Assembly (NCBI GenBank): GCA_039804105.1
Contig: JBDRZU010000001.1
Span: 736,001 to 800,000 of the forward strand
Direction: 5' to 3'
DNA from: a candidate division WOR-3 bacterium
Lineage (GTDB): Bacteria > Hydrothermota > 32-111
Length of the DNA stretch: 64,000 bases
The notes under the pieces were generated by a model. That model was not told the DNA's origin. It saw only the letters and a list, made by a program, of their open reading frames with translations, and ran no database searches. The translations under genes and the position numbers were made by a program. Numbering within the stretch: the stretch's first letter is position 1; every line of letters begins with the position of its first letter. Of the stretch, positions 1 to 64,000 are shown one piece after another.

Positions 1-366
1 AAGAACAGCATCAAATGATGGTAACCTTTTGAGTATATCATCGAATTCCATCCTTCTTTTTTCTATCTGATCCATCAAGGATGATGTATTCGACTGTGTA
101 ATTGATACTTCATCTGTTGTTTCCCCATTTCTATACATAACAGTCCCAATCTTCTCAATAGAAAGGTTGTACAATGCCTCTTCGCCTGTAAAAGAGTTGT
201 AAACAGCATGCTTTGGTAAACCTTTTTCAAAAAATATTTTTCCCTCTTTATTATCAATCTGAAAAATCAAAACACCTGTTCTCTCCCTCGATGATATCAA
301 ACTTATAAATTCAACTGGACTGAAGATTTCAAGATTCGCTTTTAAATCTACCTTTTCTTTATCCAT
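1..366 (-). CDS. DUF4388 (PATAN-like) domain protein, 3'-truncated by window edge
   Basis: Not in the ORF track; translated manually from ATG at 366: MDKEKVDLKANLEIFSPVEFISLISSRERTGVLIFQIDNKEGKIFFEKGLPKHA...GEEALYNL, open to base 1; pattern matches the DUF4388 N-terminus; overlaps the stop of the upstream ligase gene. Confidence 0.8.
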   Translation of the reverse strand, partial: MDKEKVDLKANLEIFSPVEFISLISSRERTGVLIFQIDNKEGKIFFEKGLPKHAVYNSFTGEEALYNLSIEKIGTVMYRNGETTDEVSITQSNTSSLMDQIEKRRMEFDDILKRLPSFDAVL

Positions 367-1094
367 TCCTCATCCTTATATTTTTGAATTAAATTCTGCA
401 ACTTTTCATCTTCAAAATCTAATTCAACTTCTTCCCATTCAAAATCTAACTCCCTAAAAAAAATTTTATAAAACACAGAAGATATATTTTCGATATTATA
501 AGTTAAACCTGTTAAATTTTCAATATTGTTTGAAAAATTTTTTCCATAAATTTTTTCCTGCGGAACAATACTCTCTTTTACAAGAATCGTTCCCTGTTGT
601 AAAAAATTTGTTTCTGAGAATGTTTGTGCACTTCCAACAATCTTTTCTCCTTTGTAACTGATCTCATAAACCGATTGAGATCCAAAACAGTTTGCGATAA
701 AGTTTTCCTTTTTTTCTCCCTGTGTTAGTTTCGCATCTATTTTTAACTCTTTAAAACCTTTGATAAAAATTTCTGCTATCCTTTTATACCTGTCTAAAAG
801 TCCATAATTTTTTCCAAAATGTTCAATGTTTCCAACAAAGGAATATGTCAGATCACCACTATGAAGAACTGCCCTTCCACCCGTTATCCTTCGTGTGATA
901 TCAATCTTTTCCTTTATAACATAATCATAATCGATACCAACATTGTACCTCTGATTGTATCCTATCGTTATTGAAGGTTTTGAAAATGAATAGAATCTAA
1001 AAAATATTGTATCAATATTTTTATAAGCCCATTCATCTATAGCCATATTTGTATAAACATCAAAAGCAGAGTAATTCAAAAAATAACCTTTCAT
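348..1094 (-). CDS. Lipoate-protein ligase A family / LipM-like octanoyltransferase (catalytic domain only)
   Basis: NMAIDE, RRITGGRAVLH, CF, KIVGSAQ motifs of the BPL/LPL family. Confidence 0.9.
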   Translation of the reverse strand: MKGYFLNYSAFDVYTNMAIDEWAYKNIDTIFFRFYSFSKPSITIGYNQRYNVGIDYDYVIKEKIDITRRITGGRAVLHSGDLTYSFVGNIEHFGKNYGLLDRYKRIAEIFIKGFKELKIDAKLTQGEKKENFIANCFGSQSVYEISYKGEKIVGSAQTFSETNFLQQGTILVKESIVPQEKIYGKNFSNNIENLTGLTYNIENISSVFYKIFFRELDFEWEEVELDFEDEKLQNLIQKYKDEEWIKKR

Positions 1095-1708
1095 TTTAAA
1101 ATTTTAAGCCAATCAGATAAAAGGAAATAGATTCTTCCAATAAGAAGTGAAATACGTGCCATCACAGTATAACCAAAAGATGCACCGAATGCAACCATGA
1201 TAAAGGTTATTCCTATTTTTGATCCCCATTTTAAAACACCTTTCTGTTCTTTTGAAAAATAGAAATAGATGAGTGTTGTTAAAACTCCAAAAATTATCAA
1301 AAAATTGTTAAAAGTTTCGAAATTGAAACCTGTTATCGTAACAAGTGTTGCTTGAACCTGTGGAAGTATAAATCCCTGTATCGCACCTGTAACACCAAGT
1401 CCAGCTCCAATACCAACTGTAAAAGCGATAGACCATCTTGAAAGCCAAGCAATATTAGGGAACCATCTAGTTAACATGATTATTCCAAAAAATGCAGGAA
1501 TCAACAGAATAAACTCTTTGTTTTTTATCATCGGATCAAGAAGCATTGGTTGTATAACATAAGCCCAAGTATAGATAAGCCAATATCCAGCTGTTATCCC
1601 AACATAGAGATGCTCTGCAAATTTATAGAAAGGGTTATCCTTATACAGAAAAGAATATATAAAAAGGGTCAAACCAGCAGCTATCCATATTCCAATGGTC
1701 GTTCCCAT
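1091..1708 (-). CDS. Uncharacterised polytopic membrane protein (module subunit D, copy 2)
   Basis: About 6 hydrophobic segments; YSFLYKDNPFYKFAE and FGYTVMARISLLIGRI shared with 4502..5107. Confidence 0.8.
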   Translation of the reverse strand: MGTTIGIWIAAGLTLFIYSFLYKDNPFYKFAEHLYVGITAGYWLIYTWAYVIQPMLLDPMIKNKEFILLIPAFFGIIMLTRWFPNIAWLSRWSIAFTVGIGAGLGVTGAIQGFILPQVQATLVTITGFNFETFNNFLIIFGVLTTLIYFYFSKEQKGVLKWGSKIGITFIMVAFGASFGYTVMARISLLIGRIYFLLSDWLKILK

Positions 1709-2544
1709 TATTTTCCTCCTTCTTTACTTTTTGTTCTCTTCTCTATGAAATACGCTATATTTCCTAAAATGATGAAAAGTATTATAACAAGATGAGAATA
1801 TGATTGCGATGCCATTCCAGCAACAGCAATATCAGGTTTACCAACAAGCACTTCATATTCAGCAGCTCCCTTCATTCCACCGACAAGTCCAACGATCTGG
1901 CCTGACTGATAGAAATAGTAAGCATCTGGAGCAGAAACAGCATTTAAAGCGAGTGCTATTTTCTGTTTGAATCTTCCTCCAGCATATTCGATCCAGACAA
2001 GATATGTTGCTCCTGCCTCAAGACCAACAAGAAGTGCTATATCGTTATAGTTATGCACATTCTTCATCATCGGGAAAGAATCGAGTGGAACATTTCGATA
2101 ATCAACTTTGAAATAATCTCTTATTTCCTTTCCAATTCCAACAATCTGTGCAACATATCCGGGTCTATAACCAAGGTTAATATAATCGACTCCATAAACA
2201 GCACCCATCTCCTTAGCAATCTTTTCAAGACCCATAGTTCCAAGGGGTGCTCCCAACTGCCATTGGACTATTAGTATAGGTTTCAGTTTATTTCTAAAAA
2301 GTTGTCTTAAAAGTGCTTCTAAAAATGGTTGTTGTTCAGGCATCGATGCTGCATCATAATCAATAGATATCATCACATTGCTACCTTCTGGTAAATTTTC
2401 GATATAATCATAAACATCCTTAACAGGTTTTGATGGAACAACTGGAAATTTTGGTTTCAAAAGTAAAGGAAGAATAACAACAATTGCAATGAATATATAT
2501 ATGAATCTTCTATCGACCTTTAAAAGTTTTAAAAAGATATTCAT
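1708..2544 (-). CDS. Uncharacterised two-TM protein with central soluble domain (subunit C, copy 2)
   Basis: N- and C-terminal TM helices; GLVGGMKGAAEYE shared with 5107..5973. Confidence 0.8.
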   Translation of the reverse strand: MNIFLKLLKVDRRFIYIFIAIVVILPLLLKPKFPVVPSKPVKDVYDYIENLPEGSNVMISIDYDAASMPEQQPFLEALLRQLFRNKLKPILIVQWQLGAPLGTMGLEKIAKEMGAVYGVDYINLGYRPGYVAQIVGIGKEIRDYFKVDYRNVPLDSFPMMKNVHNYNDIALLVGLEAGATYLVWIEYAGGRFKQKIALALNAVSAPDAYYFYQSGQIVGLVGGMKGAAEYEVLVGKPDIAVAGMASQSYSHLVIILFIILGNIAYFIEKRTKSKEGGK

Positions 2545-2553
2545 AATGACTCC

Positions 2554-3192
2554 TTATGAAAGATAACTTCTTTCAATACCTAAAATTATTCTTATTGAAA
2601 CACCCAAAGCACCGAGAGAAATTCCAAGTCCAATTCCTCTTTTTGCAGCCATCTGCGGAACCTGCATGATCCATTCCGTGAACTTTGGAAGATAAGGTGA
2701 AATCTGTTCTCCCAGAGGAACTCTTCCAAGCATAACTATTATCGCTGTTATCAGAAGAAGTGTAGCATCAAAATTTCTCGCTCTAAAAGCTCTATATGCA
2801 GCTGATGCTATAAAGAATGCAAGAAGAGAAAACATAGTTGCCTGAAGTGGAACTATAAAATAGTTGTATATGTATGTAAAATATGACTTATCATCAAACG
2901 CTGTTCCAAACCTGACAGTTTCAACTATTCCAACAACAACTGTAGCAACAAAACCAAAAATCAACACAAGAGAAAAAAACCAGTTCTCATCTTTTCTTTT
3001 GACTTTTCTAAAATGCATCCCTATCAAAGAATCAACTCCAAGAAGCATTGTAAAACCTGCTATTATCGAATACCAGTTCAAAGAAATTTTTTCTATGTCA
3101 CCAAAAGGTTTATGTGGAATAAAAAAAGAAACTATCATAATCATACCAACAAGAAAGGTTATAAAAATCGGTATACCTTTTCCTTTTAACAT
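2554..3192 (-). CDS. Uncharacterised polytopic membrane protein (subunit B, copy 2)
   Basis: FSLLAFFIASAAYRAFRARNFDATLLL...LGRVPLGE shared with 5970..6647. Confidence 0.8.
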   Translation of the reverse strand: MLKGKGIPIFITFLVGMIMIVSFFIPHKPFGDIEKISLNWYSIIAGFTMLLGVDSLIGMHFRKVKRKDENWFFSLVLIFGFVATVVVGIVETVRFGTAFDDKSYFTYIYNYFIVPLQATMFSLLAFFIASAAYRAFRARNFDATLLLITAIIVMLGRVPLGEQISPYLPKFTEWIMQVPQMAAKRGIGLGISLGALGVSIRIILGIERSYLS

Positions 3193-3203
3193 TTATCCTC
3201 CTA

Positions 3204-4493
3204 CTAAACCTGTAACAAGTTTATCAACCAATCGAATAGATTTTTTATTATTTCAATCCTCAACCCATATCCTAAAACTGAAAAAACAAAACCTATTATG
3301 ATCAAAAACATTATAAAAACTTTTAAAAGATCTTCTGCTGCTATTGAACCAAGCATCATCGGCTCTTTCTGCAAATAAACTGATGCAGCCATCATCTCTT
3401 CACCTATAAGAGTGTAATCACAAGCTGCTACAAAGAATGGTAACTGTGCTGTTTCAGTTGTTCCAGATATCTGAATCGCTCCTATCGAATGCCCGGTTTC
3501 AGCAAGGATCAAAGATTCCGCAAAGAAAAGACCCTGTAAAAATACAGCACCAGGTTTTTCTCTCATCATCATACCATCAACTCCTGCAGCGTATCCAAAT
3601 TGATCCTGAGTTATATACATTATATCGTTTTTATTGTATAGATCTGGTCTCCCAGCCTCAGTAAATGCCTCCTTCACAACTTCCTGTGCTGTTGTCATAA
3701 CAACTGGATCATATGATGGAACAAGAATCCTCGTTTCATAATCAGCAACCTTTTTCGCTACTCTTCCAAGTATCGTTAGACCTGCTATAGTGGGTATATC
3801 TGTGACATATCCTATTCCAAGAATATACATTATAGGTTTTCCCATTTCAGTACTTCTTCCAACTGCCTCTTCAACAGCATCAAGTCCGTTTATTTTTCTT
3901 ATATAAAGATCTTTTCCACTCTTTGCAAGATTCAAATAGTATAAGAAAACAAAAGCGATTATGATCAAAGAAACCAGAACAGGTATCCTAGAAAGGTTAA
4001 ACCATGATGATTTTGAAAATATTGCTTCTGTTTCTCCTGTTATGTAAAAAGTATCGTTTCCAAAAATATATACACCATTTTTCGAATATTCTGATCCGTT
4101 TGAAATCAATTTGTTTAAAAACTCTTCGTTGATCATATTTTTACTTAAAATTCCTGTATAGTAATAATTTGTATTATCTTTTACCCTTGAAGGTTCCTCT
4201 TCAGAACTCACATCTCTCACCTGCATTGAAGATACAAGAAGATCAGTTGCAACAACAATAACATTGTTTGAATCATCCCTTCTTAAAACTGTCAAAAACC
4301 AGTTTCCCAAAGTATCGGGGAAACACCAGTTGATCTGGATTCCTCCACCACCATCGTTTGGTATATCGTTCCCTGTAAGTTTAAAATCCAAAAAAGGGTT
4401 TTGATTTTCTAAAAAGATTAAACTATCACTTTCCTGAGAAAAGAGTAAAATTGAAAAAACTAAAAAAATCAAAAGAAGGGTTTTTTTTAACAC
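3204..4493 (-). CDS. DUF6754-like protein with signal peptide and extracytoplasmic N-terminal domain (subunit A, copy 2)
   Basis: Signal peptide, FN3-like region, TM, then IRKINGLDAVEEAVGRSTEMGKP...QLPFFVAACDYTLIGEE, C-terminal TM; GTG start with GGAGGAGAG SD. Confidence 0.75.
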   Translation of the reverse strand: MLKKTLLLIFLVFSILLFSQESDSLIFLENQNPFLDFKLTGNDIPNDGGGGIQINWCFPDTLGNWFLTVLRRDDSNNVIVVATDLLVSSMQVRDVSSEEEPSRVKDNTNYYYTGILSKNMINEEFLNKLISNGSEYSKNGVYIFGNDTFYITGETEAIFSKSSWFNLSRIPVLVSLIIIAFVFLYYLNLAKSGKDLYIRKINGLDAVEEAVGRSTEMGKPIMYILGIGYVTDIPTIAGLTILGRVAKKVADYETRILVPSYDPVVMTTAQEVVKEAFTEAGRPDLYNKNDIMYITQDQFGYAAGVDGMMMREKPGAVFLQGLFFAESLILAETGHSIGAIQISGTTETAQLPFFVAACDYTLIGEEMMAASVYLQKEPMMLGSIAAEDLLKVFIMFLIIIGFVFSVLGYGLRIEIIKNLFDWLINLLQV

Positions 4494-4501
4494 CTCTCCT
4501 C

Positions 4502-5107
4502 CTATTTAATAATTCCAAGCCAATCGGACAGAAGAAACTGTATTCTACCGATGAAAAGGGAAACTCTCGCCATAATAGTGTATCCGAACGCTGCACCAAA
4601 TGCAACCATTATGAATGTGATTCCAGCTTTCGAAACCTTTCCAATAAAACCTTTATGTTCGAGTGAAAAGAAAAAATAAACAAGAGTTGAAATAACTCCA
4701 ACAACTATGATCAAACTTCCAATATCAAGTTTTAATGGCATTGTGGCATAAATCTGTTTAAAAAGAAATTCAAAAGAGGATGGAACGGAAAGCCCTGTTC
4801 CAGCACCAACAACAAAAGCTATTGGTATTCTTGAAAGATATGCAACATTTTTGAAAAATCTTGAAAACATCAAAAGACCTAAAACAAGTGGTATCAGAAC
4901 AAGAAAATTTTTATCATAAACAAGTGGATTGAAAACTTTTGTGATTATCGTGTTATGCCAGTAAACCGATATTCCATAACCTATAGAGATTCCAACAAGA
5001 AGGTATTCTGCAAACTTATAGAAAGGATTATCTTTATATAAAAATGAATAGATTGCAAGAGTGAGTAATGCAGCTATCCATACCCAGAAATTCGTTGATA
5101 TAGCCAT
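4502..5107 (-). CDS. Uncharacterised polytopic membrane protein (subunit D, copy 1)
   Basis: Paralog of 1091..1708. Confidence 0.8.
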   Translation of the reverse strand: MAISTNFWVWIAALLTLAIYSFLYKDNPFYKFAEYLLVGISIGYGISVYWHNTIITKVFNPLVYDKNFLVLIPLVLGLLMFSRFFKNVAYLSRIPIAFVVGAGTGLSVPSSFEFLFKQIYATMPLKLDIGSLIIVVGVISTLVYFFFSLEHKGFIGKVSKAGITFIMVAFGAAFGYTIMARVSLFIGRIQFLLSDWLGIIK

Positions 5108-5973
5108 TATTTACCCTCCTTTTTTTTCTTAACAAAATATGCTATGTTACCAAGGATTATTAAAATTATAAAGAATATATGTGCTGAGGATTGAGCATCC
5201 ATTCCTATTGAAGCATCCTTTCTGCCACCATAAACATTCTTCTTATCAAGTAAATGTTCATACTCAGCAGCACCTTTAAGACCACCAAGCATTCCTATCG
5301 CCTGTTTTGATTGAAGATACGAATAATATTCTGCTGCTGAAACTGCTGTTGTTCCTATTCCCATCTTTAAACCATATCTACCGTTGGCATATATAAGCCA
5401 TGTTAAAACAACAGAACTTCCAGCGAGCTCAACCATAAGATTTATATCGTTATAATTTTTTATTCCATTCATTATTTCAAGTTCTGAAAGTTTATTCCCA
5501 TAGCCATCCTCATTGAATGTTTCTATTATATCTTCACCCATTTTCAAAACGACAGCACTTACTCCTGGAACATAAGCAAGAAGTGTAATATCCTTTCCAA
5601 GTTCTTTTGGATTATCAGGATTACTCTTGTTCCACTCTCTTAAAACATTATCTATAGCATCCTGAGCCATTCCAGCACCTTGTGGATAAAGTGTCACAAA
5701 AAGCACCCTTAAATTGTTTGATAGTGCATGTGCTGCAATTACTTTTGCCATCGGATGTAATTCAGCCATAGTTGAAGGATCATAATCAGCACCAATAAGA
5801 ACGACTCCACCTTCTGGAATCGAATCCTCTATGAAATCATAAATCGATTTTACCGGAGGTGTTGTTTTCATTGGAAATCCAACGGGGAATATGAAAGGAA
5901 TGATTATACACAAAGCGAGTACAAGATAGATCCATCTTTTATCAAGATTGTTGATAAAGTTGATAAATTTCAT
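5107..5973 (-). CDS. Uncharacterised two-TM protein with central soluble domain (subunit C, copy 1)
   Basis: Start corrected to MKFINF (ATGA overlap with upstream stop, GGAGGTGG SD); paralog of 1708..2544. Confidence 0.8.
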   Translation of the reverse strand: MKFINFINNLDKRWIYLVLALCIIIPFIFPVGFPMKTTPPVKSIYDFIEDSIPEGGVVLIGADYDPSTMAELHPMAKVIAAHALSNNLRVLFVTLYPQGAGMAQDAIDNVLREWNKSNPDNPKELGKDITLLAYVPGVSAVVLKMGEDIIETFNEDGYGNKLSELEIMNGIKNYNDINLMVELAGSSVVLTWLIYANGRYGLKMGIGTTAVSAAEYYSYLQSKQAIGMLGGLKGAAEYEHLLDKKNVYGGRKDASIGMDAQSSAHIFFIILIILGNIAYFVKKKKEGK

Positions 5974-6647
5974 TTTCCACCTCCGAGATATTTCCTTTCG
6001 ATTCCAAGGATTATCTTGATAGAGGTCGCTATGATTCCAAGTTGGACGCCTATGAGTATTCCCCTCTGTGCTGCCATATTTGGATATTTCAAGATCCATT
6101 CAACAACATCTGGAAGTCCTTTATAAATAAATTCTCCAAGTGGTACTCTACCGAGTGTAACTATTCCAGCTGTTACAAGAAGCAAAGTTGCATCAAAACT
6201 TCTCGCTCTAAACGATCTGAAGGCTGCTGATGCCATGTAGAAAGCAAGAAGTGAAAAAATCGTTGATTGCATCGGCATCTGCATATATAGATATGTATAC
6301 ATCAAAGGTGTTGTATCGGATGGTTTTACTGATGGAAAAATTTTCATCCAAAGAGTTGTTGGCATAAATGCACCACCAAATATTCCAAGTACCGCTGTAA
6401 CAAAAAGAGAGGAAAGCACTATTATCGAGTACTGCCAACCTTCAATTCTTCTTTTTATCTTTGTAATATGGAGTTCAACGGTTGATTGAACAGCAATTAA
6501 GTATGTGAATGCAGAAACAATTATCAACCAATCAAGCATCATGTTGTAAAAATTTTTCGATGCTGGATGTGGAACGAAAAATTGCAATATGAGCGCTATA
6601 CCAAATATCGCTGAAACTAAAAGTGGTAATGTTCTTCTTACAAACAT
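5970..6647 (-). CDS. Uncharacterised polytopic membrane protein (subunit B, copy 1)
   Basis: Paralog of 2554..3192. Confidence 0.8.
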   Translation of the reverse strand: MFVRRTLPLLVSAIFGIALILQFFVPHPASKNFYNMMLDWLIIVSAFTYLIAVQSTVELHITKIKRRIEGWQYSIIVLSSLFVTAVLGIFGGAFMPTTLWMKIFPSVKPSDTTPLMYTYLYMQMPMQSTIFSLLAFYMASAAFRSFRARSFDATLLLVTAGIVTLGRVPLGEFIYKGLPDVVEWILKYPNMAAQRGILIGVQLGIIATSIKIILGIERKYLGGGK

Positions 6648-6655
6648 ATAAACTC

Positions 6656-7861
6656 CTAACTTTTAAATATGAATCTTAACATTTCAAGAATCTTATCAAG
6701 AAAAACAAGATGCCCACCGGTTAACCATGAAATTATGAGAATGAAGAAATAAAGTGTGATCAAAATTATTATAAATCCTTTGAAATAATCTTGTGCTTTC
6801 AAAGTTCCAAGAAGAAGTGGCTCTCTAGAAAGGTAAGCACTTGCAGCGTAAAGTTCTTCTCCGATTATCGTGTAATCACATGAGGTAATAAAGAAAGGAA
6901 GTTGAGTAACAGCATCAGTACCTGCAATCTGAATAGCACCTGTTGTGTTTCCTGCTTCTGCCATGATAAGTGATTCTGCCCAAAACATTCCAAGTAAAAG
7001 GTTAGTTGCGGGTTTTTCTCTTGTCATTATACCAGAAACAGCGGCTGCGTATCCAAATTGGGAATCAGTTAAAAAGAAAATATCATTATCATTGTAAACA
7101 TCAGGTCTTCCCGCCTCTGAATAAGATTCCTTCACTACCTCTTTTGCAACAGTCATAACTATTGGGTCCCTGTTCGGAACGATCAGTTTTGTTTCATACT
7201 CTGCGATTTTTTTTGCAACTGGACCAAGGATGTTCAAAGAAGCGATCGTTGCTATATCTGACATTGTTGAAGACCCGGGAACATATAAAACGGGTCTTCC
7301 CATTTCGGTTGCTCTTCCAACCGCTTCATCGAGTGTGTCAAGTCCAGATATTTTTCTAACAAAAAGATCTTTTCCCTTTCTTACACTCTCAACAAGAAAA
7401 ACGATTATCGCCGTGTAAACTATTATCATCAAAAGTAATATGGTTTTTTCAGTTTTGAACAGGTTCGGTTTTGGAGATACTGAACCTGCGATCAAACATT
7501 TTTCAGATTCGTTACCTGAACTATCAGTTGTAGAAATATAGTATTCATATTTTTTCTGATATGATAACCCTTCATCAACTATCTTTACAGGAAAAGAGTT
7601 AAAGGTTTTTATGACTTTTAATGTCGTATCGTTTTCCTCTTTTCTGTAAAGTTTGAACATATAATTGTTACCTACAAGAATTTTCTGACAGGAAATTTCG
7701 AGTTTTGTTCCATCGTCGTCTCTCACATCCTTTATCGTGAACTCTTTTAAAATTGTTTGATCAACTTTCAAAACATTTTCATCTTTAACTGTTTCATTCT
7801 GAGAAAAAGATAACACAAACGATAGAAGTATTAAGATGAAAAATAAAGTTTTGTTTTTCAT
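6656..7861 (-). CDS. DUF6754-like protein with signal peptide and FN3-like ectodomain (subunit A, copy 1)
   Basis: VRKISGLDTLDEAVGRATEMGRP...QLPFFITSCDYTIIGEELYAASAYL; paralog of 3204..4493. Confidence 0.75.
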   Translation of the reverse strand: MKNKTLFFILILLSFVLSFSQNETVKDENVLKVDQTILKEFTIKDVRDDDGTKLEISCQKILVGNNYMFKLYRKEENDTTLKVIKTFNSFPVKIVDEGLSYQKKYEYYISTTDSSGNESEKCLIAGSVSPKPNLFKTEKTILLLMIIVYTAIIVFLVESVRKGKDLFVRKISGLDTLDEAVGRATEMGRPVLYVPGSSTMSDIATIASLNILGPVAKKIAEYETKLIVPNRDPIVMTVAKEVVKESYSEAGRPDVYNDNDIFFLTDSQFGYAAAVSGIMTREKPATNLLLGMFWAESLIMAEAGNTTGAIQIAGTDAVTQLPFFITSCDYTIIGEELYAASAYLSREPLLLGTLKAQDYFKGFIIILITLYFFILIISWLTGGHLVFLDKILEMLRFIFKS

Positions 7862-7871
7862 TTGACTCCTT

Positions 7872-8993
7872 TTATTCTTCGATTAATTCAACATTCGCTC
7901 TTGGAAGTATTATCCTTTTACCATCTTCGAATTCAAACTCAAGCACTCTAACATGTGCTTCGGTTTCGATTTTTTGTAACTGTGATGGAAGTCCAACTAC
8001 TCTTCCAATAGCACCAAAATATGGTTGCCTTATGATTCTTACTATAGAATTTATGTCCATTCCCATTTCAGCATGTTTTGATTCTTCAACAACGGTATCT
8101 ATATCATAGGTTACAATAACTTCAGGTCTCATAACACCAGCTCTTATCTGTGTTGCCCCATTTATTGAAGCTCTTTTTCCATCATTTTTTGAAAGTATTT
8201 CAAAAGTTTTCTTTGCCATCGTCATCTGACCAAAACCTTCTGTAACGATTACTGTGATTCCCTTCTCTTCTTGACCGGTTATTGCAACACCTATCTCTTC
8301 ACCAAGGAAATCTTTAAGATCCTTATCATCTATACCGCCAACGACTATTCCCAAAACACCTTTTTTTACACATTCATTCAAAACTTCACTCGTCACAAGA
8401 GAACCACCGATGACAATTTTTCCTTTGAGTTCATCTGTGATATCATTTTTTGTTAAAACATAGTCGGGTGATTTTGCAACAAGTTTCAACTCTCCCTTCA
8501 CTTCTCCACCGATTCCAAATATTCCCTGAATGAATGTAGCAGGTGTTTGAACAACTATTCCTTCATTCTCTATAACCTCTACAACTTTTCCGTTAACATA
8601 AGCATCTATTTCAACTTTTTTTGGTGGTTTCCTTAAAGTCAACATTCCTGTTATATCAGAATAGTTTTCAACTATTCCATCTATTGGTGAAGGAATAGAA
8701 GTTTTGAAAAGTCCAAAAAATCCTTTAGATTCTGCAATTATCTGATCTTTTTTTATATTTTCACCAACAGATACCTTTAAAAATGAAGATGCTTCTTTTG
8801 GTGGGACTCCAAGTTTTCCAGCAAGATTCAATCTTTCAACATCTCCAGGGAGTTCCGTTTTTGCAACTATATCATCTGCCTTTACTATATCTCCAACTTT
8901 TACAAGAACCTCTCCTTTTAAAGGTAATCTTCTTTCCTTTTTTACTATTGCTTTTTCAGTAACTTTTAAACCTGGTGTATATGAATGTGCCAT
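7872..8993 (-). CDS. Conserved hypothetical protein with biotinyl/lipoyl- or RnfC-like barrel-sandwich repeats and C-terminal KOW-like motif
   Basis: GEVLVKVGDIVKADDIVA and KVSVGENIKKDQIIAES...IPSPIDGIV; C-terminal VRIIRQPYFGAIGRVV. Confidence 0.7.
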   Translation of the reverse strand: MAHSYTPGLKVTEKAIVKKERRLPLKGEVLVKVGDIVKADDIVAKTELPGDVERLNLAGKLGVPPKEASSFLKVSVGENIKKDQIIAESKGFFGLFKTSIPSPIDGIVENYSDITGMLTLRKPPKKVEIDAYVNGKVVEVIENEGIVVQTPATFIQGIFGIGGEVKGELKLVAKSPDYVLTKNDITDELKGKIVIGGSLVTSEVLNECVKKGVLGIVVGGIDDKDLKDFLGEEIGVAITGQEEKGITVIVTEGFGQMTMAKKTFEILSKNDGKRASINGATQIRAGVMRPEVIVTYDIDTVVEESKHAEMGMDINSIVRIIRQPYFGAIGRVVGLPSQLQKIETEAHVRVLEFEFEDGKRIILPRANVELIEE

Positions 8994-9004
8994 AATTCCT
9001 CCAT

Positions 9005-10798
9005 TTATTTCTCAGGATAGACATTTAACGCTTTAATCCATTTTTTTAACTTCTCTACCCTTTCATTATCATTTTCAGGCAGATTGAAAGGTCTTCTTCC
9101 CCTTGCATCAACTATAACCCCAACAACTCCACCTTCAAGTTCCGCTTCTATCTCTTTACCTTTACCATTTCCAAGATCGAGCCCTTTTGATGGAGTGATA
9201 ATCGCTTTCACCTTTTTGTTGAGTTCAAGTGGAATAACTCCCATATCTCCAAAATTGAAACTGTATTCTTTTCCTTCAAATTTTATTTTTACAGCTTCCT
9301 GCCCTTCTTTTATGTTTCCTATCGGTGCAATACATGAACCCAACCTTATCAAACAATCCTTTTCAAAAACTTCAGTTGCTGCCTGTTCATGGACTGTTGA
9401 CAGAACACCAAGTTGTGGCATCATGAATATTGAATCAACAGTTAACATCGTTATCCCTTCAGGTAAAAAAGCATCTATCATCATCAAAGCTGACTGCACT
9501 CTTCTTGGAGCATGAGAAAGAACACCACCTGAACCAACGATTAGATTCAGTGTCAGCATGTTCACAAGCGTTTCACCTGTACTCGTTTGTTCGAAAGCAT
9601 CGGAAATTGTTCTTTCCTTCTGGACTCCCTTTAAACCAACAGCCATCGTCTTATGTTGTTCTAATGCCAATCTTAATGCTTCTCTTGATATCGCCTGTTC
9701 TATCTGTAATTCATCAAGAGTTGATGGAATGGTTGTTGGTCTTATCATCTTATTTCTTATTCTGTTCCTCAAATCCTTTTCATCCATATGAAATGGAACC
9801 CATCTCATTATATTTTTTAAACCTGCTTCTTTCACAACATTTGATATAGAGTAACTCATTCCCAGGTTTGCTGAAACTGTTCTATTGAAAGTGTTTTGGA
9901 AATAGGAGAATACATCTGTTGTTGCTCCACCTATATCAACACCAAGAACTTCTATCTTATCCCTTTTACCAATCGTTTCTATCAAAAGTCCAACAGCACC
10001 AGGTGTTGGCATAATTGGTACATCAGTCATATCCATAAGTTTTTTGTATCCAGGTGCCTGAGCCATCACATGTTCCATAAAAAGATCATGTATCTTATCT
10101 CTTGCTGGCTTCAAATTTTCTTTTTCAAGTGTTGGTCTTAGATTTTCAACTATGTAAAGTGCTGTTTTCTTTTCAAGTCGTTCTTTTATTTCTTCAACAG
10201 CTTTATTGTTTCCAGCATATATAACAGGGAGTTTGTATCCAGCACCAAATCTTGGTTTCGGATCAGCTGCCTGTATAATCTCTGCGAGTTGAACAACATG
10301 TGTTATAGTCCCTCCGTCGGTTCCACCTGAAAGAAGTATCATATCGGGTCTTAAGGTTCTGATCCTTTTTATCCTCTCATGATCCATTCTCTTATCGTTT
10401 GTTGCTATAACATCCATCACTATTGAACCAGCACCGAGTGCTGCTCTTGCTGCTGATTCTGCTGACATTTTATCCACAACACCGGCAACCATCATCTGTA
10501 AACCACCACCTGCTGATGATGTTGAGATATAGATATCTACACCATCACCTTCTGCTTTCTCTCTCTTTATTATTTTGTCTCCATCAAGAATTTTTATCTC
10601 AGCAAGTTCTTCAACCTCTTTTATAGCGTTGAGAACACCTTTTGTAACATCCTCATAAGGTGCCTCAACCGTTGTTGGTGCTTCACCTCTAACTATCAAA
10701 CGATACTCATTATCTCTTTTCTCTATTAAAATAGCTTTAGTTGTGGTGGATCCACAATCGGTTGCAAGTATTCGTGTGATTTGATCCTTCTCTTTCAT
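9005..10798 (-). CDS. GlmL/MutL (glutamate mutase L)-family ASKHA-fold ATPase
   Basis: ILATDCGSTTTKA (phosphate 1), SSAGGGL, ALGAG, LLSGGTDGG, IMPTP, VDIGGATTDV (phosphate 2), RTVSANLGM. Confidence 0.8.
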   Translation of the reverse strand: MKEKDQITRILATDCGSTTTKAILIEKRDNEYRLIVRGEAPTTVEAPYEDVTKGVLNAIKEVEELAEIKILDGDKIIKREKAEGDGVDIYISTSSAGGGLQMMVAGVVDKMSAESAARAALGAGSIVMDVIATNDKRMDHERIKRIRTLRPDMILLSGGTDGGTITHVVQLAEIIQAADPKPRFGAGYKLPVIYAGNNKAVEEIKERLEKKTALYIVENLRPTLEKENLKPARDKIHDLFMEHVMAQAPGYKKLMDMTDVPIMPTPGAVGLLIETIGKRDKIEVLGVDIGGATTDVFSYFQNTFNRTVSANLGMSYSISNVVKEAGLKNIMRWVPFHMDEKDLRNRIRNKMIRPTTIPSTLDELQIEQAISREALRLALEQHKTMAVGLKGVQKERTISDAFEQTSTGETLVNMLTLNLIVGSGGVLSHAPRRVQSALMMIDAFLPEGITMLTVDSIFMMPQLGVLSTVHEQAATEVFEKDCLIRLGSCIAPIGNIKEGQEAVKIKFEGKEYSFNFGDMGVIPLELNKKVKAIITPSKGLDLGNGKGKEIEAELEGGVVGVIVDARGRRPFNLPENDNERVEKLKKWIKALNVYPEK

Positions 10799-11127
10799 TT
10801 ATCCTCCTTAATATCCTTCTTGTTTCTCTTATTTGTATTTTCAAATTCCTCAATATATTTTATTAGTTTCTCAACAGAATCTCTTTCTTCAAAAATCAAA
10901 GATGCTTCACGGTATTCAGATATGTTGAAAAATGTTAAAATAATTGGTTCCAAAAATATCATTATCTGAGCACTTATAAAATTCATAGGTTTTATCGATT
11001 CCAGAAACATTATCGCTGGAGCGGTTAATCCCCTTTTGACTATACTTACTGCAATCTTTTTTAGAATCTCCTCTTTTCTTTCAAGAGGTATCTCTTTCGG
11101 ACTTACAGGCTGAAAACTCTTATCCAT
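10795..11127 (-). CDS. Small conserved hypothetical protein
   Basis: Overlaps both neighbours; IVKRGLTAPAIMFLESIKPMNFISAQ; start taken at MDKSF. Confidence 0.7.
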   Translation of the reverse strand: MDKSFQPVSPKEIPLERKEEILKKIAVSIVKRGLTAPAIMFLESIKPMNFISAQIMIFLEPIILTFFNISEYREASLIFEERDSVEKLIKYIEEFENTNKRNKKDIKEDK

Positions 11128-12571
11128 TATTTTCCCTATACCAGTTAACATAAAGATTTTTTAAAGCGTATATATCATCAGGTCTTGAAACTGGAGTGTT
11201 TGATGGAGCATTTTTAACTTTTTCGGGTTCATTTTTTGCTTCCTCATCTATTCTTTTCATCGCTTCGATAAAACCATCAAGAGTTTCTTTTGATTCAGTT
11301 TCTGTTGGTTCAATCATGATCGCCTCAGAAACTATAAGCGGGAAATAAACTGTTGGTGCATGGAATCCATAATCGAGCAGACGTTTTGCTATATCGAGTG
11401 TTGTTATATTGTAGTCCTTTTTATGCTTTCTTCCACTGAAAACGACCTCGTGCATCGTTTCTGTCTTATATGGTAAATCGTATATATCCTGAAGTTTTCT
11501 TTTTATATAGTTTGCATTCACTATCGCCATCTGAGTTGCTTCAGTAAGTCCATCTCTTCCCATTATTTTCAAATATGCCCATGCTCTCACCATTATGTTA
11601 ACATTACCATAAAAAGAATGCAATGAACCTATCGAGTTTTTAGGATAATCAAGGTAATATTTCCCATTTTCAAATTTCACAATGTATGGTGGTAAAAATT
11701 CTTTCAACTTTTCAACAACTGCAACACCACCAGCACCAGGTCCACCACCTCCATGTGGTGTCGAAAATGTTTTATGCAGATTCAGATGCAGAATATCAAA
11801 ACCTATTTTACCTGGTTTGACGATTCCCATCAAAGCGTTCATGTTTGCACCGTCCATATATATCAGGCCACCTTTACCATGAACTATTTCGGAAATCTTT
11901 TCTATTTTACTTTCAAAAATTCCTAAAGTGTTGGGATTCGTTATCATTATTCCTGCAGTATCTTCATCCATGTTTTTTTCAAGATCCTCAAGATCTATCT
12001 CTCCTGAACTGTCCGATTTGATCTGCACTGATCTAAATCCTGATAGAGTTGCTGAAGCAGGATTCGTTCCGTGTGCTGAATCTGGAATAAGAATTTTTGT
12101 TCTTTTTTCACCTTTACTTTTAAAGTAATCACTTATTATCATCATTCCAGCGAATTCTCCATGAGCACCTGCAACTGGCTGTAGAGAAATTCCATCAAAA
12201 CCTGTAACCTTCAAAAGCATATCCTGTAATTCATACATTATTTCAAGTATACCCTGAACATCCTCTTCATCCTGATATGGATGAAGTTTTGTAAATTTTG
12301 GATTTGAAGAGATCTCCTCATTTACAACAGGATTATATTTCATCGTACATGATCCTAACGGATAAAAACCTTTCTGAAGATGATGGTTTTTATTTGATAA
12401 CAAAACAAAATGTCTTAAAACATCAATTTCAGATACTACTGGTAGATTTAAATCCTGATTTCTAAGATTTTCCTTGATACAATCTGAAACCTCAATTGGG
12501 AAACTATTTTCAGGTAAAGAGACGATATTTGAATTTTCATCTGATAATTTAAATATCAATTTATCGTACAT
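11120..12571 (-). CDS. gcvPB: Glycine dehydrogenase (decarboxylating) subunit 2
   Basis: YPLGSCTMKYNP, SAHGTNPASA, LNLHKTFSTPHGGGGPG (PLP lysine), IEPTETESKETLD. Confidence 0.95.
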   Translation of the reverse strand: MYDKLIFKLSDENSNIVSLPENSFPIEVSDCIKENLRNQDLNLPVVSEIDVLRHFVLLSNKNHHLQKGFYPLGSCTMKYNPVVNEEISSNPKFTKLHPYQDEEDVQGILEIMYELQDMLLKVTGFDGISLQPVAGAHGEFAGMMIISDYFKSKGEKRTKILIPDSAHGTNPASATLSGFRSVQIKSDSSGEIDLEDLEKNMDEDTAGIMITNPNTLGIFESKIEKISEIVHGKGGLIYMDGANMNALMGIVKPGKIGFDILHLNLHKTFSTPHGGGGPGAGGVAVVEKLKEFLPPYIVKFENGKYYLDYPKNSIGSLHSFYGNVNIMVRAWAYLKIMGRDGLTEATQMAIVNANYIKRKLQDIYDLPYKTETMHEVVFSGRKHKKDYNITTLDIAKRLLDYGFHAPTVYFPLIVSEAIMIEPTETESKETLDGFIEAMKRIDEEAKNEPEKVKNAPSNTPVSRPDDIYALKNLYVNWYRENNG

Positions 12572-12600
12572 AATCTGCTCCTTAAATTTTTTAAAGAATT

Positions 12601-12629
12601 ATTTTATATTATTAAGATAATAATGTCAA
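12601..12629 (-). promoter_or_regulatory. Sigma70-type promoter of the gcvPB operon
   Basis: TTGACA-17 bp-TAAAAT on minus strand. Confidence 0.7.
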
Positions 12630-12663
12630 CATTTTAATTTTTAAAAAAAGTAAAAAATTTTTA

Positions 12664-12691
12664 TTGAAAAAAAAATCGATTTTGTTATAAT
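12664..12691 (+). promoter_or_regulatory. Divergent sigma70-type promoter
   Basis: TTGAAA-16 bp-TATAAT with extended TG; GGAGG SD before ATG 12720. Confidence 0.6.
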
Positions 12692-12719
12692 CAATTCGGG
12701 GAAAATTTGGGAGGAAAAT

Positions 12720-13490
12720 ATGAAAAAAATCTTGATCACAATTCTTGTAATTATAACAGTTCAAGTGCTGTTCTCTTATGATTACTATTTACAAAACGAT
12801 GATGGAACTTTCAATTACTTCTGGTATGGGAATGTCAGAAGAGCATCAAAGTATTATGTTTCAGACACTTGTACCTTGAAAATGGTTTATTGGGGAAGAT
12901 ATACCAAACGAACAGAAATCGACACGATATTGATTTTTAACGACAATTCTGGTTTCCCTGGAAATGTGATTTACAGTGATACACATGCGGTAAACACTAA
13001 CAGCACACCTATGATAGTTTCAGATACAGTGTCAACCCAAGTGCTGGTATGCGGAACATTCTATGTGGGAATGTATGCGAGATGTCAGGATCAACCAGCA
13101 AACGCTTTGTGTTACTTTTTGTCAGATTCCACTCCTTCTTTTAAAACATTCTGGGATAGCACAGGAACATGGGTGGTTCAAACAAGAGGAGATTATATAA
13201 TTCATGCAAAAGTTTCTGGTCCATACGGTATAAGTTTAAGATTGTATGAAGAAAATATTCTTGGAGAAAAAGGAACAAAGAGTAATTTCAGTTTTCTTGT
13301 CAATGAAAATTCAGTTGTATTAAACAATATTAGAAGTTTTACTATAATAGATAAAAATGGAAGAAAAATACTCGATGGTATTTCAAAAAATGTTGTACTC
13401 GATTTAACAAAATTTAAAAGTGGTATTTATTTTCTTGTAGTAAAAGATCTACACAATCAAACACATAAAAAGAAGTTAATAAAATTCTAA
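12720..13490 (+). CDS. Secreted protein with T9SS type-A-like C-terminal sorting domain
   Basis: Signal peptide; C-terminus IIDKNGRKI...LDLTKFKSGIYFLVVK...KKKLIKF. Confidence 0.7.
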   Translation: MKKILITILVIITVQVLFSYDYYLQNDDGTFNYFWYGNVRRASKYYVSDTCTLKMVYWGRYTKRTEIDTILIFNDNSGFPGNVIYSDTHAVNTNSTPMIVSDTVSTQVLVCGTFYVGMYARCQDQPANALCYFLSDSTPSFKTFWDSTGTWVVQTRGDYIIHAKVSGPYGISLRLYEENILGEKGTKSNFSFLVNENSVVLNNIRSFTIIDKNGRKILDGISKNVVLDLTKFKSGIYFLVVKDLHNQTHKKKLIKF

Positions 13491-13532
13491 ATAAAATTCT
13501 CTTAATCAAAAATATTTAAAATTTACAATTGA

Positions 13533-13560
13533 GAAAACGCCCTCTAAAGAGGGCGTTTTC
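13533..13560. terminator. Hairpin between convergent genes, probably an intrinsic terminator
   Basis: GAAAACGCCCTCT-AA-AGAGGGCGTTTTC perfect inverted repeat. Confidence 0.8.
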
Positions 13561-13584
13561 GGGAGGGGGTTGAGGAAGATAGAA

Positions 13585-15501
13585 TTAGGGGATTATCGTT
13601 ATCTTTTTTGCACTTTTTTCAAAACCTGTTTGAAGAATCACGAGATATATCCCGGGAGAAACTTTATTTCCACTTGAACCTATATTTCCATTTAAAAAAG
13701 CACCGTTCAAATTTGGTACTCCGTTCCATTCAAAACCCCTGTTATAAACTCCAGGAAGTACATTTTCTTTTTCCGCATAATATACAAGTTTACCATCAAG
13801 TGTGTAAATGTATAACATAAGATTCGATATCTTTCTTTTGATCTCAAAAGGAATTATTAGAGTTCCCGTTTTTAAAGAATATGGATTTGGATAAGGGGGA
13901 AGTAATCTACTTGAATTTATCTCGTAAACATCCTCAGTGTCAGCATACATCACTGCTTTATAAAAATCTGGAACTCCATAACCAACGATCTGATTCGGGT
14001 ATTCTGAAAAATATGTTGTATCAGGTATCAAGGAAGCAAATGGCTTTTTTGCTGTTTTTGTTAGTGCCTCTTTCACTTTTGCAGGTGTCCAGTCAGGATG
14101 TGCCTGCAAAAGAAGAGCACAACCTGCACTCACGAGTGCAGTTGATCCACTCGTTCCAAGTATATAATTAAATGAGTTCGAACTATCAGATACAGTGTAA
14201 GGCCATTCAGCCAACGCAACAACTTCAGGTTTATATCTTTCAATTGTTGAATCAAGGTAAACATCATATGTCGGACCAGTCACAGAATATTGAGAATATA
14301 CCATCGAATCATCGACTCCACCAACAGTTAAAACAGAATATGCATCTGCGGGTGCAATGATTGAAGTATCAGCTCTATCGATACCAACATTCTGTAAATT
14401 CCCGATAGCGTTTACAACAAGTATTCCAAAAGAATCTGCCGCTATGTTCGCTGCCTTTGAAATTTTTGTTGAATCACCTGTCATAACAGAATATGGATAC
14501 CAATCCTTATATCCAACAGAACTTGAAATTATATCCGCTCCTAAAGAATCAGCCCATTCGACTGCTGCAATCCAGTTATCCTCTTCTGAAACGATTTCAG
14601 AATCTGCTATCTCAGTCTTCGCTATAATATAAGAAGCACCAAACGCTGGTGAAATCAACTCTCCCGAATAATAAGAAGCCATAAGACCAAGCATTTTGGT
14701 CCCGTGACTCAATTGGTTTATTTCATCAGGAGAACCACCATAAACTATTCCAGCAAAATCTTTGTTCTCAATAAAGTCATAGGATGCAATGATATTCACA
14801 TCCTTTAAAGCTCTATGAATAGGTTTACCTGTATATATAAAGGTTGTTTCAAAAGGTATTGAGGAAGAATCTATAACCATCGATGAATCTTTCAACATTA
14901 AAACACCTGTATCAAAAAGTGCGATTACAACATCTTTCCCGGTGTATCCTTTGTTGTGTAGAGTGTTAACATTCAACATTTTTATCTGATTATAAGAGTA
15001 ATCACCATAATAGTAAACATCATCGGTTTTAATATTTTTGAAACTTTTACTTTTCACAGCATCTTTTATAAGAAAATCTTTTTTCTTCTTTATTGAAGAT
15101 ACTGGTGATATCGATTTTACAAATGAAAGTTGTGACAATTTTTCTATATCCTCTTTTTCAACATAGATTGAAACAGCGTTAAGCCATTTTGAAACTTTTT
15201 CAACTTTATAACCTTTATTTTCGAGAATCGAAATATACTTTTGACTAACAGGAAGATCAAGATATCTGTACTCAGGTAGATTTTTGTTTCTTCTTCTCTT
15301 TTTCGATTTTTCAGTTACATAGGAAGTATTGCTTTTAAAATAATTAGCCATATTTTCTTTCGTGTTTATCCCCTTATCTTTAAAAAACACCCATACTTTC
15401 ACTTTGCCTGAAATTTTCGCTTCGTTTGAGAAAATGTTAATGGGAAATGAACAAAAAACAAAAACGAGAAAAATCAAAATGTATAAATAATTTTTTTTCA
15501 T
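13585..15501 (-). CDS. Secreted S8 (subtilisin-like) serine peptidase with C-terminal FlgD-Ig/T9SS-like domain
   Basis: ALFDTG, HGTKM and GTS catalytic motifs; I9-like propeptide; C-terminal YPNP...IYTLDGKLV...PGIYLV; start set at MKKNY after AGGAG. Confidence 0.9.
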   Translation of the reverse strand: MKKNYLYILIFLVFVFCSFPINIFSNEAKISGKVKVWVFFKDKGINTKENMANYFKSNTSYVTEKSKKRRRNKNLPEYRYLDLPVSQKYISILENKGYKVEKVSKWLNAVSIYVEKEDIEKLSQLSFVKSISPVSSIKKKKDFLIKDAVKSKSFKNIKTDDVYYYGDYSYNQIKMLNVNTLHNKGYTGKDVVIALFDTGVLMLKDSSMVIDSSSIPFETTFIYTGKPIHRALKDVNIIASYDFIENKDFAGIVYGGSPDEINQLSHGTKMLGLMASYYSGELISPAFGASYIIAKTEIADSEIVSEEDNWIAAVEWADSLGADIISSSVGYKDWYPYSVMTGDSTKISKAANIAADSFGILVVNAIGNLQNVGIDRADTSIIAPADAYSVLTVGGVDDSMVYSQYSVTGPTYDVYLDSTIERYKPEVVALAEWPYTVSDSSNSFNYILGTSGSTALVSAGCALLLQAHPDWTPAKVKEALTKTAKKPFASLIPDTTYFSEYPNQIVGYGVPDFYKAVMYADTEDVYEINSSRLLPPYPNPYSLKTGTLIIPFEIKRKISNLMLYIYTLDGKLVYYAEKENVLPGVYNRGFEWNGVPNLNGAFLNGNIGSSGNKVSPGIYLVILQTGFEKSAKKITIIP

Positions 15502-15556
15502 AAAATTTTCTCCTTTAAAAATCATAACAGAAGAATATAAAATTTCAAGAATATTT

Positions 15557-16828
15557 TCAACCCTTAAAAATTCTTAAAAGATCGTTAAAGGTAACAAGTA
15601 TAATCAAACTGAAAAGAATAAATATTCCAACATACTGATATATCTGCATAAACTTTTTATTTGCTTTAATCTTTGTTATAAGTTCAAAAATATAGATCAA
15701 AATATATGAACCATCAAGTGGAGGGAATGGAATCAGATTGAATATAAAAAGGTTGATCGAAAAGAATGCGAGAAAAGATAAAAAAGTTTCAAAACCTATT
15801 TTTAATGTCTGATCTGTCATCGTGTATATTGAAACTGGTCCACCCAAATTTTTTAATGCCATTTTCCCCATAAACATTTGTTGTAAAAATTTTAATATCG
15901 ATAAAGATATAATTTTTACTCGATCAAAAGTAAGTTTTAGAGAATTAACAAAATCAACTTTTTTCGTTTCATAAGAAAACCCAATTCCAAGAAAACCATA
16001 CTCTTTGAATTCTCCAGAAACACTATCTTTTCTAATCTCAGGTTTCACTTTCAAAAGGAGAGTGTCATTTCCTCTTAAAATCAAAAAATCCATTTCCTCT
16101 TTGTAATGGTATTTCATAACTTCGGAGATATCCTGCCATGCAATAATGTTGAAATCATCTATTTTTATTATTCTATCACCTTTTCTGATCCCATACTTTG
16201 AAGCAGATGAATTTTCATTAACTAACCCTACAACAGGAGGAAATTGAGGTGTTATAAAAAGTGAATCGGGTTTATCGAGTTTAAATTTTATTTCAACTTT
16301 TTCATCATTTCTTAAAACTTTAAAAACATTCTCTTTATCAGGTATCAGATTTATAAAAATATCGTTAAAACTTTTTACTTCTGTTCCATTAACGCTTATG
16401 ATAAGGTCATTTTTGTTAAAATAATCTTTATAGGGACCAGATACATCATATAATGGAGTATTTTCAATATTCGTTACTCCATAAAAATAAACTGTTATAA
16501 AAATGATCAAAAAAGCAAAAATAAAATTAAAAAATGGACCTGAAAATATCACAAGAATCCTTTTTATAGGATTTTTATTCATGAAATCATCCTGATCCCG
16601 TTCTTTACTCTCAAAATCTTCCATTCCTTTTAATCTCACATATCCACCAAAAGGGAGTATTGAGAAAACATATTCTGTTTCATTTTTCTTGAATCCAAAA
16701 AGTTTTTTACCTAAACCAACTGAAAATGTTAAAACTCCAACTCTAAAGATTTTTGCAACTATGAAATGACCAAACTCATGAACTATAACCATTATTCCTA
16801 AAGTTAAAACCATTATTAAAAAACTCAT
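15557..16828 (-). CDS. rseP: RIP metalloprotease RseP
   Basis: HEFGH, PDZ domains, NLIPFPPLDG; context next to dxr. Confidence 0.93.
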   Translation of the reverse strand: MSFLIMVLTLGIMVIVHEFGHFIVAKIFRVGVLTFSVGLGKKLFGFKKNETEYVFSILPFGGYVRLKGMEDFESKERDQDDFMNKNPIKRILVIFSGPFFNFIFAFLIIFITVYFYGVTNIENTPLYDVSGPYKDYFNKNDLIISVNGTEVKSFNDIFINLIPDKENVFKVLRNDEKVEIKFKLDKPDSLFITPQFPPVVGLVNENSSASKYGIRKGDRIIKIDDFNIIAWQDISEVMKYHYKEEMDFLILRGNDTLLLKVKPEIRKDSVSGEFKEYGFLGIGFSYETKKVDFVNSLKLTFDRVKIISLSILKFLQQMFMGKMALKNLGGPVSIYTMTDQTLKIGFETFLSFLAFFSINLFIFNLIPFPPLDGSYILIYIFELITKIKANKKFMQIYQYVGIFILFSLIILVTFNDLLRIFKG

Positions 16829-17955
16829 ACTTTTTCTCCAAATATTTCTGTTAATTTTTTCGCTTCAATCTCACTTTTTTGAATATTTTCAATAGTTACT
16901 TTTTTTACAAAGTTTATGTTTTTCATAACTTTTTCAATCAGATCAACTATTTGATTGAATTTTATTTTACCTTTTGTGAAAAGTTCTACAGCCTTTTCAT
17001 TTGAAGCGTTGAATACTGCAGGCATATTGCCACCTTTTTCAATAGCCATATAAGCAAGTTTTAATGATTTATATTTTTCAGGTGGAGCTGGATGGAATGA
17101 AAAATCGATTTTCATTTTTTCGTCCAATAAATCTATAGATGGTGTTTCTGCCCTATCTGGATGTAGCAAAGCATACTCTATGGGTAAAACCATATCTGGT
17201 TGTGCCATATGACAAATATATGTGCCATCTTTTAAAAGAACGATAGCATGTACCAAAGAGTTTGGATGAATCATTACTCCAACCATTTCGGGTTTGAGAT
17301 CAAACAGTCTGCATGCTTCGATTATCTCAAGTCCTTTGTTTACCATAGTTGATGAGTCAACTGTAACTTTAACTCCCATATTCCATACAGGATGTTTTAA
17401 AACCTCTTCTATGGTTAAATCATCCTTATTCATTTTGAAAGGAACACCACCAGATGCAGTTATATAACATTTTTTAATTTTTTTTCGATCAACAAACGAT
17501 AAAAGTTGCCATAAAGCTGAATGTTCTGAATCTATAGGTTTTATTAAGGATCTTTTGTGTTTTTTCAATTCTTTTTTTATTATATCACCATACGAAACTA
17601 TAGTTTCCTTATTTGCGAGTGCTATGTTCTTTCCCCTCTTGATTCCAAAATATGTTGGGAAAAAACCTATTGAACCTACAAGAGCATTTAAAACTATGTC
17701 ATAATCAAGATTTTTGACAAAATAAGAGTTAACATCCTCTTTTATATTCCTTTTTCTTTTTCCCTCATAGATTAGTGATTCGTTATAAAGACCAATATTT
17801 TTGACTGAAAACTCTTCAGATATTTTAATAAGTTGTTCTTTATTTTTATTTGCGGTTATTCCAACAATTTTGAATTTCTCAGGATACTTTTTTACAACTT
17901 TGAGTGCACTTTTTCCAATTGAGCCAGTTGCTCCAAGAATCAGAATCTTTTTCAC
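16825..17955 (-). CDS. dxr: 1-deoxy-D-xylulose-5-phosphate reductoisomerase
   Basis: ILGATGSIG, LANKE, PIDSEHSA, TASGG, NKGLE. Confidence 0.95.
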   Translation of the reverse strand: MKKILILGATGSIGKSALKVVKKYPEKFKIVGITANKNKEQLIKISEEFSVKNIGLYNESLIYEGKRKRNIKEDVNSYFVKNLDYDIVLNALVGSIGFFPTYFGIKRGKNIALANKETIVSYGDIIKKELKKHKRSLIKPIDSEHSALWQLLSFVDRKKIKKCYITASGGVPFKMNKDDLTIEEVLKHPVWNMGVKVTVDSSTMVNKGLEIIEACRLFDLKPEMVGVMIHPNSLVHAIVLLKDGTYICHMAQPDMVLPIEYALLHPDRAETPSIDLLDEKMKIDFSFHPAPPEKYKSLKLAYMAIEKGGNMPAVFNASNEKAVELFTKGKIKFNQIVDLIEKVMKNINFVKKVTIENIQKSEIEAKKLTEIFGEKV

Positions 17956-18791
17956 AATAGCCTGCTTTTTATAACGAATATAAAATAATAATAAAACAAA
18001 GGTAAAGCGAAAAGCACTGAATCAAATCTATCGAGCACCCCACCATGTCCTGGTAAAAATGATGACACATCCTTTAGTTTTGCATCCCTTTTCATTGCTG
18101 ATTCAACAAGATCTCCAGCAAGACCTCCAACGGATGATATCAGAGAAAAAACGGTTACATCAACCATATTGAGTTCTTTGAAAAAAAATGATGAAAATAA
18201 AAAACCTGATATCAAAGAAAAAATAAAACCACCCAAAAGACCTTCATAAGATTTTGATGGACTGATCTTCGGTATTATTTTATGCTTTCCAAATTTGCTT
18301 CCCACAAAGAAAGCACCTGTATCAGCCATCCAGATCATTAGAAAAGATATGTATATCAGTTTAGGAGAATTTAAAATATTATAACTTTCGCTTCCAAGAA
18401 GGATCATATGCCCACCAAGCCAGCCAGTGTATAGCACTCCAAATGTTGTTACTGCCATATAAACTATAGATTTTGCAGGATCGTTCCGTTTCAGTTCAAA
18501 TATTGAAATGAACATTAAAAGAACAGTTATCAAAAAATATGTAAAGAGTGCTGATGAATAGTTCATTATAAAACCAAGAAGAACTGACGCGAATATCCCA
18601 GTTCTCAAATAAGGGTTTAGACCTTTCTCTCTTAAAATATAGAAAAATTCATAAGCCATAATACTTATTATTCCAAGCATTAAAAAAAGATAAGGATATG
18701 ATCCATAATTGAAAATCACAAGAAAAAATGGAATGAAAAGAAAAGAGGTTAATAACCTATAAGAAAGGTTTTCCTGGTTAAACTTTGCCAA
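17952..18791 (-). CDS. cdsA: Phosphatidate cytidylyltransferase
   Basis: ISPSKSYEG, GDLVESAMKR, PGHGGVLDRFDS; start reset to TTG at 18791. Confidence 0.92.
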   Translation of the reverse strand: MAKFNQENLSYRLLTSFLFIPFFLVIFNYGSYPYLFLMLGIISIMAYEFFYILREKGLNPYLRTGIFASVLLGFIMNYSSALFTYFLITVLLMFISIFELKRNDPAKSIVYMAVTTFGVLYTGWLGGHMILLGSESYNILNSPKLIYISFLMIWMADTGAFFVGSKFGKHKIIPKISPSKSYEGLLGGFIFSLISGFLFSSFFFKELNMVDVTVFSLISSVGGLAGDLVESAMKRDAKLKDVSSFLPGHGGVLDRFDSVLFALPLFYYYFIFVIKSRLL

Positions 18792-19497
18792 ACCTTCTCT
18801 CCCTTTTAGAATAATCCAACAACGCCTTGTCAAACTCTTTCTCATCAAAATCTGGCCATAGAACATTGGTAAAATAAAATTCTGAATATGCTGTTTGCCA
18901 TAGAAGAAAATTTGAAATTCTATACTCACCACTTGTTCTTATGACAAGATCTGGATCTGGAACATCCGGGAGATACAAATGTTTTGAAAATTCTTCGTTA
19001 TCCAAACTTTCAAGTTGGTTCAATTTAAGTTTTCTACATATCTCTTTACATGCATCAACGATTTCCTGTCTTCCACCATAATCGAAGGCAAGAATTAGAG
19101 TTAAACCTGTATTATTTTTCGTAACCTCCTGGGCATTTTCCATTCTATCGAGTAACTCTTTTGATAACCTGTTTCTCCTTCCAATAAACAACATTCTAAC
19201 ATTGTTTTTATAAAGTTCAGGAATTTCCTGTTCAAGAAGTTTCGAAAAAAGTTTCATCAATCCTTCAACTTCACTTTTCGGTCGATTCCAATTTTCAGTT
19301 GAAAATGAAAACAGAGTCAAATATTTTACTCCAACTTTCGCTGAATGTTTAACAATCCTTCTGACAGATTCAACTCCCTTTTTATGCCCATACAATCTAT
19401 TCTTTCCTCTCATTTTCGCCCATCTACCATTACCATCCATAATGATGGCAACATGTTGGGGAATAGATTTTTCTTTTTCAACTTCCAAGGATTTCAT
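18778..19497 (-). CDS. uppS: Undecaprenyl diphosphate synthase
   Basis: HVAIIMDGNGRWA, FSTENWNRP, RTSGEYRISNFLLWQ. Confidence 0.95.
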   Translation of the reverse strand: MKSLEVEKEKSIPQHVAIIMDGNGRWAKMRGKNRLYGHKKGVESVRRIVKHSAKVGVKYLTLFSFSTENWNRPKSEVEGLMKLFSKLLEQEIPELYKNNVRMLFIGRRNRLSKELLDRMENAQEVTKNNTGLTLILAFDYGGRQEIVDACKEICRKLKLNQLESLDNEEFSKHLYLPDVPDPDLVIRTSGEYRISNFLLWQTAYSEFYFTNVLWPDFDEKEFDKALLDYSKRERRFGKV

Positions 19498-20035
19498 TTT
19501 CCTTCTTTGTGACTATCTCATCGATTTCACCAATATATTTTTCTGTCAATTTCTGAATTTCCTTCTCCAATCTTTCTTCATCATCTTCTGAAATAGTTCC
19601 ATCCTTTTTCATATTTTTGAGTTTTTCAATGTTGTCTCTCCTTATCTGTCTGATAACAATTCTCGATTCCTCAGCAAGTTTTTTAATGGTTTTGACTATT
19701 TCCTTTCTTCTTTCTTCTGTAAGAGGTGGAACGGAAATTCTTATCACATTACCATCATTTGTTGGGGTAAGACCGATATTCGCCTTTAGGATCTCTTTTT
19801 CGATAACAGAAAGTATACTTTTATCCCAAGGCTGAACAACTATCAATTTTGGATCAGGAGTTGATATTGTTGAAACCTGATTTAAAGGTGATTTCACACC
19901 ATAGTAATCTATATGTATACCATCGAGTAATGCGGGAGTGGCTTTCCCTGTTCTAATCTTTGAAAGTTCACTTTTAAAATTATCAACACTTTTTTTCATA
20001 GAAACTTCAGAATCATGTAAAAGTTTTTCAGGCAT
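19478..20035 (-). CDS. frr: Ribosome recycling factor
   Basis: IRTGKA, PPLTEERRKE; start MPEK. Confidence 0.95.
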   Translation of the reverse strand: MPEKLLHDSEVSMKKSVDNFKSELSKIRTGKATPALLDGIHIDYYGVKSPLNQVSTISTPDPKLIVVQPWDKSILSVIEKEILKANIGLTPTNDGNVIRISVPPLTEERRKEIVKTIKKLAEESRIVIRQIRRDNIEKLKNMKKDGTISEDDEERLEKEIQKLTEKYIGEIDEIVTKKENEILGS

Positions 20036-20045
20036 ATTTCCCCCT

Positions 20046-20762
20046 TTAACTAACAAGTGTTCCTATTTCTTCACCTTTTACAATCTTTATAAGGTTACCA
20101 TACTTTAAAATGTTAAAAACTATAATCGGAAGTTTGTTCTCTTTACTCAGTGATATTGCAGTCATATCCATAACATTGAGTTCTTTGATAAGAACAGAAG
20201 AATAGTTAATGTTTTTAAACATCTTTGCATTTTTATTTTTAACAGGATCAATATCAAAAACTCCATCGACTTTTGTCCCTTTTAAAAGCACTTCACAACC
20301 AATTTCAGATGCTCTCAAAACAGCTGCTGTATCCGTTGTGAAAAAGGGATTTCCCGTTCCACCTGTAAAGATAACTATTCTTTTTTTATCAAGATGTGAT
20401 AAAGCTTTTCTTCTGATATAAGGTTCAGCAATCTGTTTTATCTCAATCGCTGTCATCATCCTCGTACTTACACCATTTTTTTCTATCATCGCCTGTAAAA
20501 CCATTCCATTTATAACTGTTGAAAGCATTCCTGTGTAATCCGCTGTAACCTTATCAAGATGGAGTTGGTTTACAAGTTTTGATCCTCTTATGATGTTTCC
20601 TCCACCTATAACGATTCCTACATCAACTCCCATCTTATAAACTTCAACAATCTCATCTACAAGTGTTGAAAGAGATTTTTCAGAAAAAACATAATCTTTG
20701 TCTCCAAGGATCTCACCTGAGAGTTTCAACAGGATCCTTTTATATTTCGGTTTGGTTTTCAT
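20046..20762 (-). CDS. pyrH: UMP kinase
   Basis: RILLKLSGE, GGGNI, GNPFFTTDTAA. Confidence 0.96.
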   Translation of the reverse strand: MKTKPKYKRILLKLSGEILGDKDYVFSEKSLSTLVDEIVEVYKMGVDVGIVIGGGNIIRGSKLVNQLHLDKVTADYTGMLSTVINGMVLQAMIEKNGVSTRMMTAIEIKQIAEPYIRRKALSHLDKKRIVIFTGGTGNPFFTTDTAAVLRASEIGCEVLLKGTKVDGVFDIDPVKNKNAKMFKNINYSSVLIKELNVMDMTAISLSKENKLPIIVFNILKYGNLIKIVKGEEIGTLVS

Positions 20763-21359
20763 CTATTCTCCGATTTTAAAAATCGAGAATCTACTAACTA
20801 TTATATTTTCACCAAATTTTGCTATATTCTCTTTTATATAATCCTCAACAGTTTTCTTATCCTCTGAACCAAAAAACTGTTGTCTATAAAGACAGTTCTC
20901 TTCAAAGAATTTCTGGAGTTTGTTTTCAATGATTTTATCGATAACATTTTGAGGTTTTTTCTGATCCTTTAACTGTTCTTTATAAATCTCTTTCTCTTTT
21001 TCGATGACTTCCTGTGGGACATCGGTCTCTTTTATGTACTGTGGTTCCATCGCACCGATATGAATCGCTATCTGGTGAGCCATATCCATAAATTCCTGTG
21101 TCTTTGCAACAAAATCGGTTTCACAGTTAACCTCAACTAAAACTCCAAGTTTTTTATTGTAATGTATGTAAGCGTCAATAACTCCTTCTGTTGCTGTTCT
21201 TGAAGATTTTTTTGCAGCTTTAAGAATACCTTCTTTTCTTAAGTATTCAATAGCTTTTTCAATATCTCCATCATTCTTTATCAATGCATTTTTACAGTCC
21301 ATTATTCCGAGGCCTGTTCTTTCTTTTAACTCTTTTATCATATCCATTGTGATATTCAT
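20763..21359 (-). CDS. tsf: Elongation factor Ts (short form)
   Basis: [23 protein letters not shown]; 198 aa. Confidence 0.95.
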
Positions 21360-21375
21360 AAAATCTCCTTGAAAA

Positions 21376-22191
21376 TTATTCTATTCTTCTTCTTCTTTTT
21401 ATTCTTTCAACCTTTTCACCTTCATCATCTATGTCTTCAACAAAATTTTCCTTCTTTCTTGTTTCACTCTGCATCGACTCTTCTCTTTTTTGATTTTCAA
21501 GAAAATCTTTTCTCTCCATAAGACCTTTGTTAACAGCGTCAGAAATAACTTTGGTCACTATTTCGATAGATTTTATAGCGTCATCGTTTCCAGGGATTGG
21601 AATCGTTACTATATCTGGATCAGAATTTGTGTCAACGAGTGCAATCACAGGTATGCCCATCAAGTTCGCTTCGTTTATAGCTATCTTGTGTTTTTTTGTA
21701 TCAACAACGAACATCACATCAGGCAACCTTGTCATCTCTTTAATACCAGAAAAGACCTTTGAAAGTTTTTCTATCTCCCTTTCCTTCATACTCTTTTCTT
21801 TTTTTGTGAGTTTATCATAATCTCCATTTTTTAATTTTGCTTCACTCTCTTTCAACTTATCTATTGTTCTTTTAACTGTTGAAAAGTTTGTTAAAAGACC
21901 ACCTAACCATCTTTCGTTGATATAGAATGAATTACAACTTTTTGCTTCCTGTTCGATTATGTCTTTTGCCTGTTTCTTTGTTCCCACAAAAAGTATCTGT
22001 CCACCATTTGCAATGATTTCTCTGACAAACTCGTTCGCTTTTTTTAACTGTTCAAGTGTTTTTAGAAGATCTATGATATAGATCCCATTTCTTGATGAAA
22101 AAATAAATGGTTTCATTTTCGGGTTCCATCTTTCGGTTTTATGTCCGAAATGAACTCCGCACTTCAAAAGTTCTTCAATTGTGATCTGCAT
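21376..22191 (-). CDS. rpsB: 30S ribosomal protein S2
   Basis: [26 protein letters not shown]; start MQITIEE after GGAGG. Confidence 0.97.
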
Positions 22192-22274
22192 AGAAAATCC
22201 TCCTTCGGTTAAATCTTCCACTGCTCCTATGGGAACAGATAAACTGCACCGCCCATAGGATTTGACCAGTGTGC
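22192..22274 (-). promoter_or_regulatory. rpsB (S2) leader RNA, putative autogenous control element
   Basis: CACAC...TCCTATGGG-CGGTGC...CCCATAGGA-GCAGTGGAAG...TAACC layout with 9-bp stem, resembling the enterobacterial rpsB leader. Confidence 0.65.
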
Positions 22275-22286
22275 TTTTTTGTTAAA

Positions 22287-22676
22287 TTATCTCTTAGAGA
22301 ATTGATATCTCTTTCTTGCTTTAGCAAGTCCGTATTTTCTTCTCTCTTTTTCTCTTGGATCTCTTGTTAAAAGTCCATTGTCTTTGAGAACAACTTTAAA
22401 ATCTGGATACCTTCTTGCTATAGATCTTGCGATTCCCAGTTTTATGGCATCCTTTTGACCTGTGATCCCACCACCAGAAACTTTTGCATAAACAGAAACC
22501 TTTCTTTCAAGGTTACACAAACGTAAAACATTTAAAAGTTCTTCTCTGTGATCAAACCTTTTAACATAATCCTCAAGTTTCTTTCCATTTATCAAAAATT
22601 TTCCTTTGCCTTCAACTAATCTGACTCTTGCAACCGCCTCTTTTCTTCTTCCTACAAAAACATTATTTTCAGCCAA
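22287..22676 (-). CDS. rpsI: 30S ribosomal protein S9
   Basis: GRRKEAVARV, GGGITGQ, KARKRYQFSKR. Confidence 0.97.
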   Translation of the reverse strand: MAENNVFVGRRKEAVARVRLVEGKGKFLINGKKLEDYVKRFDHREELLNVLRLCNLERKVSVYAKVSGGGITGQKDAIKLGIARSIARRYPDFKVVLKDNGLLTRDPREKERRKYGLAKARKRYQFSKR

Positions 22677-22685
22677 AGTTCCTCC

Positions 22686-23114
22686 TTATAATTTTATTTC
22701 AATTGGATTCTGTGCTTTATGTTTATGGTTTGAATCGTTGTAAACTTTTAATCTCGTTAACATCTTTCTGCCAAGTTTATTTTTGGGAAGCATCCTTTTC
22801 ACAGCAAGAGTGATGACTTTTGATGGATTCTTCTCAAGCATTTCTTTAAGAGAACTCTCTTTAAGATTTCCGATATATCCTGAATGTGAATAATAAATTT
22901 TATTAGAAAGTTTGTTCCCTGTAACCTTTATATCCTTTGCATTTATAACTATCACACCGTCACCATTATCTACATCTGGCTGATAGGTAACTTTGTTTTT
23001 CCCCATTAGAATAGTTGAAATCTTTGTTGATAGTCGACCAAGGGTTTTACCTTTAGCATCAACTATGTACCAGTTATGTTTGATTTCATTCTCTTTTACT
23101 CTCGTCGTTTTCAT
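22686..23114 (-). CDS. rplM: 50S ribosomal protein L13
   Basis: WYIVDA, LGRL, HSGYIG, MLPKNKLGR. Confidence 0.97.
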   Translation of the reverse strand: MKTTRVKENEIKHNWYIVDAKGKTLGRLSTKISTILMGKNKVTYQPDVDNGDGVIVINAKDIKVTGNKLSNKIYYSHSGYIGNLKESSLKEMLEKNPSKVITLAVKRMLPKNKLGRKMLTRLKVYNDSNHKHKAQNPIEIKL

Positions 23115-23123
23115 TTAAACTCC

Positions 23124-24200
23124 TTACTTCCCCTGTTTTTTTAAATCTTCATATTTCTTATATGCTTCCTGTGATTTATCGTTCATCTTCATTCTTGAAT
23201 AGCAATCAGCTTTTATTAAATAAAGATCACTTATTTCTGTTCCAGTTTTTGTAATATAATCATCGATAGTTTTAACAGCATCAGCATAATCTTTGTTCTT
23301 ATAATAAGCAAACCCCAAATTCAACATTGATTCAAAATCATCATCTTTAACTTTCAAAGCATTAACAAAGTTGACAATCGCTTCCTTGTAGTTCTTTTTC
23401 TCTTCAAGATAGATTTTCCCAAGTTTGAAGGAAACATCGTTTCTGTAAGTCGAGAGTTTGGATTTCATAGTCGAATCTGATGATTCATAAATTTTGTTGA
23501 AACTGTTGAAATTCTTTATTGCCTCATCAAAGTTTTTACTTGAATATGCTATCTCTCCAAGCCAGTAAATAATCTGTGGGTTTTCAGAATCGATCGCTTT
23601 TGCTTTATCAAGGTATTTCTTTGCTTCATCAAACTTTTCTATTCCAATATAATATTTTGCAACATTGAAAAATAAGGAAAGATTTTTAGGGTTCTTGGAA
23701 ATAGATTTTTCTATAGTTTTTGTCATGTTCGATTCATCACCAGTTTCAGCATAAAGTAGCACAAGATAGTCGTAGTTAATGGATGTATCTTTAACATCCT
23801 CTGCTTTTAAAAGATATTTTTCATATTTTGACTTATTCTCTTTGCTATCCTTATTTCTCAAAAAACCTGTTCCAGCATTAAAAAGTACTGGCCAATAAAA
23901 TTCAACATTCTCCTTCATCTCTTTTAAAACTTGACCTGTCGTATCCTTTTCAAGTGCGATGATAAAATATTCTGATGCTTTATCAAAATCACTTTTAGAA
24001 CCATATGCTTTTCCCATCCATAAATACGCTTGTGGGTTGTTCGGTTCAAGTTTTATCGCTTCATTGAACTGAATTATCGCTTTATCAAAATCGTTCTGTT
24101 GCATATATATTATACCTGATGACATATATTGATTGTTACATCCAGCCATAAGTATAATTACCATTGCAACGATTAACACCAAATTAAAAAACCTATACAT
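23124..24200 (-). CDS. TPR-repeat lipoprotein
   Basis: Lipobox ILMAGC; multiple TPR motifs. Confidence 0.8.
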   Translation of the reverse strand: MYRFFNLVLIVAMVIILMAGCNNQYMSSGIIYMQQNDFDKAIIQFNEAIKLEPNNPQAYLWMGKAYGSKSDFDKASEYFIIALEKDTTGQVLKEMKENVEFYWPVLFNAGTGFLRNKDSKENKSKYEKYLLKAEDVKDTSINYDYLVLLYAETGDESNMTKTIEKSISKNPKNLSLFFNVAKYYIGIEKFDEAKKYLDKAKAIDSENPQIIYWLGEIAYSSKNFDEAIKNFNSFNKIYESSDSTMKSKLSTYRNDVSFKLGKIYLEEKKNYKEAIVNFVNALKVKDDDFESMLNLGFAYYKNKDYADAVKTIDDYITKTGTEISDLYLIKADCYSRMKMNDKSQEAYKKYEDLKKQGK

Positions 24201-24239
24201 TTAAAACCTCCTGAAAAAAGAGCAGAATTTTAGTTTTTG

Positions 24240-24267
24240 ATTTTATCAAAAAAAAGTTTTTTGTCAA
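24240..24267 (-). promoter_or_regulatory. Sigma70-type promoter of the TPR-rplM-rpsI unit
   Basis: TTGACA-16 bp-TAAAAT with extended TG. Confidence 0.65.
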
Positions 24268-24323
24268 TAGTAAGAAGAAAGAGGCATTTTAAGGTTTTTG
24301 TATTTTTTGTAATAAGGAAGAAA

Positions 24324-24791
24324 TTATTTAAATAAATTATCTATAATGTTATCGACCTGATTCTTGAAATCTTTGTCAAATGTTATCCTTTCCTCCTCTT
24401 CCTTCATAAGTTTAATTATATTTTCACTTAATTTCTTCATCATCGTTTGAACAACCCCTATGATCGTATCTTTTGAAAAAAGTGAAACTATAATTATCTC
24501 ATCGTTCACAGCAAGATAAAAAAATGAAAACTTTTTACCTTCCTGAAAGAGTGTAAAAAAATAATCTTCTTTAACAAGTTTTGCAATACTTTTTGTTGCA
24601 TTAAAAATTCCAGCACATAAAGCTCCAAGTGATTGAGTATAATAGTTATCCTTTTTCATACCCATCTGAAAAAGTACCTGACCTGCACTATTTATGATAA
24701 GGACATTCAGGACTTTTGTATCCTGAATGAATGTCTTTAAAAACCGCTCAATATCTTTGACGGTAGGTTCATCAAGAACAAGTTTTTTCAT
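24324..24791 (-). CDS. mglB: Roadblock/LC7 protein, MglB-like
   Basis: LIINSAGQV, SLGALCAG, IAKLVKEDYFFTLFQEGKK, IGVV, C-terminal IDNLF like Myxococcus MglB. Confidence 0.75.
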   Translation of the reverse strand: MKKLVLDEPTVKDIERFLKTFIQDTKVLNVLIINSAGQVLFQMGMKKDNYYTQSLGALCAGIFNATKSIAKLVKEDYFFTLFQEGKKFSFFYLAVNDEIIIVSLFSKDTIIGVVQTMMKKLSENIIKLMKEEEERITFDKDFKNQVDNIIDNLFK

Positions 24792-24797
24792 AAAATT

Positions 24798-25142
24798 TTA
24801 TATATTCCCCTGAAGTTGCGCTGCAATATTTTTTATCTGTATTATCAAAGCCCCAATATTAACATTTTTTTCAGCGAGAGCAAATAATATAAATTTTTCT
24901 TTTGAAATAAAAAGTACTTCACCTTTTTCAGTGTATATCGTTGAAAATATTGGAAGTGAGTCGGTACTCTTTCCCAAACTTTTTTCCATCTCACTGTTTA
25001 TCTTTGCAACCATCGCTCCAAGTAGTTCTGCCATTTCAATTTCATAGAAAATCTTATCTACGATAAGTCCATCTTTCGTAAGAACAGCAACTCCTTTAAC
25101 CCCTGTTATCTCCATTATTTTTTCAATCTTTTCTTTTATCAT
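24798..25142 (-). CDS. Roadblock/LC7 domain protein
   Basis: ITGVKGVAVLTKDGLIV...NIGAL. Confidence 0.85.
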   Translation of the reverse strand: MIKEKIEKIMEITGVKGVAVLTKDGLIVDKIFYEIEMAELLGAMVAKINSEMEKSLGKSTDSLPIFSTIYTEKGEVLFISKEKFILFALAEKNVNIGALIIQIKNIAAQLQGNI

Positions 25143-25855
25143 TGTTCAAGCACCTGTTTTATATTTTTTAACAACTGTTTTGCTTTTATCAGTATAAGAC
25201 CTATCTTCACAACCTCTTCGGTGAAGATTCCCAATATATAACCGTTACCTTTAAAAAGATATATTCTGACTTTTCCGATTTCAATAAAGATCCTATCTAC
25301 AAGACCAAGATCGGTTTTACTTATTGAATCTTCTGAAACAGAAAAAATCGTTGAAAAAAGTGCAGATGTTATTTCTGGATCAAGGTTTTCAAGTATTTTT
25401 GCCCTTATCACAAGACCTGATTCTTCAATTATTATACTTCCTAAAACTCCATTTATCGAGTTTATCTCTTCGAGTGATCTGTCAAGTAAATTTTCCGCTT
25501 CGTTTGCGGTTATCACATTATCCTTTTCTATCTTTTGCAATTCCTCATTTTTTATTTCAGGATTTTTTGATATACCAACATTTTCAACATTTACAGGTTG
25601 TGCTAATGAGATTACGGCCGGATCATCTGGAAATTCATTCAAAAGTTGATTCAAAACTTCAGTTGCGGACGGATCGTTCAACTCTTTTAAAGATTTGTAA
25701 AGCAAAACTTTTGCATCTTTTATATCGGGAAATTCTGAGAGAATGAGCTTACAATAGTTTATTGTTTCATTGAACGCTTTGTTCTTATAAAGATCCTCAG
25801 CGATCATTATAATAAGGGAAATACTATCCCTATCAACTTTCATTCCTTCATTCAA
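25139..25855 (-). CDS. TPR + roadblock/LC7 domain protein
   Basis: N-terminal TPR-like helices; C-terminal INGVLGSIIIEESGLVI...KIGLI; start uncertain (TTG 25855 after GGAGG, or ATG 25843). Confidence 0.8.
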   Translation of the reverse strand: MNEGMKVDRDSISLIIMIAEDLYKNKAFNETINYCKLILSEFPDIKDAKVLLYKSLKELNDPSATEVLNQLLNEFPDDPAVISLAQPVNVENVGISKNPEIKNEELQKIEKDNVITANEAENLLDRSLEEINSINGVLGSIIIEESGLVIRAKILENLDPEITSALFSTIFSVSEDSISKTDLGLVDRIFIEIGKVRIYLFKGNGYILGIFTEEVVKIGLILIKAKQLLKNIKQVLEQ

Positions 25856-26963
25856 ATTTACCTCCCAAAAGTTCATCAAAGATTTTTTGACACTCTTTTA
25901 GAGATTCAACAAGTTTTTCGACCTTACTCATCTGATCTGGTGTTTGAAGATTATCATAAAGAGAAATTAGTTCATCTATACTCTTTTTGATATCTCCTCT
26001 TTTAAAGTATGCGAAAGAATTATACTTTTTTATAAAAGGATCATCCATTCCTTCATTTTTTGCTATCATAGAGAACTCGTTTATTTTATCAAACTGATTC
26101 GTTGCAAAGAATGAGAATATAAGCATTCTGTAAGCATCAAGATTTTTTGGATCCCTTTTAATATAATTTTTTAACTCGTTTATAGCTTTATCGAACAATC
26201 CATCATTGAAGTAATGTTTTGCAACATCAAAACTACTTTCAACATCACTTTTTTGGCCACCTTCGATCACAACTATACCAAGAGTTATCATTCCATATAT
26301 CAATTTTGCGATTTCAAACTCATCACCATATTTTTCTGCGATATCTTTAATCGTGTTTTTACCGTTTATCATCGAAAATATTTCCCACTCTTTTGGTTTA
26401 AGATCTAAAAGATCCATTTTGTCTGGATTGTCAGAGATTTTTGGAATCACCGATGAGTTTGGAATCTTTGCGGATAACCTTGACCATTCATCTATCCTTC
26501 TTGAGCCCTCCATTATCAACGATTCGGTTTTGATCCTGAATTTGAACAGGTTGTCGAGAATAAAATTACCTTCCTCAAATTTAAAATATCCTTCTCTCCA
26601 CTCAAAAAGTTTGTATATGGTATCTTCGATTCTGAGTTGTAGAAATTTTCTGAACTCATTCTCAGTCATTATGTTCATCTTGATTATCTCTTTTGCTATT
26701 TCAACATCATCATTTTGAATCTTATTCATTATCTTCTGTTCATAAAATTCTTTAGTTATCTTTCCAGCTTTTATCAAAAGTAAAGGCAAAGTTATCCCTT
26801 CCATACTAACATAAACAACATTTCCATTTTCAAAATAAACATTTGCTTTTTCTTCTTTGTTTGAATCTATTTTCAAAATTCCACTTTTCTGGTTAAAAGA
26901 TAGAATCTGAAATAGATCTATTAGATTTAGTTCACTGATGGGTCCTTCAATAGCCACATCCAC
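25848..26963 (-). CDS. DUF4388 (PATAN-like) domain + TPR protein
   Basis: IEGPISELNLIDLFQILSFNQKSGIL, LFEWREGYFKF, LIMEGSRRIDEW; C-terminal TPR. Confidence 0.85.
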   Translation of the reverse strand: MDVAIEGPISELNLIDLFQILSFNQKSGILKIDSNKEEKANVYFENGNVVYVSMEGITLPLLLIKAGKITKEFYEQKIMNKIQNDDVEIAKEIIKMNIMTENEFRKFLQLRIEDTIYKLFEWREGYFKFEEGNFILDNLFKFRIKTESLIMEGSRRIDEWSRLSAKIPNSSVIPKISDNPDKMDLLDLKPKEWEIFSMINGKNTIKDIAEKYGDEFEIAKLIYGMITLGIVVIEGGQKSDVESSFDVAKHYFNDGLFDKAINELKNYIKRDPKNLDAYRMLIFSFFATNQFDKINEFSMIAKNEGMDDPFIKKYNSFAYFKRGDIKKSIDELISLYDNLQTPDQMSKVEKLVESLKECQKIFDELLGGKFE

Positions 26964-26965
26964 TC

Positions 26966-36968: not shown

Positions 36969-37283
36969 TCAAAATCCCAGCATATTAGGTAACTGGATTC
37001 CACCAGTTATCTTTGCCATCTCTTCCCTGTTTAAAATGTCAACCTTGTTCTTTGCTTCGTTGAATGCTGATTTCAAAAGGTCCGTTATTACAACAGGTTC
37101 CTCGTTTTTCAAAATTTCCTCTGAAACAGTTATATCAACAACTTCATATTTACCATTCATTTTAACATTGACCATTCCACCACCAACACTCGCTTCAACA
37201 ACAGTACTTTTAAGTTTTTCTTCCATCTCATCCATCATCTTTTGCATCTGTTGTGCCTGCTTCATAAGTTTTTTCATGTCCAT
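36969..37283 (-). CDS. ybaB: YbaB/EbfC nucleoid-associated protein
   Basis: MKQAQQMQ, GGGMV; located between dnaX and recR. Confidence 0.93.
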   Translation of the reverse strand: MDMKKLMKQAQQMQKMMDEMEEKLKSTVVEASVGGGMVNVKMNGKYEVVDITVSEEILKNEEPVVITDLLKSAFNEAKNKVDILNREEMAKITGGIQLPNMLGF

Positions 37284-37291
37284 TTTTCCTC

Positions 37292-38824
37292 CTAATAGAT
37301 TATCTCTCCATCAAACCTTTCGATTATCTTCAACACATTTTCATTCTTATCAAGTCCTGTACTCAAGATCTGATTATCCTTAGTTTCATTTTTTAAAAAA
37401 ATGATATCAAGTACTATCTTTTCGTTAAAATCTTTTATTAAACCTTTGATCTTTTGATCTTTTAAAACATATTCAAGGGATTCGGGAAAAGAAATTTTTA
37501 TATACTCTTTTTTTCTTTCAATAACATTCCCATTTTCAAGTGCTGTTCCAACAACAGGATCTTTTTTCTTACAGAATTCTATAAATTTTTCAAAAACTAA
37601 ATTCTCTTTCTCCTGTTCAACTTTTTCCACAGTGTTCGAATCAATGTTTTTTGGTGTTACTTCAACTTTTTTTTCGATTTTTGTCTCTGAAAACTTTTTT
37701 TCGTTGAGCAATTTTATTATCTCATCTATATCTCTCCCATCTATCATAAAAGGTATTCTCATCAATTGATTTTCAACAACAATTTTTCTATTGGAGGCAA
37801 ATTTTAATTTATTAGAAAGTTCGATCAACTCCCTTATTATCTGGTTCAAAGTTGTGTTTGAAAAATGTTTTGCTTGATCTTTTGCTTTTTCATACACTTC
37901 AGGGTGTAATGATGATATCTCATCGGTTGTTATATCATTTTTTAAAAGCACAAGATAATGAAAGTAAGTAGCAAACTCTGATACAAAAGTTTCTATATCA
38001 AAGCCCTTAAGCAAAAGTTCCTCAAAACTCTCCACAATACCTTTCAAATCCTTATCCAATATCTTTTGAACGAGTTTAACAAAAAAGTATGTATCGAGAC
38101 GCCCAAAAATCGAATTAACATCATCGTATGTTATCTTTTTATGAACAAGTGCTATCTGGTCAAGCATCGATAACGCATCTCTCATCCCACCATCAGCCAT
38201 TTGAGCGATCAGGTTGAGTCCTTCAACATCATAATCTATCTTTTGATCCTCACAAATTATCTTCAACTGCTTAACTATCTCAGATATTGGCAACCTTTTG
38301 AAATCAAATCTCTGGCACCTTGAAAGTATGGTCGGTATAACATTGAAAGGTTCTGTGGTACAGAATATAAATTTAACATGCTCTGGAGGTTCCTCTAATA
38401 TTTTCAGCAAGGCATTGAATGCCTCTTTTGTTAACATATGAACTTCATCGATAATAAAAATTTTGTTTTTTGCTGAAATTGCGACATATCCAGCTTTGTC
38501 TCTCAAATCTCTTATTTCATCTATCCCTCTATTAGATGCACCATCTATTTCAACAACATCAACATCCCTTCCATTGATTATATCTTTACATGATTTACAT
38601 TTTAAACATGGTTCACCGTTTTCAATATTCTCACAGTTCAAAGCCATCGCAAGAATCCTTGCTGTTGTAGTTTTACCAACCCCCCTTGGTCCTGAAAAAA
38701 GTAAAGCATGAGGTATCCTGTTGTTTTTCACAGCATTCTTCAAAACTTTTACTATATGATCCTGTCCTATAACATCCTCAAACCTCTGAGGTCGATATTT
38801 TCTTGCAAAAACTATATACGTCAT
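37292..38824 (-). CDS. dnaX: DNA polymerase III subunit gamma/tau
   Basis: ARKYRP, GPRGVGKTT, EIDGASN, IIDEVHML, SRC. Confidence 0.96.
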   Translation of the reverse strand: MTYIVFARKYRPQRFEDVIGQDHIVKVLKNAVKNNRIPHALLFSGPRGVGKTTTARILAMALNCENIENGEPCLKCKSCKDIINGRDVDVVEIDGASNRGIDEIRDLRDKAGYVAISAKNKIFIIDEVHMLTKEAFNALLKILEEPPEHVKFIFCTTEPFNVIPTILSRCQRFDFKRLPISEIVKQLKIICEDQKIDYDVEGLNLIAQMADGGMRDALSMLDQIALVHKKITYDDVNSIFGRLDTYFFVKLVQKILDKDLKGIVESFEELLLKGFDIETFVSEFATYFHYLVLLKNDITTDEISSLHPEVYEKAKDQAKHFSNTTLNQIIRELIELSNKLKFASNRKIVVENQLMRIPFMIDGRDIDEIIKLLNEKKFSETKIEKKVEVTPKNIDSNTVEKVEQEKENLVFEKFIEFCKKKDPVVGTALENGNVIERKKEYIKISFPESLEYVLKDQKIKGLIKDFNEKIVLDIIFLKNETKDNQILSTGLDKNENVLKIIERFDGEIIY

Positions 38825-38844
38825 ATTTTTTCCTTTGTTGATAT

Positions 38845-38917
38845 GGCGGCGGAGATAGAGGCCTTTTACTGCTGCTTCTTTTCAGACCTGACAGGGTTCA
38901 AGACATATCTCCCCGCG
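38845..38917 (-). ncRNA. ffs: Signal recognition particle RNA (small 4.5S type)
   Basis: GAACCCTGTCAGGTCTGAAAAGAAGCAGCA helix-8 motif in a long stem, immediately upstream of dnaX. Confidence 0.88.
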
Positions 38918-38959
38918 TGTTTTTATAATACCATTTATAAAACTATTTTCAAGAAGGAA

Positions 38960-39958
38960 TCAATTCCTGTTTTTCCGCTGTGCTTTTATATGTTCATTGT
39001 AAGTTTTTGTAAAAGTATGTGTCCCATCTCCATTAGATACATAAAAAAGAAAATCATGCTTTGTTGGATTTAAAGCCGCATCAACAGACACACTTCCTGG
39101 TGAACATATCGGTGTTGGTGGAAGTCCTGCGTTCTTGTAAGTATTGTATGGAGAGTTTACCTCAAGATCCCTATATAAGAGTTTCCCACCATCTTTCCCA
39201 AGAGCATAAAAGACGGTTGCACAACATTGTAAATTCATATCTTTTTTCAATCTGTTGTAGTAAACTCCCGATATTAGATATTTTTCCTGATCAACTTTTG
39301 CTTCCTTCTCTATTATGGATGCAAGTATTATGTACTCATACCTTGTAAATGAAAACTCATTCGTTTTGAACAAGGATTCTGGATATTTTTCTTCAAAAAG
39401 TTCCAACATTTTCAAAACCATATCTCTTGCTCCCATATCATCAGTAAAATAGTATGTTTCTGGTAGAAGAAAACCCTCACAATTTTTTCCTTTTATATTA
39501 TACTTTTTTAAAATTTCTTTCGAAAAACATGTTGAAAAAAATTCTGTTGAATCTATTTTAAACTCTTCTTTCAGACGTTTGTATATCTGCTTTAAAGTGA
39601 AACCCTCAGGTATAACAACTTTTTTCTGTAAAACTTTTCCCTTATAAATTTTATAAAAAGCATCATATTCGTTTTGGTTTTTTTCAAGGAGGTAAATCCC
39701 CGCCTTCATCTTCTTGTCAGCATTATAGACCTTTACAAAAAACTTAAAAAGATTTGGATTATTTATTATTGAACTATCAACAAGAACTTTTTCTATATCT
39801 TTTAAACTCATTCCATTTTTTATTTCAACTCTGATATACTCTTTAGGTTTGTTTTCCCTTTCAGTTGAAAAACTTTGATAGTTGAGTTTAATAAAAACGA
39901 TTGAAATCATTAATAAAAGTAAAAAACCAAAATATTTATTTTTCTCTTTCAAAATCAA
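38960..39958 (-). CDS. mltG: Endolytic transglycosylase MltG
   Basis: IPEGF, EGFLLPETY, LASIIEKE, SPYNTY, GLPPTPI. Confidence 0.95.
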   Translation of the reverse strand: MILKEKNKYFGFLLLLMISIVFIKLNYQSFSTERENKPKEYIRVEIKNGMSLKDIEKVLVDSSIINNPNLFKFFVKVYNADKKMKAGIYLLEKNQNEYDAFYKIYKGKVLQKKVVIPEGFTLKQIYKRLKEEFKIDSTEFFSTCFSKEILKKYNIKGKNCEGFLLPETYYFTDDMGARDMVLKMLELFEEKYPESLFKTNEFSFTRYEYIILASIIEKEAKVDQEKYLISGVYYNRLKKDMNLQCCATVFYALGKDGGKLLYRDLEVNSPYNTYKNAGLPPTPICSPGSVSVDAALNPTKHDFLFYVSNGDGTHTFTKTYNEHIKAQRKNRN

Positions 39959-40334
39959 GATACTCCTTCATAATTATCATCGCTGATACAGAATCGATCA
40001 TCTTTTCTTTTTTATCTTTTAAACCACTTTCTTTGATTAACCTCTCTGATTCCTTTGTTGTCAAACGCTCGTTAAAAAATATTTTTTCAATTCCGTCAAG
40101 ATCCATGCCATTCAATAAATTTTTTATCCATAAAGACATTTCATTATCATTACCATCCTTATCAAGTGGAACACCTACTATTATTTTTTCTACATTATAC
40201 TCCTTTAAATATTTTTTCAAAATTTTTTCAAGTTCATCTGTCCTTACAGGTTTCTGTGGTAAAACTATCCCATCGATTGAAAGACATAGACCTGTTCTTT
40301 TTTTTCCAACATCAACAGACAAAAGGTTTGACAT
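39936..40334 (-). CDS. ruvX: Holliday junction resolvase-like / pre-16S rRNA nuclease RuvX (YqgF)
   Basis: VDVGKKRTG, IVGVP, NERLTT, IDSVSA. Confidence 0.9.
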   Translation of the reverse strand: MSNLLSVDVGKKRTGLCLSIDGIVLPQKPVRTDELEKILKKYLKEYNVEKIIVGVPLDKDGNDNEMSLWIKNLLNGMDLDGIEKIFFNERLTTKESERLIKESGLKDKKEKMIDSVSAMIIMKEYLDFEREK

Positions 40335-41358
40335 ATTCTTCTATAATTCCATTTATCAACCTTAGAATTTCAAATTTTGAAAACATTTTTGCTCTTCTGT
40401 ACCCTAAAACAGAAAATTCATAAAGTTTTTCTCTTTTTTCAAAAAGTTCGTTCAGAGCATTCAGTGGATCGTTTGAATTAAAATTAACGATTACCGCACT
40501 ACCACTAAAATTTTTTTCTATATCAAAACTTCCTGTTGTCAAAACAACACATTTGGAAGCCATCGCTTCAAGTATTGCTCTTCCCTGTTGCTCTTTCCAG
40601 GATGTTGTATCTTGCGAAAGATTGATAAAAATATCAACATCTTTATAAAAGTTGGGCATATTCTTATGCTCAACAAATCCTAAAAATTGGTAATCGATTT
40701 TTGAACTTTTCAAAAAATCAAGAAGCAGTTTTTCTTCTTTTCCTTTACCAGATATCTTTATTTTATAATCCTGCTTGAGATTCTTCAAAATCTCAATTAG
40801 AAGTTTAACCCCTTTATTCTCTTCTAATCTCCCTGCAAAACCAAGAGTCAATCTCTCTTTTGAAAAATTTTTATCTTCACTCAAAAAAAATTCATCAGGG
40901 ATATGCAATGGAACAATCTTTGTTTCTTTTTTAAAAATCTCTTCAAGAACCTGTTTTGAACCTTCACCGACTCCAACAAAAAGATCAACTCTATTTTTAA
41001 CAAAATTGTAGAGAGTATCTCTGAAAACATCCTTTTTTAAGATGTTTTGAGCACCTCTCAAAATCGATCTTTTATATTTTAAATTTTTCAGAATGAAGTA
41101 TGTTTGTGGAAGATATGGTTCTTCATCTATCCATAAAAGATCATAGAATTCTTTATCGTTTATGATTGGAATATAACCATTTTTTGTAAAAGGAAACTTT
41201 ATCTTTTTGAAACCATTTTCATCAAAATACTTTTCCCCAAATTCCCCTGTCCATAATTTAGGATATATTATTCTAACATCATATTCTTCCATAAGCATCT
41301 GAAAAATTTCTCTGTTCTGAGGATTAACATGCATGTGTCCAATAACCAAAATCTTCAT
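40312..41358 (-). CDS. Glycosyltransferase family 4
   Basis: FAGRLEENKG, WKEQQGRAILEAMAS. Confidence 0.85.
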   Translation of the reverse strand: MKILVIGHMHVNPQNREIFQMLMEEYDVRIIYPKLWTGEFGEKYFDENGFKKIKFPFTKNGYIPIINDKEFYDLLWIDEEPYLPQTYFILKNLKYKRSILRGAQNILKKDVFRDTLYNFVKNRVDLFVGVGEGSKQVLEEIFKKETKIVPLHIPDEFFLSEDKNFSKERLTLGFAGRLEENKGVKLLIEILKNLKQDYKIKISGKGKEEKLLLDFLKSSKIDYQFLGFVEHKNMPNFYKDVDIFINLSQDTTSWKEQQGRAILEAMASKCVVLTTGSFDIEKNFSGSAVIVNFNSNDPLNALNELFEKREKLYEFSVLGYRRAKMFSKFEILRLINGIIEEYVKPFVC

Positions 41359-41361
41359 AGA

Positions 41362-42081
41362 TTACCTCAAAATTTTCACATCTCCCGCAAGAAAACTTTT
41401 TTTTCCTGAAGATGTTTCTAAAACTATGGAACCATCATCTTCAAATTCTAACACTCTACCCTCAAACACTTGCTCAGAAGATGTTATTCTTACACTTTTA
41501 CCGATCATACCACTTTCATTCAAAAAATTTGAAATCTTATGGTAATCTTTTACTTGAAATATATTCATCAAAACTGAAAAGAGAACATCTTCAAGTTTCA
41601 TTTTTTTCCCAGTTTGTAGATAAATTGAAGTTGCAATATTCTCAACACTTTCCGGGAAATAATCGTTGTTAACATTTATGCCAATTCCTGCAATGATAAA
41701 ATTATCAAAATACTCAAGTAGTATCCCTGATATTTTTTTATCCTTCACCAAAAGATCGTTAGGCCATCTATATGTTAAATCTTCTATCTCACTTTTAAGA
41801 TGGTTGTAAACTCCCATACAACATACGATTGAAAAAAATTGAGGAGAATATGTTAACCTTTTTGAATCATACGAAAAAGTGAAATAGAGTCCACCTTCAT
41901 CTGATTCCCATTTTCTATTGAATCTTCCATAACCTTTTGTCTGTGTTTTTGCAACGATCAAAAAATTTTTTTTACCCGATTTTAAAAGTTCTATACCCTT
42001 TAGATTTGTTGAATCCATAATATCAAAAAATATATAATCTTCGAAATCAAATGTTTTTTTTATTTTCAAAAAATCAAACAT
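41362..42081 (-). CDS. birA: Biotin-[acetyl-CoA-carboxylase] ligase (no HTH domain)
   Basis: DSTN, QTKGYGR, WPNDL, KISGIL, GIGINVN. Confidence 0.92.
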   Translation of the reverse strand: MFDFLKIKKTFDFEDYIFFDIMDSTNLKGIELLKSGKKNFLIVAKTQTKGYGRFNRKWESDEGGLYFTFSYDSKRLTYSPQFFSIVCCMGVYNHLKSEIEDLTYRWPNDLLVKDKKISGILLEYFDNFIIAGIGINVNNDYFPESVENIATSIYLQTGKKMKLEDVLFSVLMNIFQVKDYHKISNFLNESGMIGKSVRITSSEQVFEGRVLEFEDDGSIVLETSSGKKSFLAGDVKILR

Positions 42082-42922
42082 TTTCCACCTTCATACTTAT
42101 ATCGAGAGCTTTTGCTGAGTGTGTTATTTTGCCAATAGAGATAAAATCAGGATATTTCTGGGCATAACTTTCCACATTTTTTTCATCTATGTTTCCTGAC
42201 ACTTCAACTTCACATCTTTTATTGATTATTTTTATAGATTTTTCAATATCTTCGGGTGACATATTGTCAAGAAGAATTCTATCAACTGGGTAATTTAAAA
42301 CCTTTTCAATCTCTTCAACATCTCTTACCTCAACTATGATCTTTTTGTCTGGATATTTATTTTTCATCCTTTGAGTTACGGTGAAATCATCTTTCATAAA
42401 AGTAATGTGATTGTCCTTTATCATTATTTGATCATAAAGATCAAATCTATGGTTAACACCACCACCACATAAAACAGCATACTTTTCAAGGGGTCTTAAA
42501 CCGGGAACAGTTTTTCTCGTATCAAGTATTTTCACATTATATTTTTCAACAAGTTTTACAAATTTGTTAGTGTATGTTGCAACACCTGAAAGATGTTGCA
42601 CAAAATTGAGTATAGTTCTTTCAGAAGAGAGTATCCCTCTCAACTTCCCTTTAATTTTTGCAAGTTTTTCCCCCTTTTTGATAAGATTTCCATCCTCTGA
42701 AAAATATTCAACAACATAGACGCCAAAATTTTGAAGAACAACTTCTGCAATCTGTATACCTGAAAGAATACCCGTTTCTTTTGCAATTATGTTTGCAACA
42801 CCTTCGCTTTCTTCAGGTATGCACATCTGTGTTGTTATATCTGTAAATGCCTTATCCTCTTTTATCGCTTCCATGACAATGGATTCGATATTCGCTCTAT
42901 CGACAATTTTAAAAATGTTCAC
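42074..42922 (-). CDS. nadC: Nicotinate-nucleotide pyrophosphorylase (carboxylating)
   Basis: ERTILN, DTRKT, NHRFDL, IKDNH, ILLDNM; GTG start inferred. Confidence 0.94.
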   Translation of the reverse strand: MNIFKIVDRANIESIVMEAIKEDKAFTDITTQMCIPEESEGVANIIAKETGILSGIQIAEVVLQNFGVYVVEYFSEDGNLIKKGEKLAKIKGKLRGILSSERTILNFVQHLSGVATYTNKFVKLVEKYNVKILDTRKTVPGLRPLEKYAVLCGGGVNHRFDLYDQIMIKDNHITFMKDDFTVTQRMKNKYPDKKIIVEVRDVEEIEKVLNYPVDRILLDNMSPEDIEKSIKIINKRCEVEVSGNIDEKNVESYAQKYPDFISIGKITHSAKALDISMKVENV

Positions 42923-43601
42923 AGAACACCCCCTTTTCATCAATCGTAAAATAACTTCCCTTGCTTCTAAAATCTGCCAGAGAATAAATTTTACGATCAT
43001 CTGAAACAAAATCTATATGGTAATGTGCAATAACGATTTTCTGAAAATCTTCACCAAAATTTTCTCTTACACTTTTTTCGATCGATTTGACTTTTTTTTC
43101 TTTCTCTTGAATCCTCATATCGCAAAGATCTGAAACAAAGATACCTATACTGTATCCCAAACTCTCAGGCAGGAGAGAAAACATGAACCTATTTAAATTG
43201 TTCTTTAAAAAAGAATATATAAATTTTTTTAAAATTGTATCATTTTTGAAAATATGACCATGAGTTAAAAAGATTTTTTGGTTACCAAGTTCAAAACATA
43301 TCTGATCAACAACATCTTTACAACCTGTATATCTTTTTAACATTTCTCCTATAAATAAGTCATGGTTTCCTCTTACAATATATACATTATATTTTTTTGA
43401 AATTTCCTTCAAAAAATTTAGAAAATCCAAATTTTCTTTTTTATAAAATTTATTTTTGAACTCAAAAAAAAAATCAAATGTATCTCCTAGAAATATAACA
43501 TCTTTGAAATCATCTCTTTTCAAAACTTCTTTTATCCTATTAAAAAGATGATCATCACCTTTTCTATAATGAAGATCAGCAAACACAACTTTTTTTGTCA
43601 T
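42909..43601 (-). CDS. LpxH-like metallophosphoesterase (UDP-2,3-diacylglucosamine hydrolase family)
   Basis: ADLH, LGDTFD, GNHD, THG motifs. Confidence 0.75.
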   Translation of the reverse strand: MTKKVVFADLHYRKGDDHLFNRIKEVLKRDDFKDVIFLGDTFDFFFEFKNKFYKKENLDFLNFLKEISKKYNVYIVRGNHDLFIGEMLKRYTGCKDVVDQICFELGNQKIFLTHGHIFKNDTILKKFIYSFLKNNLNRFMFSLLPESLGYSIGIFVSDLCDMRIQEKEKKVKSIEKSVRENFGEDFQKIVIAHYHIDFVSDDRKIYSLADFRSKGSYFTIDEKGVFCEHF

Positions 43602-44484
43602 AACTTTCAAATATCCATTTTAAACTCTCTTCAATAGTATATTTATTCTTATAACCCGTTAAACTTTTGAAAAGATCACAGTTCCCAAAAAATTCTTCAG
43701 GTTCATTTTTCCTTAAAAGAGATTCATCAATCTGAAAATGAATTTTTTTTCCAGATATTTTTACAAGGTATTCTGCAATATCTTTTAAAAGAAAACTTTT
43801 ACCTGAACAGATATTATAAACACCTTTTTCAAGATCCATCGCGAGAGAGTAAGCGTAAACCATATCCCTTACATCGGTAAAATCTCTTTTTAAATTGAGA
43901 TTTCCGATTTTAACGATTCCACTATCTGATTCAATTATCTTTTTTATTAAAGAAGGAATAAAAAAATTCTCATTCTGTCCAACACCTATATGGTTGAACG
44001 CCCTTATGATAACATAATTCAATCCAAATTTCTCATAACTTTTTATAATCTCTTCACAAATCTTCTTTGAAATCGAATATGGGTTCTGCGGATTCAACGG
44101 ATGTTTTTCATCTATCGGTAAATATACAGGTTTTCCGTAGACATCTGAAGTTGAAATGAATAAAAACTTTGTTTTTCTCTGATTCAACCTTAAAGATTCT
44201 ATTATGTTCAAAGTTGAATTTGTATTTACAAAATATGTAAGATAAGGATCATTTAAAGAAACTTTTGTTGATGACTGGCCAGCAAGATGAAAAATATAAT
44301 CATATTCATTTTTTTCGAAAAAATCGAACACTCCCTTTTTATCAGTTAAATCGAGTTTATATGATGGATATTCTAAAAATTTATCAACAAAGTATGTCCC
44401 TTCAACAAGGTATTTGTCCCTCAATACCTTATAAAGATATGATGCAACAAACCCCTCGGCACCTGTTATCAAAACTTTTTTCAT
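43576..44484 (-). CDS. NAD-dependent sugar epimerase/dehydratase (GDP-mannose dehydratase/Rmd-like)
   Basis: LITGAEGFVA, HLAGQS, PYSISK, RAFNHIG, RDFTDVRD. Confidence 0.88.
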   Translation of the reverse strand: MKKVLITGAEGFVASYLYKVLRDKYLVEGTYFVDKFLEYPSYKLDLTDKKGVFDFFEKNEYDYIFHLAGQSSTKVSLNDPYLTYFVNTNSTLNIIESLRLNQRKTKFLFISTSDVYGKPVYLPIDEKHPLNPQNPYSISKKICEEIIKSYEKFGLNYVIIRAFNHIGVGQNENFFIPSLIKKIIESDSGIVKIGNLNLKRDFTDVRDMVYAYSLAMDLEKGVYNICSGKSFLLKDIAEYLVKISGKKIHFQIDESLLRKNEPEEFFGNCDLFKSLTGYKNKYTIEESLKWIFESYDKKSCVC

Positions 44485-45212
44485 AATCCCTCTTTCAGTC
44501 GATCTGCAAGTACTTTTGGCAATCTTTCTTCGTTTATCTTTTTCATAGCACTCTCTATATCATATTCGACCCGATGGAAATTGATTACCATATCATCTTT
44601 ATCAAAAACAACAAAAGACGCTCTGTTGTCTCCATCCCTTGGCTGTCCAACAGATCCAACATTGATAATGTATCTTGAATTGTCTTCAATTTTTATCGTT
44701 TCATTTTGAATTATTTTAACATCATCAAAATTTTTTTTGTAAACAACAGGTACATGTGTATGCCCTATAAAAAGTATTTTAAACTTATCATAAAAAAACT
44801 CATCTTCCGCCTCATATATTGAAGTTATATAGTTCCAATAAGAAGGATTCTGTAAATTCGAATGAGAGAATTTAAAATCCTGTATAGAAAAAGTGTATTC
44901 AAGTTTTTTTATTTTTTCAAAATGTTCTTTTTTGATAACCTTTCTCGTCCATAGAATAGCTTCCTTTGCAGAATAATTAAAAAATCGAATGTTCGTTTTT
45001 CCGATAACACCACATTCATGGTTTCCCAACACAACTTTATCCGTGAGTGAAAATATCTTTTCTAAACATTCGTTTGGTTGTGCACCATAACCTATTATAT
45101 CTCCAAGACAGATAACTTCTGGAAAAGGTTGATAATTTTTTTCAACAAAATTTATGACCGATTCCAGAGCATCATAGTTTGAATGTATATCAGAAAAAAT
45201 TAAAAATTTCAT
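44481..45212 (-). CDS. Metallophosphoesterase family protein
   Basis: SDIHSN, LGDIIGYG, GNHE, GHTH, NVGSVGQPRDG. Confidence 0.9.
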   Translation of the reverse strand: MKFLIFSDIHSNYDALESVINFVEKNYQPFPEVICLGDIIGYGAQPNECLEKIFSLTDKVVLGNHECGVIGKTNIRFFNYSAKEAILWTRKVIKKEHFEKIKKLEYTFSIQDFKFSHSNLQNPSYWNYITSIYEAEDEFFYDKFKILFIGHTHVPVVYKKNFDDVKIIQNETIKIEDNSRYIINVGSVGQPRDGDNRASFVVFDKDDMVINFHRVEYDIESAMKKINEERLPKVLADRLKEGL

Positions 45213-45640
45213 CTAAATTCAGGTAAATATTTTTCTTTGTTTTTTAAAATTTTATCGAGTATACCGTTGACGAATCCACCGGAATCTGAGGTTGAATAAA
45301 GTTTTGCTATCTCTATCGCTTCATCTATCGCAACTATATCCGGCACATTATCCTGAAGGAATATTTCAACGAGGGCAATCCTCAGAATGTTTTTGTCTAT
45401 TACAGCCATTCTATGTATCGACCAATTTTTTGTAACACCATCGATTATCTCGTTAAGTTTATCAAAAAAGAGGGTCACTTTTTTTATTACATTTAAACTG
45501 TACTCTTTTACATCATCGGTCAGGTTATCCTCAAGCTTGAAAACTTCATCTATAATGTTATCCAGATTAGAGAAATCATTTATCTCATAGATGTATAAAA
45601 CCTTTAAAGCGAGAATTCTTGCTTTTCTTCTTTTGCCCAC
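45209..45640 (-). CDS. nusB: Transcription antitermination factor NusB
   Basis: RRKAR, IDKNILR, IDEAIEIAK, FVNGILD. Confidence 0.95.
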   Translation of the reverse strand: MGKRRKARILALKVLYIYEINDFSNLDNIIDEVFKLEDNLTDDVKEYSLNVIKKVTLFFDKLNEIIDGVTKNWSIHRMAVIDKNILRIALVEIFLQDNVPDIVAIDEAIEIAKLYSTSDSGGFVNGILDKILKNKEKYLPEFR

Positions 45641-45642
45641 AC

Positions 45643-46107
45643 TCAGATCCTTTTGTAAAGGTTTGCAAGTTCCAGAACAGTTTCTGCTGCATCGTATCCT
45701 TTGTTTCCAGATTTGGTTCCTGCTCTTTCGATTGCCTGATCTGTAGAATCTGCTGTAATTATACCAAAAGAGATAGGAATATCAACATCAAGATTCAGTT
45801 TTGCTATACCTTTTGAAACTTCTGCTGCAATATAATCAAAATGTGGAGTTTCACCTCTTATAACCGTTCCCAAACATATCACACCATTTAGATCTTTATT
45901 GTTTTTGATAACAATTTTAGTAACCTGAGGAATCTCAAAAGCACCGGGTGCAATGTAAATCTTTATATCCTTTTCCTCCACATTATGTCTTAAAAGACAA
46001 TCAACAGCACCATCGATCAAATTTTTTGAAATGAAATTGTTGAACCTTGAACACACTATTGCAAATCTCATTCCCTTTCCATCAAGTTTTCCTTCAAACT
46101 TTTCCAT
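45643..46107 (-). CDS. ribH: 6,7-dimethyl-8-ribityllumazine synthase
   Basis: SRFN, PGAFEIP, IRGETPHF, GNKG. Confidence 0.96.
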   Translation of the reverse strand: MEKFEGKLDGKGMRFAIVCSRFNNFISKNLIDGAVDCLLRHNVEEKDIKIYIAPGAFEIPQVTKIVIKNNKDLNGVICLGTVIRGETPHFDYIAAEVSKGIAKLNLDVDIPISFGIITADSTDQAIERAGTKSGNKGYDAAETVLELANLYKRI

Positions 46108-46115
46108 AAAACCTC

Positions 46116-47315
46116 CTATATGTTTTTTAACAGATGTCCAAGTTTTTTCTTTTTTGTTAAGAGATATTCAAAATTGTTCTCATTCGGCTGTATTTCAATT
46201 GGAACCCTTTCAACTATTTTGATTCCATAACCTTCAAGCCCAATTATCTTTTTTGGATTGTTTGTAAGTAACCTTATCGTTGTAAGACCAAGATCTTTTA
46301 AAATCTGTGCACCTATCCCATAATCTCTAAGATCAGCAGGAAATCCGAGTTTAATGTTCGCTTCAACAGTGTCATAGCCCTTTTCCTGCAGATGGTATGC
46401 TTTTATTTTATTCACAAGACCTATTCCTCTTCCTTCCTGTCTCAAATAGAGTAAAACACCTTCTTTCTCCTTTTCTATCATTTCAAGAGAACTTTCAAGT
46501 TGTTTCCCACAATCACATTTTTGTGAATGAAAGATATCTCCTGTAAAACATTCAGAGTGAACTCTCACAAGAACATTTTTTTTACCTTTAACATTTCCTT
46601 TTATCAAAGCAACATGTATATGGTTGTCAACATCGTTTGAATATAGTACTATTTTAAATTTACCAAAATCTGTTGGAAGTTTTGCTTCAACCTCTTTATG
46701 AACAAGTTTATCAATTTTACATCTGTATGAGATAAGATCTTTTATCGTTATAATCTTCATCTTAAACTTTTTTGCAATTTTCAAAAGTTTAGGTAACCTT
46801 GCCATCTTACCATCATCATCCATAATCTCACATAGAACACCTGCAGGTTTAAGTCCTGCCATCCTTGCAAGATCTGATACCGCTTCGGTGTGTCCTGCTC
46901 TTTTCAAAACACCACCCTTTTCAGCTTTGAGTGGAAAAACATGCCCTGGTTTTGCAAAATCTTCAGGTTTCGAATTATCATCTATTAGAAGTTTTATCGT
47001 GTGTGCTCTATCGTATGCAGATATTCCCGTATCTATACCCTCTTTAGCATCAACTGAAACTGTGAACTTCGTTCCATGTAATGCTGTATTATTCTCACAC
47101 ATAAGCCGCAGTCCCAACCTTGATAGCATCTCTTCAGTCATTGAAACACATATGAGTCCTCTTCCCTCCTTTGCCATAAAATTGATCTTCTCAGGTGTGA
47201 CAAGTTCTGCTGCCATTATAAAATCACCTTCATTCTCTCTATCCTCATCATCAACAACTATAACTATCTTACCATTTCTGATATCATCAATAGCATCTTC
47301 AATCCTACTAAACAT
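46116..47315 (-). CDS. ribBA: Bifunctional DHBP synthase / GTP cyclohydrolase II
   Basis: [35 protein letters not shown]. Confidence 0.96.
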
Positions 47316-47913
47316 TTTTTCTCTCCTTTAGAAATTTGTAAACATCCTTTGTTATCTGATTTATTTCAACATTAACTTTATCTCCAACCTTTAAATTTTT
47401 GAGATTGGTTATTTTGATCGTTTCAGGGATAATGTTTAAAACAAAAGAGTTTTCAAAAACATTTTTTATGGTTAAACTTATACCGTTAACACCTATCGAA
47501 TCGTTTTCAACAAGATATTTTCCATATTTTGAACCTATATCGATCTCAAATTCAATCTTGTTTTTGTTTGGTTTCGTTATCCTTCTCACATAACCTGTTG
47601 TATCAACATGGCCAAGGAGAATATGTCCACCAAGTTTATCATTCAATGTTAAAGATTTCTCAAGGTTGACTTCACTATTTTTTTTATAGAACCTGATGAT
47701 CGTTCGTTCAGCAGATTCAAATAAAGCATAGAATCTCAACAAATTCTTATCTATATGTTCAACAGTCAAGCAAACACCATCAACTGAGATCGAATCTCCA
47801 CAAAAAACATCCTTCAAAAAATCTTTTGAAACCTCAACAGTTAAAACATAGTCATCAGATTTTCTTTTCAAATCATAAATTTTTCCAGTTTCTTTTATGA
47901 TTCCTGTAAACAT
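47308..47913 (-). CDS. ribE: Riboflavin synthase
   Basis: [22 protein letters not shown]. Confidence 0.95.
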
Positions 47914-48965
47914 ATATACCTCTTAAAAATATCTTCTCCAATTTTTTTTTCTTCAACCTGTTTGAATTTTTTGTCTTTTAAAATTTTCTCTATGTTAAAT
48001 TTTATACCACTTTTTAATTCTTTGAAAGATTTATAGATCCACACTTCATCAACAACATTATTTTTCAATGAATCTAAAAAAACACTCTTTCCACCTTCAA
48101 TGATCAAAGAAATTATTTTATACTCACACAATCGATTTTTCACAAAATCCCAACTTTCCTTTTTATTCTTTACGAATATGTACTTTATATCTTTTTTATC
48201 GCTTAAAACAGTTTTGAACTTTTTTGAAACTATTATTAATTTCAACCTTTTTTTATCTTTAAAAACATTTTTCGAATAATCAAGTTTGTTACTAAAATCA
48301 AGGATAATTATTTTTGGTTTATAATTTTTTTCAATATTCCTTGTATCAAGTAAAGGATCATCAACATTTATAGTGTTTGAACCAATAAGTATACCATCAA
48401 CAGTAAACCTTCTTTTATGAAGATCCCTTCTTGATTCAAAACATGTTATATACCTTTCAGGTGAGTTTTTGGAATATATAAAATTATCTTTAGATAATGC
48501 AATCTTTAAAATTGTATATGTTTTTTTACATGTAATATATTCTTTAAAATATGGATTTAAACTTTTTACTTCTTCCTCACAAACTCCCACATCAACATCG
48601 TAACCAGCATCCTTTAAAATTTTTATAGATCTTCCATTTACAGAAGGATTAGGATCCTTCATTCCAATCACGATCCTTTTGAATGGTATCTGTTTTATCG
48701 TTTCAACACAGGGTGGTGTTTTTCCCCAAACAGAACATGGTTCAAGTGTGACATATAGTGTGGAATCAGCGAGTGATACAGGGGAAGAATTTATCGCTTC
48801 GATCTCTGCATGTGGTTTCCCCGATCCCCTGTGATAACCCTTTGAAACAATTTTTCCATCTTTAACAATTACAGCACCAACAAGTGGATTCGGGGAAGTT
48901 TTCCCTTTCGCTTTCTGTGCTAACTTTATAGCTTTTCTTATAAACTTTTCATCTTCTCTTAACAT
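47895..48965 (-). CDS. ribD: Bifunctional riboflavin deaminase/reductase
   Basis: PNPLVGAV, HAE, TLEPC, PPC, IEGG; start assumed at MLRED. Confidence 0.93.
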   Translation of the reverse strand: MLREDEKFIRKAIKLAQKAKGKTSPNPLVGAVIVKDGKIVSKGYHRGSGKPHAEIEAINSSPVSLADSTLYVTLEPCSVWGKTPPCVETIKQIPFKRIVIGMKDPNPSVNGRSIKILKDAGYDVDVGVCEEEVKSLNPYFKEYITCKKTYTILKIALSKDNFIYSKNSPERYITCFESRRDLHKRRFTVDGILIGSNTINVDDPLLDTRNIEKNYKPKIIILDFSNKLDYSKNVFKDKKRLKLIIVSKKFKTVLSDKKDIKYIFVKNKKESWDFVKNRLCEYKIISLIIEGGKSVFLDSLKNNVVDEVWIYKSFKELKSGIKFNIEKILKDKKFKQVEEKKIGEDIFKRYICLQES

Positions 48966-48990
48966 AAAAAACCCGATTTTACAATCGGGG
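48966..48990 (-). terminator. Riboswitch-controlled intrinsic terminator
   Basis: CCCGATT-GTAA-AATCGGG-TTTTTT on minus strand. Confidence 0.8.
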
Positions 48991-48997
48991 CTTATAA

Positions 48998-49104
48998 CTC
49001 CTTCTTCCATCCTGACTTTACAGTCGGCACCGTAATTTCAACGGTTCTGCTTTCGCTCGCGGGCTTTACCGCCGATCGGGATTTTCACCCAGCCCCGAAG
49101 GAAA
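48998..49104 (-). promoter_or_regulatory. FMN riboswitch (RFN element)
   Basis: TTCGGGGCTGGGTGAAAATCCCGATCGGCGGTAAAGCCCGCGAG...CCGACTGTAAAGTCAGGATGGAAGAAG upstream of the rib operon. Confidence 0.95.
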
Positions 49105-49108
49105 TATT

Positions 49109-49136
49109 ATTATAGTTTAAATTTATCATTAGTCAA
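49109..49136 (-). promoter_or_regulatory. Promoter of the rib operon
   Basis: TTGACT-16 bp-TATAAT just upstream of the aptamer. Confidence 0.7.
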
Positions 49137-49324
49137 TAAATATTTTATAAATCTTTCACAAAAATTATTAAACTTTTAAACCCTATCTTAAAAGAAGCAA
49201 TACGAATCAGAATATGTTAGAAAACTATATAAAATTTATTAAAATTTTCATTAATACTTTCAAATATACATTCTTTGATTGCAAAATTTCTTGTTAATTT
49301 CTTGACTTTTTTTGATATTCAATT

Positions 49325-50488
49325 ATGATTATTTTACAAATGAAAGAAGATAAGGGGAATATTTTTTACACTGAATTCAACTATGATAAACTCTATTGGC
49401 TGATAAATATAAGGACTTTACTTTTAATCTGTTTAACAATAATTTTTTCAATTTTATCAATATTTAAAATCAAAATCAATAACACATTTTCATCAGAGTA
49501 TTTACTTTTATGGCATATAATAGCACTTGCAATCAATTTTTTACTATATATTGATCTAAAATATCTTCAAAACAATAAACACCTGATTATGAATGAGGAA
49601 AATTTTAAATATATTGGAATGATTCAAATAGATTTTGACATTCTTTATACGATAGTTACAATTTTTCTTTCAGGAGGAATAAAATCTCCACTTCTTTTTC
49701 TGTTCATTTACAACATAATCACATCAAACTTTTTGATTCAGGATAGAAATACTTTCTTTTATACTCTTATATTGATAGTACTTATTTTCATCTCAGAGTT
49801 CAGATTCAAATTCAAGGACACTTTCCCATACATAGAGTATAAAACTTTGGAAAAGTTTGAAAATATGGTGTTGATCTCACTCATATTTTTTTTCCTCTTT
49901 TACCTTTCAAAATATGTATCAGAAAAACTGAAACAAAAACAGGAAGAATTGAACAAACTCTATCAGGAAACATACAAATTATCTATAACTGATAGATTAA
50001 CAGGCCTTTACGATCAAACATATTTCAGAGTCAGTGCTTCAGATGCTATTGAAATCGCAAAAATCAATAACAACAAACTTGCAATAGTTATGTTTGATAT
50101 CGACAATTTTAAAGAGTTCAACGATACTAATGGACATCTTATGGGTTCAAGGGCATTGGTCCAGATAGCACAGATTATGAAAAAAACTTTCAGAAAAACT
50201 GATATCCTTGGTAAATATGGAGGAGATGAGTTTATAATACTCTTAAAAGATATCGATGAAAATTATATAACATTTGTTCTTGAGAGATTCAAAAGTCAAA
50301 TAGAAAATTTTAATTTTAATCCAGAAACATCAAAGGTCTCACATTTAACTATTTCCATAGGTGTTTCTTTTTTCCCAAAAGATGGAGATAACCTTGATAC
50401 ACTTATCGATAAAGCAGATAAAGCGTTATATACTGCAAAAAATTTAGGTAAAAATAATCTATTCATTTTTGATGATAGTAAAAAGTAG
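49325..50488 (+). CDS. Membrane-bound diguanylate cyclase
   Basis: N-terminal TM helices; TDRLTGL, DIDNFK, RKTD I-site, YGGDEF; true start may be ATG 49340. Confidence 0.92.
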   Translation: MIILQMKEDKGNIFYTEFNYDKLYWLINIRTLLLICLTIIFSILSIFKIKINNTFSSEYLLLWHIIALAINFLLYIDLKYLQNNKHLIMNEENFKYIGMIQIDFDILYTIVTIFLSGGIKSPLLFLFIYNIITSNFLIQDRNTFFYTLILIVLIFISEFRFKFKDTFPYIEYKTLEKFENMVLISLIFFFLFYLSKYVSEKLKQKQEELNKLYQETYKLSITDRLTGLYDQTYFRVSASDAIEIAKINNNKLAIVMFDIDNFKEFNDTNGHLMGSRALVQIAQIMKKTFRKTDILGKYGGDEFIILLKDIDENYITFVLERFKSQIENFNFNPETSKVSHLTISIGVSFFPKDGDNLDTLIDKADKALYTAKNLGKNNLFIFDDSKK

Positions 50489-51949
50489 TTTTACGATATC
50501 AGGATCATAAAGTTTTCCAACATTTTCGTTGAATATTCCTTCTATATGCTTATCTGTCAGTTTAAAAATATCTTTAAAAACACAATATTCTCCAGCAACC
50601 CTGACTATTCTTGAGCCAACCGGAATTTTTTTACCGACGAGTTTATTAAAACCCGTTCCATCATAGTTTTCGTAAAGAAATTTAATAATCTTTTGTGCAT
50701 CTTCAAGCATCACAAGGGGTGCTATAATGTCTGCACCAGAAACGATTGCCTGTTTGATCTCAAGTGATTTTTCAGGGTCAAAGTATGTTGGTGCATTGAA
50801 GATTTCCTTTGGTTTACTCAAAAGTCCAAGCAGATGCAATAAAGCAGAATACTGAATATCCCTTATCTCATCATCAGAAAGTTCCATCCTTTTTGCTATT
50901 TTAACTGAAAGTGCTGAAACTTTTTCACTGTGTTTTTTTAAACCAGGGAATATCCTATCTTCAAGGTATAAAAAAGCGATCAAAGATTCAAGATAACTTC
51001 TTCTTGAATCCTCAAAAAATTTTGCGGATGCAAGTGAATTCGTGATAACAATTCTTGCAATCTCAAAAAGAACAATCTTTTCATCTTTGATTTTCAATGA
51101 ATCTATTTCAAATATAAAAACTCCTATGATCAGTTTTCCTAAAAATATTGGTAAAGTAACCGTTGAATTATCCTTAATACCTTTAAGAGAGTATCCAATA
51201 TTTATTTTTGAAGATTTAAAATATTCGATAAACTGGGTCTTGTTTATTTTGGTTCCTACAGGAAACTCTTTTTCAAAATTTCTTTCTTTTTTTACAACAA
51301 AATCTCCACTCTTTTCATCAAACAATAAAAGCACTAAAGAGTGAGGATTAAAAATTGAATCAAGTTTTTCAAAAATGTTTAAAGAATTCGATTCAAAAGA
51401 TTTTATCACAGAGATCATTTCAGAGAAAGTTTTTAGTTCCTCGATGCTTTTTAAAAGTTCTTTTAGATAATTATCAAGTTTTTCCTTTTGTTCTGATACC
51501 AGCTGGTTAGTATTTAACAATTCCTCATTCATCTTTTGAATGTCAGCACTTAACCGTTCTTTATCTAAAAGTAACTGTCTTTTTTCATAAGCGTTTCTGA
51601 TAACAAGTAACATTGTGTCAGCCGTGAATGGCTTTGATACAAAATCGTAAGCACCACTCCTTATGCAGGTCATTGCAAGATTTATATCTATTGTTGCTGA
51701 GATTACTATTATAGGTGAAAAAGGATTTTCTATCGAAAAACTTGTTATGAAATCAAATACATCTGTTCCAGGTAATGAGAGATCAACTATTATCAAAGAA
51801 TAATTATTTAACGATAAAAGATTTTTAAACTGTACACCATCCGTTGCAATATCAACATCAACACTATCCTTCTTTTCATACTCGATAATTTTTTTTAAAA
51901 AATTTGCGACAGTGATTTCACCATCAGCAACTAATATCTTTTCTTTCAT
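50459..51949 (-). CDS. Response regulator: REC + coiled coil + GAF-like + degenerate HD-GYP domain
   Basis: IIVDLSLP, VSKPF; HSEKV, ALLHLLG, LYENYDGTGF, IPVGSRIV. Confidence 0.82.
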   Translation of the reverse strand: MKEKILVADGEITVANFLKKIIEYEKKDSVDVDIATDGVQFKNLLSLNNYSLIIVDLSLPGTDVFDFITSFSIENPFSPIIVISATIDINLAMTCIRSGAYDFVSKPFTADTMLLVIRNAYEKRQLLLDKERLSADIQKMNEELLNTNQLVSEQKEKLDNYLKELLKSIEELKTFSEMISVIKSFESNSLNIFEKLDSIFNPHSLVLLLFDEKSGDFVVKKERNFEKEFPVGTKINKTQFIEYFKSSKINIGYSLKGIKDNSTVTLPIFLGKLIIGVFIFEIDSLKIKDEKIVLFEIARIVITNSLASAKFFEDSRRSYLESLIAFLYLEDRIFPGLKKHSEKVSALSVKIAKRMELSDDEIRDIQYSALLHLLGLLSKPKEIFNAPTYFDPEKSLEIKQAIVSGADIIAPLVMLEDAQKIIKFLYENYDGTGFNKLVGKKIPVGSRIVRVAGEYCVFKDIFKLTDKHIEGIFNENVGKLYDPDIVKLLFTIIKNE

Positions 51950-51950
51950 T

Positions 51951-54900
51951 TTAACTGTTCAAAGGCAATTTTATTACAAAAGATACACCATTTTCTCTGT
52001 TAACAGCGAATATTGTCCCATTGTGTTCCTTTATAATATTAAAGGAGATTGCAAGACCGAGTCCTGTGCCACCACTCTTCGTTGTGAAAAACGGTGCAAA
52101 AATTTTTGAGAGATTCTCCTCAGGAATTTTTGGACCATCGTTATAAATATCTATAACAAGAAAATTGTCTTCTTTTTTAATCGAAATTTCAATATGACCA
52201 TTCTTTCCAATCGATTGGACAGCATTCAAAAGTATATTCATAAAAACTTCGATCATCTGTTCCTCATCAACCATTATCTCCTGAATATCCTCATTTATGT
52301 TAACATTCAGAGATATGTTCGTTTCTTCAAGTTTATTTTTTACCATCTCAACCGCATGATTTAAAACATCGAGAATGTTCACCTTTGAAAGTAGCACAGT
52401 TTTTGCCTTTGCAAAAGATGTCATATCGTTCACAAGCCTGTCCAATCTTTTGACCTCTTTTATCACAAGATCTATTGACTCAGTGAGTATATCATCATCT
52501 TTAAGTCGCATCTTTAAAAATTCCATTCCAGTTAAAATACCTGAAAGAGGATTTTTTATCTCATGCGCCATACCAGCTGCCATCTGTCCAAGCATCGCAA
52601 GGTTCTCTTTTGCTTTCAATTCATTCTGAATCTTTTTGATTTCAGAAAGATCTTGAATTATACATACGAGTTCAAGATCCTTTTCGAATTTTATAGGTGT
52701 AATACTTATACCACAGGGTACACTCCCCCTCTTCTTGCTTTTTAAAATTATTTCATCTCTGAATAAAGGTTTTTCACTTTTAATAACATTATCTATTATT
52801 CCATTTTTATCCTCAAAAAGATCAAGATAATGCATGTTGAAAATCTCATCAGGTTCATATTCACCGATTTTTAAAAGTGAATTGTTAAAATGTATAACCT
52901 TTCCATTTCTATCTATATAAACAACACCAGAAGGTATGTTGTTCAAAATCAGATCAGAAATCTGCAAATCCTTAGAGGATTCTTCAAACCTTGAGATTGC
53001 TATGATCGCTGTGTTTGCAAGAGTTTCAAGAAACTGTTTATCCGACTCAGAAAAATATCCACTCTTTTTGTTATCAACACACAAGACCCCAATCGTTCTA
53101 CCAAGAAACTTTAAAGGAACATTTATAAGATTTTCTACTTTATAATATTTTGATAAAGATTTTATCGGTTTAAAATATTCACTCTTAGTCACATCATTTA
53201 AAATCAAAGAGTTTCCAGTTTTATAAACATATCCAGCAGCACTTTCTGACATATCCTTTACCTTTTTCAATTTTTCGATTTCTATGCCCAAAGATGCTTT
53301 GAAAACAAGTCTCCCACTCTCCTGAAAAAGAAGGGAAGCATAGGTCCCATCAACGATTTTAACAGCAGATTCAAGAAGATATTTGAAAAACTCTTCAATA
53401 CTTTTTACATAAATGAGTTTTTCAGTCAGATTGCTAATAATGTTATACTGCTTCAATTTTCTTTCATTTTCATCAAACAGTAATGCACTTTCAAATTTGA
53501 TATAAAGTTCTTGAACGATAGCGTTAAAAGTATAATCATATATTTTTGTTTTAAGGTTATTATCTGAAAAAACGATCAGGAGGAATTTATCCTTTTTGTT
53601 AACAAAAATGGGTAAAACTGTTGCATACCGTATCTCTTTTTTAAAAAATGATTTACTAATTTTTGGATCATCAAAAAAGTTTGTAACACTCTGATTTATC
53701 TCTTGTTCAAAATAATATTTTTTCTTATCCAAAAGTATAGTTTTTAGTTGTTCGTTTTCAAAATATGTTTCTTTTATTTGATAACTTTCATCTTCATTTT
53801 TTTCAAGAAGTAATGTCACTTTACTTTTAAGCAAACTTCCTAAAGTTGCGGTAACTATTTTTGAAAGAAATTTTAGATTCAAAGAACTTCTTAAACTCGT
53901 AAAAATTTTGTACAGAATCGTCAACTGTTCAATCTTGTTTTCCGAGTCCATCTGTAAAAGAAGAGATTTTATAAAACTTGCTGAATTGTTCGAAATTATT
54001 TTAACAAGTTCAAAATCTTTTTCAGTAAAAGGAATCTTTCCAAACCTTGTCAACATTAGAACACCAACAAGTTCACCCTTGAAAATTATCGGTACACATA
54101 TACCTGCCTGTGATTGTTTTTTATAACCTTTTGTGTATTCAATGTTAGGAAACTTTAAAAGATCGTCAAGCATTAAAGGTTCTTTTGTGAGAGCAACTGT
54201 TCCAGAAATACCTTTTCCAACAAAAAAATCTCTCTCCATCAATTCTTTTTCATCTATACCTATCGCCGAAACAGCTCTTAGTTTATCCTCTTCAGTTTTT
54301 ACCAGTATAAAACCTCTATCAGCGTTTATCTCTGAAATTAAAAATTCAAGAAGGTTTCTGAAACTTTTTTTATAATCTTTATCCTGTGATAATATTTTTG
54401 AAACTTTTAATATCACTTCAAGTTTTTTCAAACTTTCATTCTTTTCTTCATAAAGATACGATTTATCAAATATATTTCCAACCTGTTCGTAAAATGTTTG
54501 TATAAAATCCTTTTTAAACCTGTCATTTGCAACATCTTCTGTAAACTCAGTGATTATCTTTCCAAACATCTTTTTGTTATAAATTATAGGCAAATAAATT
54601 ATATTCTTTATATTTTTCTTAACTTTTAATTCGTTTAATTTTGCTCCATAATAATATATTACATTTTCATCTCTTAAATTTTTAAAATGATCCAAATGCT
54701 TGCTCTTTATTTTGTTTAAATCAAAAGTTGTAACATCAAGTTTAAACTGTTCATCTTTTAAAACATCTACATAATAAACATTTTTCGGTTTAAGATTTTT
54801 AAAATAGTATTTCAAAACCTGAGGAATTAAAACTTTTATATCAATATTTGAAGAAAAAAGGTTGTTCAAATTATTCACAATTTCTGTCTTCTTTTGAACG

Positions 54901-55898
54901 AAATAATACTCTTCTTCAATCATTTTTTTCTCGGTAATATCCTCTATCAAAATCACAACTCCAACACATCTTCCATTCTCTATCAAAGGATATCCATAAA
55001 GATTTTGAACGAGTTCTTTTTTTAGCCTTGTGGAATACCTTTTAACTCCAAGCATCCTTCTCGTCTTTTTTGTCTCTATTATTTCAGAAAGTATTTTATC
55101 GAGTTTCAATTCGAGTAGATCAGGGAAAAGGTCAAAAATATTTTTACCTATCATCTCAGAGTTGGTGAATTTATACTTTTCCGCTGTAAATTTGTTAAAC
55201 TTGATTATATTACCTTCCCTGTCAAGAACAATGATTCCCTGTGCAATAGCATCAAAGACAAGATTCTGAATCCTTTTTAAACCTTCGATCTCTTTTGTCC
55301 AAATCTCCTTTTCTTTGAGATCATAAATTATCACAATAGAATAATCTTCCCATGGAAAGATACTGACTTTTACAGAACTGGAATTTCCATTTACATCATA
55401 CATTTCTATGAAAAGTTCCTGTTTTATCTTCTTTTTTAACGATATTATTGTTTTTTCTAGATAGTCAGGCAAAACATACTCACTGAAATATGTCGCATTA
55501 CCTAAATATGTATCCCCATATTTTATCTGAAATGATTGGTTTGAAAGGATAACCTTTAAATCTTTATCAAGAAAACATACAGCAGAATCTATACTATCAA
55601 GGAGTTCTGCGAGAAGGTATATATCCATTATGGAAGAAGTGTTCACTTCGTTTTTAAAAAATATGATGATCTTTTCATAGTTCGGGAAATTAAAGTAAAT
55701 GTATTCACCGAAAGTACTATAGATAAAAATATCCCTTTTAAATTTTATCGATGATAAAAATCTTTTAATATCAAAATCTTTTTCAACAAAATTCTCTTTA
55801 CGGTAATCTGATACCACCCTCCCATCATAGGTTGACAAAATAAATGAAATATTTTTTAATTTTAAAAAATCAAGAAAAGATACTAAAACATTTCTCAT
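51951..55898 (-). CDS. Cytoplasmic multi-sensor PAS/GAF histidine kinase
   Basis: Several PAS and GAF segments; AHEIKNPL H-box, NILLNAVQ, DG, FFTTKSGGTGLGL. Confidence 0.92.
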   Translation of the reverse strand: MRNVLVSFLDFLKLKNISFILSTYDGRVVSDYRKENFVEKDFDIKRFLSSIKFKRDIFIYSTFGEYIYFNFPNYEKIIIFFKNEVNTSSIMDIYLLAELLDSIDSAVCFLDKDLKVILSNQSFQIKYGDTYLGNATYFSEYVLPDYLEKTIISLKKKIKQELFIEMYDVNGNSSSVKVSIFPWEDYSIVIIYDLKEKEIWTKEIEGLKRIQNLVFDAIAQGIIVLDREGNIIKFNKFTAEKYKFTNSEMIGKNIFDLFPDLLELKLDKILSEIIETKKTRRMLGVKRYSTRLKKELVQNLYGYPLIENGRCVGVVILIEDITEKKMIEEEYYFVQKKTEIVNNLNNLFSSNIDIKVLIPQVLKYYFKNLKPKNVYYVDVLKDEQFKLDVTTFDLNKIKSKHLDHFKNLRDENVIYYYGAKLNELKVKKNIKNIIYLPIIYNKKMFGKIITEFTEDVANDRFKKDFIQTFYEQVGNIFDKSYLYEEKNESLKKLEVILKVSKILSQDKDYKKSFRNLLEFLISEINADRGFILVKTEEDKLRAVSAIGIDEKELMERDFFVGKGISGTVALTKEPLMLDDLLKFPNIEYTKGYKKQSQAGICVPIIFKGELVGVLMLTRFGKIPFTEKDFELVKIISNNSASFIKSLLLQMDSENKIEQLTILYKIFTSLRSSLNLKFLSKIVTATLGSLLKSKVTLLLEKNEDESYQIKETYFENEQLKTILLDKKKYYFEQEINQSVTNFFDDPKISKSFFKKEIRYATVLPIFVNKKDKFLLIVFSDNNLKTKIYDYTFNAIVQELYIKFESALLFDENERKLKQYNIISNLTEKLIYVKSIEEFFKYLLESAVKIVDGTYASLLFQESGRLVFKASLGIEIEKLKKVKDMSESAAGYVYKTGNSLILNDVTKSEYFKPIKSLSKYYKVENLINVPLKFLGRTIGVLCVDNKKSGYFSESDKQFLETLANTAIIAISRFEESSKDLQISDLILNNIPSGVVYIDRNGKVIHFNNSLLKIGEYEPDEIFNMHYLDLFEDKNGIIDNVIKSEKPLFRDEIILKSKKRGSVPCGISITPIKFEKDLELVCIIQDLSEIKKIQNELKAKENLAMLGQMAAGMAHEIKNPLSGILTGMEFLKMRLKDDDILTESIDLVIKEVKRLDRLVNDMTSFAKAKTVLLSKVNILDVLNHAVEMVKNKLEETNISLNVNINEDIQEIMVDEEQMIEVFMNILLNAVQSIGKNGHIEISIKKEDNFLVIDIYNDGPKIPEENLSKIFAPFFTTKSGGTGLGLAISFNIIKEHNGTIFAVNRENGVSFVIKLPLNS

Positions 55899-55906
55899 AA
55901 TCTTCC

Positions 55907-56164
55907 CTATATATTTATTAGATTTTCTAAATGTTTTTTTGCATCAACATTGTTTCTATCGATTTCCAAAACTTTTTTAAAACATTCCTTTGCTTTTTCG
56001 ATATCGTTTATACTTTCATAAACTATTCCAAGGTTATAATATATATCAGTATCATCGGGAAACAAGGTTAACCCCTCCTCAAAAATTTGTATCGCTTTTT
56101 TGAAGTTCTGGTTCTGGAAATAAAAAAAACCTGCTTCTAGAATTTTTTCTTTATCCGGTTCCAT
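55907..56164 (-). CDS. Small TPR protein
   Basis: IYYNLGIVYESINDIEKAKECFKKVLEID. Confidence 0.8.
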   Translation of the reverse strand: MEPDKEKILEAGFFYFQNQNFKKAIQIFEEGLTLFPDDTDIYYNLGIVYESINDIEKAKECFKKVLEIDRNNVDAKKHLENLINI

Positions 56165-56176
56165 TGTTTAATAATA

Positions 56177-56872
56177 TTATAAATTTTCAATCTTTTCAAG
56201 ATCTTCCTTCAAACCGATCATAACAAGTATATCACCTTCAATTATTCTTTCCTTTGGAGATGGTGATATTATCGTATCTTCTTCAAAACTGAGTTTGTAC
56301 GAATCTGTTGTGGATGGCTGTTTCCTTTTGATCGCTATTATGTTTATATCATATCTTTTTCTTATATCTATCTCTTCGATGGTTTTTCCCACAAAAACTT
56401 CTGGTGTTTTTATCTCAACAAGATTGTAGGAAGGGGAAAGTTCGATGATGTCAAAAATTGATGGAGAGATAAGGGTATTAGCAAGTCGATCTGCACTTTC
56501 AAGTTCTGGATATATTATTCTGTCAACACCAATCTTTTCAAGTACTTTTCCATGTTTTTGATCACTCGCTTTAGCAATAACCTTTCTTATTTTTAAGTCC
56601 TCTTTTAAAAATGAAGAAAGAAGTATGCTTGTTGCTATATCCTTTATAGCGATAACTGCAACATCAACATCCATAAGTCCAACCTCTTTTAATCCTTTTT
56701 CATCTAATGCATTCAACTGTATCGCATGCGTAACCTTATTTGAAATATCGTCAATCTTACTCTCATCAGAATCTATAGCTATTACCTCATAACCTTTCTC
56801 TGAAAGTTTTGTTGCAACATGATACCCAAAACTGCTAAGCCCTATAACTGCAAAAAACTTTTTATCAGACAT
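56177..56872 (-). CDS. ktrA: Trk/Ktr potassium uptake NAD-binding subunit
   Basis: FAVIGLSSFG, RCK N and C domains. Confidence 0.88.
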   Translation of the reverse strand: MSDKKFFAVIGLSSFGYHVATKLSEKGYEVIAIDSDESKIDDISNKVTHAIQLNALDEKGLKEVGLMDVDVAVIAIKDIATSILLSSFLKEDLKIRKVIAKASDQKHGKVLEKIGVDRIIYPELESADRLANTLISPSIFDIIELSPSYNLVEIKTPEVFVGKTIEEIDIRKRYDINIIAIKRKQPSTTDSYKLSFEEDTIISPSPKERIIEGDILVMIGLKEDLEKIENL

Positions 56873-56881
56873 AAAACCTCC

Positions 56882-58261
56882 TTATCCAACAAGGATCTTT
56901 GCCTTTGGATACTGGAACGAATCTCTTCTATCTTTTGTTAAAAAGATATTCACAGCAGTCAAAACTCCAACCCTTCCAATAAGCATCACAAACATTATTA
57001 CAAACTTTCCCAAAGGAGTAAAATTCGCAACGAGTGAAACATTTGAAATCTTTCCACCCAAAGATAAACCAACCGTTCCATACGCTGAAACGACTTCAAA
57101 AATCACTCTAAAAGGTTCCTCATGTTCACTTATAAGAAGGATCAAGATCGCAAAAACAACAATGAATATCGTAATTGTAAATATAAAATATGACTTCATT
57201 ATCATTTCCTCATCCACCCTTCTTTTGAAAATGTTGAGATTTCTTCTTCCTTTGAGATTGTTTATCATATAAGTGACAACAAGATAAAAAGTTGTTGTCT
57301 TTATACCACCACCGGTTCCTCCGGGAGATGCACCTATAAACATAAGTATTATCAAAAGAAAGATTGATGAACTCTTCAACAAAGCAAAATCAATAGTATT
57401 AAAACCCGCTGTTCTTGGAGTTACAACCTGAAACAAAGAGTTAAAAATTTTTCCAAAAATATCAAGTTCTTTTAAGGAGGAGTTACTTTCAAAAATAAAA
57501 AATAAAAGAAAAGGAATCACGATGAGTAGAGAAGTCATTATTATCACTATTTTTGTATGGTTCTCGAATTTTTTATAATAAAATCTATTTTTATACACAT
57601 CTCTTACAACGATAAATCCAATTCCTCCCACCACGATCAATAAGATAACCGTTAAAATTATAATCGGATCATTTCTAAAATTAAAAAGGTTTGTCGAAAA
57701 AGTTGAAAAACCTGCATTACAAAAAGATGATATTGAATGAAAAATAGAACAGAATATCGCTTCTGGAACATCTCCAATAATCTGAACAAACCTGAAAAAC
57801 ATTATTACACTTCCTAAAAGTTCCATTGAGAAAACAAACAATAAGAGTTTTAAAATATAATTTTTGATCTCTTTACTGGAGAATTTCTGAAATTCTTGAA
57901 GAGTTTGAAACCTGATATTCGAATCAACCCTTTTCGCTATCGCAAGTGTAAAAAAAGTTGAAATCATAATATATCCAAGTCCACCCACCTGGATCAAAAG
58001 TAAAATTATAAGTTTTCCAAAAGGTGAGAAAAATGTTGCCGTGTCTTTGACTATCAAACCTGTTACACACACAGCAGAGGTTGAAGTAAAAAGTGCATCT
58101 ATAAAATTTATATTAACTTTAGGATCATTTAGAGAAATAGGCAGAGAAAGAAGGAGTGCTCCAGAAATTATAAAAACAATATATCCAAAAATTATCACCA
58201 AAGAAGGGTTCACCTTTTTTACCGTGAAATCATTTTCAAAATAATATTTTTGCTGTTTCAT
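56882..58261 (-). CDS. ktrB: Trk/Ktr potassium uptake membrane subunit
   Basis: SAVCVTGL, FCNAGF, PRTAGF, SAYGTVGLS selectivity loops. Confidence 0.9.
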   Translation of the reverse strand: MKQQKYYFENDFTVKKVNPSLVIIFGYIVFIISGALLLSLPISLNDPKVNINFIDALFTSTSAVCVTGLIVKDTATFFSPFGKLIILLLIQVGGLGYIMISTFFTLAIAKRVDSNIRFQTLQEFQKFSSKEIKNYILKLLLFVFSMELLGSVIMFFRFVQIIGDVPEAIFCSIFHSISSFCNAGFSTFSTNLFNFRNDPIIILTVILLIVVGGIGFIVVRDVYKNRFYYKKFENHTKIVIIMTSLLIVIPFLLFFIFESNSSLKELDIFGKIFNSLFQVVTPRTAGFNTIDFALLKSSSIFLLIILMFIGASPGGTGGGIKTTTFYLVVTYMINNLKGRRNLNIFKRRVDEEMIMKSYFIFTITIFIVVFAILILLISEHEEPFRVIFEVVSAYGTVGLSLGGKISNVSLVANFTPLGKFVIMFVMLIGRVGVLTAVNIFLTKDRRDSFQYPKAKILVG

Positions 58262-60551
58262 AAATATTTTTCACAAAATAAAATTTTAAATCCTTTTTAA
58301 CCTTTTGAGGTATCTTTAATAAATTTGATCTATTTTTTTCTGGAATGATTATATTTTTGATTCCATCTATCTGTGCAGCAACAATTTTCTCGAACAAACC
58401 ACCAACGGGCAGAACGTTTCCAGTCAGGGTTATCTCTCCCGTCATCGCAAAATCACCTTCAACAGGTTTTTTAGTTAAAGCTGAGATCAATGATACAACT
58501 AGTGTTATACCTGCAGATGGTCCATCTTTAGGTATCGCTCCCTCGGGAATGTGTATATGTGTATCAAATTTTTTATAGAATTCAGGATCTATGCCAAACA
58601 GATGACAATTTTTTCTTAAATAACTTATCGCAGTTGTTGCTGATTCTTTCATAACTTCACCAAGTTGTCCAGTTAACTGAACATTTCCATTACCTTCCAA
58701 GATAACCGTTTCAACAGTCAAAACTTTTCCTCCATTTGGAGTCCAAGCAAGTCCGTTAACAATTCCAGGTATATTCCTCTTTTCTTTTGTTCTTTCAATA
58801 TAAAGCTCAGGTCCAAGATATTTAACAACTTCATCTCTTCCAATTTTTTTATTTTTTATTTTTTCACCGATTGCTATCTCTTTTGCCCTTTTACCCATTA
58901 TTGTCTGTATATTTTTTTCAAGGCCTCTTATTCCAGCCTCTGGAGCATAATTTCGTATTATTTTTACTATAGCTTCATTTTCAAACTTTATATCGTCTTT
59001 TTTTAATCCTGATCTTTTCATCATTCTGGGAATCAAAAATTTTTTTGAGATCTCCACTTTCTCAAATTCAAGATATCCTGGAATCTCTATTATCTCCATT
59101 CGATCGCGTAAAGCTGGAGGAATCGTATGTACAACGTTAGCAGTACAGATGAAAAGAACTTTTGAAAGATCATATTCAACCTCAAGATAGTTATCCGAAA
59201 AACTGTTGTTTATCTGTGGATCAAGTATTTCAAGAAAAGCATTCGAAGGATCTCCCCTGTAATCTCCACCAAGTTTATCTATCTCATCAAGCATAAACAC
59301 GGGATTTATAACTCCTGCTCTCTTCATCATCTGAATTATCCTACCAGGCATAGCACCAACATAAGTTCTTCGATGGCCCTTTATCTCCGATTCATCCTTA
59401 ATTCCACCAAGAGAAATCCTTACAAATTTTCTTCCCATAGCTTCAGCTATCGATTGGCCAAGTGAAGTTTTTCCAACTCCGGGAGCTCCAAGAAAACATA
59501 GTATATGACCTTTGCTATCATTTGATAACTTTAAAACTGAAAGATATTCAAGAATCCTTTCTTTTACCTGAGTCAGTCCATAATGATTTTTAGTGAGAAT
59601 TTTTTTTGCAAGTTTGATATCAAGATTATCCTGCGTAATCTTTTTCCATGGAAGAGAAAGAAGCCAGTCGAGATAATTCTTAATTATATTGTATTCTGGT
59701 GAATATGTTGTCAAGGTTTTCAATCTGTTCACTTCTTCAAGTGCCTTTTCTTTTGCATTATCACTTAAATCGGATTTTAAAATTTTTGTTTTTATCTTTG
59801 AAAATTCATCTTCCTGTTCAAAAGAACATCCAAGTTCTCTGTTGATTATTCTCAACTGTTCTTTAAGAAAAGATTTTCTTGCATACTCTTTACTTCTTTC
59901 AATAACCTCATCGTATATTCTCTTTTCGATTTTTTTCTTTTCAATTTCCTCATTGATAAATACAAGAAGTTTTTTGATACGAGTTTCAATATCCGTTTCA
60001 ACGATAAAGCTGTTAAAGGATTGCTCATCAAGATCTATCAAAGAAACCAACTCTTCGGAAAGTAAAAACAGATTTTTTTCTGAATTAACTTTGTAAAGAG
60101 AATCGTAATAAGTTTTATTAAGGTTTGATAGTTCTTTAAAGTTCTTTTTTAAAAGATTCAAATATACTTCAGCAAGATTTTCATCTTTTATCTCTTTAAA
60201 ATAAACTCTTTCACATTTAACCTTTTTATAAGTGTTGTAATCTATAACTTTTGTAATCTTAACATAATCAACAGTAGAAACAAACAATCTTAAAACTTGC
60301 TCACTAATATTTTCTTTCTTCAACACTTTCAAAAGTAAACCTGATACATGTTCATTATCAAAACATTTTAAAACTATAAATTCCCCTTCAGAGATTTCAA
60401 TTTTATGAAAATCGATATCTACTCTATCGATAAGATCAATTTTCTTTAGAGTTTGTAATGAAAATTTCTGAGCATTCTTTTTAAATGAGAAATCGATTAA
60501 AAGAAATAACGAATCATAGGAAAAATTTTCTTTTTCAACCATATCAACCAT
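58236..60551 (-). CDS. lon: ATP-dependent protease La
   Basis: [36 protein letters not shown] dyad. Confidence 0.95.
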
Positions 60552-61725
60552 TTTTGAAAAATTCTTTGAGATCTTTTTCAGTGACTTTCACAACTTTTAT
60601 ATCATCCCTCTCAGGTATTTCAAACATTATATCAAGCATATACGATTCGATTATCGATTTCAAGCCCCTTGCTCCAGTTTTCTTCTCTTCTGCCTTTTTC
60701 GCTATAAAATCAAGAGCACCATCTGTGAACTCAAGTTTTTTCCCATCGAGTAAAAGAAGTTTTTCGTATTGTTTTATTATCGAATTTTCAGGTTCATATA
60801 AAATCTTTACAAGTTCTTCATGTGTGAGTTCAAAAAGTGGTGCTATTATTGGAAACCTTCCAATAAATTCAGGGATCATTCCAAAATTTATAAAATCCCT
60901 ATGTTCCACTTTTTTCAGAATCATCCTATCAAAATCATCTTTATCAAGGTTGTCACTTTTAAAACCAATCGTTGTTTTATCCATTCTTTCTTTGATTATC
61001 TGATCGATCGAATTGAACGCTCCACCAGCTATAAAAAGAATGTTGGTTGTATCAAGTTGAATATATTTTTGTTCAGGATGTTTTCTTCCACCATAGGGTG
61101 GAATGTTGGCTATAGTTCCCTCAAGTATTTTTAAAAGTGCCTGTTGAACACCTTCTCCAGAAACATCTCTTGTGATCGATGGATTTCCAGCGTTTTTGCT
61201 ACCTATCTTGTCAATCTCATCAATGTAACATATACCAACCTTTGCTCTTTCAAGATCAAAATCAGACGATATGATCAATCTCAAAAGAATGTTCTCTACA
61301 TCCTCTCCAACATACCCTGCTTCAGTTAAAGATGTTGCATCAGAGATCGAGAAAGGAACATCGAGAATCTGTGCCAAAGTTCTTGCGATAAGAGTTTTTC
61401 CAACTCCAGTAGGTCCAAAAAGTAGGATATTTGATTTTTCAATTCCGCCTTTAACTCCAAGTTTTATTCTTTTATAATGGTTGTAAACACCAACTGAAAC
61501 AACCTTTTTGGCATATTCCTGACCAACAATGTATTTATCAAGTTCATGTTTTATCTCTTTTGGAGTTGGAAGTTTTTTAATGATTAAACTATTCTTTTCA
61601 TTCTCTTCTTCTTTCTTTACGAGAAGACCAGCACACTGGAAACAGATTTTCTTGTTATTTATTACTATGTAATCAGAAGATATCTCTTTTAAACATTCTT
61701 CACATTGATTTTCATTTTTTTTCAT
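60544..61725 (-). CDS. clpX: Clp protease ATP-binding subunit ClpX
   Basis: C4 zinc motif, [33 protein letters not shown] loop. Confidence 0.96.
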
Positions 61726-62311
61726 TTACTTTCCTTGATGTTATCACACTATCTATGATTCCATAATCTTTTGCCTCATCAGCACTCATCCAAAAATCTC
61801 TATCAGAATCCACCTCTATCTGTTTCAAATCTTTTCCCGTATGAAGCGATATTATTTCGTTGAGTTTTTGTTTTATCCTTAAAATCTCCTTTGCATGTAT
61901 CTCTATATCTGATGCCTGTCCCTGAACTCCTCCCATCGGTTGATGTATGAGTATTCTTGAATTTGGTAAAGCGAACCTTTTTCCCTTTGCCCCAGCCATA
62001 AGTATAACAGCTGCCATGCTCGCTGCAACTCCCATACAAATCGTGGATACATCACATTTGATATACTGCATCGTATCATAGATTGCAAGTCCACTGCTTA
62101 CTATTCCACCGTTGGAGTTGATGTATAGATTTATATCTTTGTCAGGATTATCAGCTTCAAGAAACAACATCTGTGCTATGATCAGATTCGCTGTCTCATC
62201 ATCAATTGGACCACCAAGAAAAATTATCCTGTCAACAAGAAGTCGAGAATATATATCATATCCCCTTTCTCCTCTTCCCGTTCTTTCAACAACCATCGGA
62301 ATAAGAGTCAT
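61712..62311 (-). CDS. clpP: Clp protease proteolytic subunit
   Basis: [19 protein letters not shown]. Confidence 0.97.
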
Positions 62312-62330
62312 AAAAACTCCTTTTTTAATT

Positions 62331-63569
62331 TTAAACTATTTCCACTCTGCTGTTTATAAGATCCATCGCTTTATTATAGATTATTGATTTTTCAATTTCC
62401 TCCCTCACACCTTCATCATCTGCCATCTCTCTGACTTTTGAGTTTGGATGTTGTTTTATCTTGTTTATCTCATTCTGAATCTCTTCCTCCGTTGCTTTTA
62501 TATTTTCCTGCAGAGATATTCTTGTTAAAATTATCTCTCGTTTTGCTCTCCAGACAGCATAGTTCAAATAGAGTTCCTGAAGTTTTTCATCATTTTCAAA
62601 CTCTTTTCTACCAGAATTTTTCAAAGAGTTCAATATCGATTCAAGGTGCATCTGAACAAGTGATTTTGGGGGATCAAAAGGATTCTGTTCTATAATATAG
62701 TTTATGACCTTCTCTTCCTTTTCAAGTTCATAATCCCTGTTAATATCGTTTTCAAGCCTTTTTTTTGTGATATCTTTCAAACTCTGAAAACTTTCAAATC
62801 CAAAATTTTTAGCAAAAATTTCGTCATCGTTTTCAACAATTTTTCTTTTGACCTGTTTCACATCTATTCCTATCGTCACCTTCTTTCCTTTGAGTAACTC
62901 ATCCTGATAATCTTCAGGATACTGATAATCGAATACAACTTTATCTCCCTGTTTTTTACCTTTTAAATTTTCTATGAAAACAGGAAGTATTTCACCTTCT
63001 GTTAATTCAATTGAAAAATCTTTGTAACTTAAATCTTCTATCTCTTTTCCGTCTTGATCTTTAAAACTCAAATCGACTATAGCAATGTCTCCTATCTCGA
63101 TTTCACCTTCTTTATCCTCGATTTTTGCATAAAGATTTTTCAGAAGTTTTATGTTGTTCTGTATCATTTCTTCATCAACATCTTTCTTTTTAATATCGAT
63201 TTTTATTTTGTCATAATTTTTTATTTCGATCTCTGGATAGATGTCAAATTCTACAACAAAATTTATTTTTTCGATACCTTTTTCAACTTTAGAAACTACA
63301 GGTCTTGAAAGTATATGGAATTCTTTTTCTTTCAAAACATTCAAAAAACCTCTCTGAACAAGTTTTTCCTCTGTTTCCTCCTCTATCTGGGTTTTGTATT
63401 TACTTTCGATCAGGTTCTCTGGAACTTTGCCAGGCCTGAAACCATCAATTTTTACTTCATTTTTGATTTCCTGTAAAACTCTTTTGTACTCAGATAGAAA
63501 CTCTTCATTGGTGAAACTTATGTTAAGAATAACATGCCAGTTTTCCTTCTGTTCAAAATTGTATTCCAT
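62331..63569 (-). CDS. tig: Trigger factor
   Basis: GFRPGKVP signature; FKBP-like middle domain; upstream of clpPX. Confidence 0.93.
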
Positions 63570-63588
63570 AAATACTCCTTATATTTTA

Positions 63589-63670
63589 TGCGAAAGGGGG
63601 GAGTTGAACCCCCACAGTGTTACCTACTGGATCCTAAGTCCAGCGCGTCTGCCAATTCCGCCACTTTCGC
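63589..63670 (-). tRNA. tRNA-Leu (anticodon TAG), CCA not encoded
   Basis: GCGAAAGTGGCGGAATTGGCAGACGCGCTGGACTTAGGATCCAG...GGGGGTTCAACTCCCCCCTTTCGCA cloverleaf with long variable arm. Confidence 0.95.
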
Positions 63671-63684
63671 GGATTTAATTTTTT

Positions 63685-63713
63685 ATTTTATATAAAAAAA
63701 TTATATATGTCAA
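63685..63713 (-). promoter_or_regulatory. Promoter of the tRNA-Leu/tig unit
   Basis: TTGACA-17 bp-TAAAAT. Confidence 0.7.
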
Positions 63714-63748
63714 TAATGATGGGAACTATGTAAAGTCAAAAAAACCAA

Positions 63749-64000
63749 TTATTTTACCCTATCAAGATTTTCCTTATATTTTTTTGTATCCTCGTTATTT
63801 TCTCCATTCTCTTTTTTAGATATATCGTAGGCCTTCTGGTAATACTTTTTAGCATCAGATTTTTTCCCTAACTTTTCATAAGCAAGACCCATATTGTTAT
63901 AAGTGTTTGCAAGTTCGATGTTGTTTTTCGATTTTTCAAAAATTTCAGCAGCTTTTTTGTAATATTCAAGTGCTTTGTTGTATTCCTCTGTATAGTCATA
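63749..64000 (-). CDS. TPR-repeat protein, C-terminal part (5' end outside window)
   Basis: Manual translation ...YNKALEYYKKAAEIFEK...LANTYNNMGLAYEKLGKKSDAKKYYQKAYDI...RVK-stop. Confidence 0.8.
   Translation of the reverse strand, partial: YDYTEEYNKALEYYKKAAEIFEKSKNNIELANTYNNMGLAYEKLGKKSDAKKYYQKAYDISKKENGENNEDTKKYKENLDRVK

Follow-up and report, generated by a model that had tools for sequence, protein, structure and literature searches.

What is made by a packed string of bacterial genes in which an ATPase of the Pfam family ‘MutL’ precedes eight consecutive membrane proteins, and do these genes encode a single machine? The question is raised by a locus from a candidate division WOR-3 bacterium (GCA_039804105.1, JBDRZU010000001.1 positions 736,001–800,000; lineage Hydrothermota; 32-111), the genome of which is 85% complete. 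The whole stretch of 64,000 nucleotides is referred to as the window, and ‘the window's phylum’ denotes the phylum of this source bacterium, its GTDB lineage being given as Hydrothermota.

Layout of the operon and its flanking genes

All 14 operon genes are carried on the minus strand at the positions previously given for them, running from 12571 to 1 and beyond in the order gcvPB, small118, MutL597, S373, two successive A-B-C-D cassettes, an LplA-family gene and a DUF4388 gene. The 13 junctions measure, from 5′ to 3′, −32, −4, 11, 10 and 8 bp, an ATGA overlap, then −1, 8, 11, 9, −1, −4 and −19 bp, so the preliminary description of a packed single operon, with junctions that overlap or span ≤11 bp, holds throughout, as does its statement that Shine-Dalgarno sites are mostly strong (GGAG-type sites upstream of 11/14 starts). 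The sigma-70-like promoter that it placed ahead of gcvPB, TTGACA-17-TAAAAT, is present (12629–12601, minus strand; 11/12 matches, joint best regional score) and falls within the sole real intergenic gap, although the match alone is little proof, because promoter-like sites barely exceed chance and are not enriched (60 seen, 53.8 expected from shuffles). The operon does not end at 348, as had been proposed. The packed string instead continues past the window start through the DUF4388 gene (1–366, minus strand, being the 5′ part of this 297-aa gene, recognised by its Pfam match) and four genes without a Pfam family, beyond which ExbB-ExbD-ExbD-TonB lie across a 74-bp gap.

At the operon head, gcvPB (11120–12571, minus strand) encodes glycine dehydrogenase subunit 2 (NF003346, 702.9 bits, cut-off 441, E 2e-211), with gcvPA and gcvH ~204 kb distant. 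The LplA-family gene (348–1094, minus strand) encodes an LplA/LipB-family protein consisting of the catalytic domain only (PF21948, LplA/B catalytic domain, 95.6 bits), and its score is far under the NCBIfam lipoate-ligase cut-offs. Neither gene is linked to the ATPase module or to the cassettes in most genomes: of 78 related loci, gcvPB adjoins in 5 and the LplA-family gene in 3, so that the suggested link to amino-acid catabolism finds no support as a general feature. Linkage of the LplA-family gene is specific to one lineage, and gcvPB probably plays no functional role in the machine.

The ATPase and its partner protein

MutL597 (9005–10798, minus strand; 597 aa) matches PF13941, ‘MutL’, with an E-value of 5.8e-128 (427.9 bits, profile positions 1–450 covered) and carries a C-terminal extension of ~115 aa. 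Residues T13-D14-G16-S17-T18-T19-T20-K21, D288-I-G-G-A-T-T-D295 and G422/G424/G425, which we take to be the phosphate-1, phosphate-2 and adenosine motifs, are invariant in 17/17 MutL597 sequences, and as judged from such motifs MutL597 is a member of the ASKHA (actin/Hsp70-fold) superfamily with its nucleotide-binding motifs intact. The ATPase gene is immediately preceded, both here and in related loci, by that of small118 (10795–11151, minus strand; 118 aa), a small conserved protein with no family in Pfam or NCBIfam. Its alignment reveals a hairpin of hydrophobic or amphipathic character and a tail rich in Lys, Arg and Glu; whether the protein truly spans the membrane is uncertain because the single weak hydrophobic stretch contains conserved charged residues. 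Searches with PADLOC defence models gave no match for 10/11 proteins and one weak match for small118 (E 7e-4), which was taken as chance.

The PF13941 match, and database labels reading ‘glutamate mutase L’, would fit a true GlmL/MutL, a helper of a B12-dependent mutase to which the membrane genes would be bystanders. MutL597 shares the Pfam family, the ASKHA fold and the ATP-binding motifs with GlmL/MutL (NF040745) and Or-4 (NF040744), but it scores far under the curated NCBIfam cut-offs for both (NF040745, 228.9 against 475; NF040744, 217.8 against 600) and below that of the GlmL family (TIGR01319, 165.3 against 204.05), and with no mutase genes nearby the curated identity was rejected. It further differs from them in its C-terminal extension, in being always paired or fused with S373, and in a distribution that tracks a membrane cassette. 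No B12 mutase subunit gene was detected in the operon by Pfam, the source genome, at 85% completeness, yielded no glutamate mutase E subunit (PF06368), and the three B12-binding-domain genes of that genome lie far from the operon. Moreover, none of the families encoded nearby is shared by more than 7 of the 78 related loci. A role as mutase helper is therefore very improbable.

S373 (7872–8993, minus strand; 373 aa), the partner of the ATPase, is predicted to contain a barrel-sandwich hybrid, a swivelling beta/beta/alpha domain and a KOW/SH3-like barrel (model pLDDT 87.2, pTM 0.73); its Pfam and NCBIfam matches are all sub-threshold (Biotin_lipoyl, 20.5 bits, cut-off 22.1; RnfC_N, 18 bits, cut-off 25.6). 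Full-length MutL597-S373 fusions make up ~50/120 long protein clusters among the matches listed, and the fusion occurs in many lineages. In the model, the barrel-sandwich superposes on the N-terminal domains of RnfC (Z 7.4, 68 aa, rmsd 3.3) and NqrA (Z 7.2, 64 aa, rmsd 2.2), such Z values being common, and NdhS and PsaE are also matched (Z ~7), so that the predicted barrel-sandwich and SH3-like domains resemble those of subunits on the surfaces of membrane complexes. Residues 130–300 of the model have the swivelling fold common to RraA (Z 8.3, 125 aa), PTS Enzyme I (Z 8.1, 110 aa) and rifampin phosphotransferase, but, unlike PEP-utilising enzymes, this domain has no invariant or nearly invariant His among 66 sequences, making a phosphoryl relay unlikely. 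A lipoyl or biotinyl carrier was also considered and rejected, since K45, the candidate for the modified lysine that presumably sits at the hairpin tip in such carriers, is Arg or Tyr in 11/12 sequences and the Biotin_lipoyl match falls below its cut-off.

The membrane cassettes

Topologies of the A, B, C and D proteins, all encoded on the minus strand, are predictions from sequence only. A1 (6656–7861; PF20539, 391.2 bits, cut-off 27, E 2e-117) and A2 (3204–4493; PF20539, 372.8 bits, cut-off 27, E 9e-112) are DUF6754 subunits, A1 being laid out as a signal peptide, an FN3 ectodomain, a TM helix, a very conserved core and a second TM helix. B1 (5970–6647) and D1 (4502–5107) are predicted to be polytopic, with ~6 TM helices each, and C1 (5107–5973; start corrected to 5973, giving 288 aa, shorter than the longest ORF) to hold a domain of ~227 aa anchored by a TM helix at both ends and, by the positive-inside rule, facing the periplasm. 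In the second cassette, B2 (2554–3192), C2 (1708–2544) and D2 (1091–1708) share 48%, 37% and 54% identity with their respective counterparts. A1 and A2 are 43% identical overall (core 49%, ectodomain 30%), and A2 falls in a separate deep clade from A1 in the tree. On these comparisons the two cassettes are old paralogues (37–54% identity) that split before the phyla, not a recent duplication. Among relatives the A ectodomains vary, from FN3 to stretches of up to ~1000 aa without a Pfam family. One B relative carries an FG-GAP insert. Fold and membrane side of the DUF6754 core are uncertain because the model is weak (pLDDT 46–63 for residues 266–350, pTM 0.38).

B, C and D match no family in Pfam, NCBIfam or the PDB, and the eight consecutive membrane genes, described earlier as lacking a recognisable ABC, MFS, TRAP, Rnf or Mrp signature, matched no known transporter family in Pfam, NCBIfam or profile searches. 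An ABC transporter was rejected, there being no P-loop nucleotide-binding subunit among the operon proteins by Pfam (ABC_tran, PF00005, no match in any of the 14).

The resemblance of the S373 barrel-sandwich to RnfC and NqrA, together with subunit sizes and topologies that we take to parallel those of Rnf/Nqr, could point to a divergent redox-driven ion pump, in which S373 would take the place of RnfC/NqrA, A that of RnfD, C that of RnfG, B that of RnfE and D that of RnfA. The membrane subunits show no homology to Rnf/Nqr: none of 58 B and 62 D sequences matched PF02508 (RnfA/E, NqrD/E) with an E-value of 5 or less, alignment of B and D by hhalign with 22 RnfA/E sequences of the window's phylum returned probabilities of 0.5% and 0.7%, and no Rnf, Nqr or FMN_bind match was obtained for B, C or D even at E up to 5. 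Nor were cofactor motifs seen, with no Pfam match to FMN_bind or 4Fe-4S in any of 11 proteins and no invariant Cys in the alignments of B, C or D. The source genome already holds a standard RnfE/A pair elsewhere, as do 39/41 genomes of the phylum. An Rnf/Nqr-type pump is, on this evidence, hardly credible.

Polar or charged residues are conserved within hydrophobic stretches of D (R181 and R188, both invariant and in the last such stretch), C (H265 and N276) and A (E296). Invariant Arg, His, Asn and Glu in such positions suit a substrate or ion path and so favour a new class of primary active transporter, in which a shared ASKHA motor would power several substrate-specific A-B-C-D permeases, with the doubly anchored, periplasm-facing C domain as a tethered binding protein and the motor shared as in some ABC/ECF systems. 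The fusions, the co-occurrence of the modules and the presence of one motor beside several paralogous membrane modules apply equally to such a transporter. Against it, the membrane cores of the paralogues are still 48–54% identical while their ectodomains have diverged, the reverse of what is usual for substrate-specific permeases; no similarity to transporter or binding-protein families was found in Pfam, NCBIfam or the PDB; and we know of no ASKHA-driven transporter. Solute pumping is regarded as possible, a fairly close second to the mechanism set out below.

Shared distribution and the proposed machine

The cassette is widespread: its A-B-C-D order is kept in 59/64 related loci in which the A gene is followed by 3 kb or more, and 10/78 related loci have two or three cassettes in tandem. 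S373 lies immediately upstream of the A gene in 12/78 loci, from several differently labelled groups, and precedes it in 9/52 loci where the sequence extends 3.8 kb or more upstream, the other 43 being unlinked; in Planctomycetota, counted from coordinates, it is directly before A in 18/25 genomes with both. Unlinked cases retain all parts, S373 being found in 5/5 large genomes and MutL597 orthologues (62–67% identity) also in 5/5, while on two chromosomes from Poribacteria the cassette, the ATPase gene and S373 occupy three separate sites.

Among 120 genomes of the window's phylum, 102 have both S373 and DUF6754, 14 neither, three A only and one S373 only; the corresponding numbers for 101 Planctomycetota genomes are 25, 74, two and zero. 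The 14 genomes with neither constitute one genus (0/14 for each), and, genomes within one lineage not being independent, this joint absence counts as a single event. Five genomes of that genus (91–95% complete) also had MutL597 in 0/5 and no credible match to D, the single weak match holding four stop codons. The two modules, ATPase and membrane, thus share a distribution, though unlinked in most genomes. Co-occurrence of the families without mutase genes, which the preliminary description named as a finding that would support it, is borne out both by the order of the genes and by their joint presence or absence in two phyla. Two unrelated systems inherited by the same lineages would explain the 43/52 unlinked loci and the three Poribacteria sites, but not the adjacency and constant order seen in records from several differently labelled groups, nor the agreement in presence and absence (116/120 in the window's phylum, 99/101 in Planctomycetota), nor the complete lack of Planctomycetota genomes (0/101) with S373 but without DUF6754; such a coincidence is improbable.

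The ATPase, S373 and membrane genes are retained or lost as a set in many bacterial phyla and correspond to no system studied so far, so that together they probably make up a membrane machine of a new kind. The gene content and order, the shared distribution, the intact ATP-binding motifs and the MutL597-S373 fusions are directly established, and upon these a mechanism may be proposed. Small118, MutL597 and S373 would form one cytoplasmic ATPase module, and the two A-B-C-D cassettes interchangeable four-subunit membrane modules, both served by it. MutL597 would bind and hydrolyse ATP, with S373 as its fixed partner and adaptor, and the pair would dock on the cytoplasmic face, most plausibly at the highly conserved DUF6754 core. 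Through the helix bundle of B and D, which is conserved, the ATP cycle might then be passed to the periplasm, where the 227-aa C domain and the variable A ectodomain would be moved, the direction and object of this work being conjectural. One ATP-driven envelope machine acting by mechanotransmission, that is, performing work on an envelope component, is tentatively the reading we favour. In support, the paralogue cores are kept (A core 49%, D 54%, B 48%) relative to the ectodomain (30%); counting against it are the unlinked modules of most genomes and the low-confidence model of the DUF6754 core.

MacB, FtsEX and LolCDE are mechanotransmission ABC systems and serve as a working analogy only. 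Like them, the proposed machine would combine an ATPase in the cytoplasm with a small membrane part built as a helix bundle and with work done by periplasmic domains, the outer domains being variable; unlike them, it has no P-loop ATPase or FtsX-type domain by Pfam, its motor is of actin/Hsp70 fold and its membrane subunits are of four different kinds. Docking on a membrane partner is also known for other proteins of the actin fold, as in PilM-PilN, FtsA, MreB-RodZ and GspL, which likewise unite an ASKHA protein with bitopic and polytopic membrane proteins; PilM, FtsA, MreB and GspL belong to other ASKHA families and have no known S373-like partner.

Alternatively, MutL597-S373 could be a GlmL-like chaperone or gatekeeper, acting in the assembly, repair or regulation of the membrane complex, for example by prising open the alpha/beta part of DUF6754, in which case the job of A-B-C-D itself would be ion-coupled or passive. 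GlmL and Or-4, the named proteins most closely related to MutL597, bear annotations as accessory factors and not as motors, the swivelling domain presumably also occurs in diol dehydratase reactivase, a chaperone-like ASKHA enzyme, and the two modules are frequently unlinked. However, the 61–73% identity of MutL597 between phyla is unusually high for an accessory factor, and the A proteins have no cofactor-binding motif by Pfam. The ATPase module is also lost whenever the cassette is lost, though this is compatible with either reading. A chaperone role seems unlikely, if less so than a chance pairing of two systems.

For the favoured mechanotransmission machine, copy numbers bear on how the modules are related. 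In the window's phylum S373 is mostly single-copy, against 1–5 DUF6754 matches per genome, of which the best reading is a single motor for several membrane modules. In another phylum, DUF6754 was present in 201/201 genomes, mostly with 4–6 matches each.

Operon layout and conservation of the membrane cassette

Fourteen minus-strand genes are arranged head to tail between position 12571 and the start of the window. The string opens with gcvPB (11120-12571; NF003346, E 2e-211), followed by the three genes of the ATPase module: small118, encoding a 118-aa protein without a family (10795-11151), MutL597, encoding a 597-aa ATPase that matches Pfam 'MutL' (PF13941, E 5.8e-128; 9005-10798), and S373, encoding a 373-aa partner with Biotin_lipoyl and RnfC_N matches that are sub-threshold only (7872-8993). 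Two cassettes of membrane subunits come next, A1 (6656-7861), B1 (5970-6647), C1 (5107-5973) and D1 (4502-5107), then A2 (3204-4493), B2 (2554-3192), C2 (1708-2544) and D2 (1091-1708), in which only A has a family in Pfam or NCBIfam (DUF6754). An LplA/LipB-family gene (348-1094) and the start portion of a DUF4388 gene (1-366) complete the string. All junctions overlap or span 11 bp or less, and most starts are preceded by a GGAG-type ribosome-binding site; the start of C1 is taken at 5973, where it overlaps B1 through an ATGA, rather than at that of the longest ORF. The promoter proposed in the preliminary description is present as a site at 12629-12601 with 11/12 consensus matches, but such a site carries little distinction, promoter-like sites numbering 60 against 53.8 expected from shuffles.

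DUF6754 has relatives in at least 8000 clusters, whose source names are 'hypothetical' or 'fibronectin type III domain-containing' only. Scanning a single genome for each species confirmed at least 597 encoding stretches and returned 78 loci, from records titled WOR-3, Stahlbacteria, Cloacimonadota, Eisenbacteria, Fermentibacteria, Zixibacteria, Latescibacterota, Poribacteria, Ignavibacteria, Scalindua/Brocadiaceae and Methylomirabilis, and every ORF of these loci was searched with the window proteins. The order A-B-C-D was found in 59/64 loci with at least 3 kb past an A gene, the five exceptions being L044 (ABDC), L045 and L059 (A only), L069 (BCDA) and L072 (split B). Tandem cassettes occurred as two copies in six loci and three copies in four. 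DUF6754 was detected in 0/14 model genomes and in 201/201 genomes of the phylum to which locus L067 belongs, mostly with 4-6 matches per genome.

Profile comparison returned no kinship among the membrane families themselves (B vs D, probability 2%; A vs C, 0.5%). For B, C and D (58, 62 and 62 aligned sequences, respectively), Pfam scans with E values of up to 5 gave scattered hydrophobic noise only; among PDB sequences, the best match to the C profile had E 0.22, and A matched FN3 only. Searches of the ESM Atlas linked C2 to unnamed clusters only and found no usable match for the A1 core among named clusters. An Rnf/Nqr complex was rejected, B and D matching RnfA/E of the same phylum with probabilities of 0.5% and 0.7%, and the genome holds its own standard RnfE/A gene pair apart from the system. 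An ABC transporter was rejected for want of a P-loop subunit. A known defence system was rejected as well. Literature searches, with supplementary files outside their scope, returned nothing on this system among the papers listed.

The ATPase module and its linkage to the cassette

The nucleotide-binding motifs of the actin/Hsp70/sugar-kinase group are retained in 17/17 aligned MutL597 sequences, and orthologues share 61-73% identity across phyla (62-67% in a second comparison). MutL597 is the sole PF13941 gene in the genome and scores well under the curated GlmL, Or-4 and GlmL-family cut-offs; the database label 'glutamate mutase L' is probably wrong for this subfamily. A role as helper of a B12 mutase was rejected, the operon being free of mutase genes. 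The glutamate mutase E subunit was not found in the genome, which is 85% complete, and genes for B12-binding domains lie far from the operon. Clustering of 1451 flanking ORFs from the 78 loci yielded no other neighbour family in more than seven loci, and the genes around ATPase modules that stand apart from a cassette are unrelated housekeeping genes.

The structural model of S373 is good (pLDDT 87.2, pTM 0.73) and comprises three domains, for which the Z values are middling and indicate folds only: a barrel-sandwich hybrid (residues about 48-125; RnfC Z 7.4, NqrA Z 7.2), a swivelling beta/beta/alpha domain (about 130-300; RraA Z 8.3, PTS Enzyme I Z 8.1, rifampin phosphotransferase Z 7.6) and a KOW/SH3-like barrel (about 310-373; NusG, Spt5, NdhS and PsaE, all Z about 7). 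Its profile reached a best E of 0.043 against PDB sequences. The swivelling domain has no conserved His and the lipoyl position no conserved Lys, so that a phosphoryl relay is unlikely, as is lipoylation, which was rejected. Members of the family, which numbers 1,109 representatives in a set of 1.84 billion (E up to 1e-30), bear the source names 'hypothetical' or 'KOW domain-containing' only.

About 50 among 120 listed long S373 relatives are fusions with MutL597, ~1000 aa in length and carrying PF13941, which span S373 end to end at 44-51% identity; such fusions indicate that the ATPase and S373 act jointly. Three Cloacimonadales genomes have, in addition to the standard three-gene module, a further and more distant fused form that lacks the KOW barrel (28-36% identity), encoded by ORFs of 954-1032 aa that are 35-38% identical to MutL597 (L094 6163-9258; L095 5962-8823; L096 6097-9033). 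A TetR-family gene lies near the distant fusion in two Cloacimonadales loci. In some members (e.g. P0409, P0419, P0421 and P0455) S373 is longer, at about 435-475 aa, and matches the profile twice, suggesting an additional barrel domain at the N-terminus. small118 lies directly ahead of the ATPase gene wherever the whole module is seen, and may not cross the membrane, since its hydrophobic stretch contains conserved charged residues.

S373 is encoded immediately ahead of an A gene in 12/78 loci (L005, L014, L015, L016, L021, L049, L055, L058, L060, L064, L065 and L080), or 9/52 of those with at least 3.8 kb upstream, and counting from coordinates places S373 and DUF6754 side by side in 18/25 Planctomycetota genomes having both. 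In five large genomes the cassette is unlinked to the module, and S373 was found elsewhere in 5/5 (E 1e-146 to 1e-163). The genes small118-MutL597-S373 form a separate unit in three Cloacimonadales genomes, and two Poribacteria chromosomes carry the ATPase gene, S373 and the cassette at three different sites.

Presence and absence were largely shared. Of 120 genomes of the window's phylum, 105 were positive for DUF6754 and 103 for S373; 102 carried both and 14 carried neither. DUF6754 occurred alone in three (G064, G107 and G118) and S373 alone in one (G040, 77% complete). All 14 double negatives fall within one genus, g17 (e.g. G016, G030, G051, G071 and G110), and their joint absence therefore counts as one event, not fourteen. 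MutL597 was found in 0/5 g17 genomes examined (91-95% complete), and a search of the same five for D gave one weak match only, interrupted by four stop codons. Rnf was present in both g17 genomes searched for it. Among 101 Planctomycetota genomes, 27 had DUF6754 and 25 had S373, all 25 within the 27, leaving 74 with neither. S373 is mostly single in the window's phylum, where DUF6754 has 1-5 matches per genome. It is thus very probable that the seven families, those of the ATPase module together with A to D, constitute one system, and the co-occurrence without mutase genes that the preliminary description took as a check is borne out by gene order and by shared presence and absence in two phyla.

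Complex prediction with S373 and residues 158-362 of A1, run without controls, gave 'no answer' (score 0.00), a result that counts neither for nor against contact. A 707-aa protein, P0241, was rejected as an S373-DUF6754 fusion; it keeps an internal signal peptide and ends inside the core, and is therefore probably a read-through or an assembly error.

Predicted subunit anatomy, paralogy and proposed mechanism

Subunit topology was predicted from hydropathy and charge averaged across alignments. In A, a signal peptide and then an FN3 domain (the latter confirmed through fold search, Z about 10) are predicted to precede a TM helix, ~200 conserved residues and a closing TM helix; the conserved part is probably cytoplasmic, because a strongly positive loop precedes it. 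B has about six predicted TM helices with both termini inside. In C, an acidic domain of 227 aa, placed in the periplasm by the prediction, is flanked by two predicted TM helices, the second of which carries invariant H265 and N276, and D has about six hydrophobic stretches, the last containing invariant R181 and R188. One B, from a record labelled Ignavibacteria (L060 11181-12956), contains an FG-GAP repeat insert (E 5e-28), which would support the predicted topology if, as assumed, it is located in a predicted-outside loop. The AlphaFold model of A1 is of moderate confidence (pLDDT 69.7, pTM 0.38), residues 266-350 being the weakest, and in a fold search it matched FN3 only (residues 36-135), the DUF6754 core being weakly modelled and barely tested.

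The external part of A is variable. The window A proteins carry FN3, those of Cloacimonadota an N-terminal extension of ~700 aa, and those of three Planctomycetota genomes one of 640 to ~1020 aa, with no Pfam family in these long extensions (examples are L115 2950-6792 and 9926-13768, L116 3398-7246 and L027 7859-10780, among others). Between cassettes 1 and 2, identity is 43% for A (core 49%, ectodomain 30%), 48% for B, 37% for C and 54% for D. A midpoint-rooted FastTree phylogeny of 97 DUF6754 cores, read without support values, places A1 and A2 in separate deep clades, each with sequences of other loci, and three tandem copies from Ignavibacteria in three separate clades. The two window cassettes are old paralogues.

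Conserved Arg, His, Asn and Glu inside hydrophobic stretches would suit a system that pumps solutes, but old paralogues keep their membrane cores while their outer domains diverge, and we rank solute pumping second, as somewhat less likely than the function favoured here. The same pattern leads us to favour, tentatively, a machine that passes ATP-driven movement on across the membrane to the periplasmic side. MutL597-S373, together with small118, would serve as a common cytoplasmic ASKHA motor for several paralogous A-B-C-D modules; docking, energy coupling and cargo are inferred elements of this proposal. That the ATPase module is instead a chaperone or regulator ranks third and seems improbable.

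The system could, in a reading we hold with some reserve, represent a membrane machine of a new class, one that draws its power from an ATPase of the actin/Hsp70 fold and not from a P-loop, P-type or rotary one, with a single cytoplasmic MutL597-S373 motor serving several interchangeable four-subunit modules. If so, the variable outer domains would pick the target, and the machine would perform a core task of the envelope across many phyla that have been little studied. The seven families are conserved like core machinery, as the identity of the ATPase across phyla illustrates, DUF6754 occurs in nearly all sampled genomes of two phyla, and none of the seven has a tested function; this points to a gap in what is understood of cell-envelope or membrane biology in a sizeable share of uncultured bacteria. 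An actin-fold ATPase driving membrane modules would be a new way to couple ATP to membrane work, a question that is open to experiment, since cultured Ignavibacteria, of which Ignavibacterium album and Melioribacter roseus are examples, probably include carriers of the system.

Neighbouring genes

gcvPB adjoins in 5/78 loci and an LplA-family gene in 3/78, and the placing of the module between gcvPB and a ligase gene is therefore confined to one lineage; the link to amino-acid catabolism suggested earlier proved to be local only. The glycine-cleavage genes are split, with gcvH and gcvPA placed outside the window (G000:C1:949815-953600) at a distance of about 204 kb from gcvPB, and a 141-aa ORF with a B12-binding domain lies about 1.7 kb past gcvPA. 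DUF4388 adjoins the cassette in 0/78 related loci. The gene string extends beyond the window (L114 2073-7367), with DUF4388 (297 aa) followed by four genes without a Pfam family (256, 225, 129 and 116 aa) and, after a 74-bp gap, by ExbB-ExbD-ExbD-TonB. The ORFs flanking the operon within the window, at 12720-13490 (plus strand, 256 aa) and 13585-15525 (minus strand, 646 aa), both have hydrophobic N-termini. RNAs in the window, all on the minus strand, comprise an FMN riboswitch (48995-49106), a small SRP RNA (38840-38919) and a tRNA gene (63589-63670).
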